A stretch of DNA of 37,313 nt, taken from the IMG/VR virus record IMGVR_UViG_3300028549_002563; one strand, written 5' to 3'. The notes beneath the pieces were generated by a model. That model made no database searches. It had not been told where the DNA came from and saw nothing but the letters and a program-made list of their open reading frames with translations. The stretch is from a virus. The translations under genes and the position numbers were made by a program. Shown piece after piece: positions 1 through 37,313 of this stretch; positions within the stretch are counted from its first letter, which is position 1, and the number at the start of each line of letters is the position of its first letter.

Positions 1-221
1 TATTGCTGATTATAACGCTAAAACTAATTTAATACATAAAGCTTTATCATTTAAAGATGAAGAAACTGCTAAAAACTATATTTTTTTAAACATAAATAAA
101 GAAAATTATATAAATTTTAAATTAATTCCTATTATTTAACATTTCTTATTTCCATTTTTAACATTAACTTTTAATTTTATGTTAATATTCTTCTGTTATA
201 AAAAAATGCGGAGGTATAACA
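1..221. repeat. Terminal redundancy, exact copy of 37093-37313 (circular overlap or direct terminal repeat)
   Basis: Read directly. The window starts tattgctgattataacgc and the same string starts at 37093. Identity runs to the last base (gaggtataaca = 211-221 = 37303-37313). Confidence 0.95.
143..188 (+). promoter_or_regulatory. Candidate early promoter preceded by conserved 13-mer TTCTTATTTCCAT
   Basis: 13-mer at 143-155. TTAACA at 158-163, then 17-19 nt to GTTAAT/TTAATA/TAATAT (181-188). Lies upstream of the ORF starting at 224. Confidence 0.5.
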
Positions 222-223
222 CT

Positions 224-472
224 ATGAAAAACACAAAATTAACAAATGACATAATAAATGTCATAAATGCTTTCACTGAATTATCTAAAAATAATTTAAA
301 TGAATTAAATGAAAAAGAAGTATTATCTTTAAAAGAAGATTTACAATTTTTTGAAAATTGTCTTATAGGTATCTATCATGAATTAAATAAAAAAGAATTT
401 AAAGAAGATTATAAAGTTCCAGAAAAAATAGAACTTAATTATTTTAAAAATTATGAAGGTGCTACAAAATGA
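224..472 (+). CDS. Hypothetical early protein (82 aa from the SD-supported ATG)
   Basis: ORF track 179-472. The in-frame ATG at 224 follows GGAGG (210-214), so I prefer 224 as the start. Confidence 0.75.
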   Translation: MKNTKLTNDIINVINAFTELSKNNLNELNEKEVLSLKEDLQFFENCLIGIYHELNKKEFKEDYKVPEKIELNYFKNYEGATK

Positions 473-624
473 AAACAAAATATGAAGTTAGATATATTAA
501 CAGTATGCTTGGCTATGGAGTTTATGCTTATAAAAGAAAAGATAAAAAAGTATGTATCGAGTCTTTATTTAAAGATGGAGATGAAGCTCTTCAATATATA
601 AAAGATATTCAAATATCTAATTAA
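469..624 (+). CDS. Small hypothetical protein, 51 aa (MKTKYEVRYINSMLGYGVYAYKRKDKKVCIESLFKDGDEALQYIKDIQISN)
   Basis: Below the ORF-track size cutoff. Its ATG overlaps the upstream stop as ATGA (469-472). I translated the open frame to TAA at 622-624 by hand. Confidence 0.55.
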   Translation: MKTKYEVRYINSMLGYGVYAYKRKDKKVCIESLFKDGDEALQYIKDIQISN

Positions 625-646
625 CTAAATAGGATATTTTAATATC

Positions 647-1621
647 CTACAACCCAAATTCTTTTTCCAACTCTCTTAAAGTAAAAAATCTTCCATCATC
701 ATTAATAAAATCTGTTATTTTATATTTTCCACTTTTATATAATTCAAATCTTTTCGGTCCCATTAATTTTTCAGCAGTCAAAGGATTACGTTTTAAAAAA
801 CTGTCAAATGATGTATTAGTTTTAACTTGTTGTCCTCCTTCATCTCCTGTTGCCTGTCTTGAATAATTTAAAGTATCTTCACTAACTCTTATTAATAAAC
901 TTCTACAATTAAAATGTCGAGGCGGTTTATCTGGAATATCAGAGCGTTTATCATATTTATCAGCAGAATAAAATTCTTTATCTAATTTAATACAAATAGG
1001 AGTTGTTCTGCTATCTAATGTTGCCAATGAAATCCACCCTTTCATATCTTTATATTTCTTTTCTGTTTCGTTTCTAATATTTTCTCTTACTGTTTTTGCA
1101 TAAGTTCTTACATTTGTTAAAACTTGTTTTTTAGTTAATTTAACTTGTAAATTGTATAATTGATTAGAAAATGATTTAGGATTTTTACCCTGTAAAAGAT
1201 TATCACTTAAAATAGTTTTAACTCTTTTTAAAGTTTGTTTATTTGCTGTTTGAAATAATTCTGAAAAATCATAACCGAAAATATTATCGTTTTCAGGATT
1301 AAATAAACCGTCTAATAGTTTCTTATCAAAATTTGTATTTAACATTTTACTTTCAGATGCTATAAAAGTAGCAGATATAACTTCCAGTTCTTTAATACTT
1401 TCTTCTTCAACAGTTAAAAAAGCTTCTGTTTGAACTTCTTCAATATATTTTAAAAGTTCATTTAATTTTTTCTTTGAATAATTAGTTGTATCTTCTGAAT
1501 ATAATTTAAAAAGAACTTTTTCATTTAAAGATTTTAAAGTTTCTTCAAATTGTTCTATTGAAATGTATTTATATTTTTCAAAAAAAATCTCTTGTTTTAT
1601 TTGTTCATCTATTTCTGTCAT
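647..1621 (-). CDS. Head morphogenesis / minor capsid protein, SPP1 gp7 - Mu F family
   Basis: Motif LDSRTTPICIKLD...PPRHFNCRS matches the remembered D.RT.P.H..L.G...PP.H.NCRC signature. Lies immediately downstream of the portal gene. Confidence 0.8.
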   Translation of the reverse strand: MTEIDEQIKQEIFFEKYKYISIEQFEETLKSLNEKVLFKLYSEDTTNYSKKKLNELLKYIEEVQTEAFLTVEEESIKELEVISATFIASESKMLNTNFDKKLLDGLFNPENDNIFGYDFSELFQTANKQTLKRVKTILSDNLLQGKNPKSFSNQLYNLQVKLTKKQVLTNVRTYAKTVRENIRNETEKKYKDMKGWISLATLDSRTTPICIKLDKEFYSADKYDKRSDIPDKPPRHFNCRSLLIRVSEDTLNYSRQATGDEGGQQVKTNTSFDSFLKRNPLTAEKLMGPKRFELYKSGKYKITDFINDDGRFFTLRELEKEFGL

Positions 1622-1646
1622 TTAAAATCTCCTCCTTTAAAAAATA

Positions 1647-3017
1647 TTATATTAATCTTGCTTGTTCTTCTTCTATTTTTTGTTTTTCTAAATCATAATC
1701 AGAAATATTTAAAACTTCTCCTTTTATTAATTCATCCCAGAAAGTATCTAATGAAATAAGGCCTGCATTTTTCATTGATATTAATTTATCTATTGTTGTG
1801 CTATCTAATGCTAAACTTTCAAAATCTTTATTTAATGTTAATGTTATATCTAAAACAGTATCTAAAAAATTACCCATAATTAAAAATGCTGTATTAAAAG
1901 CATCTTCTAAACTTGTAGCTAACTCTATTAAGAAAAGATTATTATTGCTATCTGCTATCTTTGCTTCTGTTGCTGTATTAAAACTTAAATTAGTTAAAAA
2001 ACTTAATGACATCTTATCTAATTTATCTTCTGTGTCTGATAAATTTTCTTTAATTTTATCAATAGAAGAACCTGTTATTTCTTTCCATTCAAATCCTTCT
2101 GATGTTTTATCTGAAAAACTTAAAGCTTTATTAATACCGATAGAAATTCCTTCTTTCTTTAATGTTTTCTTATCAAATTCATTTTGTGTATAAAGAACAG
2201 GAACAGGTAAAGCTGATAATTCAATTATATTATCATAAGAGCTTTGTGTATTAAAGTGTTTAATATTCATATACGCTAAATCTAAAAAAGGTATATCTGC
2301 TTCTAAAAATCCTGTTTTTGAAGAATAAACTGGAATAATCGGTATATAGTTTAGAGTATTAGTCCAGCTATCAATTATTTCAAATTCATTCTTTGTTTTT
2401 GCTTTCTTTTTAAGAATATAACCTTTTCCAATTTGCATAACAACATAAATATTATCTTCTTTTGTTGTAAAATCATCAACTTCAACTAATATAGATTGTT
2501 TAATTGTTATTTGTGTTAATTTTGCTATTCCGCTTTCATAACTTATTTTTTTATTAATAACATCTGAACGTTTAATATTCTTTAAAAACGGCTGAAAAGA
2601 ATTCTTATTTAAAACTGATACCGCTTCTTCTACTTTTTGATTATCTACCCAGATATACGATATTCCATCTATTAAAGAATTTTTAGATACTTCTTTAATA
2701 AATGAATTTAAACTTGACCCTTTTCCATCAATATTCTTAATGAAGTTTTCATTTTTAACTTTATAATCTATTTTTGGCTCTTTTCTTAATATTAAAGAAG
2801 CTAAATTATTAATACTTTTCTGAAAATGATTATATAAAGTAGAATATTTTAATCTGTTTAAATAAATAAAATCTTCTTCTAAATAGAATTGTTTTAAATA
2901 AGTTCTACCTTTCTTTTTTACTTCTCTTGTTCCTTTGTATAAATCATTTACAAATTCTAAATAGTTTTGATTATCTTTGTAATCATCATCTAAAAAATCT
3001 ACATTTTTGAAATTCAT
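1647..3017 (-). CDS. Portal protein
   Basis: 456 aa, located between terL and the MuF-like gene (canonical order). No motif independently recognised. Confidence 0.7.
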   Translation of the reverse strand: MNFKNVDFLDDDYKDNQNYLEFVNDLYKGTREVKKKGRTYLKQFYLEEDFIYLNRLKYSTLYNHFQKSINNLASLILRKEPKIDYKVKNENFIKNIDGKGSSLNSFIKEVSKNSLIDGISYIWVDNQKVEEAVSVLNKNSFQPFLKNIKRSDVINKKISYESGIAKLTQITIKQSILVEVDDFTTKEDNIYVVMQIGKGYILKKKAKTKNEFEIIDSWTNTLNYIPIIPVYSSKTGFLEADIPFLDLAYMNIKHFNTQSSYDNIIELSALPVPVLYTQNEFDKKTLKKEGISIGINKALSFSDKTSEGFEWKEITGSSIDKIKENLSDTEDKLDKMSLSFLTNLSFNTATEAKIADSNNNLFLIELATSLEDAFNTAFLIMGNFLDTVLDITLTLNKDFESLALDSTTIDKLISMKNAGLISLDTFWDELIKGEVLNISDYDLEKQKIEEEQARLI

Positions 3018-3079
3018 TTTTTTACCTCTTGATAAATTTTTGTTATTATAACATTTTAACGCTTTTAAAAGAAAACTTA

Positions 3080-4381
3080 TTATTCAATAAATAATTGTCT
3101 TCTGACTGGATATAATTTATTCACTAAATAACCCAATGCATCTATAATATGATCGTGTCCTGATTTCTTGTCTGGCTGTCCTGTTTTTTCATCATAAGTC
3201 TGTTGTTCTAAATTTTCTGTTAAAGTTTTACATTTATTAGTGTTAATAAATAATCTTCTTATTCCTTTACCGTTTCTAAATAAAGAATTAACAGATAAAA
3301 CCCTATCTTTTATAAGTGGATTAGATTTATCGCTTAAAACATTGAAACCTGCACTTTTTAATAATTGAATATCAGAAGAAGAAGCATTAACACTCTTTCT
3401 TTGATGTCCTGCTGCGTCTGTGCATAAATATAATTCAAAACCGTTATAATTCTCTTTTAAGATCTCGATCATTGATGGAGTATCAAATATCTCTTTTAAT
3501 TCTTCTACTATATATAACTCGTTGTCTTCTTCATTATGTATTGCTACAACTGCTGCCATGTGTTCAACGTTGAAGTCCATTCCTACATAAAGTTTTCTTT
3601 CTTGATCTTTATCTTTAAAAAACTTTTCTATTGTTAAAGAAGTATTACATTCATTTCTTTTAAAATTAACATAAACATTTGAAGCATTAAGATTAACAAA
3701 TTCTCCCTCTAAATAAGCTAGAATTAAATTCTCTGGATATTGTTCTAATAAATCATCTACATAAGTGGAAGGCAAAAATACATTGTTTTTAGTTTTACCT
3801 TTAATTATTTTAAATTTATCTTTATCTTTTGCTTTTGCCCATTTTTCATAAACAAATTTAAACCCTTCTGGCGTTGTTGTTATAAATCCTGTATTTAATG
3901 CATTGAAAGGTTTTAATAAACGATTTCTTGCTGTAATCTTTTCAAATACCGATTTTGCCTTATCTTTTTTTAAAGTATCTAATTCATCAATCCAGAAATC
4001 GGCGTGTTCATAACCGATTATTTTGTCATCGTTATCTAAACTTCTAAAAATTATTTTAGCATTAAACTTTGGAATTATCAAAATCTTATCAGTTTTATTT
4101 AAGCTGTAATCAATTTTTAAATTAGTTAATATAGTTTCAAATCTTGGAAATAAAATAACTTTAATTAAATCGTATGTCGGTTCATATATTCCAAAAACAT
4201 ATTCACCCATATTATTTTCTCTGAAAAGGTTTCCAAAAGTTTTAATATAGTGTAGTGTTCTATATATTCCGCTTTCTGTTTTTCCTGCTCCATAACCTGC
4301 AACTAATGCAGGATATTGTGCTGTGCAATGTAAAAGCTCTAATTGATGTTCTAATAATTTTATTTTTGCTTTTACTTTCAT
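3080..4381 (-). CDS. terL: Terminase large subunit
   Basis: Walker A-like VAGYGAGKTESG and Walker B-like DFWIDELD. The C-terminal half has acidic nuclease-type residues (GMDFN, DAAG, HIIDALGY). Position is after terS. Confidence 0.85.
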   Translation of the reverse strand: MKVKAKIKLLEHQLELLHCTAQYPALVAGYGAGKTESGIYRTLHYIKTFGNLFRENNMGEYVFGIYEPTYDLIKVILFPRFETILTNLKIDYSLNKTDKILIIPKFNAKIIFRSLDNDDKIIGYEHADFWIDELDTLKKDKAKSVFEKITARNRLLKPFNALNTGFITTTPEGFKFVYEKWAKAKDKDKFKIIKGKTKNNVFLPSTYVDDLLEQYPENLILAYLEGEFVNLNASNVYVNFKRNECNTSLTIEKFFKDKDQERKLYVGMDFNVEHMAAVVAIHNEEDNELYIVEELKEIFDTPSMIEILKENYNGFELYLCTDAAGHQRKSVNASSSDIQLLKSAGFNVLSDKSNPLIKDRVLSVNSLFRNGKGIRRLFINTNKCKTLTENLEQQTYDEKTGQPDKKSGHDHIIDALGYLVNKLYPVRRQLFIE

Positions 4382-4482
4382 AATTCCTCGTTGTTATTGT
4401 TTAAATGTTTGTATATTTATAAGTTTTTCAACTTCTCAATATACAAAATAAAATGTAGTGTTTTTTATTTTGTTTTACTAAT

Positions 4483-4947
4483 CTATTTTACTTCTTCAAA
4501 TTCAAAATCAACAACTTCTATTTTATTATCTGTTTCTATTCTTTCTATATATCCTCTGCTTTTACCTATTGTTTTTAAATAAAACATAATAGCTAATTGA
4601 TTTCCTTTTAATATATTTTTTTGTAATTGACTTTCAACTACGTCTATTTGTGATTCTTTTACTTCTCTTACCGCTTCTGCGAAGTATTGATTATTATCTA
4701 CCCAGTTATAAAATGTTTGTCTTGATTTACCGCCTGCACTTCTTAAAGCGTGTGCTATATTTGCTAAATTACTTTCATAAAAAGCTAAAAATATTATTTG
4801 TTCTAATTTAATTTTTTCTTGTTCGTATAAATAATAAAAAGAACATTCTTCTATTAGTTTTTTTACTTTATCAGAAGGTTCTAATTTTGTTTTTTCTTTT
4901 TTTATTACTTCTTTTTTAATAACTTGTGATTTAGCTTTCTTTTCCAT
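4483..4947 (-). CDS. terS: Terminase small subunit (HTH type)
   Basis: SRQTFYNWVDNNQYFAEAV resembles the terS HTH plus conserved helix. Lies directly upstream of terL. Start moved from 4959 to the ATG at 4947, which follows GAGGT. Confidence 0.7.
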   Translation of the reverse strand: MEKKAKSQVIKKEVIKKEKTKLEPSDKVKKLIEECSFYYLYEQEKIKLEQIIFLAFYESNLANIAHALRSAGGKSRQTFYNWVDNNQYFAEAVREVKESQIDVVESQLQKNILKGNQLAIMFYLKTIGKSRGYIERIETDNKIEVVDFEFEEVK

Positions 4948-5341
4948 TGAATACCTCATTTAATAATCTTTCAGTATAATACAACACTTTTACTAATTCT
5001 TTTTCAAGTTTTACCTTTTTTAATCTATCAAGTTTATCAATTATTTCTATATTCTCATAACAATATAATAAAGATGTATGACATCCTCTTATGTCAAATT
5101 TAGTTATATTTCTAAACTCTTCTATTTCTGTTTTAAAACTATCAAGAACTTTAATAAAGAAAAGTCTATATTTTTCAATATTCTTTTTAGTTTCTAAATC
5201 TTGTTGTATTTTTGCTTTTGCTACATTTTTATTAAATTTTTGATGTAGTGTATAAACGTGAAGAGATAAACTATCTATATCATATTCATAAACTTCTAAA
5301 CATTCATCAAATAAATCGTCTATTGATATTTTATCTGACAT
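4931..5341 (-). CDS. Hypothetical protein
   Basis: ORF track only; co-directional and tightly packed with its neighbours. Confidence 0.6.
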   Translation of the reverse strand: MSDKISIDDLFDECLEVYEYDIDSLSLHVYTLHQKFNKNVAKAKIQQDLETKKNIEKYRLFFIKVLDSFKTEIEEFRNITKFDIRGCHTSLLYCYENIEIIDKLDRLKKVKLEKELVKVLYYTERLLNEVFNGKES

Positions 5342-5343
5342 CG

Positions 5344-5712
5344 TTATTTTACCTCTTTATTTGTTGAATTGTTATCTTTATTAAAAGCATCTATAATAGT
5401 TTTTAATATTAATCTATCTGTTTCATATTCCTTATTTCTTAAATACAAATTAAAAACATAATTTTTAATATTAAACTCATCTTCTACTTTCAATGGATAA
5501 TTTATTGATGGAACTTCTATATTATTCTTTTTAGTTAATAACTCATCATTAACTATTAACTTTTGCTTTACATAAACTGTTTTAGTTTCTATTACAGGCT
5601 TTGTAGAAGCACAACCTGTAAAAAGGATAAGAAGTATCAAGTAAGAAAATAAAAGCGTTTGAAGTGCTTTAAATTGATTTATAAAGGTTATTCTTTTATT
5701 ACTTGTTTTCAT
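5344..5712 (-). CDS. Outer-membrane lipoprotein, o-spanin candidate
   Basis: Signal peptide ending in the lipobox LFTGC (LILLILFTGCAST). Directly follows, and overlaps by 14 nt, a TM plus coiled-coil ORF. Confidence 0.7.
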   Translation of the reverse strand: MKTSNKRITFINQFKALQTLLFSYLILLILFTGCASTKPVIETKTVYVKQKLIVNDELLTKKNNIEVPSINYPLKVEDEFNIKNYVFNLYLRNKEYETDRLILKTIIDAFNKDNNSTNKEVK

Positions 5713-6106
5713 TATCTACATCTCCTTTTAAAACTTCAAAAAAATCTTTTAAATTAGTAGTTTTTTCTACTTTTTTAGTTAATTCAATTGCTTTCTCTTT
5801 TTCAATAATTTTATATTGATATACTATTTTTTGATTATTCTTTGCTTGAATTAATTCTTGCTCATAATAAGTTGTCATTCCAGAAAGTGCTGATTTAAAT
5901 TCTCTTTCTTGATTAGTTAAGTTTTGTTCCATTAATATAATCTTCTTTTCATTTTCTTTAATAGTTTCTGCTTTATTTTTGTTTGAATAATAAAGATAAC
6001 TAAAAGAGCTTATAATAACTCCTACAATAGATAAAATTATTATTAACTTATAAACATTAAAAGCAGGAAATGTAAAAGGGAAAATACTTTTAAATAATTT
6101 TTTCAT
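5699..6106 (-). CDS. Inner-membrane i-spanin candidate
   Basis: N-terminal TM segment (LIIILSIVGVIISSFSYLYY) followed by a charged coiled-coil-like region. Paired with the downstream lipoprotein. Confidence 0.65.
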   Translation of the reverse strand: MKKLFKSIFPFTFPAFNVYKLIIILSIVGVIISSFSYLYYSNKNKAETIKENEKKIILMEQNLTNQEREFKSALSGMTTYYEQELIQAKNNQKIVYQYKIIEKEKAIELTKKVEKTTNLKDFFEVLKGDVDNENK

Positions 6107-6132
6107 TTTATACCTCTTTGTTATTGTTTGTT

Positions 6133-6161
6133 ATTTTATTTATTTTTCTATTAAAAGTCAA
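6133..6161 (-). promoter_or_regulatory. Sigma70-type promoter TTGACT-N17-TAAAAT for the spanin-packaging operon
   Basis: Plus strand shows ATTTTA at 6133-6138 and AGTCAA at 6156-6161, with a spacer of exactly 17. Lies 27 nt upstream of the start at 6106. Confidence 0.65.
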
Positions 6162-6538
6162 TTTTATTTAACAAATAACGCTAAATTAATAAAAAAATAA
6201 CGCTAACTACTATAAAAATAACGCTACTTCAATTTGGCGTTATTGGCTTAAACGCCTATATTACGGGCTTTTAACATAAAAATAACGCTAATAACGCTAA
6301 TAACGAACTTTTTCAGGTTGCACCGTGAAAAATTATATAACATCTCTTTTAAATAGTATAAATATTTCTCACGATGAAAGTTGGATTATTAGCGTTATTG
6401 CGTTATTTTTATATAAATTTAATATAATAATAGTATAATAAACCCTATAAACAGGGCTTTACTAGGTCTTTTTAAAAATAACGCTAACTTTTATTTGGCG
6501 TTATTCTAGCGTTATTTTTGGCGTTTAGCGTTATTTTT
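6150..6538. repeat. R1: ~389-bp long direct repeat (partner at 32659-33047) packed with ATAACGC/GCGTTAT words
   Basis: Manual alignment at a constant offset of 26,509 with no indels. About 9 mismatches over the ~370-bp core 6167-6538. Forward ATAACGC at 6175, 6197, 6218, 6282, 6291 and 6478, with variant ATAACGA at 6300. Reverse GCGTTAT at 6237, 6392, 6400, 6498, 6509 and 6528, with variant GCGTTTA at 6521. Confidence 0.9.
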
Positions 6539-6613
6539 TTTATAATTTAATAAATTCTTTTAAATATTAACTATATTTTTAAATATCTTCTTATTACTAG
6601 TTAATAGAATAAG

Positions 6614-6659
6614 TTCTTATTTCCATTTTAAGCCTTTTCTATTAAATTTAATATATAAT
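6614..6659 (+). promoter_or_regulatory. Candidate early promoter preceded by 13-mer TTCTTATTTCCAT
   Basis: 13-mer at 6614-6626. TATATAAT at 6652-6659. Lies upstream of the ORF at 6684. Confidence 0.45.
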
Positions 6660-6683
6660 TTTGTTATATGGAGGTATAAAAAA

Positions 6684-6992
6684 ATGGAAATCGATTATTA
6701 TCAGTTATCAAAAAGATTAAATACACTTTTCTTATTTGAAGAAATTACAGGTTATTTAAAGGATGCTTTTAAAATATGTTTATTAAACTATGATAAAACA
6801 ATAGAATTCAAAAGTGAAGCACATCTTGAAAAGTTAGCTTCAATAACAATTAATTCTTTTGTTGAAAGAAGAGTTAATTTAAAAAGTAAATTTACAGCAA
6901 TAGAAAGTATTAAGAAAAATAAAGAAGAAGTTTTTGATTTTTTGCAATATGATTTATGGGAAAAATCTATTAATTTAAAAAAATATAGATAA
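6684..6992 (+). CDS. Hypothetical early protein
   Basis: ORF track; SD GGAGG 9 nt upstream of the ATG. Confidence 0.8.
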   Translation: MEIDYYQLSKRLNTLFLFEEITGYLKDAFKICLLNYDKTIEFKSEAHLEKLASITINSFVERRVNLKSKFTAIESIKKNKEEVFDFLQYDLWEKSINLKKYR

Positions 6993-6999
6993 ATTTAAT

Positions 7000-7045
7000 T
7001 TCTTATTTCCATTTTGGAAGATAAGAAAGAAAAATAATATACAAT
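7000..7045 (+). promoter_or_regulatory. 13-mer TTCTTATTTCCAT within a hairpin, followed by -10-like TAATAT/TACAAT
   Basis: 13-mer at 7000-7012. It pairs with GGAAGATAAGAA (7016-7027) as a terminator-like hairpin after the 6684 ORF. -10-like hexamers lie at 7035-7045. Confidence 0.45.
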
Positions 7046-7073
7046 TACAATTAATTACTTGGAGGTAATAAAA

Positions 7074-7469
7074 ATGCAAAAACTTAACACAATCTTAAAT
7101 TTAAGTAAAGGACTTGAAAACTCTACTGAAAAACAACAATTAGAAAGCTTTAAATGTAAATTCTTTTGTCAATTTGATTTACAAATTTTGGCTATGTCTA
7201 AATTTAGTTCTATAAGAAAATTAGTTGCATCTAATGCTAAAACACATAAAGATACTTTAAAATATCTTATTTTAAATGATACAGATATAAATGTAATCAT
7301 TGAAGCTATTAATAACATAAATGTCGATTTAACAAAAGAAGAATTAAAAGAAATTTCTAATTATTTTTATCAAGAAAAAGATATTAATACTTTTTTAATT
7401 GTTAATCAAGAACTAAAAAATAGAAATAAAAAAGCTTTATTTAATAAAGTTATAAGTTTCATAAAATAA
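7074..7469 (+). CDS. Hypothetical early protein (short LRV/HEAT-like repeat pattern)
   Basis: ORF track 7059-7469. The ATG at 7074 follows GGAGG. The SSIRKLVASNAKTHKDTLKYLILNDTDINVI pattern resembles leucine-rich-repeat-variant units (weak). Confidence 0.75.
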   Translation: MQKLNTILNLSKGLENSTEKQQLESFKCKFFCQFDLQILAMSKFSSIRKLVASNAKTHKDTLKYLILNDTDINVIIEAINNINVDLTKEELKEISNYFYQEKDINTFLIVNQELKNRNKKALFNKVISFIK

Positions 7470-7489
7470 ATAAAAAGGAGAATAAAAAA

Positions 7490-7819
7490 ATGAAAAAAAT
7501 GTATGATGTAAAAATGAAAGGAACGTTGGCTTATTTATATAAAGAAATCTTTAAAAGTGATTTACTTTTTTATAAAAATTTAATTGGAATGGAAACAGAA
7601 AGAAAATCAGTTAAAGAAAGTGATAATAATACTTATTGCTTTAAAATTGTTGATATTAAAAAAGTTTCTGGGAAATATAAAGCTGTTATTAAACAAAATT
7701 ATAAAGATTATATTTGTTATTTAGAAAATGGAGATACTGAAAGCAATATTATCCATAAAATATATGATATAAATATTGATGAAGCATTAAAATTCTTTAA
7801 TGTTGAAAGAATAAGTTAA
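7490..7819 (+). CDS. Hypothetical early protein
   Basis: ORF track; SD AAGGAGA upstream. Confidence 0.8.
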   Translation: MKKMYDVKMKGTLAYLYKEIFKSDLLFYKNLIGMETERKSVKESDNNTYCFKIVDIKKVSGKYKAVIKQNYKDYICYLENGDTESNIIHKIYDINIDEALKFFNVERIS

Positions 7820-7829
7820 ATTCTTTACA

Positions 7830-7875
7830 TTCTTATTTCCATAATAAGAATGTTTTCTAAAATCTGTTGTAATAT
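7830..7875 (+). promoter_or_regulatory. 13-mer TTCTTATTTCCAT in a perfect hairpin, followed by TGTTGTAATATT
   Basis: 13-mer at 7830-7842. CATTCTTATT (7828-7837) pairs with AATAAGAATG (7843-7852). TGTTGTAATATT at 7865-7876 is identical to the box at 8811-8822. Confidence 0.5.
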
Positions 7876-7942
7876 TTTAAAAGTTTTAATTTAGTCGTTT
7901 AAAACTTCTTAAATAATATAATAAAGACTAGGAGATAAAAAA

Positions 7943-8743
7943 ATGCCATACACATATATATCAAGTTTATTTCAACATTTCGATGAAATCAATGAAATTA
8001 CAACTAAAACAACAACAATAAAAGTTTTTGAAGATAGATTTTTTCTTTTACAAGAAAATAACTTTGAAGAATGTTTTTTAAATTTAGATGAATTACAATC
8101 TAATATTATGTATATTACATATATATTAGATGATAAAAAACAAATAAATAAAATATTTTTAAATAATGTTTTTATTGATAGATTTAATATTATAAGACCC
8201 ACTGTTTTTAACTATTTAAAAGTTGTTTCAGATCATAAAATAGTTTTTATAGATTTCTTTAATTTAAACAAAACTGAATTAAGAAAAATTATTAAAAACA
8301 TTTCTTCTTATTCAATAGATAAAATATTAAAAATTCAAAATACAAATACATTTATGTATTATTTTATTGAAGAAATAGTTAAGCTTCAATTTGAATATTA
8401 TGAATTAGATTATAAGTTTTATTCAAAATTTAAAAAACAAATGAAGAATAATATAAATGAAATGTTATATTTTTCTTTTAAAAATGATTATAACAGTGAT
8501 GAAGAAATAAGATTAAACAAAATGTTAATATCTGATATTGTTGAATTTGTTAATGAATATTCAAGAATTTTCTCTATATCTAAAAAAGGTTTAATAAATA
8601 AAGAAATAATTGAAGATATAAAAAAAGATGAATTAGATTATGTTGAATTTCTAGGAATGAATTTAGATTTTGAAATAGTTATAGTTAGAACTGTTTTAAA
8701 ATTAAATAATATTTTATTTGAAAAGAATAATATACCTTTTTAA
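7943..8743 (+). CDS. Hypothetical early protein, 266 aa
   Basis: ORF track; SD GGAGA upstream. No recognisable motif. Confidence 0.8.
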   Translation: MPYTYISSLFQHFDEINEITTKTTTIKVFEDRFFLLQENNFEECFLNLDELQSNIMYITYILDDKKQINKIFLNNVFIDRFNIIRPTVFNYLKVVSDHKIVFIDFFNLNKTELRKIIKNISSYSIDKILKIQNTNTFMYYFIEEIVKLQFEYYELDYKFYSKFKKQMKNNINEMLYFSFKNDYNSDEEIRLNKMLISDIVEFVNEYSRIFSISKKGLINKEIIEDIKKDELDYVEFLGMNLDFEIVIVRTVLKLNNILFEKNNIPF

Positions 8744-8774
8744 ATAAAAAATAAGGAAAAAGAAATTTTTTTAT

Positions 8775-8820
8775 TTCTTATTTCCATAATTAACATTTCT
8801 TTTTAAGAATGTTGTAATAT
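8775..8820 (+). promoter_or_regulatory. Candidate early promoter: 13-mer, TTAACA-N17-TGTAAT
   Basis: 13-mer at 8775-8787. TTAACA at 8790-8795, spacer 17, TGTAAT at 8813-8818, preceded by TGt (extended -10 style). Confidence 0.55.
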
Positions 8821-8871
8821 TCTCTTAAATATTGATACAAAACTTTTTAGAAAGTTTTATATCAGTATTTG

Positions 8872-8880
8872 AAGTCGTCG
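8872..8880 (+). promoter_or_regulatory. AAGTCGTCG word (copy A) in the leader of the primase-helicase gene
   Basis: Read directly. Starts 44 nt upstream of the ATG at 8916. The next 12 nt (CTTTAATACTAG) are near-identical to copy B. Confidence 0.5.
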
Positions 8881-8915
8881 CTTTAATACTAGAAAAAAAT
8901 ACGGAGATAAATAAA

Positions 8916-10583
8916 ATGGAAAAAAATGCACAAAAACAATCAAGAATAGCTTCTACATTATTAGCTAACAAGGTTGAAAATGAAATTAAAAAAACAATAG
9001 GTGTAGAAAACGATATTATGTTTGATAGTATTGATGTTGCTGATGAAAACCCTTCTTTAATGTCTATGGCTGAATTAGCTGAAATAGCTGAGGAATTAAA
9101 AAGTGTAAAAAGTATTACAGAAATAAGAGGTTCATTAACTTCTCCAAATGAAGATTTTAAACCTACTTATGATGAATTAATTAAAACTGGAAGAATTGGA
9201 GAAAGTCTTTATATGTATTTTGATTATAACAGAGAAAAATATATATTGTTAGATAAAGAAAGCGGAGATAGAAAAGTTTTAAATACTGCTTCTGCAGGTC
9301 ATAAATTATTTGAAGTTTTTGTTAAATACGGTATAGAATTAAAAAATCCACAATCTGATTTAAAATATGTTAAAAAAGTTATAGTTGATTTTGATTTAAA
9401 AAGACCTGAATTCTGGACTACAAGTATGGGAGATTTCTTAAATGAATTTCAAGAACAAAAAACAAAATTAGGTGTTATTTCTGATTTAAGAAAAGAAGAA
9501 ACAGAAAGATATAAAAATTTAGCTTTTTTAAAAAATAACTGTAAAGCTATTTATTCTTTACTTTATAATTTACATGAGAATAATGATGATGCGGTAAAAC
9601 ACTTCATTAATTATTTAAGCACATTTGTAAATGAAAGAGAAAAAATACCTACTGCTTTTATGTATGCAGGTATTGAAGGTGCAGGTAAAGGTATATTAGT
9701 GTCAGTTGTTTTGTCTTATATCCTTGGAGATGAATATACAACAAGTCAAATGGCATCATCTCTTAAAAAAGATTTCAACGGTTCATTAGAAAATAAATTA
9801 TTAGTTAATTTTAATGAAGTTTCATCTGATTTTTCAAAAACAGATTCTGCTACACAAAATTTAAAAAGTTTAATAACTGATAATACATTTTCGTTAAATG
9901 TTAAAAATCAAAAAGAATTTGACGCTAAAAATAATTTTATTGTTATATTAAGTCAAAATATTAAAACAGGCGTTAAAATATCTTTAACAGATAGAAGATT
10001 TAATTATTTCGTTCAAGAAAGAACATTAAAAGATGTTGCTGAAAAAGATTTTAAAAAATCTATTAAAGTATTCATTGAAGAAGATATTAAATCTGAATTA
10101 GATAACTTTGTAAGATTTATTGCTTTATTTGATTATGATAAATATATAGCACAAGATTTATTCGAAACAGAAAGTAAAAGAAGAGCACAGGTTGCTACAA
10201 GTTCATCATTTGATGTTTTAATTAAACAATTAAAAGAAAGAGATTTAATGGCTATTGTAAGTGATGTAGAAGATATAGTTAATGCTTATAATGAAAGTGA
10301 TGATAAAAAGAAATATACAGATAACTATTATTCTTGTATTAGACTTTATAAATCAGCTTTAAAAGATTTAGAAGATGAATTAGAAAAAGATTGTATTAGC
10401 AATAAAACTTTAACTTGTATTTATAGTATTTTAGTAGAAGATGCTTCAACTAAAACAGATAGATTACTTAATAAAATATTTGAAAGTCATTTTGGAAAAT
10501 CAATTGTTAAAACTATTAATGGAGAAACAAAAAGAGTTAGAAGTTTAAAATCTTCTTTTGATGAAAAAGAAGTATGTTTTTAA
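8916..10583 (+). CDS. SF3 helicase / D5-P4-family primase-helicase-like replication protein
   Basis: Walker A GIEGAGKGIL and Walker B-like LLVNFNEV, in a size and context typical of the phage/plasmid primase P4-family C-terminal domain. Start moved from 8832 (non-ATG) to the ATG at 8916, which follows GGAGA. Confidence 0.7.
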   Translation: MEKNAQKQSRIASTLLANKVENEIKKTIGVENDIMFDSIDVADENPSLMSMAELAEIAEELKSVKSITEIRGSLTSPNEDFKPTYDELIKTGRIGESLYMYFDYNREKYILLDKESGDRKVLNTASAGHKLFEVFVKYGIELKNPQSDLKYVKKVIVDFDLKRPEFWTTSMGDFLNEFQEQKTKLGVISDLRKEETERYKNLAFLKNNCKAIYSLLYNLHENNDDAVKHFINYLSTFVNEREKIPTAFMYAGIEGAGKGILVSVVLSYILGDEYTTSQMASSLKKDFNGSLENKLLVNFNEVSSDFSKTDSATQNLKSLITDNTFSLNVKNQKEFDAKNNFIVILSQNIKTGVKISLTDRRFNYFVQERTLKDVAEKDFKKSIKVFIEEDIKSELDNFVRFIALFDYDKYIAQDLFETESKRRAQVATSSSFDVLIKQLKERDLMAIVSDVEDIVNAYNESDDKKKYTDNYYSCIRLYKSALKDLEDELEKDCISNKTLTCIYSILVEDASTKTDRLLNKIFESHFGKSIVKTINGETKRVRSLKSSFDEKEVCF

Positions 10584-10645
10584 ATTAAATGTTATATATT
10601 TCTATAAAAAGTATATATAACATTAAAAATAAGAAGTTTTTTAAT

Positions 10646-10689
10646 TTCTTATTTCCATTTTTAACATATTTTTTTAAATATGATATAAA
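10646..10689 (+). promoter_or_regulatory. Candidate early promoter: 13-mer, TTAACA-N17-TATAAA with TG extension
   Basis: 13-mer at 10646-10658, whose upstream complement AATAAGAA forms a hairpin. TTAACA at 10661-10666, spacer 17, TGaTATAAA at 10681-10689. Confidence 0.6.
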
Positions 10690-10725
10690 CTTATAAAAAT
10701 AAATCGCATAGGGAGGAGAAAAACT

Positions 10726-11124
10726 ATGAAAAACTTATTAACTGTAAATAAAGAACTTGTTTTGCTTGAAAAAGCATTGTTATCTAATGTTATGTTTTTA
10801 GATGAAAATAATAAAGGAGGTTATTTCTATTATTTTAAAAAAAATATAAATACCTTTAATTTAGTATTTGATGTTTTAAATGCTAGAAAAGATGGATATT
10901 CTTTATTATCTTATAATGAAACATCTAATGAAATGATTATTATCGTCAATGGAGTATCAAAAGAACTTAAAATAACTGATTTTTTTGAATACTTTGTTTA
11001 TCCATCAATATCAATTAAAGAAGCTGATGAATTAAGAAGACATTTTATTAATATACAAATATCTTATGAAGATTTAATTAATAGAATGCGTTCTAAATAT
11101 CAAAAAGAATATGATGTTATATAA
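10726..11124 (+). CDS. Hypothetical early protein
   Basis: ORF track; SD GGGAGGAG upstream. Confidence 0.8.
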   Translation: MKNLLTVNKELVLLEKALLSNVMFLDENNKGGYFYYFKKNINTFNLVFDVLNARKDGYSLLSYNETSNEMIIIVNGVSKELKITDFFEYFVYPSISIKEADELRRHFINIQISYEDLINRMRSKYQKEYDVI

Positions 11125-11153
11125 GGGCTATAAATGCCCTTTAAGGCTTAAAT

Positions 11154-11173
11154 AAATACTTCAAGGAGTATTT
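11154..11173 (+). terminator. Hairpin AAATACT-tcaagg-AGTATTT followed by a T-rich run
   Basis: 7-bp stem read directly, 30 nt after the stop of the 10726 ORF. Confidence 0.4.
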
Positions 11174-11186
11174 GTTTAAGTTTTAA

Positions 11187-11195
11187 AAGTCGTCG
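11187..11195 (+). promoter_or_regulatory. AAGTCGTCG word (copy B) upstream of the small ORF plus tnpB
   Basis: Read directly. AAGTCGTCGCTTTAAAACTA differs from copy A (AAGTCGTCGCTTTAATACTA) at 1 position in 20. Confidence 0.5.
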
Positions 11196-11236
11196 CTTTA
11201 AAACTACTTAAAATAACAAAGACGGGAGATAACAAA

Positions 11237-11380
11237 ATGAAAAATGCGAACTTGAATACTGTTGCTTTAACAAAAGCTTTAAATAACCTAAACTCTCTAC
11301 TAGAAGATATATTTTTATCTAACTTAAATAAAGATACAGAATTGGCGTATAAAGCGTTTAAATGTATCAAAAACGCTTAA
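11237..11380 (+). CDS. Small hypothetical protein, 47 aa (MKNANLNTVALTKALNNLNSLLEDIFLSNLNKDTELAYKAFKCIKNA)
   Basis: Hand-translated and below the ORF-track cutoff. SD GGGAGA lies 7 nt upstream. Ends 19 nt before the tnpB-like start. Confidence 0.55.
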   Translation: MKNANLNTVALTKALNNLNSLLEDIFLSNLNKDTELAYKAFKCIKNA

Positions 11381-11399
11381 TTAATAAAAGGTGATAGAT

Positions 11400-12776
11400 A
11401 TGTATTACTTTAAACAAAACCTTAAAGAAAAGGATTTAAAAGATAAAAAGGAGATATTATCTCCTCTTTTTGAAACTGCTAGAAAATTTTATAATGAATT
11501 AGTTTATAATGCTAAAAATAAAGAAGATAAATTTACTTATTCTTTAAATGATAAAACTATTTCAAATTCAATACACGCTAAGAAACTAGGAAGTTTTTTA
11601 GTTAAAACTATTACTTATAACTTCAATATCAACACTTCAAATTATTTAAAAAATCAATCAAAAGATGCTTCTTATTCAAAACCCAGTTTTAGAAATAAAG
11701 ATAGTGAATTTTTTATTAGTTTTTATGGAAATAATATAAGTGTTAAAAATGATTATATTAATTTAAAATTAAATACTAAAACTATAAGTTTTAAAATTCC
11801 TAAAAATTTCTTTTTAAAACATAAAGAAATAAAACAATTAAGATTACACATATCTAAATACGGTTATTATTTAGTTTATCATTATGAAAACGCAATAAAC
11901 ACATCTAATACGCTTAAATATAAAGCAGGTATAGATTTAGGCGTTGATACATTAATAGCGTGTTATTCAGAAGATATAGCTCCGTTAATTATTTCTGGAA
12001 AATATATTAAATATTTAAATTATAAGTTTTCTTTAAAAATAGAAAATGCTTCTAATGAAGAAGATGTTTTAAGAATAAAAAAAGAACGTGATTTTAAAAT
12101 AAAAGCATCTATAACATTTGCTGTTAAGAGATTATTTGATTATTTAAACTATGCTAATGTAAAAGAAATTTATCTTGGAGATTTTAACGGTATAAAAGAA
12201 AAAGTTGTAGCTAGAAACTTTTATTTTATACCGCATCATTTTTTAAGAAGAAAAATTAAAGATTACTGTCAAAAGTTTAATATTAAATTTAATCTTCAAG
12301 AAGAAAGTTATACATCTAAAACTTCTTTTTATGATTTAGAAAAACCTGTTAAACAAAATTTTTCAGGAGAACGTATAGAACGTGGATTATTTAGAACAAA
12401 AGATGGATTATTGATACATGCAGATATTAACGGTTCAGCTCAAATATTATCTAAAAAACATTTAGTTATTAATAGAGATAATATATTGTTAAAACCTTTT
12501 TTTATTGATTTAGTTAAAGAAGAAATAAAAGTTAAAAGTAAAATCAAGTGTTTTTTTAGTAAAGAATATAAAAAAGAAAAAACAATAGAAGAAAAATTTA
12601 AACAACATAAGAAAGACCCTTTAAATTTTTATTTTGAAAAATATGCTTCTTTTAATGCTTATAATAACGCAGGAACTAAAATGTTTTATTTTTATGATAA
12701 AAAAGATAAAACTATAAAATCTAACATAAAAAACAATGAACAACTTGTAAATAAGTTTTTCAATAAACTTATTTGA
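11400..12776 (+). CDS. tnpB: TnpB-like RuvC-fold protein (IS200/IS605 accessory / IS1341-like clade), stand-alone
   Basis: RuvC-I is AGIDLGVDTL (Asp at nt 11934-11936). GDFNGIK stands where the canonical EDL glutamate would be. An alternative Glu lies in QEESYTSK. RuvC-III is HADINGSAQIL. The GERIERGLF segment replaces the CxxC zinc-finger pairs. ATG at 11400 follows AAGGTGA; the track start at 11391 is GTG. Confidence 0.8.
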   Translation: MYYFKQNLKEKDLKDKKEILSPLFETARKFYNELVYNAKNKEDKFTYSLNDKTISNSIHAKKLGSFLVKTITYNFNINTSNYLKNQSKDASYSKPSFRNKDSEFFISFYGNNISVKNDYINLKLNTKTISFKIPKNFFLKHKEIKQLRLHISKYGYYLVYHYENAINTSNTLKYKAGIDLGVDTLIACYSEDIAPLIISGKYIKYLNYKFSLKIENASNEEDVLRIKKERDFKIKASITFAVKRLFDYLNYANVKEIYLGDFNGIKEKVVARNFYFIPHHFLRRKIKDYCQKFNIKFNLQEESYTSKTSFYDLEKPVKQNFSGERIERGLFRTKDGLLIHADINGSAQILSKKHLVINRDNILLKPFFIDLVKEEIKVKSKIKCFFSKEYKKEKTIEEKFKQHKKDPLNFYFEKYASFNAYNNAGTKMFYFYDKKDKTIKSNIKNNEQLVNKFFNKLI

Positions 12777-12796
12777 TAAAATTATATAATTAAATG

Positions 12797-12827
12797 CCTT
12801 AAAATAAGATTAGTTATTTTTTTAAGG
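12797..12827 (+). terminator. Hairpin CCTTAAAA-N15-TTTTAAGG followed by tattatttt
   Basis: 8-bp stem read directly, 20 nt after the tnpB stop. Confidence 0.4.
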
Positions 12828-12899
12828 TATTATTTTAACTGTAAACGATTAATAATATCGGTTTAGAGTGGCTCTCTTAAAAATGCCTTCCAACTTCAC

Positions 12900-12918
12900 G
12901 CCCTTTTAATTTAAGGGC
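12900..12918. terminator. GC-rich hairpin GCCCTT-ttaattt-AAGGGC between convergent genes
   Basis: 6-bp stem. Lies between the tnpB 3' region and the stop of the minus-strand ORF at 12924. Confidence 0.4.
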
Positions 12919-12923
12919 TCTTC

Positions 12924-13298
12924 TTATTGCTTTACTGTATCAAATATTAACTTTATAATACCTGCTAAAATAGATGCTAATAATATAAAATTTGTTTGTC
13001 TTAAACTTGTTCTTACAATATCCAATTCTTTTTCAACTGACTCTAATTTAACTTGATTTGCATGTTGTTCTAAACTACAAGAATTTAAAGCATCTAATTG
13101 ATTTTCAACTACTCTAAATTTCTCTGTATGTGTTATTTGTGTTTCTAATATTCTTGAAATAGATTTTAATTCTGATTTAACTTCACTTAAATCATTTTTA
13201 AGATAATTAAGATGTTCTGACATTTTATCAGAAGATCTATTTATTTCATTAACTGTTGTTTTTAACTTTTCTATTGCTTCTGCTGTTATGTTTTCCAT
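12924..13298 (-). CDS. Coiled-coil protein with C-terminal membrane anchor (XhlA-like?)
   Basis: Heptad-like charged N-terminal 100 aa, then FILLASILAGIIKLIF. Last gene of the late operon. The family call is tentative. Confidence 0.6.
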   Translation of the reverse strand: MENITAEAIEKLKTTVNEINRSSDKMSEHLNYLKNDLSEVKSELKSISRILETQITHTEKFRVVENQLDALNSCSLEQHANQVKLESVEKELDIVRTSLRQTNFILLASILAGIIKLIFDTVKQ

Positions 13299-13375
13299 TT
13301 TAAATTCACCTTTATAATTTTTGTTATTTTAATTTAAAAAAATGAATTTTAAAAATGTAAATTTTACTTTATTTA

Positions 13376-14017
13376 TTATGCAGGATCTTCAATATTAATT
13401 AATTCTAAATCATAAAGTGAATTATTTACTAAAACTTTTGAAGTATTTTTTAAAGTTATCTCAATTCTATCTGTAAAAACATCAACTCGATGAGGAGTTG
13501 CTTTATCAAGAGGTTTTTTACCTATTGCATTAATATTAAATTGATATAAACTCAAATCTTGTGTTGTATAAATTATAATTTTTGAATCAGTAGCATTAAC
13601 ACTAGAAAAATGACTTGATTTAAATTTTATTCCATTTTCAACAGTATATTTTAAAAATGCTCTTGCATAACTTGACTCTTCATTTGTATAATTATTACTT
13701 ATTTCTAATAAATACTGACTTTCATAAAAAGTTAAATCAAAAGCACCTGGAGGTGATATTGAATAATGTTTTATAAAATAATTTGTTGTTGTTATATTAA
13801 AATATGTTTCACGAGGAATACTTCCAAAATATTCACCTGAAGCTCCTATTTGATATGTATTTTTAACATAATGAAATATAACTCCACCTCTTCTTGTGTT
13901 GCTTATAAAATTAAACTGTGCTGTAAAAGCATTGTCATCTGTATAACTTAAAAGATTTTTACTTAAAACAATTGCTTGATTTTTTCTAAACATTCTATAA
14001 AATATTTTATAATTCAT
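13376..14017 (-). CDS. Hypothetical tail-fibre-module protein
   Basis: ORF track; position distal to the adhesin gene. Confidence 0.6.
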   Translation of the reverse strand: MNYKIFYRMFRKNQAIVLSKNLLSYTDDNAFTAQFNFISNTRRGGVIFHYVKNTYQIGASGEYFGSIPRETYFNITTTNYFIKHYSISPPGAFDLTFYESQYLLEISNNYTNEESSYARAFLKYTVENGIKFKSSHFSSVNATDSKIIIYTTQDLSLYQFNINAIGKKPLDKATPHRVDVFTDRIEITLKNTSKVLVNNSLYDLELINIEDPA

Positions 14018-14030
14018 TTTCTACCTCTTT

Positions 14031-15275
14031 TTATTGAACTTCAACATATTCAAAAAATAATATATTTGCTACTTTTTCTGATGAACCTGAATATAAATAC
14101 ATTAATTTAGTTTTATCTTCTGAATAAGATATTCCATTTATATTATAAGATGTTGTTGTATAATAATAAGTATCTATCATTAGTATATAATCTTCCCAAG
14201 TTTTCCCGTTAGTTAAAGTTAATTCCATTTCATAAGTAGATGTATTTTTAAAAAAAGAGATAAAATTAGTTCCTGCGAAAACACTTGTTGAAGCTGTATA
14301 TTGAATAATAGCTAAAACTAAATCAAGTTTATATGTTTTCTCTTGTATTGATAAACTTACAGTTCCTATACTTTCTCTATTTAAACTATCAACTATTTTA
14401 TATGTAAAACTATCATTTCCAATAAAATCTGTTTCAGGATTAAAAGAAAAAGTTCCATCTAAATTTAGATTTAATTCTCCTGTTAAAGTATTATCTACTA
14501 AATAAAAATTAGAAGGAGTTTCTCCTATTTCGCAATAATTATTTAAATCATCTTCCTTTAATTCATTTTTATTAACCTTTAAATTAAAAGAAACAGCATC
14601 TATTATATTTGCAATTATCAAATTCACATTACCTATATCTTCATTATTTAAACTATCAGTTATTTTATATGTAAAACTACCCTGTCCTGTAAAGTCAAAA
14701 TTAGGAACGTATTCAAAAAATCCATCGCTATAAATATTTAAATCTCCATTCGATAAATCATCTACTAAACTAAAAACAGATGGCTGAACTCCTAATGCTG
14801 AATTTGAATATAAATCTGATGCAAAAAATCCATTTTTATCAACAATAAATTCATAATCAGATGCCAAAACGTTTCCTATAATATTAAAACTTACTGTTCC
14901 TACGTCTTGTTTTAATTGACTATCTGTTATGCTATATTCAAAACTATCAGTTCCGAAATAATCAATAGTAGGTGTATAAGTAAATGTTCCATCTGTATTT
15001 AAAATTAATAATCCATGCGAAACATCTGATATTAAATTAAAAACTGACGGCTCATTTCCTAATATTGAATTAACCTTTAAATCTCCTTCTTTAATTGAAT
15101 TTGAATTTAAATTAACAATATAATCAGCAGCTACTACATCAATAGAAGGTATAGGAGTTTCAGAAGATGATGTTGTAAATTTAATTATTTTATTTTTTAA
15201 GCGTGCTAATTTTTCTTTAAAAGTTAAACCGCCCTGTAAAACAATTAAATCTTTGTTTTCGAATTCATATCTCAT
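14031..15275 (-). CDS. Adhesin / tail fibre with three tandem cadherin-like (Ig-like) repeats
   Basis: Three ~88-aa repeats share G.L.(I/L)N.DG.F.Y.P..D(Y/F).G.DSF.Y.I.DS......G.V.L.I. This is the remembered signature of bacterial cadherin-like / tandem Ig repeats. Confidence 0.7.
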   Translation of the reverse strand: MRYEFENKDLIVLQGGLTFKEKLARLKNKIIKFTTSSSETPIPSIDVVAADYIVNLNSNSIKEGDLKVNSILGNEPSVFNLISDVSHGLLILNTDGTFTYTPTIDYFGTDSFEYSITDSQLKQDVGTVSFNIIGNVLASDYEFIVDKNGFFASDLYSNSALGVQPSVFSLVDDLSNGDLNIYSDGFFEYVPNFDFTGQGSFTYKITDSLNNEDIGNVNLIIANIIDAVSFNLKVNKNELKEDDLNNYCEIGETPSNFYLVDNTLTGELNLNLDGTFSFNPETDFIGNDSFTYKIVDSLNRESIGTVSLSIQEKTYKLDLVLAIIQYTASTSVFAGTNFISFFKNTSTYEMELTLTNGKTWEDYILMIDTYYYTTTSYNINGISYSEDKTKLMYLYSGSSEKVANILFFEYVEVQ

Positions 15276-15646
15276 TTTTTAAACCTCTTTAAGCATTTTG
15301 GAATATCTGTAATTATAACATTTCTTAAATTCTTTCTAAATTCTATAACTTCATTTAATTCATCAGAAGATAAATTTAAAGGATTATCTAATAACATAAT
15401 AAAATCTGTCATTTTTAAATAATCTAAACATTTAACTTTATTACGTTCATATTCTCTTTTATCACTATCTTCTTTATCTAATATAACTTCTCCATTAATA
15501 TAACGATATGTTAAATTAGGATTAATATCTACTTCTGTTAAAATATATCCTTCTTCTTTTTTAGCTTCATAAAAATCATTTAAATCTATTCCAGGAGCTA
15601 ATTTAACTAAAAGAACCTTATTGTCTTCTAACTTTGCTAAATTCAT
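15272..15646 (-). CDS. Hypothetical protein (possible fibre assembly factor)
   Basis: ORF track; 4-nt overlap with the downstream adhesin gene. Confidence 0.55.
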   Translation of the reverse strand: MNLAKLEDNKVLLVKLAPGIDLNDFYEAKKEEGYILTEVDINPNLTYRYINGEVILDKEDSDKREYERNKVKCLDYLKMTDFIMLLDNPLNLSSDELNEVIEFRKNLRNVIITDIPKCLKRFKK

Positions 15647-15699
15647 TTTAAACCCTCTTTTTGATTGTTATATTAGCAAATATAACAATTAATTTCAAG

Positions 15700-16320
15700 T
15701 TAATGTAAAACGTCAGATGTTGAATAAAATATAGCTGATATATATAAATCATTTGTGTCAGTAGAAAAATCTAATATAGAAGTTTGATCTATATTAGTAG
15801 TTTTAACTTTAATTCTTGTATAAGTTGAAACACTATTAACTTCTAACGAATAATTATAATCATAAATACTTTCAACAATTCCAGGAACGCAAATAACAGG
15901 AAGTCCAGGATTAGTTATAAAATTAATAGTAAAATCCATATTCCCATTGTCTACGATAGAAGCAATGTTATAACTTTTTAAAATAGTTCCATCTGTTTTA
16001 AATAAAATATAAGCTTTTATTTTAGAACTATTTTGCGTATAAGGAAGTTTAAATATAAGCCAGTTATCTCTGTAAATTATTGGAGATTTGTTTATATTAT
16101 CTTTAACAGCAATATATATTATATTTCCTAAACTTACTATATCTCCAACCTTATAATCTCCTGCCATAACCCATTTTTTTGCAGGTGTTTGCGTTCCTTC
16201 TGCCAATATTCCAAGAACTGATTTTATTCCATTTACTTTTTGTTCTTTTGTATATCTTAAAAGTAGTGTTAATAAATCAACGTTTTCACATACGCTTTTA
16301 TCACAAGTATATTCTGTCAT
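15700..16320 (-). CDS. Receptor-binding / tail-fibre paralog 3 with CBM5/12-like motif
   Basis: KKWVMAGDYKVGDIVSLGNIIYIAVKDNINKSPIIYRDNWLIF aligns with equivalent segments of the two upstream ORFs. Confidence 0.6.
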   Translation of the reverse strand: MTEYTCDKSVCENVDLLTLLLRYTKEQKVNGIKSVLGILAEGTQTPAKKWVMAGDYKVGDIVSLGNIIYIAVKDNINKSPIIYRDNWLIFKLPYTQNSSKIKAYILFKTDGTILKSYNIASIVDNGNMDFTINFITNPGLPVICVPGIVESIYDYNYSLEVNSVSTYTRIKVKTTNIDQTSILDFSTDTNDLYISAIFYSTSDVLH

Positions 16321-16330
16321 TTTTTACCTC

Positions 16331-16984
16331 TTATTGTAGTGGAATTAAAGTTATATTAAATTGCATCGCATATCTATTATGAGGAATTTTTATAACTAAA
16401 TAATTTGCTGTTTTTTGAATTATATTCGCTATGTTATAAACAGGGAATAAAAATGTAGAAAATGGGACAGCATAATTTCTTTTATTATCACTTAACATAA
16501 CTAAATAATTATTGTCATAGATACCTGCACCGCTTCCATCGAATGTTAATTTAAAAACTCCATCGCCCAAGTGCTCTAATGTTTGAAAATTCTTTGATGT
16601 ATCTATTGCATACAAATTCCAGTCATAAACCGATGCACTTCCAGTTCTTACAATACGAGCAAATGCTGATGCATAATAACGTCCTGTTGTTAAATTCTTA
16701 ACATCTATTTTCTGCCAAAATGTAGGAGAAATATCAGGAAAATTTGCTAAATTAGCATTTTGTAAGCTTACAAATATTTCATTTTCAAAAGATACTAATA
16801 TATCTTGAGAATAAGTAAAATTTTCATCAAATAAACGGCCTGCATTTGTGTCATATTGTTCTTTTATATCAGATAAGTTTTCTAATGTATCACTTGAAGC
16901 ATTTTTTAATTGATATAATATTTCATTAAATCTACTTTGTATTCTACATGAACCTTCTACTAATTCGTTATCTGTCATTGCCAT
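16331..16984 (-). CDS. Receptor-binding / tail-fibre paralog 2
   Basis: QDILVSFENEIFVSLQNANLANFPDISPTFWQKI aligns with the paralogs. Similar length (217 aa). Confidence 0.6.
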   Translation of the reverse strand: MAMTDNELVEGSCRIQSRFNEILYQLKNASSDTLENLSDIKEQYDTNAGRLFDENFTYSQDILVSFENEIFVSLQNANLANFPDISPTFWQKIDVKNLTTGRYYASAFARIVRTGSASVYDWNLYAIDTSKNFQTLEHLGDGVFKLTFDGSGAGIYDNNYLVMLSDNKRNYAVPFSTFLFPVYNIANIIQKTANYLVIKIPHNRYAMQFNITLIPLQ

Positions 16985-16988
16985 TTTA

Positions 16989-17636
16989 TTACACCTCTAA
17001 AAATATAAAATCTAATCTTGCATTCCAAGATACTTTATTACCGTTATATTTAACTCTTAATATATTGTCATTGTTTTCAACTACTTTCCAAAAGATAAAA
17101 TAACTTAAAGGTGTTGTAGTAGTTGTTCCTAATTTTATCAATGTTTCATCAATATCTTCACTTGAATAAGAAGCTCCAAAAACTAACCTATTACCTACAC
17201 CTACTCTTATAGCATCATTAACTGTTATTTGAAATTCTGTATCTGAAATAATTGTAATGCTATCTATATATTTAGATGTTAATATATCACCTGTTTTAAC
17301 TAAAAAACTACAATAAGCACTTATTCCAAAACCTGCCGTAGTTCCATCTTTTTTAATTTCTTTCCAGTCTAACGTTTCAATTTCAGGATCTTTATTTATA
17401 TTGCTTCTTATAGCAACGAACATTTTATTATTTTTTGTTATAATATCATCTATTAAATAAGTTTTTATAGAACTCCAAATATTTCCAGTTCTTGATAATT
17501 CATCTATTGAAAACTTTCTATAAGAAGGCATTGAATGACTATCAGATAATATTACATCAGAAGTATCTCCTCCGAACATAAAGGTATCAAAATCATTAAT
17601 TAAGTTTTCTAAATCTTGTGCACATAAAACTGCCAT
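16989..17636 (-). CDS. Receptor-binding / tail-fibre paralog 1
   Basis: IDDIITKNNKMFVAIRSNINKDPEIETLDWKEI aligns with the paralogs. 215 aa. Confidence 0.6.
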   Translation of the reverse strand: MAVLCAQDLENLINDFDTFMFGGDTSDVILSDSHSMPSYRKFSIDELSRTGNIWSSIKTYLIDDIITKNNKMFVAIRSNINKDPEIETLDWKEIKKDGTTAGFGISAYCSFLVKTGDILTSKYIDSITIISDTEFQITVNDAIRVGVGNRLVFGASYSSEDIDETLIKLGTTTTTPLSYFIFWKVVENNDNILRVKYNGNKVSWNARLDFIFLEV

Positions 17637-17694
17637 TTAATTAAAACCTCGTTTTTTATTTTAAATTATAACTAATTAAGTTAAAAAAAGTAAA

Positions 17695-18039
17695 TTAACT
17701 TTTAACTATTACTTTAAAAGATACATTAAAAATATTTGATTTATAATCAACTGTTAAATTAGAAATAATATCTAGTAAATAAGTATCTTGTTTTCCGTTA
17801 AAATTTAATTCAGCATAAAATAGTTTTTTTGTCATATCTGTATCTAAAACTATATAACTATAAAAAGTATTAAAATCTGATTTACATAAACTTAATTTAA
17901 CATCTGCTGTTTTATCATTTAATGCTTTTTGTGATTTTAAAAAAGATATTTTAGTATCATCATTATCATCAAAAAAAACTTCATAAGTTATTGAATTTTC
18001 ATCTAAAATAAAAGGAAAATTATTAGTTGCTATATCCAT
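17695..18039 (-). CDS. Hypothetical tail-tip-associated protein
   Basis: ORF track; position only. Confidence 0.55.
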   Translation of the reverse strand: MDIATNNFPFILDENSITYEVFFDDNDDTKISFLKSQKALNDKTADVKLSLCKSDFNTFYSYIVLDTDMTKKLFYAELNFNGKQDTYLLDIISNLTVDYKSNIFNVSFKVIVKS

Positions 18040-18041
18040 TT

Positions 18042-18593
18042 TTATAATACCTCTTCTGTTAAAACTTTTAATATTTTATAATCATTTACATCATCTGTAT
18101 AAATTAAATTTTTAAGATTAATTAAACATAATGTCATATGTTGTTTATCTTCTGATGCTTGAACTTTTGATGTTAAATAACTATTATTTCCTTTTAAATT
18201 ATCTATTAACAATGTCAAGCAATTATTTAAAGCAGAACATAAAATAGTTTCTACATCGCTTACTTGTAGCAAATTTAATTCTACTGTATATAAATCTGCT
18301 TCAATTTGTGAAAAATTAGGACTTTCTGTAATAATATATTCTTTAACTCCAAAACCTAATCCTAAATCTGTTTCAAAATTTAAAGTTCCATATTTTAAAG
18401 TATCAATAAAAAATGTTTCAAATAAAAATGCTTCTTCTGCTGTATAAAACATTTTTACATTTAAAATAATATATTTATTATTATGAAATCTTTTTCTATA
18501 AGATGTTAAAAATTGTGTTAAAGAAAATCCTAGATCTATTTCAAAAGATACTTCATTAACTTTATTTAATTCTGTTAAAAGTGCTATTGCCAT
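18042..18593 (-). CDS. Hypothetical tail-tip-associated protein
   Basis: ORF track; position only. Confidence 0.55.
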   Translation of the reverse strand: MAIALLTELNKVNEVSFEIDLGFSLTQFLTSYRKRFHNNKYIILNVKMFYTAEEAFLFETFFIDTLKYGTLNFETDLGLGFGVKEYIITESPNFSQIEADLYTVELNLLQVSDVETILCSALNNCLTLLIDNLKGNNSYLTSKVQASEDKQHMTLCLINLKNLIYTDDVNDYKILKVLTEEVL

Positions 18594-18608
18594 TTAATTA
18601 ACCTCTTA

Positions 18609-20747
18609 TTATTGATAAATATTTTCTACATATTCTCTTAAAACTAAACTAACTTCGGTTGGCTTATTTAAGTTTTCATTCATTTCTGACGGTTGAATAT
18701 CTGTTAATAAATAATCTTCAATAACTTCTATTCTGTCTCCTATACTAACAAAAAACATTTCTTCAATAACATAAGCAGAGTTAGTTAAAGTTATTGTATC
18801 TGTAAATGTTTCAACAGTAAAAATATTAATAGGTTCTATTTGATAAGAAATATTACTTACAGTTTCTATTAATACGTAGTATTTAACATTAGCTTTAAAA
18901 TTTACTTTTTGTTTTAACGTTATAATATTAGCATTTATATCTCTTGCTTCAACAGTTATAAAATCATCTATATATTCAGTAGAAACTCCCACTCTATCTC
19001 CTATTTCAGGAATTAATCCCTCTAAATCTGTTTTAATAGTGCATTGTTTTTGTGTTAATCTTTTTTTATCATAAATAAATGTAGCGATATCTTTTGCTTT
19101 TTGTTCATCATTTACACCCATCAAAACCGTTTCATCATAATCAACAATATCAGGATTATCAACAGGAGGAAAATAAACATTTTCAAAATTAATCTCTCCT
19201 TTTTTAAGATATCTTGCTTTTATACCTTGAACTTTTTCATCGTCATCTTGAATTTTATAACTAAATTGTATTTCTTGGCAATTCTTTTTACTAAATATTA
19301 ATTTTCTATAATATTGGGCTTTCTCTTTGCGTATAACGAACTTATTTAGATAAGGATATATCATATAGCCAAATGATTTTAAAACGCTATTAAGTGTATC
19401 AAATGCGTTCTCTTTCTTATCTAATACTAATCCGATCTCTTCGTCTAATTGTTCTCTTATGTCAAGATATGTTAAACTCTCTCCCATTCCATAAGTTGTA
19501 TTAGTCCAGATATCTTTAACAAAATCTAATAAAGTATTATAAGTTATGCTTCCGTCTGTTTTTCTTTCGCAGTCGATATTAATAGTTATTCCAGCCGTTC
19601 CTGATATTTCTTTTGAAGTTTTAACAACAAAAGATATTAAAGAATAATCGTTAGCATATTCTAACCCTTCTTCTGCTTCCATTCCTAAAATTTCTTGAAT
19701 ATTACAGGCCTTAGAAGATTGATCTCCTATCAAATCAGTTCTTTTTAAATATACTTTATATCTTCCAAGTTTTATTTTTTCGTGATATGTATGTCTATAT
19801 GGAGAAATAGTATTTTTAGTTATTGAAAATGTTCTATTAATAACAAATCCTGTTTCAACATCAAAATCATCTATTTCTTTTAATATTAATTGAAAAGATG
19901 CTGTGTCTGCTTCTTGTGATGTTGTAGTGACTCCCATAATATCTGTATCTGATACTGTTTGAGATATTCCACTTGGGAATTCTAAATTAATCATAACAAA
20001 TTGAATTTGTGTATTTTTAGCATTAATAACAGAGTATCCGATTTCATCGTTAGTTTCATTAAAAGAAATGTTTTCTATTTCTCTTACTCTATGCGAAATC
20101 ATATTAACAAAAGAAGGATATAAACCCAAAGTTATTGCCTGATCTCTTAAATTAAATAAATGATTAGTTTTAGCACCCACTCCTGATTTAAAATAAGCAA
20201 CAAGAGGATTTATAAAACTATTAATATTTGTTTCTGCTATATAAGTATCATATATATCAAAATTTCCAACTCCAATACAAGTATGTATAATATTATATTC
20301 TTCATTTTCATAATAAACTTTATAAGCTGGAGCTATTAATTTAGTATATTGTCTTATTCTTCCGTATTGAATTTGTATCGGCTCGCCAAGTTTTGCTTCT
20401 ATCTGACTTGATTTAGTTGAATAAACAGATAAAGATTTACCTACTTCTGGCTCTTTTGGCTTAAATAAATAAGCTAAAATCATACTGATAACGATTGCTA
20501 TTGCTATCTGAATAACAAAATTCCACTCTATAAATTGATTTACTGTTATTAAATCATTTTCTTTTAATGTCATATCATAATTATCAATTTCTATAAGTTG
20601 TTTATTAACATAAACATCTGTTTTAACATTAAAACCGTTTGGAAATTTTTCTAATAATAATTCATATAATTTTATATTATCTTTTACTTCTTCTTTTTTA
20701 AAAGCGTATAAATTAGTTAAATTAACTTCTTTATAAAATACATTCAT
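18609..20747 (-). CDS. Tail tip / host-specificity protein (gpJ-like) with N-terminal gpI-like TM segment
   Basis: 712 aa directly after the gpK-like NlpC/P60 gene. Internal TM segment WNFVIQIAIAIVISMILAYLF near residue 75. The call rests on synteny with lambda M-L-K-I-J. Confidence 0.65.
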   Translation of the reverse strand: MNVFYKEVNLTNLYAFKKEEVKDNIKLYELLLEKFPNGFNVKTDVYVNKQLIEIDNYDMTLKENDLITVNQFIEWNFVIQIAIAIVISMILAYLFKPKEPEVGKSLSVYSTKSSQIEAKLGEPIQIQYGRIRQYTKLIAPAYKVYYENEEYNIIHTCIGVGNFDIYDTYIAETNINSFINPLVAYFKSGVGAKTNHLFNLRDQAITLGLYPSFVNMISHRVREIENISFNETNDEIGYSVINAKNTQIQFVMINLEFPSGISQTVSDTDIMGVTTTSQEADTASFQLILKEIDDFDVETGFVINRTFSITKNTISPYRHTYHEKIKLGRYKVYLKRTDLIGDQSSKACNIQEILGMEAEEGLEYANDYSLISFVVKTSKEISGTAGITINIDCERKTDGSITYNTLLDFVKDIWTNTTYGMGESLTYLDIREQLDEEIGLVLDKKENAFDTLNSVLKSFGYMIYPYLNKFVIRKEKAQYYRKLIFSKKNCQEIQFSYKIQDDDEKVQGIKARYLKKGEINFENVYFPPVDNPDIVDYDETVLMGVNDEQKAKDIATFIYDKKRLTQKQCTIKTDLEGLIPEIGDRVGVSTEYIDDFITVEARDINANIITLKQKVNFKANVKYYVLIETVSNISYQIEPINIFTVETFTDTITLTNSAYVIEEMFFVSIGDRIEVIEDYLLTDIQPSEMNENLNKPTEVSLVLREYVENIYQ

Positions 20748-20749
20748 TT

Positions 20750-21151
20750 TTATAATCCTCTCTTGTCTCTATATATCTTTATATCTTTATTAAAAAATAA
20801 CATCTTTTGAATGTTTTCTATTTTACTTCCAAATTTACTTTCTTCATTATGAATAAAATTATCTTTATCAACTAAAACACCTACGTGGGAAAAGTTTCTG
20901 TCTTCTTTATTCTTAAAAAATATTATATCTAATGGCTCTCTATTTTCAAAAGAAATTTCTTCATAAAGTTCTAATACTTTTTCTTTTAATTTTCTAAAAA
21001 AAACAGGAGAAATAAAAGCTTCTGTTAATTGTTTATAATCTTCATCTAATTCAGATACAAAACCCGAACAATTAGTTTCTCCTTTTTCATTTTTAAATAT
21101 TGCTTTTGAATTATAAGGTAATCCTAAAAAATCATTAAAGTTATTAATCAT
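20750..21151 (-). CDS. NlpC/P60-family cysteine peptidase, gpK-like tail protein
   Basis: Catalytic-type NCSGFV and downstream FSHVGVLV...FIH pattern; synteny. Confidence 0.65.
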   Translation of the reverse strand: MINNFNDFLGLPYNSKAIFKNEKGETNCSGFVSELDEDYKQLTEAFISPVFFRKLKEKVLELYEEISFENREPLDIIFFKNKEDRNFSHVGVLVDKDNFIHNEESKFGSKIENIQKMLFFNKDIKIYRDKRGL

Positions 21152-21645
21152 AAATATTTAAGTCCTCTAAAATTTTCAACTGTAAAAACAGTTTTAGGAA
21201 GTTTAGTTTGTATTGATAACAATAAAGCACCGCCAAAACTAACATTTCTATCTCTTATATCTATCGCATTAACAGAAAATAAAAACGGAGCTTGTGTTTG
21301 TGGATATTTATAAGAATTTTCTAAATACATTCTATATTTTATTTTAATTTTTTCTTGTGAATTTCTTATTATAGTTTCCAGTTGTTTAATATAAGAAAAT
21401 TGAACTAAACCGAAACTAACAGAAATATCTAAATTTCCATTTTCATTAAACTCTGGAAGTTTAACTACGAAGTTAGCAGAGTTATGCTCTATTAATTCTC
21501 CTGTTTCCAGTGTTAAACTTAAATTTAAAGGATGTTTAACAAAAAAAAGTCTTGTATTTGTTTCAGTATGACTTACTTCAACAGCTTCAATAATTTTTAA
21601 TCTTCTTTCTCCTGAAAAAACTTTTTTTAAATCTTCATTTAACAT
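21148..21645 (-). CDS. Minor tail protein (gpL/gpM-like)
   Basis: Position immediately after the tape-measure gene; 4-nt overlap with the next gene. Confidence 0.55.
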   Translation of the reverse strand: MLNEDLKKVFSGERRLKIIEAVEVSHTETNTRLFFVKHPLNLSLTLETGELIEHNSANFVVKLPEFNENGNLDISVSFGLVQFSYIKQLETIIRNSQEKIKIKYRMYLENSYKYPQTQAPFLFSVNAIDIRDRNVSFGGALLLSIQTKLPKTVFTVENFRGLKYL

Positions 21646-21703
21646 TTTATAACCTCTTTATTTTATAATTTTAACATCTTTTAAGATAACATTCAATAAA
21701 ATA

Positions 21704-24625
21704 TTATCTTTTATTTATATTATATTTTTTATTCATAATCTTATCTGTTTGGCTTCTTCCTGCATTAATTCTTGATGCTAATTGTTTATCAATTTTATCT
21801 ATTAATTCTATATCAACTTCACCTTTATCATTTACTCTTGTGCTTACTTGTGCACTTGAATAGTTATTAACATTAACAACTGGAGCAGATGAACCGCCAC
21901 CCATTGCTTGAACGCCCAGTTTTCCATTTGAAGTTCTTGTTAATGGCATTATCGCTTCTGGGCCTGCTTCTCCCATTAAACCTGTTTTATTTCCTGCCAT
22001 TGGAAAATAGGTTGGACTATTAACAACTGTTCCAGTTGCGAATGCTTGAACTTGACCTCCTGAAAATGCTCCACCGTTAGCGAATGCACCGCCAAAACCG
22101 CCACCGAATGCCATTTGCATTGTTTTCATAACTAACATTTTAATAATTAATTGTTGTATCTCTTGCAACATTCCTTTAAATACATTTCCTGCTAATTGTC
22201 CTAAATCCATAAAACCTTTTGAAGAATAATCAAAAAATGAAGTAAAAGATGAATTTAAAGTATTTTCTAAACCTGAAAATAATTCCTGAGATAAAGCATT
22301 ATAGTTTGTAATTCTTTCTTCTATGCTATTCATATATAATTGGAAACCTGCTAAAATAGTTGTTTGGCTTTCTAATTCTTGTATTGCTAAACCTTTATAT
22401 TTTTCTTTTAATTCATCTACTTTTACTTTTTCTAAATCTATTAATTGTTGTTTAGAATATCCTTTTTCAATCATTGAATTTCTGTAAATTTCTAATTCTT
22501 TTTGAAAAGATATTTCATAATTTTTAACAGTAGAATAATATTCAAATTCATTTTGAAGTTTTTTATTTTTTAATTCTTCATCTTTTTTTAATTCATCATT
22601 TGCTAATTTAATTTTATTTGCTAATTCTTCTTTTGCTAATTTATCAGCATCATCTGCTGATTTCTTTTTAAGAGCATTAAACAGTTCTACACCCTGTGCA
22701 TCTGTTATTTGACCTAATCTTTTAAGTTCTGCTACTTGATTAGATATTTCTATATTAGTAGCTTCTGCTTCCTTTCCAACAGCTCTTAAATAAGTTATAA
22801 ATCCTGCATCTGAAAAATCAATCTCTTTTATTTCAAAAATACTATCTTTTAATTCTTTTAATCTTGCTTCTGTTAAAGATGCTTTTTCAGCAGGAAGTAA
22901 ATCAGATTTATTTATTTCATCTATTATTTCTACTGATTTAATAGCATATTCGTTTTCTTTATCTCCAACTGCTTTATAATAATCTCCATATATTTTAAGT
23001 AGTTCATTTGATTTTTCTTCTGCAGTTTTAATACTTTCATTTTTAGCATCTTCTTCTACTTTGTTAATTTCATCATTTCCTACTTCCCAGGCCTTAACTA
23101 ATTGTTCGTTTGTATATTTACCTGATGATGCAAAACCTTGAATAGTTTCTGATAATCTTTGTCTTGCTGCTTCTGCTTTCTCTCCTATTAAATCTAAATA
23201 ACCTGCTAAATTAGCATCTATTATTTCTTTTGTTGCTTCTTTACCTGCTTTTCCAGTCTTTTTAAAAGCAGATGATATATCTCCATCTTTTGCTCCTGGA
23301 ACATCTGGACGAGGAACTATAACTGCGTTATTTGTTTTTTTAGTAGGTTTTGCATCAACTCTTTTAAAAATATCTTTTACTTTATTTATAACTCTATTAA
23401 AATCTTCTTCAACTCTTAACTTATCTAATGTTCCATTTATATAGGCATTTTTTTCATCTAAAACCGCTTTTTTGCTTTCTTTAAATTGTGCTATTGAGTC
23501 TGCTTTAACTTTATTTAATTCTTTTTGAATATTTATTGATGCTTGTAAAAATTTATTTTGCTTATCAGGTAAAAAAGAAAAAGAAGAAGCTATTAAATCT
23601 GCCACTCCTTTTAATCCGCCATAAATAAATACTTTTACTTGTGTATATCCAACTTTTATGGCTTCCCAAAGTGTATTAAAAACGAATTTAATAGCTCCTA
23701 TTCCTATACTAAATCTATTCATAACAAATAAAAGTCCTTGAAAACTTTCAAGTGTTCCTACTATAAAACCTCTAACTGTATTACCTAATGCTTGAATGTC
23801 TTCCTGAGAACCTGATGAAAAATTAGTAAATTCATCATTTAATAATTTAACAGCAGATTTAAAATTATTAAAAAGTCCGCTTTCTTCTCCTACTTTAACA
23901 GTGAATTGTGTCCAACTATCTTTTAGATTTGACATCATTCCCTCATAAGTATTTGACATTTCTATCATTTGTCCCTTATATTTACTGTTAAAAATGGCCT
24001 GTAAAGTGCTTTCAATAGTTTCTTTATTGTTATTTATAACTATATTTTTAGCCTTTCCAGACGCATCAGCCCAAGAATAAGCTATTTTATCTCCTTGTTT
24101 TGATGCTTTAATTCCAAATTCTTTTAATCTTTCATTTTCTCCTGTAATAGCATCTGCCATTGCTTCTACTACATCAATAACATCTTTACCCATTGCAGCA
24201 GCAGTATCGCCATAAACTCTTAAAGCTTCTGTATCTCCTGTTAATCCAAAAGAACGCATTTTAATAAATGCTTCAACTACTTTATCTAATTCAAAAGGTG
24301 TTTCTTTTGCGAACTTTTTTACTTCTTCAAATGATTTAGTGGCGTTAGCTTGGCTTCCTGTTAATACTTTTAATTGTGCGTTATATCTTTCAAATGCTGC
24401 TGTGTTAGATATGATAACAGAACCCAATCCTGCAACAGCTTCTAGTCCCTTTGAAACTGCAATATAAGATACAACGGTAGCAGACAAGTTTTTGATAGCA
24501 CCTGACATTCCATTTATATTTCTTTGTGTATTATTAGCAGAAGAACTTAATTTATTTAAATCTCTTTCTAATTGTGCTATTTTATTACCTTGTTCTTTTA
24601 GAACTAAATCAATTTCAAAACGCAT
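21704..24625 (-). CDS. Tape measure protein
   Basis: 973 aa, long helical/coiled-coil composition, glycine-rich GGGFGGAFANGGAFSGG near the C-terminus. Follows the G/GT chaperone genes. Confidence 0.85.
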   Translation of the reverse strand: MRFEIDLVLKEQGNKIAQLERDLNKLSSSANNTQRNINGMSGAIKNLSATVVSYIAVSKGLEAVAGLGSVIISNTAAFERYNAQLKVLTGSQANATKSFEEVKKFAKETPFELDKVVEAFIKMRSFGLTGDTEALRVYGDTAAAMGKDVIDVVEAMADAITGENERLKEFGIKASKQGDKIAYSWADASGKAKNIVINNNKETIESTLQAIFNSKYKGQMIEMSNTYEGMMSNLKDSWTQFTVKVGEESGLFNNFKSAVKLLNDEFTNFSSGSQEDIQALGNTVRGFIVGTLESFQGLLFVMNRFSIGIGAIKFVFNTLWEAIKVGYTQVKVFIYGGLKGVADLIASSFSFLPDKQNKFLQASINIQKELNKVKADSIAQFKESKKAVLDEKNAYINGTLDKLRVEEDFNRVINKVKDIFKRVDAKPTKKTNNAVIVPRPDVPGAKDGDISSAFKKTGKAGKEATKEIIDANLAGYLDLIGEKAEAARQRLSETIQGFASSGKYTNEQLVKAWEVGNDEINKVEEDAKNESIKTAEEKSNELLKIYGDYYKAVGDKENEYAIKSVEIIDEINKSDLLPAEKASLTEARLKELKDSIFEIKEIDFSDAGFITYLRAVGKEAEATNIEISNQVAELKRLGQITDAQGVELFNALKKKSADDADKLAKEELANKIKLANDELKKDEELKNKKLQNEFEYYSTVKNYEISFQKELEIYRNSMIEKGYSKQQLIDLEKVKVDELKEKYKGLAIQELESQTTILAGFQLYMNSIEERITNYNALSQELFSGLENTLNSSFTSFFDYSSKGFMDLGQLAGNVFKGMLQEIQQLIIKMLVMKTMQMAFGGGFGGAFANGGAFSGGQVQAFATGTVVNSPTYFPMAGNKTGLMGEAGPEAIMPLTRTSNGKLGVQAMGGGSSAPVVNVNNYSSAQVSTRVNDKGEVDIELIDKIDKQLASRINAGRSQTDKIMNKKYNINKR

Positions 24626-24655
24626 ATTAAGACCTCTTAATTTTTTATAATTTTA

Positions 24656-25359
24656 TCATTTTTTGTTTTTAATTTTAAAATCTATTTCTTGTAATATATC
24701 TAATGCTAATTCAATTTCAACATCTCTTAAATATAATTTTAAATAATCTATAATTGAAGCATTATTTAAATTTCCGTTCATATCTCTTAAAGATAAAGAT
24801 TTTAACATAAATATAGCTTTTGATTGAATGCTTTCAGTAGTTGAAGGAGATTTATTTTTACAAATAAATAAATTAGAATTTGTATCTAATTCATAAAAAT
24901 TTTCCTGTGATTTAGTTATTTTTTCTACTTCACAAGGAGTTTCTTTTTTTCTTTTTTCAGAGTTTTTAATACATATTTCACATGCTTCTCTTTTAAAAAC
25001 TATCCAATCTATAAAATCTTTTATTTTTTTTTATCTTCTTGGACTTTTGAAGTTGCAAAAGTTATTATTTTATTACAAAATTCAGGATCAAAATCAAAAA
25101 CTAAACTTTTATTTTCAGTAGAACATTCTAACGGTTTATCTTCCATATCTGTAATATTAACCCAATCAATAACAGAATTAACAAATATTTGTTTTGCTAC
25201 TTCTAACATTTTAATAGAGTTATCTTCACCCTCGAAAGCTTCAATAATAGATAAGTTTTCTTTATAAGTTAGTATTTTTACTTTAATTGTAAATTCATCT
25301 TTTAATTTTAAATCTTTATTAGTAATATTAATTATTTTGTAGTCTGTATGAAGTTTCAT
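24656..25359 (-). CDS. Tail assembly chaperone -1 frameshift product (gpGT-like)
   Basis: I checked every codon of the -1 frame from 25024 down to TGA at 24656-24658. It stays open for about 122 codons, has no long ATG-initiated ORF of its own, and is reached from the G frame by a -1 slip on A AAA AAA. Confidence 0.7.
25021..25359 (-). CDS. Tail assembly chaperone (gpG-like)
   Basis: 112 aa between the major tail and tape-measure genes. Ends ...GAT AAA AAA AAA TAA (A9 run, plus-strand T9 at 25024-25032). Confidence 0.75.
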   Translation of the reverse strand: MKLHTDYKIINITNKDLKLKDEFTIKVKILTYKENLSIIEAFEGEDNSIKMLEVAKQIFVNSVIDWVNITDMEDKPLECSTENKSLVFDFDPEFCNKIITFATSKVQEDKKK

Positions 25360-25388
25360 TTTTTCCCTCTTTTATTTTTATATTTGTA

Positions 25389-25417
25389 ATCATATATAAA
25401 AAACATAAAAAAGTCAA
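25389..25417 (-). promoter_or_regulatory. Sigma70-type promoter TTGACT-N17-TATGAT
   Basis: Plus strand shows ATCATA at 25389-25394 and AGTCAA at 25412-25417, spacer 17. Lies upstream of the chaperone gene. Confidence 0.55.
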
Positions 25418-25460
25418 AAAATTATTTTAAGAAGAGATAAAGGGCTTTTAACCCTTTATA

Positions 25461-26834
25461 TTAATAAGTAGTTTTATCGTTTATTAACTCGATAACTATT
25501 GCTTCTGTTGATACACCTTTAAACGGAGAATAACTTACAGTTGCTGAAATAGCAGTTGGAGAAGATATTTCAGGAGTTGTCGGTGTTAATGTTCCTTGTG
25601 GGAATATTATTCTAAAAATATCTCCTGCTGTATTAATAGCTTCTAACGTAATATCAAATTCTTTCCCAAGTTTTGCTTCTTCTAAAAATCTAGCATTATC
25701 AGCATCAAAAATTATATTTAAATCACAAGTTATAGAAGTTTTACCTTCAAGAATTTTCCCTAATGTTCCTTTATCAGAAATTAATCTTTTTCCTTCTGCA
25801 TTGTTATTAAAAGTAAAAGAACAAGTTTCAACTGATGCAGTTATACTTTCTCCTGTTGTAGAAGTTAAAGCAATTTCAAAATGTTCGAATGATTTATCAT
25901 TTAAAACAGTTAAAGCACTTTGACCTTGAAATGTATCAGTAGCAAATAAAAGAGCTTGTTTTATACCGTTTAAAAGCGTAATAGAAGTATTAGCAACTAA
26001 ACTATCTATTTTATTAGTTTCACCTACATTATAAACTGTTGTTCCTGCTGTTAAAGCTGTTTCTAACGGTCTAGAAATATAAACTTTATCTCCTGAAATT
26101 GCTTTTACTTGATAAACTATTCCGCTTAAAGAAATAAAATCACCTGATGCCATTGATGCACCTTCACCTGTTCCGACTTCAATAACTGATAAACCTGTTG
26201 CTACATTTGCTTCAACTAATGCTACTGCTACTTTAAGAGTAATAACATCTCCTACTTCTAATCCTGCTGTTGAAGATACTAAAAGAGTTTTAGTGTTAAT
26301 ATTTGCATCTGCTGTTAAAGCATAGTTAGTGCTATCAACTTGTAATGTATTGAAAAATTCATTTTTTCCTAAAACATCAACCGTTCCTATAATTTCACCT
26401 TCTCCACCGAAATCAATTTTTAAAGAATTAGCTTTTAATCCAACTGCTTTATAATTAATATCTGAACCGTTCAATGTTTTTTCTAATTGAAAAGATGGAA
26501 CACAATTATCAGTAATTTTAAATGTATGTTTATATTTAGCACCTTCTGCTGCCACTGTATAGTTTCCTAAAAGTTGTTTAATCCAGAAACCTGTTTGTAT
26601 GTTATCAATAGCTATTTCTAAACTACCGCCAACTTCAATATTTCCCTTTCCTGCTTTTGATGGACTTCTTCCTGCTGCCAATAATTCACTTTCAACTGCG
26701 TTTTGTGTAAATTTAACTGTATTTGATTTAACGTAGATTGTATTAAATCCTGTTGTTTCTGATTTTCCAAATTCTGCTTCTTCTTTAACTTTTACTATTA
26801 AATTAGAACCTGATACTGTATTACATGTATTCAT
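25461..26834 (-). CDS. Major tail protein (large, probably with a decorating C-terminal domain)
   Basis: Position between the connector genes and G/GT. Strong SD context AACTTTGGAGGTTTTAATAAAATG is shared with the capsid gene. Confidence 0.6.
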   Translation of the reverse strand: MNTCNTVSGSNLIVKVKEEAEFGKSETTGFNTIYVKSNTVKFTQNAVESELLAAGRSPSKAGKGNIEVGGSLEIAIDNIQTGFWIKQLLGNYTVAAEGAKYKHTFKITDNCVPSFQLEKTLNGSDINYKAVGLKANSLKIDFGGEGEIIGTVDVLGKNEFFNTLQVDSTNYALTADANINTKTLLVSSTAGLEVGDVITLKVAVALVEANVATGLSVIEVGTGEGASMASGDFISLSGIVYQVKAISGDKVYISRPLETALTAGTTVYNVGETNKIDSLVANTSITLLNGIKQALLFATDTFQGQSALTVLNDKSFEHFEIALTSTTGESITASVETCSFTFNNNAEGKRLISDKGTLGKILEGKTSITCDLNIIFDADNARFLEEAKLGKEFDITLEAINTAGDIFRIIFPQGTLTPTTPEISSPTAISATVSYSPFKGVSTEAIVIELINDKTTY

Positions 26835-26903
26835 TTTATTAAAACCTCCAAAGTTTTGTTTTTATAAGATGAATTTTAACATAAATAAGTTCATTTAAGA
26901 AAA

Positions 26904-27287
26904 TTAAATTAAACAGGCTTCAAAATCAATAAAAGATGCATATAATTCATTTTGTTTTTCTCTTGTTGGGCTTCCTATTCCTTCTAATTCTGTAAATTTT
27001 AAACCGTTTAATTCTTTATCTTTTAAAAATTCAATAACTTCATCTAATAAAATCATTGAAGTAGTTGGATTAGTTTCATAAATAAAAATTCTTAAATATC
27101 CAGAGTTCTTAAATGTTTCTAAATCATAACTTAAAAATCTTTGTTTTGTTGTTTTTGGCTGATAACTTAAACTTATATAAGGTGTTTTATCTTTAACTTC
27201 TTCTGAGCTATCTAATCTTAATTTAGATGCTGTCCAAGTATTTAAAAAAAGTTCATTTATTTTTTTTATTATTGTTGCGTGTTTCAT
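26904..27287 (-). CDS. Tail terminator / tail completion candidate
   Basis: Position only (last small gene before the major tail gene). Confidence 0.45.
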   Translation of the reverse strand: MKHATIIKKINELFLNTWTASKLRLDSSEEVKDKTPYISLSYQPKTTKQRFLSYDLETFKNSGYLRIFIYETNPTTSMILLDEVIEFLKDKELNGLKFTELEGIGSPTREKQNELYASFIDFEACLI

Positions 27288-27299
27288 TTATTTATCCTC

Positions 27300-27620
27300 T
27301 TATTTTGAATTTAATTTATCTGCCCATTGTCTAACATGAGGTAAAACACCTTGCGGTAATTTTCTAGAACCTTTTCCGTTTTGTAATCCTATCATTAATA
27401 TTTGTTCTGCATAATTAGCATAATTAGATAATTGATAAACTCCATTTCCTTTATAATTAGGTTCATTCCAGCTATCAACTAAAAATCCTGTATCTACTGG
27501 CGTCATAATTTTTAATTCATCTTGAAGTTTTTCTACTTCATCACCGAATTCTGCAAATAATTCTTTTTTTAATTTATCAATTTCTGCTTTTATTTCTGAT
27601 TTGCTTGGAACTTTTGCCAT
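27300..27620 (-). CDS. HK97 gp10-like head-tail joining protein
   Basis: TPVDTGFLVDSW matches the remembered P.DTG.L..S signature of the HK97 gp10 family. Confidence 0.65.
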   Translation of the reverse strand: MAKVPSKSEIKAEIDKLKKELFAEFGDEVEKLQDELKIMTPVDTGFLVDSWNEPNYKGNGVYQLSNYANYAEQILMIGLQNGKGSRKLPQGVLPHVRQWADKLNSK

Positions 27621-27624
27621 TTCT

Positions 27625-27981
27625 TTATTCTCTAATAACTAATTTATACAAAGCTGTTTCTAATACATCTTTAACTTCACTTATAAATGCTATTTTATAA
27701 TCTTTTTCTTGGAATGATATAATTGTATCAACTGTAATTTTAAAGTCTTGTGGAGCACTTAAAAGTATTTTTAAATCTCCATTAAAATAAATATATCCGC
27801 TTTCTTTTAACTGTCCAGAGTCTAATTGAATTAAAACTGCTTTACAATTAGAAGTAGCTGATATTATTTTAACATATTCACCTGTATTAATATCAAATGA
27901 TGTATTATCGTATTTGCTCGCTACGCAATCAAATCCAAAAGTTGTTAATAATTCTAATCCTAAATCATAAAAACCTGCCAT
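27625..27981 (-). CDS. Head-tail adaptor / head closure candidate
   Basis: Position only. Confidence 0.45.
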   Translation of the reverse strand: MAGFYDLGLELLTTFGFDCVASKYDNTSFDINTGEYVKIISATSNCKAVLIQLDSGQLKESGYIYFNGDLKILLSAPQDFKITVDTIISFQEKDYKIAFISEVKDVLETALYKLVIRE

Positions 27982-27985
27982 TTTA

Positions 27986-28504
27986 TTAACCTCTATAAAT
28001 CCCTATTGAGCTAACACCTGAACCCTCTATATAACCGCTTAAAAGTGTTTTTAAATAAGGATGATTTACAAATATATTTCTTTCTTTTATTTTATTTTCA
28101 AAATAAGATTTTTCTAAAACATCCGCTTTTTCTGATTGAACTTGGGCTTTTGTTGATGTGTTTATAATAGTTGATATAGTTCCATTTTTTAATTCACAAG
28201 CAATATAAGCAGTTGCTATTTTAACATTATCATTAATAATATAAAGTTCTGTTTCATCTTCAAATGAGCGAGGGAATTGTAAATTTTGAAGATAATATTG
28301 TTTATGTCCTTCATATTCAAATAAGTTATCTAAAATACGTGTAGCATTAACTAATATATTTTCTTTATTTTCTGTTGTTTCTGCTAATAAAGATATTGAA
28401 TTAACTAAATAATCTTTATTTATAATTAAATCTAATTCATCAACAGTTATATAACTTGTAGCAGTTAAAACCGTTCCTTCTGTATATACTTCAAAATTAA
28501 ACAT
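27986..28504 (-). CDS. Head-tail connector (gp6-like) candidate
   Basis: Position only; abuts the upstream gene, sharing one base at 28504. Confidence 0.45.
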   Translation of the reverse strand: MFNFEVYTEGTVLTATSYITVDELDLIINKDYLVNSISLLAETTENKENILVNATRILDNLFEYEGHKQYYLQNLQFPRSFEDETELYIINDNVKIATAYIACELKNGTISTIINTSTKAQVQSEKADVLEKSYFENKIKERNIFVNHPYLKTLLSGYIEGSGVSSIGIYRG

Positions 28505-28848
28505 TAAATTAATCCTCCTTGATATTCTGCTGCCTCATGAATAGAAAAAAACTCTTTTTCATCTTTTGTTATCCATTTATTACCTCTTAAAGTTATACCT
28601 GAATAAACTTTTTTAACTTCTTTTAATTCTTCATTTGTTTCTTCTTTTACTTCTTCTTTTCTTTCTTCTTGTATAGGCTCTAATTCTTCTTTTACAGCGT
28701 TTAAAACTTCTTCTTGTATATTTATATTAACTTCATTAATATCTTCTTCTACGCTATCTAATAGATCTTTAAGATCAGGTGCTGATAGATTTGCATCGAA
28801 TTCAATGTTTAGATCTTTAAGTTTTTTAATTATTTGTTTTTTTGTCAT
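28504..28848 (-). CDS. Acidic small protein, paralog of 28899-29243; N-terminal SAP/HeH-like helix pair
   Basis: MTKKQIIKKLKDLNIEFDANLSAPDLKDLL resembles a SAP/Rho-N helix-extended-helix. The C-terminal YSGITLRGNKWITKDEKEFFSIHEAAEY aligns with the paralog. Confidence 0.6.
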   Translation of the reverse strand: MTKKQIIKKLKDLNIEFDANLSAPDLKDLLDSVEEDINEVNINIQEEVLNAVKEELEPIQEERKEEVKEETNEELKEVKKVYSGITLRGNKWITKDEKEFFSIHEAAEYQGGLI

Positions 28849-28873
28849 TTTATTAACCTCTTTTTTTTATACA

Positions 28874-28902
28874 ATAATACAATTTACTCTTTAAAAAGTC
28901 AA
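28874..28902 (-). promoter_or_regulatory. Sigma70-type promoter TTGACT-N17-TATTAT
   Basis: Plus strand shows ATAATA at 28874-28879 and AGTCAA at 28897-28902, spacer 17. Confidence 0.55.
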
Positions 28903-29243
28903 TTTTTTAAATCGTAGTTATGATAAGCAGCTTCACTAACATCTATAAAAGATAATCCATCTTCTGTTAAATATAAACCTTTTGAATAAGTTATACCTGA
29001 ATATAACTGTGGCTTTTTAATACTTAATTTTGCTCTTTGATAATCATTAAGTAAAAAAACTGTTTCATCGGGATCATTTGTTAATATTTGAACTGTATTA
29101 TATTCTAAAATTTGATTATAAATAGCTTTTAATTCTTCTAATGTAGATGTTTCATCTAATATCATATTAACAGATATAAAATAATCTTTTAATATTTGTA
29201 GTTCTTGGGCAGGTGTTATTTCTTCTTGAATAAAATCTTCCAT
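28899..29243 (-). CDS. Acidic small protein, paralog of 28504-28848
   Basis: The C-terminal YSGITYSKGLYLTEDGLSFIDVSEAAYHNY aligns with the paralog. Both are 114 aa. Confidence 0.6.
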   Translation of the reverse strand: MEDFIQEEITPAQELQILKDYFISVNMILDETSTLEELKAIYNQILEYNTVQILTNDPDETVFLLNDYQRAKLSIKKPQLYSGITYSKGLYLTEDGLSFIDVSEAAYHNYDLKN

Positions 29244-29272
29244 TTTATTTAACCTCTTATATTTTGTTAAAA

Positions 29273-29812
29273 TTATAACAAATTATAAGAAGCTAATAAA
29301 TAAGCATCAATTATATCTTCAAATTTTTTCGAAGTATCTTTTAATTTAGAGGTTTTACTTAATAATTCTATTTCTATATCTTCTAAACATTGTTTCATTT
29401 CATCTTTTCTTGCTTTACCGCTTCCAGTTGCTTTAAATTTTAACGAGTTGGGACTTATAACTTCAAAACTTATCTTTTTCTTATTAAATTCATATAATAA
29501 AACATAATATAAACCCGCTAATTGTCTAACACTTGAAGTGTTGGAAGCATAACTTAAACCTTCTATATGTATATGTTCTACTTTATATTCTTTAATTAAA
29601 CTTAAAACTTCATCTACAATAATTCCTATTCTTTCTTCTAAAAACTTATCAGGTTTAGTAGCTACACCTTTCGTTAATATTATTTCTCTTTCATTTTCTA
29701 AAATATTATTTTTTAATATACATATTCCAGTGTGTGAAAATGATGGATCTAATCCCATAACTATCTTAGCGTTCTCTTTTTTAACTGAATTGTTATTTAC
29801 ATAATTTGCCAT
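29273..29812 (-). CDS. ruvC: RuvC-like Holliday junction resolvase
   Basis: MGLDPSFSHTGICIL (catalytic Asp), HIHIEGLSY (Glu) and IIDAYLLA (Asp) appear in RuvC order. Start moved from 29827 to the ATG at 29812, which follows GAGGT. Confidence 0.7.
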   Translation of the reverse strand: MANYVNNNSVKKENAKIVMGLDPSFSHTGICILKNNILENEREIILTKGVATKPDKFLEERIGIIVDEVLSLIKEYKVEHIHIEGLSYASNTSSVRQLAGLYYVLLYEFNKKKISFEVISPNSLKFKATGSGKARKDEMKQCLEDIEIELLSKTSKLKDTSKKFEDIIDAYLLASYNLL

Positions 29813-29893
29813 TTTATTACCTCGCATTTATTATTTAAAGCAGTATATACTAAATAATAATAAAACTGTTTTTAAGGGAGTTAATTAATAATT

Positions 29894-30364
29894 TTAGTTA
29901 ATTGTTTCTATTGAAACTGAACAACTTAATATCTTTAAAACATCTATTGCTGATATTGCTTTTGCTTTCAATGTAAAAATATCTCCCTTATGAGCTTGAA
30001 ATGCTACTGATGAAGTTAAATTTATAGGCTTACCTGCTCCGCCACCTGTTCCAATTTTACCTAATTCAAAAGAAAGGTTATTTTTTGCTAATGATAATTC
30101 AAATGTTTTAGTATTTGCATATTCGCAATTTATGTCGCCTTGAATTCTAATTGCACAGTCTCTTAATATTTCTACTGATTGATTTATAAAATTTAATCTA
30201 AAACAAGTTCCAGTTTTTATTTCTACATTATCAAAAAAGTTTAATGTTTGTTCTGTTAAAAGTAAATTGTTATTAATAGTTGATAGATTATTGACTGCTA
30301 CGAATGAATTATTATTTTCTGATGATAATTGAAAAGAAAGTTTTTTTGATTGAATTACTAACAT
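29894..30364 (-). CDS. Hypothetical beta-rich protein (possible head decoration)
   Basis: ORF track; position directly after the capsid gene. Confidence 0.5.
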   Translation of the reverse strand: MLVIQSKKLSFQLSSENNNSFVAVNNLSTINNNLLLTEQTLNFFDNVEIKTGTCFRLNFINQSVEILRDCAIRIQGDINCEYANTKTFELSLAKNNLSFELGKIGTGGGAGKPINLTSSVAFQAHKGDIFTLKAKAISAIDVLKILSCSVSIETIN

Positions 30365-30370
30365 AAGGAG

Positions 30371-30411
30371 AACCTCTTTTTTAGAAGTATTTTAACTAAA
30401 AAAAAGAGGTT
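30371..30411 (-). promoter_or_regulatory. 12-bp hairpin whose 3' arm contains the SD of the 30364 ORF
   Basis: AACCTCTTTTTT (30371-30382) is the exact reverse complement of AAAAAAGAGGTT (30400-30411). On the mRNA the arm AAAAAAGAGGTT ends 6 nt before the ATG. Confidence 0.5.
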
Positions 30412-30437
30412 ATTAAAAAGAAGTATTTCTACTTCTT
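30411..30437 (-). terminator. Rho-independent terminator candidate after the capsid gene
   Basis: On the minus strand, AAGAAGTA-gaaa-TACTTCTT followed by TTTAATA. The stem overlaps the capsid stop codon. Confidence 0.5.
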
Positions 30438-31422
30438 AGATTTTTGCTTCAAGAGCAACGAATGGAGCTTGTCCAGCATCTACTAATCTTTCCCAATTCA
30501 ATGCGTTAGCAAGTTCAGCGATAGATGGAGAAACACCTGCAACAGCAGTAGCAGTAAATGAATAACCGTTAAGAGTTAATAAATAAGCATATCTTGAAAT
30601 AACTTTTTCATCTGCTCCACCTTTTCCAGATAATGGATTTCTGAAAGTTTCAACTGGAATTTCAACTGTTGCTTCACTAAATACAAAAGCTCCAGGTCTT
30701 AAAAACACAGTTGTTGCTCTGTTTCCATTTACAGCATCTACAACGATTGGAAGATTATCAGAAATCATCAATTCTAAACCGTTAAAATACTCTCTTTTAA
30801 ATCCTAATTCATCTTGAACTACTGTTATAGAAGCAGCGTTATTTTTTAAGATTTGTGCATAAACAGAAGAATGAACTGCCATTGCTACAAAACCGTTCAT
30901 ATTTTCTCCTGCTTTTGATAATGTATCAACTGCTAAACTATAAGAAAATTGATTTGCAGTATCAACTAAAACGTTATCAGAAGCTTCATTTGCTTTATTA
31001 GAAGCGATAGCACCCGTTAATGTTGAAATCATTCTTGCTTGAATATCTTTTTTCCAGTAATTACCTAAAAGTTTTTGTGCAGCATCAATTGCTGAAACAC
31101 CTGAACCTATTGCTCTTACTATTGCTTTTTCACCCCATGCTTTTGAGAAAAACCCAACCCACGCTTTTGCTTGTTTTTTAGTAATTTTATTAGTAGTGAT
31201 ATCTGTATTACTGTCATCCATAATATTCGCTTCTGAATATAAATCTTCTTGAACGTAAGGTATTAAGATGTAAGAACCGCTGTCCTCTGCATTTACTTTT
31301 GCGTCGATTGACGAATCAGAAACTATAATTGTTGAATTTATAAGATTAGTCAATTCAGAAGAATTTCTTATATCTTCTGTTGTCCATAATTCTCTTTTAA
31401 AAACGTCTGCTAATGTATTCAT
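30436..31422 (-). CDS. Major capsid protein
   Basis: 328 aa following the scaffold gene. Strong SD AACTTTGGAGGTTTAACAAAATG; alanine/glycine-rich composition typical of highly expressed coat proteins. The call is by synteny. Confidence 0.7.
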   Translation of the reverse strand: MNTLADVFKRELWTTEDIRNSSELTNLINSTIIVSDSSIDAKVNAEDSGSYILIPYVQEDLYSEANIMDDSNTDITTNKITKKQAKAWVGFFSKAWGEKAIVRAIGSGVSAIDAAQKLLGNYWKKDIQARMISTLTGAIASNKANEASDNVLVDTANQFSYSLAVDTLSKAGENMNGFVAMAVHSSVYAQILKNNAASITVVQDELGFKREYFNGLELMISDNLPIVVDAVNGNRATTVFLRPGAFVFSEATVEIPVETFRNPLSGKGGADEKVISRYAYLLTLNGYSFTATAVAGVSPSIAELANALNWERLVDAGQAPFVALEAKI

Positions 31423-31614
31423 TTTGTTAAACCTCCAAAGTTTATTGTTTTTTTTTATTTGTAATTTAATTTTAACATATCCATATTAAATATTAAAAGT
31501 AAAATAAAAACAAATCCATATTTTTATTTTTGCTGTTAAAATATTAACATAAAAAATTATTTTATCAAAATTAAAATTATTGCGGTTTATTTTGCGGTTA
31601 TTTTTTAAGAGTTA

Positions 31615-31657
31615 AAAATACACTTTTTAGGAGGAGATAAAATAAAAAGTGTATTTT
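31615..31657. other. 14-bp perfect hairpin AAAATACACTTTTT / AAAAAGTGTATTTT with loop aggaggagataaaat
   Basis: Read directly; lies inside the scaffold-capsid intergenic gap. Confidence 0.6.
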
Positions 31658-31664
31658 CCTTGTA

Positions 31665-31673
31665 AAGTCGTCG
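31665..31673 (+). promoter_or_regulatory. AAGTCGTCG word (copy C1)
   Basis: Read directly. Plus-strand orientation although the flanking genes are on the minus strand. Confidence 0.45.
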
Positions 31674-31747
31674 TTTTCATTATTATTAAAAATGTTCGTT
31701 GGCACTAAAAATAATAAATAAAAAAATGGAGAGGTATCGCCGTTAAA

Positions 31748-31756
31748 AAGTCGTCT
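31748..31756 (+). promoter_or_regulatory. AAGTCGTCT word (copy C2)
   Basis: Read directly. Followed by the 11-bp hairpin TGTTATAAAAG (31760-31770) / CTTTTATAACA (31785-31795), whose loop is aaaatgcgaataaa. Confidence 0.45.
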
Positions 31757-31800
31757 GTTTGTTATAAAAGAAAATGCGAATAAACTTTTATAACAGGGAA

Positions 31801-31829
31801 ATTATAACATTTTTTAAATTAGATGTCAA
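31801..31829 (-). promoter_or_regulatory. Perfect consensus sigma70 promoter TTGACA-N17-TATAAT
   Basis: Plus strand shows ATTATA at 31801-31806 and TGTCAA at 31824-31829, with a spacer of exactly 17. Lies 45 nt after the scaffold stop and ~380 nt before the capsid ATG. Confidence 0.7.
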
Positions 31830-31873
31830 TTAAAAATAAAAATTAATATTTTGTTTTTATTTCCCATTAAGTA

Positions 31874-32608
31874 TTAATTTAGGTTAATACCTAATTGTTT
31901 AGCTTTTTCTATTTTTTGTTGTGCAAAATCAGAAATTCCATTTTGTTTATTACTTCCTTTGAAAGTATTAACTCCGCTTCCTGATTGAATATCTGCTTTA
32001 AATAAAAAACCTAATTTTTCATCTGCTTTTATTGAATTAACTTTATCTGCTAATGTCATTTGAACTCCATTTATTCTAGCTGTTGTTCCATCTTCATTCT
32101 TAAATAATATTTTACCTTCTTCAATTGATGCACCTTTTTTTAATTCATCAACTATTATTTTATAAGCTACATCATTAACCGCACTAATAGTAGTTGCTGA
32201 TTTATATAATTCTAATTCTAATTTAGTTTCAAATATTTCTTTTTCTACTGAACTTATAGAAGTTTTTAATTCTATATCTTTATTTTTAACTGCTTCTTCC
32301 ATTTTTTGAATTTCAAGTTTTAAAACTCTTTCTTTTTCTGTTAAATCAACATCTTTTTTACTTAATATAACATTTAATTTTTCATTAACTGTTTCTTCTG
32401 TTAATTCTTCATTTTCATCTATTCCTAATTTTGTTTTAACTGCTTTTGTAAATCCTTTATATTTATCTCTTTTAGATACAGCGTCATTTAACTTTGCTTC
32501 TAATTTAGAAACTTCTCCCGACAAAGTATTGTAGTTTGACTCTAATTTAAGAACTTCTGCTAATCCTGCTTCACTTCCTGCTAATAGTTGTTTTAATTGT
32601 TCGAACAT
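31874..32608 (-). CDS. Scaffolding protein
   Basis: 244 aa, helical, charged and coiled-coil-like. Lies immediately upstream of the capsid gene. Confidence 0.65.
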   Translation of the reverse strand: MFEQLKQLLAGSEAGLAEVLKLESNYNTLSGEVSKLEAKLNDAVSKRDKYKGFTKAVKTKLGIDENEELTEETVNEKLNVILSKKDVDLTEKERVLKLEIQKMEEAVKNKDIELKTSISSVEKEIFETKLELELYKSATTISAVNDVAYKIIVDELKKGASIEEGKILFKNEDGTTARINGVQMTLADKVNSIKADEKLGFLFKADIQSGSGVNTFKGSNKQNGISDFAQQKIEKAKQLGINLN

Positions 32609-32641
32609 TTATTATTACCTCTTTTGTTTTTTATATCTGTA

Positions 32642-32670
32642 ATAATATAACTTTTCTTTTAAAAAGTCAA
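32642..32670 (-). promoter_or_regulatory. Sigma70-type promoter TTGACT-N17-TATTAT for the head-tail operon
   Basis: Plus strand shows ATAATA at 32642-32647 and AGTCAA at 32665-32670, spacer 17. The -35 box is the first element of repeat R2. Confidence 0.65.
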
Positions 32671-33047
32671 AATGTTTTAACAAATAACGCTAAATTAATA
32701 AAAAAATAACGCTAACCGCTATAAAAATAACGCTACTTCAATTTGGCGTTATTGGCTTAAACGCCTATATTGTGGGCTTTTAAGATAAAAATAACGCTAA
32801 TAACGCTAATAACGAACTTTTTCAGGTTGCACCGTGAAAAATTATATAACATCTCTTTTAAATAGTATAAATATTTCTCACGATGAAAGTTGGATTATTA
32901 GCGTTATTGCGTTATTTTTATATAAATTTAATATAATAATAGTATAACAAACCCTATAAACAGGGCTTTATTAGGTCTTTTAAAAAATAACGCTAACTTT
33001 TATTTGGCGTTATTTTAGCGTTATTTTTGGCGTTTAGCGTTATTTTT
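32659..33047. repeat. R2: second copy of the ~389-bp ATAACGC-rich repeat
   Basis: See R1. Same orientation, offset 26,509, and all ATAACGC/GCGTTAT words conserved. Confidence 0.9.
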
Positions 33048-33128
33048 ATAAACTTATTTGATAAATTGTTAAACTTCTTATATTTTCTTTTAATATTAAT
33101 ATATAACATATTAAGATTTCATTTATTG

Positions 33129-33137
33129 AAGTCGTCA
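33129..33137 (+). promoter_or_regulatory. AAGTCGTCA word (copy D)
   Basis: Read directly; starts 38 nt upstream of the ATG at 33167. Confidence 0.45.
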
Positions 33138-33166
33138 AAAACATTTAAACAGAAAAAGGAGAAATT

Positions 33167-33304
33167 ATGTTTAAAAATGCGATAATAAATAAAGTTGCCC
33201 AAGAGGTTAGAATAAGTATGATAATGACATTTCACGCTTTTAAAATGCTTTCTGCAATAGCAGTTATTGATTATGTTTTTCAATTAGGCATATTCTTTAA
33301 ATAG
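33167..33304 (+). CDS. Small hydrophobic protein, 45 aa (MFKNAIINKVAQEVRISMIMTFHAFKMLSAIAVIDYVFQLGIFFK)
   Basis: Hand-translated and below the ORF-track cutoff. SD AGGAGA lies 4 nt upstream. One predicted TM-like stretch. Confidence 0.5.
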   Translation: MFKNAIINKVAQEVRISMIMTFHAFKMLSAIAVIDYVFQLGIFFK

Positions 33305-33391
33305 ATTTATTTCTCCATTTTGGAGAAAGATTGATTTGACTTTTAACTTAAATTTTATTATTATTTGCTTATAAAAAAAAAGGAGATTAAA

Positions 33392-33769
33392 ATGACTAAA
33401 CAAGAAATTATTTATAATGTAGATAAGTTTTTAATGGGCAAAAAAATAACTTTTTTAGAAGAAGTTATAAAAGGTTATAGAAGTTATTCAGATTTTAAAT
33501 TAATAGGAACATCTTTTAATTGTATTGAAGAAATAGAAGAAACAAAAGAAAATAAAGAATTAACTTATTTTATTTTTGATGTTTTCTTTGATGAAGATTA
33601 TACTAAATATGTAAATATTCTTTTTATAAATATAAAAAACATAGATAATAAATGGGATTTATTAAATTTTAAAAATATTCCAGATGAATTTATTTTTAAA
33701 TATGAGTCTATGATAGGAATTATAAAAACATTTGAAGATTATGAATTAATGCTTAAAAACTCTATTTAA
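33392..33769 (+). CDS. Hypothetical protein
   Basis: ORF track 33365-33769. The ATG at 33392 follows AGGAGA. Confidence 0.75.
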   Translation: MTKQEIIYNVDKFLMGKKITFLEEVIKGYRSYSDFKLIGTSFNCIEEIEETKENKELTYFIFDVFFDEDYTKYVNILFINIKNIDNKWDLLNFKNIPDEFIFKYESMIGIIKTFEDYELMLKNSI

Positions 33770-33936
33770 GTTTTAATTTAGTTTCCTTTTGGAATTAATT
33801 TTTAATCTTCTCTCTACTTCTTGCTTAATATAATCTTCATTTAAGATTATATTTAAAACAAAAACTCCATTTTTAATTATAGGTTCTATTGTTATTTTAT
33901 CTTTCATATTAAATTGCTCGCTAAAATCATTTTAAG

Positions 33937-33954
33937 GCGGTTATAACCGCTTTT
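33937..33954. terminator. Palindrome GCGGTTATAACCGC followed by TTTT
   Basis: Read directly; lies between the convergent 33392 ORF and the endolysin gene. Confidence 0.45.
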
Positions 33955-34038
33955 AATATTAAATCAGATAGATTATACCCAAGGCTTTAAATAAAGTTTA
34001 AAGGCTTATAAGGGAATTACAAAAATATTATATATTAT

Positions 34039-34461
34039 TTAAGTTTTAAGTTTTAATTCAAAATGTGGATAATCTTTAAATGATTTCCAATCTCCACCCC
34101 AGATAATATCAATTCCTAATCTTTTAGCACTTTGTTTTACTATAACTGCTAATTCTTTAAATCTTTGTATATTATTCCAGTCTATCGGATAAGGAGCTAA
34201 ATCAACAGCTAAGGATGGAGAATAATTATGCATTGATTTCTTATTAACTCCATCTAAATTAGTCACTGTTGAACCCACTTTAACCCACTTTCCATCTCTT
34301 AAAACTCTTCCTTTTTTAAATAATTCTTGTTGTTCTGCTACTGTTCTCTGTCCATAAATAACTGTAAAGTCATAATACTTAATTGCTTCTTCACATACCT
34401 TTTTTAAATCGGGATGAACTGTCGCTAACTTTTCTTTACTTTTATTTCCTAATGTTGGCAT
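34039..34461 (-). CDS. Endolysin, peptidase M15 (VanY / L-alanyl-D-glutamate peptidase type)
   Basis: SMHNYSPSLAVDLAP and GGDW...DYPHFE match the remembered H..(A)VD and D.PHFE zinc-ligand motifs of M15 phage lysins. Confidence 0.8.
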   Translation of the reverse strand: MPTLGNKSKEKLATVHPDLKKVCEEAIKYYDFTVIYGQRTVAEQQELFKKGRVLRDGKWVKVGSTVTNLDGVNKKSMHNYSPSLAVDLAPYPIDWNNIQRFKELAVIVKQSAKRLGIDIIWGGDWKSFKDYPHFELKLKT

Positions 34462-34462
34462 T

Positions 34463-34723
34463 TCACTTTTCCTCTATATTTTGATTTTGTATTACTGTTT
34501 CTTGTGTTGAATTATTATCTATATATTTACTTCCCAATCTTTGAAGGCCTACACCCGCTAAAAACACACCCATTAATTCAGCAGATAAAGTTCCATTCAT
34601 TGAAACATTTATTATTGCTCCTGTTGCTGTTCCGTTAGCGATATTACTCCAAATTTTAGTATGCGATAAGCTTCCATCTTTATCAGATATTAATTCAAAT
34701 AATTTATTTTTAATTTTATTCAT
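34463..34723 (-). CDS. Holin candidate
   Basis: 86 aa immediately upstream of the endolysin. Two weakly hydrophobic segments and a polar C-terminal tail. Confidence 0.5.
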   Translation of the reverse strand: MNKIKNKLFELISDKDGSLSHTKIWSNIANGTATGAIINVSMNGTLSAELMGVFLAGVGLQRLGSKYIDNNSTQETVIQNQNIEEK

Positions 34724-34750
34724 TAGTTTATTCCTCTTTTAAAAGAAATA

Positions 34751-35211
34751 TTATAACTGATTAACAATCTCTTCTATATATTTAATTTCTTCTTCATTAA
34801 TATTATACTTTTTATATAGATAAGCATCTGTTATTGTTTTTGAATAATCTTCAGCTGGAATATATTTAAAATTTATTGAACTTATTAAAATTCCCTTAAA
34901 ACTTAAATATAATAAAAACTTAAATAACTTTGTTTTTGTATAACTTAAAAAGTTTTCTGCTTCTTCTTTATTATAAGTTGTATATAACAATAAAAATGTT
35001 TCTGATACTATTTCATTAGCTTCTAATAAAAAACATCTTGATTTTTTATCTGTTTTTGACATACAAATCTTATATTTTAAAACTTCATCTTCATTTTTTA
35101 AAACTTTATTAACATAATATTGCTTATTATTCTTACAATAAATTTTTATTAATCCTTTTTCTTCACCTTTAAAAAAACCTCTATATCCAAAGGGATTAGA
35201 TGTATATATAT

Positions 35212-35215
<4 letters not shown>
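34751..35215 (-). CDS. Target-recognition-domain-like protein 2 (paralog of 35331-35825)
   Basis: Aligns with the upstream paralog across ...KYK..., F(L/N)(L/I)LY, ...(L/F)FKF(L/F)L.L... and the C-terminus LYKKYNINEEEIKYIEEIV. Confidence 0.65.
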
Positions 35216-35330
<115 letters not shown>

Positions 35331-35337
<7 letters not shown>

Positions 35338-35825
35338 TGTATAGTTTCCTCTATATATTTAATTTCTTCTTCTGTTAAATTAAATAACTTATATAATTTT
35401 TCATCATTCCATTCTTCTTTAAAACTTAATAAAGGAACAAATCTAAATGCATTAAAATTCATATCTTGTGTTTTCTTTTTTAAACTTAAAAAAAACTTAA
35501 AAAAATTAGTATTAATATAACTTATATAATTTAAACATTCTTCTTTACTTTCACTTAAATATAAAATATTAAAAGTTAAAGAACAAATATCATTTTTATC
35601 TATTAATTTAGGATTAAGTTTAAAATTATATTCTTCACTTGCTTTTGCTAAAACAACTTTATACTTATTGTTAAATCTTTCTTCTAATAAATCTTTATGA
35701 ATATATCCTATTTTTCCAAATTTAAGATATAACTTAATACTATCTTCAAAAGGTTGATTTTTATAATATAAAAAGTTAGTTGGAAATTTAGAATGAAAAA
35801 ATTCTGTATCTGTTAATGTTTTCAT
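35331..35825 (-). CDS. Target-recognition-domain-like protein 1
   Basis: The C-terminal LNYISYINTNFFKFFLSL...FRFVPLL...LYKLFNLTEEEIKYIEETI resembles the end of TaqI-like / HsdS-type specificity domains. The ATG lies 2 nt after the MTase stop and has its own GGAGA. Confidence 0.65.
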
Positions 35826-35827
35826 AA

Positions 35828-36670
35828 TTATATCTCCGTGTTTAAAACTTTTTTTAATATATCAATACCTTTATTATCTCTTATAAAAACATCAAATTCA
35901 TTTAAAATTCTTTTTCTTGAAGATTTAGTTTCACCTTTATAAAACTCTTCATATAAAGTTTCTCCTGTATATTCTTTATCTATAAGAAAATACAATACAC
36001 CTCCCGCTATATCAACATTATTAAAAACTTCTTTACTACTTTTAAAGTCCTTTATATATTTAATGTGTGGATAATTTAAAAAGAAGTTTCTGAATTTATC
36101 TAATCCCTTTCCGCCTGTTAAAAATCTTGAAGGAACAATAAAACTAATATATCTACAATTCATTTCTATTGCTTGTAATATAAAATTCTGATAAATCGGT
36201 TTAGCAGATGCTCCAAATCCGCCGTCCATCATCTGATACGGTGGATTTCCTATAATAATATCAAATTCATAATTTTTAAAATAATTATCTTTTAAAGTAT
36301 CTTGGCAAATAATATTTTTACTTAATTTATCTTTAAAAAATAATAAATCATCAAAAGATAAATTAAATTTTTCAGAACAAGAACTTAATATTAAAAACAA
36401 TCTTTCAATAGTATCATTAACATTTATTTCACATATATCAGAACCGAATATAGAAGTTATAGCAATATATAAATCTTCTATATCTTTACAATTAGATAAT
36501 TTTCTTTTTAATATAGCATCTAAAAAATTACCGTTTCCGCAAGTAGGTTCAAAATAAGTAGTTTTTATTTCATAACTTTCTTTTTTATTTAAATCTAACA
36601 TTTCATTAACAATAAAATCAGGAGTATAAACTTCTCCAAGTCCTTTTATTCTTTCAGTTGTTTCTTTCAT
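35828..36670 (-). CDS. N6-adenine DNA methyltransferase catalytic module (gamma class) lacking its own TRD
   Basis: Motif I is FEPTCGNGNFL and motif IV is IIIGNPPYQ, in that order. 280 aa, which is about the size of the M.TaqI catalytic domain alone. Confidence 0.8.
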   Translation of the reverse strand: MKETTERIKGLGEVYTPDFIVNEMLDLNKKESYEIKTTYFEPTCGNGNFLDAILKRKLSNCKDIEDLYIAITSIFGSDICEINVNDTIERLFLILSSCSEKFNLSFDDLLFFKDKLSKNIICQDTLKDNYFKNYEFDIIIGNPPYQMMDGGFGASAKPIYQNFILQAIEMNCRYISFIVPSRFLTGGKGLDKFRNFFLNYPHIKYIKDFKSSKEVFNNVDIAGGVLYFLIDKEYTGETLYEEFYKGETKSSRKRILNEFDVFIRDNKGIDILKKVLNTEI

Positions 36671-36677
36671 TTAATTT

Positions 36678-36723
36678 AAAATCTCCATTTTTTTTGTTTA
36701 ATAATAGCAAAAATGGAGATTTT
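36678..36723 (-). promoter_or_regulatory. 15-bp perfect hairpin occluding the methyltransferase SD
   Basis: AAAATCTCCATTTTT (36678-36692) is the exact reverse complement of AAAAATGGAGATTTT (36709-36723). On the mRNA the 3' arm carries GGAG and ends 7 nt before the ATG at 36670. Confidence 0.55.
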
Positions 36724-36729
36724 TTTCAA

Positions 36730-36849
36730 ATAAATAAATATTTTATATCTTATTAAACAAGACTACAACCCTTTAAACCTGAATTCGGTAATCTAAAATC
36801 GAAGTTTGCGTTTTCCAGTTTATTAATAAGATATAAAATATTTATTTAT
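36730..36849. repeat. 25-bp perfect inverted repeat flanking a 70-nt relatively GC-rich core
   Basis: ATAAATAAATATTTTATATCTTATT (36730-36754) is the exact reverse complement of 36825-36849. Confidence 0.9.
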
Positions 36850-36856
36850 GTTATTA

Positions 36857-36910
36857 CTCGATATACACCCTATCGAGCGGTTCTAGTCAATCAAAGCTGA
36901 ACTAGTCAAT
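36857..36910. repeat. Hairpin CTCGATA-tacaccc-TATCGAG, then 9-bp direct repeat CTAGTCAAT x2
   Basis: Stem at 36857-36863 / 36871-36877. Direct repeats at 36883-36891 and 36902-36910. On the minus strand each repeat reads ATTGACTAG, which contains a TTGACT -35-like box. Confidence 0.7.
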
Positions 36911-37036
36911 TAAGATGACATTATAACATTTTATTAAAGAAATTGAATAAAAAAATATTCAAAAAGATAAATTGAATATAAAAACTTTCATTTTTTCAAT
37001 AAAAAAGATATTATTATAAAAAAAAGAGGATAAACA

Positions 37037-37231
37037 ATGAAAAATCTAAGATTTGTTATTAGTTTAACAGATAAAGAATATAATTCTTATTATATTGCTG
37101 ATTATAACGCTAAAACTAATTTAATACATAAAGCTTTATCATTTAAAGATGAAGAAACTGCTAAAAACTATATTTTTTTAAACATAAATAAAGAAAATTA
37201 TATAAATTTTAAATTAATTCCTATTATTTAA
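37037..37231 (+). CDS. Hypothetical early protein, 64 aa
   Basis: ORF track; SD AGAGGA upstream. Its 3' part lies in the terminal redundancy, so bases 1-139 are the same gene's 3' end. Confidence 0.75.
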   Translation: MKNLRFVISLTDKEYNSYYIADYNAKTNLIHKALSFKDEETAKNYIFLNINKENYINFKLIPII

Positions 37232-37313
37232 CATTTCTTATTTCCATTTTTAACATTAACTTTTAATTTTATGTTAATATTCTTCTGTTATAAAAAAATG
37301 CGGAGGTATAACA
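37093..37313. repeat. Second copy of the 221-bp terminal redundancy
   Basis: Identical to 1-221 by manual comparison. Implies a unit genome of 37,092 bp. Confidence 0.95.
37235..37280 (+). promoter_or_regulatory. Duplicate of the 143-188 early promoter region (terminal redundancy)
   Basis: 13-mer at 37235-37247; identical to 143-155. Confidence 0.5.

Follow-up and report, generated by a model that had tools for sequence, protein, structure and literature searches.

SaPI Rep proteins are SF3 self-loading initiators, and their C-terminal winged helix binds iterons (PMC9371898). SaPI origins consist of 6-12 penta- or hexanucleotide iterons either side of an AT-rich centre, with at least two per side in opposite directions (PMC9371898). 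The origins of Gram-negative PICI have the same layout (PMC6092414), and in both groups the iteron sequence is lineage-specific (PMC9371898; PMC6092414). The alpha protein of phage P4 is likewise an SF3 helicase with a C-terminal winged-helix DNA-binding domain (PMC2777425). Unlike the helicase described below, in which no primase domain was detected, alpha also has a DnaG-type primase domain in the same polypeptide.

In P4, where the word is TGTTCACC, short octamer iterons were reportedly described by Ziegelin and Lanka in 1995 as lying in both orientations at two separated loci, both required in cis. SPP1, a phage of ~40 kb, has in oriL and oriR two separated initiator-binding repeat regions beside AT-rich DNA, and its replication depends on G38P, a dedicated origin-binding protein, together with a helicase loader and a helicase of the DnaB type. 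SPP1 is not known to have an SF3 helicase or a dyad of 7-bp words.

The window, the whole stretch of 37,313 nucleotides analysed here, contains a tailed-phage genome of ~37.1 kb (22% G+C, with a 221-bp overlap between the window ends) and two near-identical arrays of 7-bp words, R1 and R2. By analogy with the systems above, R1 and R2 are on balance probably iteron replication origins of the SaPI/PICI/P4 type, or an origin and its cis-acting partner, bound by the SF3 helicase of the phage. The design is probably a known one in an unusual form: detached from the helicase gene, larger, duplicated throughout the family, fused to a late promoter and carrying a CCCT/AGGG(C)TTT hairpin.

The likeness to SaPI and PICI lies in two sets of short iterons around an AT-rich region, with the inner ones opposed, in the lineage-specific iteron sequence and in an SF3 helicase encoded by the element itself. 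Unlike SaPI and PICI origins, the array is duplicated in each genome as a ~97% identical direct repeat and has a sigma-70-like late promoter facing outward, as well as a small hairpin that is conserved; it is also larger (~15 words over 390 bp, against 6-12 iterons in SaPI). SaPI origins lie directly downstream of the rep/helicase gene, as do the arrays of phages NrS-1 and Mcat5 (see below), whereas the window arrays do not, and SaPI and PICI are satellites, whereas the window is a complete tailed phage. The layout of P4, with iterons in both orientations at two separated loci, recurs in R1 and R2 and on a single, unambiguous contig of the relative L055, and the comparison with P4 ori and crr drawn in an earlier, sequence-only reading of this DNA is apt; ori and crr are, however, structurally unlike each other, whereas R1 and R2 are near-identical. 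Two copies of a repeat region beside AT-rich DNA in one phage also resemble SPP1 oriL and oriR.

Gene layout and the duplicated array

The genes are arranged in blocks, and the features that concern the array are these:

647-6106, minus strand: packaging operon and associated genes (MuF-like protein, portal, TerL, TerS, a conserved 136-aa protein and two spanin-like membrane proteins)
4483-4959, minus strand: TerS gene, within the 647-6106 block
6684-12776, plus strand: early/replication operon (small early genes, SF3 helicase and TnpB-like protein)
8916-10583, plus strand: SF3 helicase (DUF5906; NrS-1/SaPI-Rep/P4/D5 type), the proposed iteron-binding self-loading initiator
12924-32608, minus strand: late block (tail, head-completion, RuvC, capsid and scaffold)

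After the genes of 12924-32608 comes a lysis/methylase block. R1 opens the early/replication module, with the helicase gene 2.4 kb further downstream, while R2 lies 22 kb downstream of that gene (~13 kb upstream of it round the circular genome). GC skew tracks gene strand only and is uninformative on the origin. A convincing Walker A motif was found only in TerL and the helicase; a third match, in the product of 25461-26834, looks like chance.

Counted on both strands, ATAACGC occurs 30 times in the window against an expectation of 1.84 +/- 1.5, and 30 was reached in none of 100 shuffles. Twelve exact copies lie in R1 and the same 12 in R2. In R1 they start at 6175, 6197, 6218, 6282, 6291 and 6478 on the plus strand and at 6237, 6392, 6400, 6498, 6509 and 6528 on the minus strand, which confirms every exact position and polarity in the sequence-only reading. 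The two variants that it reported (ATAACGA at 6300 and GCGTTTA at 6521) and its triplet of 9-bp period are also present in the sequence. A third variant, TAAACGC at 6250, is added here, so that R1 contains 15 words of 7 bp within 389 bp, 12 of them exact and 3 variant; the extended word consensus is AAAATAACGCTAA. R1 and R2 are composed as follows:

6150-6538, no strand: R1, the whole iteron array and candidate origin 1, with the packaging operon on one side (leftward) and the early/replication operon on the other (rightward)
6175-6256, no strand: left outer word cluster, with forward words at 6175, 6197 and 6218 (spacing 21-22 bp), one reverse word (6237) and TAAACGC as a variant (6250)
6282-6306, plus strand: inner forward triplet ATAACGCTAATAACGCTAATAACGA of 9-bp period, directed at the core and invariant in R1, R2 and the array of the sister phage L047
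6307-6391, no strand: core, an imperfect 13-bp inverted repeat flanking an AT-rich centre
6392-6406, minus strand: inner reverse word pair (6392 and 6400), directed at the core, opposite to the forward triplet and likewise invariant
6407-6442, no strand: AT tract TTTTTATATAAATTTAATATAATAATAGTATAATAAA, candidate DNA-unwinding element, with 2 of 36 columns variable among R1, R2 and the L047 array
6440-6460, plus strand: small G+C hairpin motif AAACCCTATAAACAGGGCTTT, a CCCT/AGGG stem with a bulged C
6478-6534, no strand: right outer word cluster, made up of one forward word (6478), three reverse words (6498, 6509, 6528) and the GCGTTTA variant (6521)
32659-33047, no strand: R2, direct copy of R1, flanked by the scaffold/capsid/tail operon (leftward) and two small plus-strand ORFs
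32916-32951, no strand: AT tract of R2, holding the second least stable 30-bp window of the genome

R1 thus has the multiple short iterons (5-8 bp, 6-12 or more) typical of SaPI and PICI origins, and it has opposed iterons, at least two on each side, around an AT-rich region (6282, 6291 and 6300 against 6392 and 6400).

Nine mismatches between the copies fall between about 6167 and 6537 (~370 bp), and a stretch of 164 bp (6276-6438) is identical in both. Because of this identity short reads are unable to phase the left and right flanks, so recombinant isomers are possible; in independent assemblies, breaks fall at the arrays. The two-copy state is real and conserved, and no assembly artefact, because a 33.8-kb contig of the relative L048/L055 has two arrays 10 kb apart, with nearly identical word clusters and different cores.

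The core inverted repeat consists of CACCGTGAAAAAT at 6321-6333 and ATTTCTCACGATG at 6364-6376. The core also contains two -10-like strings, TATAAT (6337-6332, minus strand) and TATAAAT (6357-6363, plus strand), together with the near-identical sequences CACGGTG and CACGATG. The sequence-only reading had built a back-to-back promoter core on these elements. They do exist, but they are not a defining feature of the array: the centre with the -10-like boxes is the most variable segment (13 of 38 columns among R1, R2 and the L047 array) and is wholly different between the two L055 copies. A generic sigma-70 scan gave no excess of promoter-like sites (6 against 7.9 in shuffles) and did not pick the core boxes. 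Copy B of L055 lies between co-directional RuvC and head-completion genes, and the array of L057 between co-directional MuF and scaffold genes, so the divergent-promoter setting found in the window is not conserved.

By nearest-neighbour energies, the least stable 30-bp window genome-wide starts at 6410 in R1 and the second least stable at 32912 in R2. The locus-wide stability minimum of L047 and of L054 is also within the array, and in L055, L057, L061 and L063 the best array window is within the top 1-3% of unstable windows. A hairpin-like motif in the same orientation as that of 6440-6460 occurs in the left arm of R1 (6250-6272). The ...GGGCTT motif was found in all related arrays, and NrS-1 has a CCCT...AGGG inverted repeat. 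A search for DnaA boxes (TTATCCACA with at most one mismatch) gave 11 matches against 8.75 expected, none of them in R1 or R2.

Relatives of the phage and selection on the words

Seventeen metagenomic relatives were retrieved by helicase (E<=1e-5; 25-96% identical) and their contigs compared. The packaging operon, array, early genes, helicase, TnpB-like gene and tail genes are kept in synteny. At the R1 locus the relatives have a similarly built array, but each lineage uses its own word. With the differently placed array of L057 included, the words are ATAACGC in the window and L047, ATAACAC/G in L054 and L057, CTTACAC in L048 (identical to L055), GGTTACA in L061 and ATTACAC in L063. All aligned words have the core T[TA]AC[AG]C in common, the flanks are lineage-specific, and word orientation within the outer clusters differs among relatives. 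A fixed architecture combined with lineage-specific words around a common core indicates, as far as sequence comparison goes, that the word reader is a phage-encoded DNA binder, conserved but slowly co-evolving with its words.

Selection was examined by aligning R1, R2 and the array of L047. Of 84 word columns, none is variable, against 52 of 286 elsewhere (Fisher p about 1e-6), and by this measure the words are under purifying selection. The protein-binding super-site proposed in the sequence-only reading gains support from this selection and from the co-variation of the words with phage lineage.

Conservation across these phages is limited to a few proteins: the helicase, the TnpB-like protein, TerS, the 136-aa protein and structural proteins. 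A family of ~100-aa early proteins, represented in the window by 6684-6992, is weakly conserved and present in most relatives; no DNA-binding fold or family was detected in it. Targeting of the words by the TnpB-like protein or a neighbouring small RNA was considered and rejected: neither the conserved nor the variable parts of the RNA contain the word, and for a guide of 16 nt the words lack the length and their flanks the uniformity.

DNA searches of cultured phages, near and distant, gave zero matches to the window, and two profile scans (TerL and helicase) of ~185,000 reference genomes turned up neither a prophage nor a relative. IMG/VR yielded no helicase relatives; capsid relatives there are just ~30% identical and without arrays, and a scan of the same database for ATAACGCNNATAACGCNNATAACG gave hits in unrelated viruses only, all of them coding repeats for Asn-Asn-Ala. 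Rfam (at the gathering threshold and also at E<=1) and a tRNA scan gave no relevant match. Among the proteins scanned, none was recognised as an integrase, a repressor or a plasmid-maintenance protein. By helicase, the nearest cultured relative of the family is a deep-sea-vent Campylobacterota phage.

The helicase and its cultured homologues

The sequence-only reading had called the 8916-10583 product a P4/D5-type primase-helicase. The helicase half of this assignment holds: the protein is an SF3 helicase of the NrS-1/P4/D5 type, and its profile matches the NrS-1 helicase domain in the PDB with E 8e-44. The primase half does not, as Pfam, PHROGs, NCBIfam and PDB profile searches revealed no primase domain, and no separate primase gene was found. 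An AlphaFold model (pLDDT 79) shows three tiers, as in NrS-1, SaPI Rep and D5-type enzymes: after a disordered stretch (residues 1-78) come an N-terminal domain (85-180), the ATPase (~200-405) and a C-terminal helical part (~409-543). The C-terminus is an acidic tail with F as the last residue. In a Foldseek search with the model, the NrS-1 CTR ranks best (TM 0.75), followed by SaPI PriRep1/PriRep5 and then by poxvirus D5/E5 and ASFV D5-type helicases; the PDB entries after the NrS-1 CTR are 7PDS and 7OLA. By homology, then, the phage encodes a putative cognate self-loading helicase-initiator of the SF3 (or SF6) kind.

In the model, the C-terminal domain has a strand-helix-helix-beta-hairpin at 493-543, a winged-helix-like topology. 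Searched alone with Foldseek, this domain matched NrS-1 with E 0.02, and assorted winged-helix proteins followed with E>1, which is not significant. Residues ~420-500, within this domain, are the least conserved of the structured helicase. Domain-wise identity was scanned for the helicase and also for TerS, the 136-aa protein and TnpB; with three word types only in the comparison, no helicase segment was closer in a phage with near-identical words than in one with different words.

Cultured phages provide an independent view of the words. In Nitratiruptor phage NrS-1 all 11 of the genomic GTTACAC words fall in 17062-17377, with the consensus GGTTACACTTT and the same core as the family. This array stands immediately 3' of the primase-helicase gene, overlaps the annotated ORF NRS1_29 and is located ~80 bp upstream of terS; its words lie in both orientations around AT tracts. 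NrS-1 and the window have only helicase, portal, tape measure and scaffold in common, and no similarity between their TerS proteins was detectable. Since NrS-1 shares the word core and the helicase, while TerS is unrelated, the word family goes with the helicase and not with TerS. The helicase is the only conserved candidate binder also common to NrS-1 and is thus favoured as the word reader, an identity that we infer from these comparisons.

A single array abuts the helicase gene in NrS-1, whereas the window has two arrays away from it. The NrS-1 enzyme also has a prim-pol domain, whereas the window helicase is without a detected primase, and NrS-1 is temperate with an integrase, whereas none was detected among the window proteins scanned. 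In Moraxella phage Mcat5, too, a word array that includes a 9-bp-period triplet and an AT tract directly follows the 3' end of a homologous helicase gene. No clear array was seen within +/-5 kb of the helicase in Pseudomonas CRPAP1904 or Aeromonas phiA008, whose helicases are more distant homologues. The 8-nt NrS-1 priming sequence (PMC7102993) has no unambiguous location in the NrS-1 array. No description of that array was found in the literature searched, so that a candidate and apparently undescribed origin stands beside the much-studied NrS-1 polymerase-helicase gene.

Proposed origin function and competing explanations

In the mechanism that best fits these results, the helicase would recognise 7-10-bp words (AAAATAACGCTAA; family core T[TA]AC[AG]C), most likely through its winged-helix-like C-terminal domain, as the structural model suggests. 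Helicases would assemble on the word clusters, which are oriented towards one another, with the core in between, and border the AT tracts. The duplex would then open at AT-rich DNA, at 6325-6362 and/or 6407-6442, and hexamers would load and unwind bidirectionally. As neither a primase nor DnaA boxes were found, priming would depend on the host primase or on a transcript. The sequence-only reading had left four functions side by side, namely an origin, a centromere-like element, a pac site and a master operator. A helicase-bound origin is now the best supported of these, and the other three are weakened.

The left edge of each array carries a sigma-70-like sequence taken as a late promoter:

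6133-6161, minus strand: sigma-70-like promoter TTGACT-17-TAAAAT of R1, directed at the packaging operon, where the gene starts at 6106; the -35 box falls inside the repeat
32642-32670, minus strand: sigma-70-like promoter TTGACT-17-TATTAT of R2, directed at the scaffold gene, which starts at 32608

Corresponding edge promoters are TTGACT-17-TATAAT in both L055 copies and TTGACA-17-TATCAT in L057; every array adjoins a TTGAC(T/A)-17-TAnnnT promoter aimed at late genes. The arrays might accordingly be operators or enhancers: a phage regulator on the words, either a repressor or an activator and possibly a fast-evolving early protein such as 6684-6992, would control the edge promoters, possibly loop R1 to R2, and time packaging and head/tail expression. 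The spacing of 21-22 bp between the words at 6175, 6197 and 6218, just upstream of the -35 box, fits this idea, and the weakly conserved early family offers a protein in most relatives. We consider it unlikely, however. Three further late promoters of the same type (31829, 28902 and 25417) have no array, no regulator with a DNA-binding fold was identified, and both the genome-wide minimum of duplex stability in the arrays and the presence of the same word family beside the NrS-1 helicase gene are left unexplained. Location also suggests a packaging role, in which TerS would bind the word clusters and the terminase cut between them, with headful series starting from either copy. R1 heads the terS/terL operon, the NrS-1 array is close upstream of terS, and the packaging module is bracketed by two arrays in the window, L055 and L057. 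TerL is ~39% identical to the terminases of Jersey-like phages, which are headful packagers, and R1 resembles the pac sites of SPP1 and P1, where two clusters of short words surround a central site. Such pac sites are nevertheless very improbable, because the word core is common to NrS-1, whose TerS is unrelated and whose helicase is homologous; moreover, one site per genome would suffice, the second copy lies at a distance from terS and at varying positions, and an AT-rich melting tract is not a pac feature. Given a late promoter beside every array, and terS operons downstream of both R1 and the array of NrS-1, an origin could have regulatory or packaging roles as well.

Many short repeats around a central region, at two loci per genome, would also suit centromere-like or genome-organising sites that position or pair phage or plasmid-prophage DNA, comparable to parC of R1 (the plasmid) or parS of P1. 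This has hardly any likelihood in our view: no ParA, ParM or ParB-like gene or par family, and hence no partition operon, was found among the proteins scanned, the same proteins include no detected integrase, repressor or plasmid-maintenance gene, and the scans of ~185,000 reference genomes yielded no relative. An element acting as RNA is just as hard to credit. Here, divergent core transcripts with GCGUUAU words and the CCCU/AGGG hairpin would serve as sponge sRNAs, as nut/put-like antitermination signals or as primer RNAs. Given the dyad layout, both outward transcripts would indeed carry most words in one and the same sense, and the small hairpin, similar in form to lambda boxB, is conserved across the family. 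Yet the putative core promoters are the least conserved part and were passed over by the promoter scan, relatives differ in the orientation of their outer words, and neither an Rfam match nor a terminator-like site was found.

With iteron origins preferred over these alternatives, the duplication still has to be accounted for. Origin function by itself does not require it, which weakens the case for origins, as do the size of the arrays and their distance from the helicase gene, the non-significant winged-helix match, the outcome of the domain-wise identity scan and the top-1-3% rank, short of a minimum, of the AT tract in four relatives. Two copies might serve as two origins, as an origin and its crr-like partner, or to couple origin activity to the late promoters next to them. 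It is also conceivable, at quite low probability, that the two near-identical arrays are a coupled pair and not redundant origins. In one version, helicase loading or melting at each array would directly turn on the edge late promoter, so that late transcription would be coupled to replication without a dedicated activator. In another, recombination between the direct repeats would reversibly split the genome into circles of ~26.5 kb (replication, head and tail genes) and ~10.6 kb (packaging and lysis genes), with one origin each. The conserved duplication and the built-in late promoter raise the testable question of how origin firing and late transcription might be coupled.

A probable origin and its initiator can in this way be assigned to a family of uncultured, very AT-rich phages. 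The lineages also form a natural series of candidate word/helicase pairs (ATAACGC, ATAACAC, CTTACAC, GGTTACA, ATTACAC and GGTTACACTTT), which could be used to dissect how self-loading SF3 helicases read iterons.

Word arrays beside helicase genes and possible exchange between array copies

In two cultured phages, word arrays lie directly beside the helicase gene. In NrS-1 (AB746912.1), all 11 genomic GTTACAC words fall at 17062-17377, directly 3' of the primase-polymerase/helicase gene and within the annotated hypothetical ORF NRS1_29; this cluster is a likely origin, and the papers searched give no description of it. In Moraxella phage Mcat5, the array directly follows the homologous helicase gene, precedes the terminase genes, and shows a triplet with a 9-bp period as well as an AT tract.

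Mcat5 (KR093629.1), about 5288-5570: array of CCCTGCACA words

Within the window, the array copies R1 and R2 share an identical 164-bp stretch (6276-6438 = 32785-32947), the arrays are break points of independent assemblies (L044, L045, and L046), and one strain, L046, carries a right edge of R2 type fused to the right flank of R1. This points to exchange or gene conversion between the two copies. A further motif occurs twice in R1, in the same orientation, and every related array, whichever its word, has CCCTATAAACAGGGCTTT or minimally its ...GGGCTT half.

6440-6460: CCCTATAAACAGGGCTTT
6250-6272: similar motif

Helicase tail, TnpB-like gene, and adjoining non-coding element

Comparison of the helicase C-terminus with those of relatives (P0002-P0009) shows that most helicases of the family carry an acidic tail with a final F (e.g. 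EKEVCF, EEIPF, and DELDNF), similar to the C-terminal tips of SSB and T7 gp4/gp2.5. Those tips recruit partner proteins.

10530-10583: helicase C-terminus
11400-12776, +: TnpB-like gene (NCBIfam guided_TnpB, 2e-22)
12836-12928, +: conserved non-coding element of ~85 nt, directly downstream of the TnpB-like gene

The TnpB-like gene is kept shortly 3' of the helicase gene in all relatives, either adjoining it or separated by 1-3 small ORFs. Its protein has seemingly intact RuvC D/E/D motifs and lacks the usual zinc-finger cysteines; no TnpA is present. The gene looks like a domesticated phage gene, not an insertion sequence.

The element downstream has counterparts in contigs of related uncultured phages (L047 14001-14093; L048 13506-13612; L054 12750-12845; L051 4212-4305). 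It has its own TATAAT-like box, three hairpins, and a further, terminal hairpin with a T run after it, and 7/17 predicted pairs show compensatory changes; Rfam has no match for it. As a candidate small RNA, it may partner the TnpB-like protein.

Promoter-like sites and window ends

Most early plus-strand genes are preceded by TTCTTATTTCCAT and, ~25 bp farther on, by a -10-like box. This motif represents a regulator site or second promoter class, different from the late promoters.

143, 6614, 7000, 7830, 8775, and 10646, +: TTCTTATTTCCAT
6161, 25417, 28902, 31829, and 32670, -: late promoters TTGACT-17-TAnnnT
33336, +: late promoter TTGACT-17-TAnnnT

The TTCTTATTTCCAT site at 37235 is site 143 seen again, within the terminal overlap. 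The window ends overlap exactly over 221 bp (1-221 = 37093-37313), which points either to an assembly that is circular or permuted or to a short direct repeat at the termini. A 41-aa ORF (35212-35337, -) has a run of RERERE... encoded by a (GA)n tract; it is flanked by two paralogues (34751-35215 and 35331-35825) and lies downstream of an Eco57I-type methyltransferase gene.

Follow-up and report, generated by a model that had tools for sequence, protein, structure and literature searches.

A TnpB-family gene in a complete phage genome

Does a tnpB-like gene in the early region of a tailed-phage genome mark a transposon that happened to insert there, or has the phage kept an RNA-guided enzyme for its own use, and where would the guide RNA then come from? 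The stretch of DNA analysed here (the window, 37,313 nt) is a complete genome that carries a terminal repeat of 221 nt, and the tnpB-like gene is present in it as a single copy. A megablast search with the region as query gave zero matches among 50,697 phage records; the phage is an uncultured one without representation among phage records. The initial annotation had left two readings side by side, a tnpB-only IS or a domesticated RNA-guided nuclease or regulator, and it was the second that found support. The reading we prefer, to which we give a probability of about 0.55, is that the sequence encodes an RNA-guided nuclease of the TnpB family that has become immobile, and that a separate small-RNA gene goes with it as the most likely source of its guide.

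The gene, assigned to TnpB by profile and fold, occupies 11391..12776 of the + strand (461 aa) when read from a GTG, or 11400..12776 (458 aa) when read from an ATG. The ATG at 11400 appears the likelier start, since a Shine-Dalgarno-like AAGGTGA stands ahead of it and it fits the MYYFKQ N-termini of homologs; residue numbers below take the GTG as residue 1. In the public gene call the terminal TGA is translated as Trp; such an alternative genetic code was rejected because TGA acts as a stop in this genome.

Two GC hairpins around the gene had been proposed as subterminal hairpins of an IS200/IS605 element. Their coordinates, 11125-11139 for GGGC-TATAAAT-GCCC and 12900-12918 for GCCCTT..AAGGGC, were right; their identity as IS hairpins is rejected, because the left one follows an ORF stop and the right one is part of a conserved RNA. 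The full left hairpin, AAGGGC-TATAAAT-GCCCTT (11123..11141, + strand), lies directly past the stop codon of a 132-aa ORF (10726..11124), no matching IS-type repeat was seen on the far side of the gene, and the hairpin is probably a terminator that ends the unit before it and no left end of an IS. The leader word that the initial annotation had seen ahead of the gene, AAGTCGTCG (11187..11195, + strand), recurs before rightward genes; three exact and two one-mismatch sites, all on the + strand, were counted against 0.92 expected, each of them 27-41 nt upstream of a start codon. At 11187 it precedes by 41 nt a 47-aa ORF (11237..11380, + strand), which has a homolog only in L001, the closest relative (98%), and no Pfam or PHROG match. 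This ORF was rejected as a conserved partner; six other phages have small ORFs in the corresponding position, none of which aligns with it.

The protein has a predicted TnpB/Cas12f fold and a rearranged active site

A homology search had been suggested for placing the protein, and every approach gave homology far above chance. The NCBIfam profile guided_TnpB (NF040570) matched residues 17-355 with E = 2.3e-22 and 79.8 bits, a score under its curated cutoff of 100; PHROG 506 (phrog_506) matched with E = 1e-18, and profile matches in the PDB were to TnpB and Cas12f, down to 5e-16. The AF2 model (pLDDT 87.7) was matched by Foldseek at probability 1.0 to AsCas12f (6e-16) and to ISDra2 TnpB 8h1j (7e-13), with TM values of 0.55-0.64. 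By profile and by predicted structure, the protein is a member of the TnpB / Cas12 RuvC superfamily over a WED-REC-RuvC core, with the TnpB/Cas12f fold.

The motifs read in the initial annotation were all found again in the sequence. These are the RuvC-I Asp, D182 in GIDLGVD (11934..11936); Gly263 at the canonical RuvC-II Glu site, at the end of beta-4 in EIYLGDFNGIK (12177..12179); the relocated, putative catalytic Glu, E305 in QEESYTSK (12303..12305); and the RuvC-III Asp, D345 in HADINGSAQIL (12423..12425), all on the + strand. Each of the four residues is invariant in 57 aligned homologs, cellular IS copies among them, and in the AF2 model E305 lies just past the beta-5 strand (residues 299-304). 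With D182, E305 and D345 invariant in this alignment, the D-E-D set of RuvC carboxylates is taken as intact; the gene probably encodes a catalytically active RNA-guided nuclease. The C4 zinc finger (CxxC..CxxC) is missing, as had been noted, there being no Cys pair between E305 and D345. Between RuvC-II and RuvC-III, members of the phage clade have 0-3 scattered Cys and the cellular relatives shown have no more than 4; a CxxC pair occurs in none of them.

The relocated Glu and the lost zinc finger are not peculiar to this gene. They turned out to be common to all cellular relatives, multi-copy cyanobacterial IS included. Because Gly263, E305 and the lack of a zinc finger are shared in this way, the gene belongs, by its sequence, to the published RuvC-II-rearranged (RIIr) TnpB clade, which is large, known and partly mobile (PMC10691335). 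In the RIIr-5 branch the Glu is replaced by Gly, RIIr-4 was noted as virus-specific (Altae-Tran et al., 2023 PNAS, PMC10691335), and a beta-5 Glu has been described for RIIr clades (PMC10691335). Like these clades, the phage clade has Gly at the RuvC-II Glu position, a Glu in the next strand (EESYTSK) and (N/H)ADxN in RuvC-III. It differs from the cellular RIIr relatives, some of which are multi-copy (the Microcoleus elements), in being without transposon ends, TnpA or extra copies and in lacking their INIGK.NNQNFVQIP insertion; an extra C-terminal domain of ~85 aa, carried by half of the phage members, sets it apart further. The protein's oddities were already known from the TnpB clade, and the new part is the context.

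As for that C-terminal domain, the earlier count of 116 residues after D345 holds, whereas the real extension is only ~85-90 aa long, since tail-less homologs stop at about residue 372-376. It covers residues ~377-461 (12519..12773, + strand) and is limited to the 13 closest homologs. When modelled alone it gave a folded alpha-alpha-beta-beta-beta-alpha domain (pLDDT 83.7), for which a Foldseek search of the PDB found no structural relative (best E = 0.69).

A conserved small-RNA gene lies downstream of the TnpB-like gene

The 3' region 12777-12923 had been pointed out as the place to look for a guide RNA, and a conserved, covarying small-RNA gene is indeed there. This candidate guide-RNA scaffold of ~90 nt (12837..12926, + strand) was matched by covariance model R1 with 77.1 bits (E = 4e-13). 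The model has matches in nine phage lineages, and among ~1.8 Mb of loci its matches were confined to these phages; in a few more lineages the small RNA was recognised by eye. The RNA, all on the + strand, starts with AACUGUAAA and continues with P1 (12846-12849/12857-12860), P2 with a UGRYU loop (12865-12868/12874-12877), a linker (12878-12899) that holds the single-stranded conserved CUUCCAA (12887-12893), the GC-rich hairpin P3 (12900-12918) picked up by a terminator scan, and an 8-nt tail. P3, which is the former 'right-end hairpin', is probably the terminator of the small RNA, and a hairpin of differing sequence holds its place in 12 phage RNAs. Upstream, a -10-like box, TATTAT (12828..12833, + strand), has counterparts reading TATAAT in relatives, several with an extended TG; the boxes GATATAAT, TGTATAAT, TGTTATAAT and TGCTATAAT keep a constant distance from the conserved RNA 5' end (set of L001, L002, L003, L007, L008, L011, L067, L069 and L306).

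Compensatory changes support P1 and P2; the covariation score was 0.368 against 0.144 in shuffles and was reached by 0/500 of them, and the folding z-score was -3.3. The small RNA is 95% identical to that of L001, while the spacer upstream of it is unalignable. Rfam 15 gave no gathering-score match in the window and chance-level matches at E <= 10 in 12400-13000, and it holds no family for the omega-RNA of the cellular relatives. When IMG/VR was scanned with a degenerate DNA pattern of the RNA core, the matches listed were chance ones, none R1-confirmed; a stricter pattern retrieved two contigs, both already known.

The small RNA was seen only in genomes with the TnpB-like gene, and in 8/9 lineages no more than ~300 bp separate it from the 3' end of that gene, which is the canonical place of an omega-RNA. 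It is co-oriented with the gene in seven of the nine lineages and inverted in two; since the inverted RNA still accompanies the gene, it would be an autonomous RNA gene travelling with tnpB. The order of its elements (hairpin, UUAAA..CUUC.., GC hairpin, ~8 nt to CAA) is similar to that at the 3' end of the omega-RNAs of the relatives. Models R2 and R3, built on the cellular omega-RNA 3' module, recovered this module in 25 cellular or viral loci and left the phage RNA undetected, even with filters off, so the homology of the two RNAs rests on a resemblance of short motifs only.

Such a result would also be expected if the small RNA had nothing to do with the TnpB-like protein and were an antisense or terminator-linked regulator of a lysis module, the protein using another RNA, possibly from its own mRNA, or none. 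Facing the RNA is a convergent gene (12924..13298, - strand) for a coiled-coil protein of 124 aa with a membrane helix at its C terminus; the protein may be XhlA-like and of lysis-module type (PF10779, at E = 0.033 only). In L011 an inversion has turned the RNA along with four genes of lysis type; 1.6 kb away from tnpB, it is still next to and convergent with the last of the four, which by position corresponds to the XhlA-like gene, and in L389 it is convergent with whichever gene faces it. L390 has the TnpB-like gene, and R1 RNA was undetected in the 13 kb covered; this and the L011 arrangement speak against the preferred reading. It also suits a lysis-module regulator that P3 resembles a shared terminator. 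However, the RNA occurs only alongside the TnpB-like gene and mostly at its 3' end, and P1 and P2, conserved with compensatory changes, stand well away from where the RNA and the convergent gene overlap. An antisense regulator should overlap its target, whereas the conserved part of the RNA is outside the convergent CDS. An RNA unrelated to the protein is therefore in our judgment unlikely, though it is a serious competitor.

Candidate guides and targets

In the preferred reading of a nuclease with its own small-RNA gene, the RNA would be transcribed independently and bind the protein as an omega-RNA-like scaffold, and the complex would cut TAM-adjacent DNA complementary to a short guide segment. 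The guide may be the ~16 nt past the scaffold (12927 on), as in the canonical layout, or else the variable segment that follows CUUCCAA. The canonical candidate (12927..12942, + strand), placed by analogy with mobile relatives, lies antisense to the final codons of the convergent gene. In the mobile, multi-copy Microcoleus relatives the scaffold/flank boundary is sharp: the right end reads ...GGGGAGTGTCAA and is followed by flank, and the left end starts with ~TTAT and then AAGAAATACCC. The exact copies of a Microcystis relative were set aside as a guide to element ends, all of them standing in one chromosomal context. In L007 and L008, P3 is followed by a U-run, so that the RNA would end before a downstream guide, and this counts against the preferred reading.

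A second genomic match for the RNA segments or candidate guides was found at chance level only, the best being 15/16 in T-rich sequence at 3254, and no guide-target pair was found within the phage genome. Since there is no second match inside, the target most plausibly lies outside, either in the host or in a related phage infecting the same cell, where cutting would bring about marker exclusion or competition of the homing type. The TnpB-like gene would then be an early-expressed accessory weapon, not a transposon relic. A more far-reaching version, which we put forward tentatively, is that TnpB has been made a permanent active nuclease whose guide RNA was uncoupled into a promoter-scaffold-terminator gene, able to stand in either orientation, and that the pair is used early against a fixed target, either competing relatives or the host chromosome.

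The gene is fixed in a family of tailed phages

The constant upstream neighbour of the TnpB-like gene is a DUF5906/VapE-like, helicase-type replication gene (8916..10583, + strand; PF19263, E = 4.5e-14, and synteny). The two stand in this order in 15/15 related phage contigs spanning the region (window, L001, L002, L003, L005, L007, L008, L011, L012, L067, L068/L390, L069, L070, L162 and L164). The TnpB-like gene ends the rightward early/replication block, or, in a few lineages, has further rightward genes after it. Identity among the phage TnpB-like homologs goes from 85% down to ~34%, and over 78 pairs the identities of the TnpB-like protein (mean 40.8%) and of the DUF5906 protein (mean 35.6%) are correlated with Pearson r = 0.915. 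The dN/dS of the gene is 0.255, with 0.19 in the core and 0.32 in the C-terminal extension; by these ratios it is under purifying selection. Compared with the closest relative, its dN/dS is 0.26 against 0.03-0.07 for its neighbours, and this faster evolution is a point against the preferred reading.

Signs of mobility were missing throughout. No IS-type end repeats flank the gene, the 32 window ORFs searched against Pfam hold no Y1 or serine transposase (TnpA) domain, in agreement with the earlier remark that the genome has no tnpA, and with one genome taken from each of 185,579 species the best cellular relative has 33% identity, none being above this. Relatives without the TnpB-like gene were sought by way of terminase and DUF5906, and none turned up; all contigs that cover the junction carry it. 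A metagenome scan that used the protein alignment yielded one more family member amid a mass of distant cellular relatives. We read this as a TnpB-like gene immobilised and vertically inherited in a family of ~26-37-kb tailed phages, and the probability given at the outset applies to this and the guide-RNA pairing jointly.

The same gene could also be a selfish RNA-guided homing element gone to fixation without serving the phage, which would take its right-hand flank as guide, cut cassette-less relatives in co-infection and be copied by recombination ('transposon non-restorative homing'); homing of this kind has been discussed for phages (PMC13565253). The canonical layout makes the post-scaffold flank the guide, as in the mobile Microcoleus copies, and in this phage the conserved end of the convergent gene takes that position; a dN/dS above that of neighbouring genes likewise fits an accessory or selfish gene. 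Free-standing homing endonuclease genes, however, are patchy among related phages, whereas this one is in all 15 contigs and diverges in parallel with the helicase-like gene to identities as low as ~34-36%, and a cassette-less relative that might serve as target was not found. On balance we regard fixation of a selfish element as rather improbable.

Phage-borne TnpB repressors (TldR) do exist, and a nuclease-inactive regulator of that type, repressing a host or phage promoter, would agree with the loss of the canonical RuvC-II Glu and the zinc finger; the semi-conserved, single-stranded CUUCCAA could be its fixed guide to a conserved site. The likeness extends to the locus, which in both cases has an immobilised TnpB descendant with a guide-RNA scaffold encoded downstream. 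The length of ~90 nt can be counted as equal to the ~95-100 nt of TldR guide-RNA scaffolds (Wiegand et al., bioRxiv 10.1101/2023.11.30.569447). TldRs, however, have lost catalytic residues or the whole of RuvC-III, whereas D-E-D is invariant here, even across multi-copy cellular IS that would need cleavage for their active maintenance. TldR guides match a host promoter, while no guide match or promoter-type target was found in the phage genome, and TldR genes adjoin flagellin or ABC transporter genes in place of a replication helicase-like gene. A nuclease-inactive regulator of the TldR type is in our judgment very improbable.

That the gene is an ordinary passenger, a recent tnpB-only IS200/IS605 remnant, is scarcely credible: host-identical tnpB copies do occur in phages, for example in cyanophage A-1(L), and TnpB genes are annotated in many phage records, but this one keeps a single position in 15 related phages at 85% to 34% identity, diverges in step with the helicase-like gene and has neither end repeats nor a cellular relative above 33%, its supposed end hairpins being a post-ORF hairpin and a piece of the conserved RNA.

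Relation to known systems

Most of the domesticated TnpBs known to date are either CRISPR effectors or regulators without nuclease activity (TldR, sigma-associated and others), and the phage TnpB genes discussed in the literature consulted are mostly passenger ISs. The present locus would be a natural example in which selection maintains, within the core genome of a virus, a TnpB that looks active, is compact (~370-460 aa) and has no zinc finger, and whose short RNA (~90 nt) is transcribed separately. With ISDra2-type TnpB it shares the fold, a same-strand structured RNA directly 3' of the gene in most lineages and a scaffold of similar size order; it differs in having no IS, no zinc finger and a rearranged Glu, and its RNA differs from the ISDra2-type omega-RNA in having a predicted promoter of its own, no CDS overlap and an invertible position. 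Cas12f and other type V effectors gave the best structural matches and also have a separate small RNA gene near the effector; in those systems a CRISPR array is adjacent, whereas no array of spaced repeats was found anywhere in the window and the phage locus has a single fixed RNA. The phage homing endonucleases Seg/Mob of T4 are alike in that a site-specific nuclease gene stands between conserved phage genes, with marker exclusion as a possible outcome; they are protein-guided and patchy, whereas the phage TnpB descends from RNA-guided proteins and occurs in all the relatives found. PrimPol-TnpB genes of Deinococcus, which are chromosomal, lie beside PrimPol, are non-mobile and apparently active (PMC10691335), come close as fixed, catalytically intact TnpBs in an operon with a replication-type protein; the phage gene adjoins a DUF5906/VapE-like NTPase and not a chromosomal PrimPol.

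Were the pairing of protein and RNA true, it would give TnpB a new biological role in conflicts between phages or between phage and host, supply a minimal protein-RNA pair that might serve genome editing, and present an evolutionary intermediate in which the guide RNA gene is separating from the nuclease gene. The more tentative uncoupled version would amount to an independent, array-less step from omega-RNA toward separately encoded guides of the CRISPR type. The nine covariance-model lineages, with the few recognised by eye, offer natural variation for defining scaffold, guide and TAM.

Identity and catalytic motifs of the TnpB-like protein

The TnpB-like gene corresponds to an ORF at 11391..12776 (+) of 461 aa counted from the GTG at 11391; ATG 11400, preceded by an AAGGTGA Shine-Dalgarno-like site, is the likelier start and agrees with the MYYFKQ N-termini of the homologs. 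All motifs quoted in the initial annotation were found in their places: GIDLGVD with D182, EIYLGDFNGIK with Gly263 at the usual position of the RuvC-II Glu, QEESYTSK with E305, and HADINGSAQIL with D345. No Cys pairs lie between the last two, and the zinc finger is indeed absent. The NCBIfam profile 'guided_TnpB' matched the protein with E = 2.3e-22 and 79.8 bits (the curated cutoff of 100 was not reached), PHROG 506 'transposase' matched at 1e-18, and Pfam OrfB_IS605 and Cas12f1-like_TNB both gave sub-threshold matches. A profile of 57 sequences matched solved TnpB and Cas12f chains (5e-16 to 5e-9), and Foldseek with the AlphaFold2 model (pLDDT 87.7, pTM 0.70) returned AsCas12f (6e-16), ISDra2 TnpB (7e-13) and ISFba1 TnpB with probability 1.0. 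The profile and Foldseek matches place the protein inside the TnpB/Cas12 RuvC superfamily, and with the motifs in place the original observation is confirmed as a whole.

The protein was aligned with 56 homologs, among them cyanobacterial TnpBs of 414-424 aa that bear the annotation IS200/IS605 TnpB, metagenomic sequences without annotation and a Sulfobacillus TnpB. D182, G263, E305 and D345 were among the invariant columns of this 57-sequence alignment, and none of the aligned sequences shown contained a CxxC..CxxC finger. In the AlphaFold2 model, E305 comes after the strand next to the one that ends in G263. The same arrangement is known from RuvC-II-rearranged TnpBs, in which Glu is replaced by Gly, a compensating Glu sits on beta-5 as in RuvX and RuvC-III carries NADxN; the zinc finger is lost in some large branches, and the RIIr-4 branch is virus-specific (PMC10691335). 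The relocated Glu and the absent finger are thus present as first described but do not make this gene unusual, since both the published clade and mobile cellular relatives have them. Such relatives reach at least 14 copies in one genome, that of Microcoleus sp. Neu2020_600 (loci L109-L154), where the element has a sharp right end (...CCCCGTGTCTTTAGACCGGGGAGTGTCAA or ...GGGGAGTGTCAA, followed directly by unrelated flanks) and an equally sharp left end that starts at about TTAT and continues with AAGAAATACCCTGAAAACCCTG, which suggests that the mobile relatives use a TTAT-type TAM.

The C-terminal tail, first given as 116 aa, is a true extension of about 85-90 aa and was found in the 13 closest homologs and no others. 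Its predicted fold is alpha-alpha-beta-beta-beta-alpha (pLDDT 83.7 modelled alone, about 90 in the full model), and no structural match was obtained in the PDB (best E = 0.69). At the other end of the gene, a perfect palindrome AGGAGATATTATCTCCT followed by CTTTTT (11449-11465) lies within the first 75 nt of the coding sequence; it scores terminator-like on either strand and could act as an attenuator or bind a protein.

A fixed gene of a phage family

Phage-sized contigs of 14-37 kb carry nearly all of the closest homologs, whose identity ranges from 85% to 34%. In every contig covering the region (the window, L001, L002, L003, L005, L007, L008, L011, L012, L067, L068/L390, L069, L070 and the 26-kb phages L162 and L164), the TnpB-like gene comes directly after a DUF5906/VapE-like helicase-type gene, 0-6 small unconserved ORFs separating the two. 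In most of these contigs the rightward block ends with the TnpB-like gene, which converges with leftward lysis/tail genes. Across 13 phages, pairwise identities of the TnpB-like protein followed those of the DUF5906 protein (r = 0.915), the former being the more conserved in 85% of pairs. Against the nearest relative, dN/dS of the TnpB-like gene was 0.255, the tail (0.32) evolving faster than the core (0.19), which shows purifying selection, looser than that on the DUF5906 gene (0.07), the XhlA-like gene (0.05) and the terminase gene (0.03).

In a search of 185,579 genomes, each from a different species, no cellular copy above 33% identity was found, the nearest relative being from a Campylobacterales MAG at 33%. 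No IS-type repeats surround the gene, and the noted lack of tnpA held, no Y1 or serine transposase domain being present in the 32 scanned ORFs of the window. The GC hairpins first proposed as possible IS subterminal hairpins are read differently here: the left one (11123-11141), which stands immediately behind the stop codon of the 132-aa ORF before it, resembles a terminator of that ORF, and the right one (12900-12918) is part of the small RNA described below. Of the two readings offered at first, a tnpB-only IS inserted in the phage, or any recent passenger IS, is therefore rejected by the fixed synteny, the tracking of DUF5906, the missing close cellular copy and the absence of IS repeats or transposase, and domestication as an RNA-guided nuclease or regulator, a function we infer, is supported.

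The leader word noted upstream recurs in the genome: AAGTCGTCG occurs exactly at 8872, 11187 and 31665 and with one mismatch at 31748 and 33129 (5 against 0.92 expected), always on the + strand, each copy 27-41 nt before a rightward start codon (8916, 11237 and ~33165). It resembles a promoter or leader element serving rightward transcription units. Since the word follows the left hairpin and is also present before other rightward starts, the TnpB-like gene and the 47-aa ORF upstream of it may be a transcription unit of their own; no counterpart of the 47-aa ORF was found in phages beyond the nearest relative.

A conserved small-RNA gene

In the spacers 3′ of the TnpB-like gene, a single island can be aligned among the phages. 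When the window is compared with L001, the spacers upstream of the island (60 and 146 nt) show 34% identity and no alignment, whereas the island is 95% identical, more than the TnpB coding sequence (88%). The 3′ region pointed out as the place to look for a guide RNA thus holds a conserved, covarying small-RNA gene. The first part of the island is a predicted -10 box at a fixed distance (TATTAT at 12828-12833, +, in the window; mostly TATAAT elsewhere, four lineages having an extended TG). After it come a conserved 5′ A-A-n-U-G-U-A-A-A-C, hairpin P1 (CGAU/AUCG in the window; CCG/CGG, CGGC/GUCG or CGGG/CCCG in other phages), hairpin P2 (AGAG-UGGCU-CUCU in the window, with G-C, A-U and U-A exchanges around a conserved UGRYU loop), an A-rich single-stranded linker with CUUCCAA, and the GC-rich hairpin P3 (12900-12918), different in sequence in almost every phage.

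In a seven-sequence alignment, 86% of cells pair, and double changes are seen at 5 of the 11 pairs; none of 500 shuffles reached the covariation score of 0.368 (0.144 in shuffles), which collapsed in all slid registers. The three hairpins were also obtained by single-sequence folding (z down to -3.6). R1, a covariance model built on P1-P2-linker, gave scores of 49-79 bits (E from 7e-7 to 2e-13) for eight distinct phages and of 25.9 bits for a ninth, and no convincing hit came from the other viral and cellular loci scanned, about 1.8 Mb in all; more diverged versions were recognised by eye in L008, L012, L069 and L306. In L389 (= L162; IMGVR_UViG_3300009964_000031, 8680-8830), the terminal hairpin stands ~60 nt farther from the CUUCCAA-type linker than elsewhere.

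The orientation of the RNA varies, which proves it to be an autonomous gene. In L011 (IMGVR_UViG_3300028534_000295, 6051-7651), four lysis-type genes and the small RNA are inverted relative to other members, which puts the RNA on the other strand and 1.6 kb away from the TnpB-like gene, where it continues to converge with the gene corresponding in position to the XhlA-like one. An inverted RNA is also present in the 26-kb phages, and there it converges on the TnpB-like gene itself.

The small RNA as a candidate guide RNA

We consider the small RNA slightly favoured as the guide RNA of the TnpB-like protein, with a probability of roughly 0.55. It lies just 3′ of the gene and on the same strand in seven lineages, the usual place of a TnpB guide RNA, and was found only in genomes with the TnpB-like gene. 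From its predicted start to 8 nt beyond P3 it measures ~90 nt, about the size of TldR guide scaffolds (95-100 nt; bioRxiv 10.1101/2023.11.30.569447). Its 3′ half (hairpin, UUAAA..CUUC.., GC hairpin, ~8 nt ending in CAA) resembles in order the omega-RNA ends of relatives, e.g., ...UAGCUUAGGCUAUUAAACUUCUCAUGAAUC-[hairpin]-AGGUUCAA and then flank. Against the pairing, a covariance model made from the cellular omega-RNA module only, which recovered that module where expected in each of 25 cellular or viral loci, failed to detect the phage RNA even with filters off. Also against it are the inversion with lysis-type genes in L011, the inversion in the 26-kb phages and L390, where the gene is present and no small RNA was detected in the 13 kb covered. 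The autonomy of the RNA would suit a guide RNA acting in trans just as well as an sRNA unrelated to the TnpB-like protein.

If the small RNA is the guide RNA and its layout canonical, the ~16 nt that follow the scaffold, starting at 12927, would serve as guide, a stretch antisense to the last codons of the convergent XhlA-like gene (12924..13298, -). A U-run follows P3 in L007 and L008 and makes a downstream guide less likely in these two. Another candidate guide is the variable stretch behind CUUCCAA (from 12894), P3 included, by analogy with the ...TCAA-then-flank boundary of relatives. No small-RNA segment has a second match above chance in the window genome. Most likely, the phage would express an RNA-guided nuclease early, aimed at DNA outside its own genome.

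In the literature searched, phages carry tnpB as passenger copies or as nuclease-dead TldRs, and a few TnpBs are fixed and active in cells. What is new here is an apparently active TnpB, keeping D182, E305 and D345 unlike the TldRs, fixed in a phage-family core beside a replication helicase-like gene, and a separate small-RNA gene with its own predicted promoter travelling with it; no description of this arrangement was found there.

Genome context

An exact 221-nt terminal direct repeat (1-221 = 37093-37313; 37,092 nt unique) marks the window (37,313 nt, G+C ~23%) as a complete phage genome, either closed into a circle or terminally redundant. The terminase shares ~40% identity with terminases from siphophages of Gram-negative bacteria, and the genome contains no CRISPR array. 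A genuine RuvC Holliday-junction resolvase (29273-29827, -; PF02075, 1e-13), a DnaT_2-like ssDNA-binding protein (27986-28504, -) and an Eco57I-type N6 DNA methyltransferase (35828-36670, -; 7e-23) mean that a recombination toolkit and DNA modification accompany the TnpB-like nuclease. Two copies of a ~360-bp segment (6174-6527 and 32683-33036, 26,509 nt apart) occupy the two large divergent intergenic regions, each with six direct and three inverted occurrences of the 9-mer AATAACGCT at identical spacing; they may be iteron or operator arrays, perhaps origin or repressor sites.

The JGI call of the TnpB-like gene (protein P0001) ends in ...NKLIW, the TGA (within 12774-12779) having been taken for Trp (code 4). 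In this genome, TGA acts as a stop codon: it ends 6 of 46 ORFs, two of them in ATGA start/stop overlaps, no split ORFs were seen, and Trp (TGG) makes up only 0.4% of codons. The database terminase call of L002 (344-370, -) likewise extends 9 codons beyond an in-frame stop, and a non-standard code may have been used again in calling.

Follow-up and report, generated by a model that had tools for sequence, protein, structure and literature searches.

In SV40 and other polyomaviruses, an SF3 helicase serves as the initiator on palindromic short words beside an AT tract; early and late units diverge from this origin, and origin binding also regulates transcription. Satellite phage P4 carries two separate clusters of one short iteron, ori and crr, of which the second is required in cis, and a single SF3 primase-helicase binds the two with its C-terminal winged helix. 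The same domain order, an SF3 helicase followed by a winged helix, is found in P4 alpha and pRN1 ORF904 (PMC2777425). SaPI origins consist of 6-12 iterons and an AT-rich centre, with at least two oppositely pointing iterons on each side, and are bound by the C-terminal winged helix of Rep, a self-loading hexameric helicase, with a word that varies between elements (PMC9371898). In phage SPP1, oriL and oriR share the same repeats and an AT-rich unwinding element, and one initiator binds both; oriR lies in the late region, surrounded by transcription signals, in a segment with moron genes that breaks the conserved order of structural genes (PMC6316719, PMC3485210). SPP1 further encodes a Holliday-junction resolvase, and it has been proposed that replication changes from the theta to the concatemeric mode at the second site (PMC6316719, PMC3485210). 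For Nitratiruptor phage NrS-1, the primase recognition site TTTGGTTA was defined experimentally (PMC8718748), and 8-nt recognition sites were suggested as a possible origin; an iteron cluster after the replicase gene, or an origin role for it, is not described in these two papers (PMC7102993, PMC8718748).

Here, we describe a repeated module in the genome of an uncultured phage (IMG/VR record IMGVR_UViG_3300028549_002563), analysed as one stretch of 37,313 nucleotides, hereafter the window. We read its two copies, R1 and R2, as a duplicated iteron-type replication origin of the phage, an initiator-binding module, and give this reading a probability of roughly 0.5.

A near-identical direct repeat on a circular map

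The 372-bp cores of R1 and R2 (Table 1) align at a constant offset of 26,509 with 9 mismatches and no indels (97.6% identity). On the R1 side the mismatches fall at 6208, 6209, 6263, 6264, 6275, 6439, 6462, 6473 and 6506, none of the nine within an ATAACGC or GCGTTAT word, and the realignment thereby reproduces the offset, the gap-free match, the count of about 9 and the sparing of the words given in the original prediction. Positions 1-221 of the window equal 37093-37313, so the genome is circular or terminally redundant, with a unit of 37,092 bp on which R1 and R2 lie 10.6 and 26.5 kb apart. Recombination between them would therefore yield circles of 26,509 and 10,583 bp; these computed sizes agree with the predicted 26.5-kb and 10.6-kb products. 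GC skew tracks gene orientation only and is uninformative on the origin.

Table 1. Positions of the module copies, their parts, the adjacent late promoters and the helicase gene in the window
Feature	Position	Strand	Remarks
R1, copy 1 of iteron module (core)	6167..6538	.	aligned with R2
R1 outer array, late-operon side	6175..6243	.	ATAACGC 6175, 6197, 6218; GCGTTAT 6237
R1 hairpin region near late-operon side	6236..6268	.	GGCGTT/AACGCC stem 6236-6256; overlapping GCCT..GGGC 6254-6268
R1 inner array	6282..6306	.	AATAACGCT twice and degenerate ATAACGA, 9-bp spacing, directed away from centre
R1 centre	6307..6391	.	bounded by inverted CTTTTTCAGG / GATGAAAG
R1 inner array, other side	6392..6406	.	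GCGTTAT twice, 8-bp spacing, directed away from centre
R1 A+T tract, candidate unwinding element	6407..6442	.	36 bp, 97% A+T (3% GC)
R1 hairpin AAAGCCCTGTTTATAGGGTTT (minus-strand reading)	6440..6460	-	-8.7 kcal/mol
R1 outer array, replication-gene side	6478..6534	.	ATAACGC 6478; GCGTTAT 6498, 6509, 6528
R2, copy 2 of iteron module (core)	32676..33047	.	aligned with R1
R2 outer array, late-operon side	32684-32752	.	counterpart of R1 6175..6243
R2 hairpin region, late-operon side	32745-32777	.	R1/R2 differences sit in loop
R2 inner array	32791-32815	.	counterpart of R1 6282..6306
R2 centre	32816-32900	.	counterpart of R1 6307..6391
R2 inner array, other side	32901-32915	.	counterpart of R1 6392..6406
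R2 A+T tract, candidate unwinding element	32916-32951	.	6% GC
R2 hairpin, counterpart of R1 6440..6460	32949-32969		
R2 outer array, replication-gene side	32987-33043	.	counterpart of R1 6478..6534
R1-side late promoter TTGACT-N17-TAAAAT	6133..6161	-	serves operon of spanin-like gene, terS, terL, portal and MuF
R2-side late promoter TTGACT-N17-TATTAT	32642..32670	-	serves scaffold gene and genes downstream
SF3 helicase (DUF5906, P4/D5 type)	8832..10583	+	homologue of NrS-1 polymerase Head-helicase-Tail region

Words and anatomy of the module

Each copy holds 12 exact ATAACGC/GCGTTAT words, 24 in total, and the whole window holds 30, a count that none of 100 shuffles attained and that compares with an expectation of 1.84 +/- 1.5. 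They are real elements that resemble binding sites. A genome-wide search found no further iteron-like cluster besides R1 and R2, and the related words that had been pointed out elsewhere belong to other features: TTGCGGTTTATT, present twice at 31580-31604, lies within the leader of the capsid gene, and GCGGTTATAACCGC at 33937-33950 forms a terminator-like hairpin between convergent genes, neither being the ATAACGC/GCGTTAT word.

The module is a 372-bp quasi-palindrome in which the twelve words, of the form GCGTTAT(T), form outer arrays at about 20-bp spacing (21-22 bp between the three ATAACGC words on the late-operon side of R1) and inner arrays on either side of a centre, together with two GC-rich terminator-like hairpins. 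Within the R1 centre, a 40-bp stretch (6325-6364) has 15% GC; it is 100% identical between R1 and R2, yet includes at 6340-6362 the part most diverged from the close relative L080. The centre as a whole is no richer in AT than the genome, which has 24% GC; its sub-tracts alone are. The hairpin at 6440..6460 shares its class with the terminators at the ends of operons in this genome, and its sequence is kept in relatives as AAAGCCC-N7-GGGCTTT.

Several other functions for this DNA were considered. Small open reading frames inside the repeat (37 aa at 6325-6438 and 31 aa at 6248-6343) were rejected because of a 1-nt deletion at 6333 and numerous substitutions in this part of L080. The -10-like TATAAT/TATATT of the centre are kept in L080 and lack an acceptable -35, making internal sigma-70 promoters weak candidates. 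The words were also judged by eye against DnaA boxes and IHF-like sites, and both were dismissed because the words vary among phages and mismatch those consensus sequences. Rfam 15 gave no match in the window at the gathering threshold, and its hits in 6050-6700 are at chance level (E = 0.18-0.93); a scan of the window for tRNA genes found none.

Conservation and evolution among related phages

Equivalent modules of word arrays, GC-rich hairpins and an AT-rich centre occur in related uncultured phages, often as two direct copies. Pairs with a different word were found in L066, L072 and L078/L085, with copy-to-copy identities of 78%, 89% and 95%, respectively, so the duplication is not specific to this isolate, a point that the original prediction had left to comparative genomics. 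One copy lies within the stretch retrieved for L076, L074, L075/L089/L090 and L069. All family modules share hairpins, an AT-rich or (TA)n centre and at least two words per side in opposite directions, and every family word is a variant of the core G(T/C)GT(A/T)A. Moreover, the layout of inner arrays and AT centre seen in the window recurs in L066, L072, L078 and L076. Metagenomic assemblies break at these repeats: L078/L085, L083 and L095 all end inside them.

Between R1 of the window and R1 of L080, identity is complete at the word positions (84 of 84) and extends to 244 of the 288 remaining ones (15% differ; Fisher p = 9.5e-6), while neighbouring DNA of the two phages is about 91.5% identical. 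The words are under purifying selection. This comparison covers R1, as a look-up with the L080 capsid gave a 6.4-kb contig that ends inside R2. The two orthologous R1 copies are 88.2% identical and thus less alike than the paralogous copies within the window, which indicates concerted evolution. With invariant words, drifting spacers and higher identity within than between genomes, the proposal that the likeness of the copies implies selection or gene conversion is supported.

Four phages with differing words have the first copy in the same place, heading the terS operon, so this copy is old and vertically inherited. In other relatives the second copy follows RuvC or the tail-tube gene, its site differing between phages. 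This shifting position is one reason to consider that the module is a MITE- or PATE-like non-autonomous mobile element, copied by itself within phage genomes and maybe mobilised through an IS605-type TnpB, which we regard as highly improbable. The foldback potential of the module is strong (-119 kcal/mol, z = -11), its two hairpins are similar, and a TnpB gene of the IS605 type, carried by all family members, is conserved next to the helicase gene. A mobile element is difficult to reconcile with a first copy that is syntenic in four phages yet co-evolves with its partner, and with selection that acts on the 12 words rather than on the ends. Furthermore, a TnpA gene is absent, and no copies were seen in bacterial genomes. 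A pattern scan of IMG/VR for ATAACGCTAATAACGC gave 55 hits; the five word-richest loci, two of them inspected by eye, are coding Asn-Ala repeats of unrelated viruses, and the remainder were treated as chance matches.

Searches with capsid and portal against IMG/VR and 185,579 bacterial genomes found no close relatives and no prophage, and neither the repeat nor 25 kb of the genome had a DNA match in the phage isolate collection.

Late promoters and gene neighbourhood

Both copies stop 14 bp upstream of a TTGACT -35 box, read as AGTCAA at 6156-6161 and 32665-32670 on the opposite strand. The promoters of type TTGACT-N17-TA...T proposed for the two copies are present, whereas the inclusion of AGTCAA in the repeat does not hold: three late promoters without a repeat (25417, 28902 and 31829) carry the same -35 region, A(A/T)TTGAC(T/A)TTT, so the shared AGTCAA is a feature of the promoter class, outside the repeat proper. 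The flanking genes are as first described, with the spanin-like gene, terS, terL and portal to the left of R1, scaffold and major capsid to the left of R2, and plus-strand genes on the other side of each copy; a MuF-like gene follows the portal. The operon headed by R1 includes terS, 1.2 kb downstream of the repeat. A segment of about 5 kb with lysis genes, methylase genes and small genes separates the MuF-like gene (647-1621) from the scaffold gene (31874-32608) and contains R2; in relatives such as L066 these two genes are about 1 kb apart. The right-hand neighbour genes of R1 and R2 are not paralogous.

In every two-copy genome the paired copies are direct and stand at the starts of late transcription units. 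A TTGAC(T/A)-N17-TAnnnT promoter follows the module in L066 (a and b), L078a, L076, L074 and L072a, at distances of 0 to about 150 bp among relatives. In L072_b the module abuts the ribosome-binding site and start codon directly, with no TTGAC-type promoter after it, and none is evident after the module of L069.

Such placement could reflect a control cassette for late genes, in which the arrays would be operators of a putative phage repressor or activator gating sigma-70-type promoters; we consider this possible but doubtful, and hold with equal reserve the related suggestion that the hairpins insulate the promoters from read-through. The hairpins do belong to the operon-end terminator class, and structural genes driven by consensus host-type promoters would need restraint early in infection. 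However, the module accompanies only two of the five TTGACT-type late promoters, and its spacing to them varies or the promoter is missing altogether. Searches of the early proteins with Pfam, PHROGs and NCBIfam detected no transcription regulator or HTH protein; phages that have the word core in common show hardly any conservation of their small early proteins, and the one conserved candidate among relatives is a weak family without annotation (w_6684, L066_4106 and L095_1347; E = 0.015). In addition, twelve sites, a quasi-palindrome and an AT-rich centre are origin-like rather than operator-like, and the word family follows the helicase into NrS-1 with no other regulatory or replication protein in common. 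The duplicated enhancer or operator wiring of the original prediction is not supported in that form, on these same grounds, namely the two of five promoters, the variable spacing, the anatomy and the search that detected no regulator; its broader point, that the repeat is selected and functional, is supported. A quasi-palindrome with outward arrays, co-occurring with a helicase, fits an origin better than an enhancer or operator.

The SF3 helicase as candidate binder

The SF3 helicase is the sole recognisable replication protein of the phage. Its true start is probably an ATG at about 8922, giving 553 aa as in a close relative, and it has no prim-pol domain. It matches DUF5906 (E = 6e-14) and, below the cut-off of that profile, TIGR01613 (E = 4e-8), and both sequence (E = 1e-23) and fold (Foldseek, E = 6e-14 over about 470 columns) mark it as a homologue of the C-terminal region of the NrS-1 protein. 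The C-terminal approximately 108 aa are modelled as alpha-beta-alpha-alpha-beta-beta (pLDDT 75, in a full-length model of moderate quality, pLDDT 66.7); Foldseek returns mostly winged-helix proteins for this domain, at best E values of 0.2-1.5, which are not significant. Phages with different words differ in a few residues of the putative recognition helix, a pattern over 4-6 sequences that could be phylogenetic. Co-occurrence and domain topology suggest the helicase as the binder of the words. Its gene lies 2.3 kb from R1, with a divergent junction between, and about 13 kb from R2 around the circle.

Across phages, the word family co-occurs with this helicase family. In NrS-1, all 11 GTGTAAC words of the genome fall in 17062-17377 (2.1 expected), in a cluster that begins 11 bp after gene 28, which encodes the replicase gp28, and the only TTTGGTTA of the NrS-1 record sits inside it. 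The 8-mer GGTTACAC is common to NrS-1 and the L090-type phages, where the helicase is the only ORF in 21 kb with a detectable NrS-1 homologue. No word clusters lie within +/-6 kb of the more distant helicase homologues of Aeromonas and Pseudomonas phages.

The NrS-1 cluster also lies immediately upstream of terS, so its position cannot separate an origin from a late-promoter element or from a packaging site. According to the last of these, the small terminase would bind arrays flanking a central cut site, with the second copy as a second packaging start, much as in P1 pac, where short words flank a centre, or SPP1 pacL/pacR. R1 heads the operon that holds terS and terL, TerL is of the Terminase_6N/6C type common in headful-packaging phages, and the assembly closes as a circle. 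We nevertheless find packaging improbable: R2 is not near terS, the second copies of other relatives come after RuvC or the tail-tube gene, and L090-type phages show a sole cluster, located between the MuF-like and scaffold genes about 5 kb downstream of terS, and none near terS. Moreover, the TerS proteins of NrS-1 and the window phage have no detectable relation although their words are related, and L090 and NrS-1 share the 8-mer with no detectable TerS homology.

How a two-copy origin could work

If R1 and R2 are origins, the words would be recognised by the winged-helix-like domain at the C-terminus of the SF3 helicase; the helicase would assemble on both flanks of the centre, melt the AT-rich DNA and load itself, with priming and synthesis left to host enzymes. 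The second copy may be another origin; alternatively, it may act in cis as a partner of the first or as a barrier to forks, roles of the kind proposed for SPP1 oriR or P4 crr. The need of both to match one and the same protein would keep the copies alike, with gene conversion presumably homogenising them. An origin does not obviously need its direct copies at the starts of late units; a transcriptional element does. Since both copies lie directly upstream of strong late promoters, the bound initiator or replication itself may influence late transcription.

A combination of origin and late-gene switch, which we deem unlikely, would take this coupling further. The SF3 helicase on the arrays would time late transcription, through origin firing or initiator occupancy at the heads of the two structural-gene operons. 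The second copy would be a movable partner, relocating among junctions of the late cluster that join a terminator hairpin to a TTGACT promoter and kept identical to the first by gene conversion. It might also act as a fork barrier that triggers concatemers, with the phage's RuvC-like resolvase taking part.

If the origin reading is correct, it would define an origin and its initiator for an entire family of uncultured, low-GC phages, provide a concrete origin candidate for the biochemically studied NrS-1, and add a second independent phage, after SPP1, that keeps two copies of its origin, one of them amid structural genes. Concerted evolution is clear and the second copy shifts between relatives, so the purpose of the second copy can be approached by comparison, the options being a second origin, a cis partner, a fork barrier or transcriptional coupling. 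Practical effects are modest: the repeats disrupt metagenomic assembly of this phage family.

Comparison with known systems

The most likely arrangement, a two-copy origin at the heads of structural-gene operons, would be known in outline from SPP1. As in SPP1, whose copies are about 13 kb apart on the circle, there are two distant copies of common organisation, and R2, like oriR, lies in a segment that interrupts the structural genes. SPP1 genes 8-10, between the MuF-like gene 7 and the scaffold gene 11, correspond in position to R2. The replication proteins differ: SPP1 uses the initiator gp38, the DnaB-type helicase gp40 and the loader gp39, whereas no homologues of gp38, gp39 or gp40 were found in the window genome, where the SF3 helicase is the only candidate. 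In SPP1, oriL lies inside gene 38, whereas both window copies are intergenic. Unlike the SPP1 origins, the copies described here, candidates at the level of sequence, are near-identical over 372 bp, quasi-palindromic, equipped with hairpins and abutting late promoters.

With the SaPI origins, the module shares the number of words (12 per copy), the AT-rich centre, the opposed arrays, an encoded SF3-type helicase and a word that varies among phages. A SaPI has one origin, directly downstream of rep, whereas neither of the two window copies adjoins the helicase gene. The window helicase, for which word binding is predicted, is of the DUF5906 lineage of the NrS-1 C-terminal region, unlike SaPI Rep. 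P4 offers a parallel in its two clusters of the same short word and in an SF3 helicase, here the candidate binder; P4 alpha has a DnaG-type primase domain, and ori and crr are not known to be near-identical long repeats or to be linked to late promoters, whereas the window copies are both. SV40, a eukaryotic virus with a single copy, is alike in layout only. NrS-1 is similar in both components, with a homologous Head-SF3 helicase-Tail region and a word cluster of the same core as that of the window phage's family; it differs in having one cluster, which adjoins its replicase gene.

A duplicated iteron module

The window holds a complete phage genome of 23.9% GC; positions 1-221 recur at 37093-37313, giving a unit of 37,092 bp and a circular map. 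Alignment of the two direct repeats, R1 and R2, yields a constant offset of 26,509 with zero indels and, over the 372-bp core, nine mismatches (97.6% identity), none of them inside the ATAACGC/GCGTTAT words. The counts, coordinates and neighboring genes in the original prediction are thereby borne out, as is its arithmetic that recombination between the copies would give products of 26,509 and 10,583 bp. Each copy carries 12 exact words, six in each orientation, and the window holds 30 against 1.84 ± 1.5 expected, a number no shuffle reached; no further iteron-like cluster was found elsewhere in the genome. Given a SaPI-like layout and an SPP1-like two-copy arrangement, our preferred explanation of R1 and R2, with a probability of about 0.5, is that they are a duplicated iteron origin used by the SF3 helicase.

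Both copies share one anatomy, read here towards the late genes: an outer word array with ~20 bp spacing; a GC-rich hairpin, AAAGCCC-N-GGGTTT (-8.7 kcal/mol), of the same class as the operon-end hairpins at 11123, 12900, 25438 and 33937; a 36-bp tract of 97% A+T; two adjacent words; a centre of ~85 bp with inverted CTGAAAAAG-like motifs at its borders; a run of three words in opposite orientation to the first pair; another hairpin region; the other outer array; and the -35 hexamer of a late promoter. Both inner arrays are oriented away from the centre, and the whole element is a quasi-palindrome (single-strand fold -119 kcal/mol, z = -11). A mobile foldback element is a less likely reading of the module, to which we give very little credence. 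No Rfam family matches the module and no tRNA lies in it, and the small ORFs within it were rejected as genes, not being conserved.

In L080, a contig from a close relative (~91.5% identical to the window over 12 kb), R1 is 88.2% identical to its window counterpart, far below the identity between R1 and R2. Words are unchanged at 84 of 84 positions and the remaining sequence at 244 of 288 (Fisher p = 9.5e-6); hairpin stems are kept, and the mid-centre and one spacer have strongly diverged. Paralogues closer than orthologues (R1 being the orthologue compared), together with different words in different phages, show concerted evolution of the copies. Contigs L078/L085 (at the end), L083 and L095 (at the start) stop within the repeats, which thus break short-read assemblies of this phage family; L083, which comes from the window phage itself (99.98% identity), ends at window 32705.

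Features of the window, related contigs and NrS-1
Feature	Position	Strand	Detail
R1 core	6167-6538		
R2 core	32676-33047		
Late promoters	6161, 25417, 28902, 31829, 32670	minus	A(A/T)TTGAC(T/A)TTT-N17-TAnnnT; serve structural genes
13-mer TTCTTATTTCCAT	143, 6614, 7000, 7830, 8775, 10646	plus	site 143 recurs at 37235 in the terminal duplication
DUF5906/P4-type SF3 helicase gene	8832-10583	plus	
TnpB/OrfB_IS605-like gene	11391-12776	plus	
Hairpins bracketing TnpB-like gene	11123-11141, 12900-12918		GC-rich
Terminator hairpin	25438-25458	minus	-10.1 kcal/mol
Hairpin-promoter junction	25389-25458		TTGACT-N17-TATGAT
Capsid-gene leader	31423-31800		~380 nt
Tandem TTGCGGTTTATT x2	31580-31604		
Consensus promoter	31801-31829	minus	TTGACA-N17-TATAAT
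MuF-scaffold segment	32609-37092 + 1-646		~5 kb
ORFs around microsatellite	34751-35215, 35331-35825, 35828-36670	minus	
(AG)23.5 microsatellite	35241-35287		perfect
27-bp inverted repeat	36730-36756 / 36823-36849		perfect
L066 module copies	6097-6445, 16098-16468		78% identical
L072 module copies	189-530, 14221-14558		89% identical
L078/L085 module copies			95% identical; contig ends inside copy
NrS-1 GTGTAAC cluster	17062-17377		candidate origin
NrS-1 TTTGGTTA	17198-17205		

Neighboring genes and promoters

On its left, R1 is flanked on the minus strand by a spanin-like gene, two small conserved genes, terS, terL, the portal gene and a MuF-like gene; the left neighbors of R2 are the scaffold and major capsid genes. 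To the right, R1 faces plus-strand small genes without known function, followed by the helicase gene and the TnpB-like gene, and R2 faces two small plus-strand genes. The AGTCAA with which both copies were said to begin is present at each, but because R1 and R2 adjoin only two of the five late promoters, we assign it to that promoter class, outside the repeat. The enhancer/operator that the original prediction saw duplicated at two late operons is the main rival: the module would be a late-promoter control cassette, as the constant direct orientation of the copies and their place where late transcription units start suggest. However, three of the five late promoters are without it, its spacing from the promoter is not constant and no regulator was detected, and we hold this reading to be possible but doubtful. 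The origin and cassette readings are mutually compatible. Overall, the interpretation in the original prediction is borne out in part.

Upstream of the plus-strand genes the signature differs: an exact 13-mer occurs six times, ~35-40 nt upstream of a TGnTAnAAT-like -10 and ahead of six plus-strand (replication-side) genes. These sites form another promoter or operator class, separate from the TTGACT-N17 promoters of the structural genes. Analogous repeated upstream segments occur in the early region of the related contig L066. A perfect consensus promoter precedes the leader of the major capsid gene, and what had been taken there for related words is instead a tandem repeat inside that leader. 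Additionally, on the minus strand, a terminator hairpin follows the tail-tube gene and a promoter comes directly after it; in L072 and L069 the iteron module stands at the equivalent junction.

The TnpB-like gene closely follows the helicase gene in all family members examined (window, L067, L069, L081, L090, L095); it has the look of a conserved component, possibly a domesticated one, and not of a recent insertion. The window has, in the gap that separates the MuF-like gene from the scaffold gene, an M15 endolysin, a holin-like membrane protein, a methylase module and small genes; since this gap is only ~1 kb in relatives such as L066, the stretch looks like an inserted accessory segment bearing R2. 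The microsatellite separates two paralogous ORFs resembling target-recognition domains, downstream of an Eco57I-like N6-adenine methylase gene, and could make methylase specificity phase-variable or switchable. The inverted repeat encloses a 66-bp GC-richer segment, is followed by TAGTCAAT twice, and sits in the third divergent intergenic region of the window, which has no match in L080.

The module in related phages

No close match to the window phage was found among isolated phages, IMG/VR or bacterial genomes; portal and helicase homologues (40-96% identity) occur on metagenomic contigs, whose DNA was used for comparison. Three relatives (L066, L072, L078/L085) have two direct copies of an equivalent module, and an L066-type phage has exactly two in 29 of 33.8 kb examined. 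In two-copy genomes, one copy always heads the spanin/terS operon; that the module is a pac site is nevertheless less likely, and in our estimate improbable. The other copy lies after RuvC in L066 and L078, after the tail-tube gene in L072 and ahead of the scaffold gene in the window. It occupies junctions that in other places are made up of a terminator hairpin and a TTGACT promoter (e.g. window 25438-25389), and it could plausibly be relocated by recombination from one such junction to another. More distant relatives each have one cluster within the stretch retrieved: between MuF-like and scaffold genes, R2's position, in L074, L075, L089 and L090; after RuvC in L076; and after the tail tube in L069. 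All relatives share the module architecture and a conserved hairpin sequence. The word changes from phage to phage, each version being a variant of G(T/C)GT(A/T)A: GCGTTAT in the window, GCGTAAGA in L072, GTGTAAGA in L066, GTGTAATAG in L078, CTGTAAGA in L076, GTGTTATGC in L074, CTGTTACCGTA in L069 and GTGTAACCGC in L075 and L090.

The SF3 helicase as candidate binder

As the word core is common to the family, the protein that binds it should be conserved too. Conservation across the family does not extend to the small early proteins; the candidates that do show it are the helicase, TerS and two small late proteins. Homology between the helicase and the NrS-1 polymerase covers the entire C-terminal region of the latter (Head, SF3 helicase, Tail; sequence E = 1e-23; fold, Foldseek E = 6e-14), and the helicase has no prim-pol domain. 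For its final ~108 residues the model gives alpha-beta-alpha-alpha-beta-beta, the winged-helix order, and Foldseek matches to them were mostly winged-helix proteins, none significant. P4 alpha, pRN1 ORF904 and SaPI Rep likewise have a winged helix after the helicase, which reads iterons (PMC9371898, PMC2777425), and the window helicase would resemble them in its modelled C-terminal end. A few positions of the putative recognition helix distinguish phages whose words are GCGT-type from those with GTGT-type words, in a sample too small for a conclusion.

In phage NrS-1 (L079, AB746912), all 11 genomic GTGTAAC words (2.1 expected) fall in one cluster, which starts 11 bp past the replicase gene and overlaps annotated hypothetical ORF 29. 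Inside it lies the record's sole TTTGGTTA, the experimentally defined primase recognition site of the NrS-1 enzyme (PMC8718748); such sites were suggested as a possible origin (PMC7102993). The cluster, not described in either paper, is a candidate origin. Moreover, L090-type phages and NrS-1 share an identical 8-mer, GGTTACAC, the helicase alone among L090-type ORFs in 21 kb has a detectable NrS-1 homologue, and BLAST finds no relationship between the TerS proteins of NrS-1 and the window phage, so word family and helicase family travel together.

Comparison with known origins

SaPI origins for self-loading Rep helicases have 6-12 iterons and an AT-rich centre, with at least two iterons on either side in opposite orientations (PMC9371898). 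The layout of the window module matches this description. In phage SPP1, the segment carrying oriR lies between MuF-like gene 7 and scaffold gene 11. SPP1 oriL and oriR share one organization and one initiator, oriR being within a segment that bears morons and breaks up the structural genes, and fork stalling at oriR is proposed to lead to concatemeric replication, aided by a Holliday-junction resolvase (PMC6316719, PMC3485210). R1 and R2 match this two-copy arrangement, and the late cluster of the window phage likewise includes a gene for a RuvC-like resolvase. Both iteron origins for SF3 helicases and dual origins of the SPP1 type are known, and R1 and R2 would be a variation on this kind.
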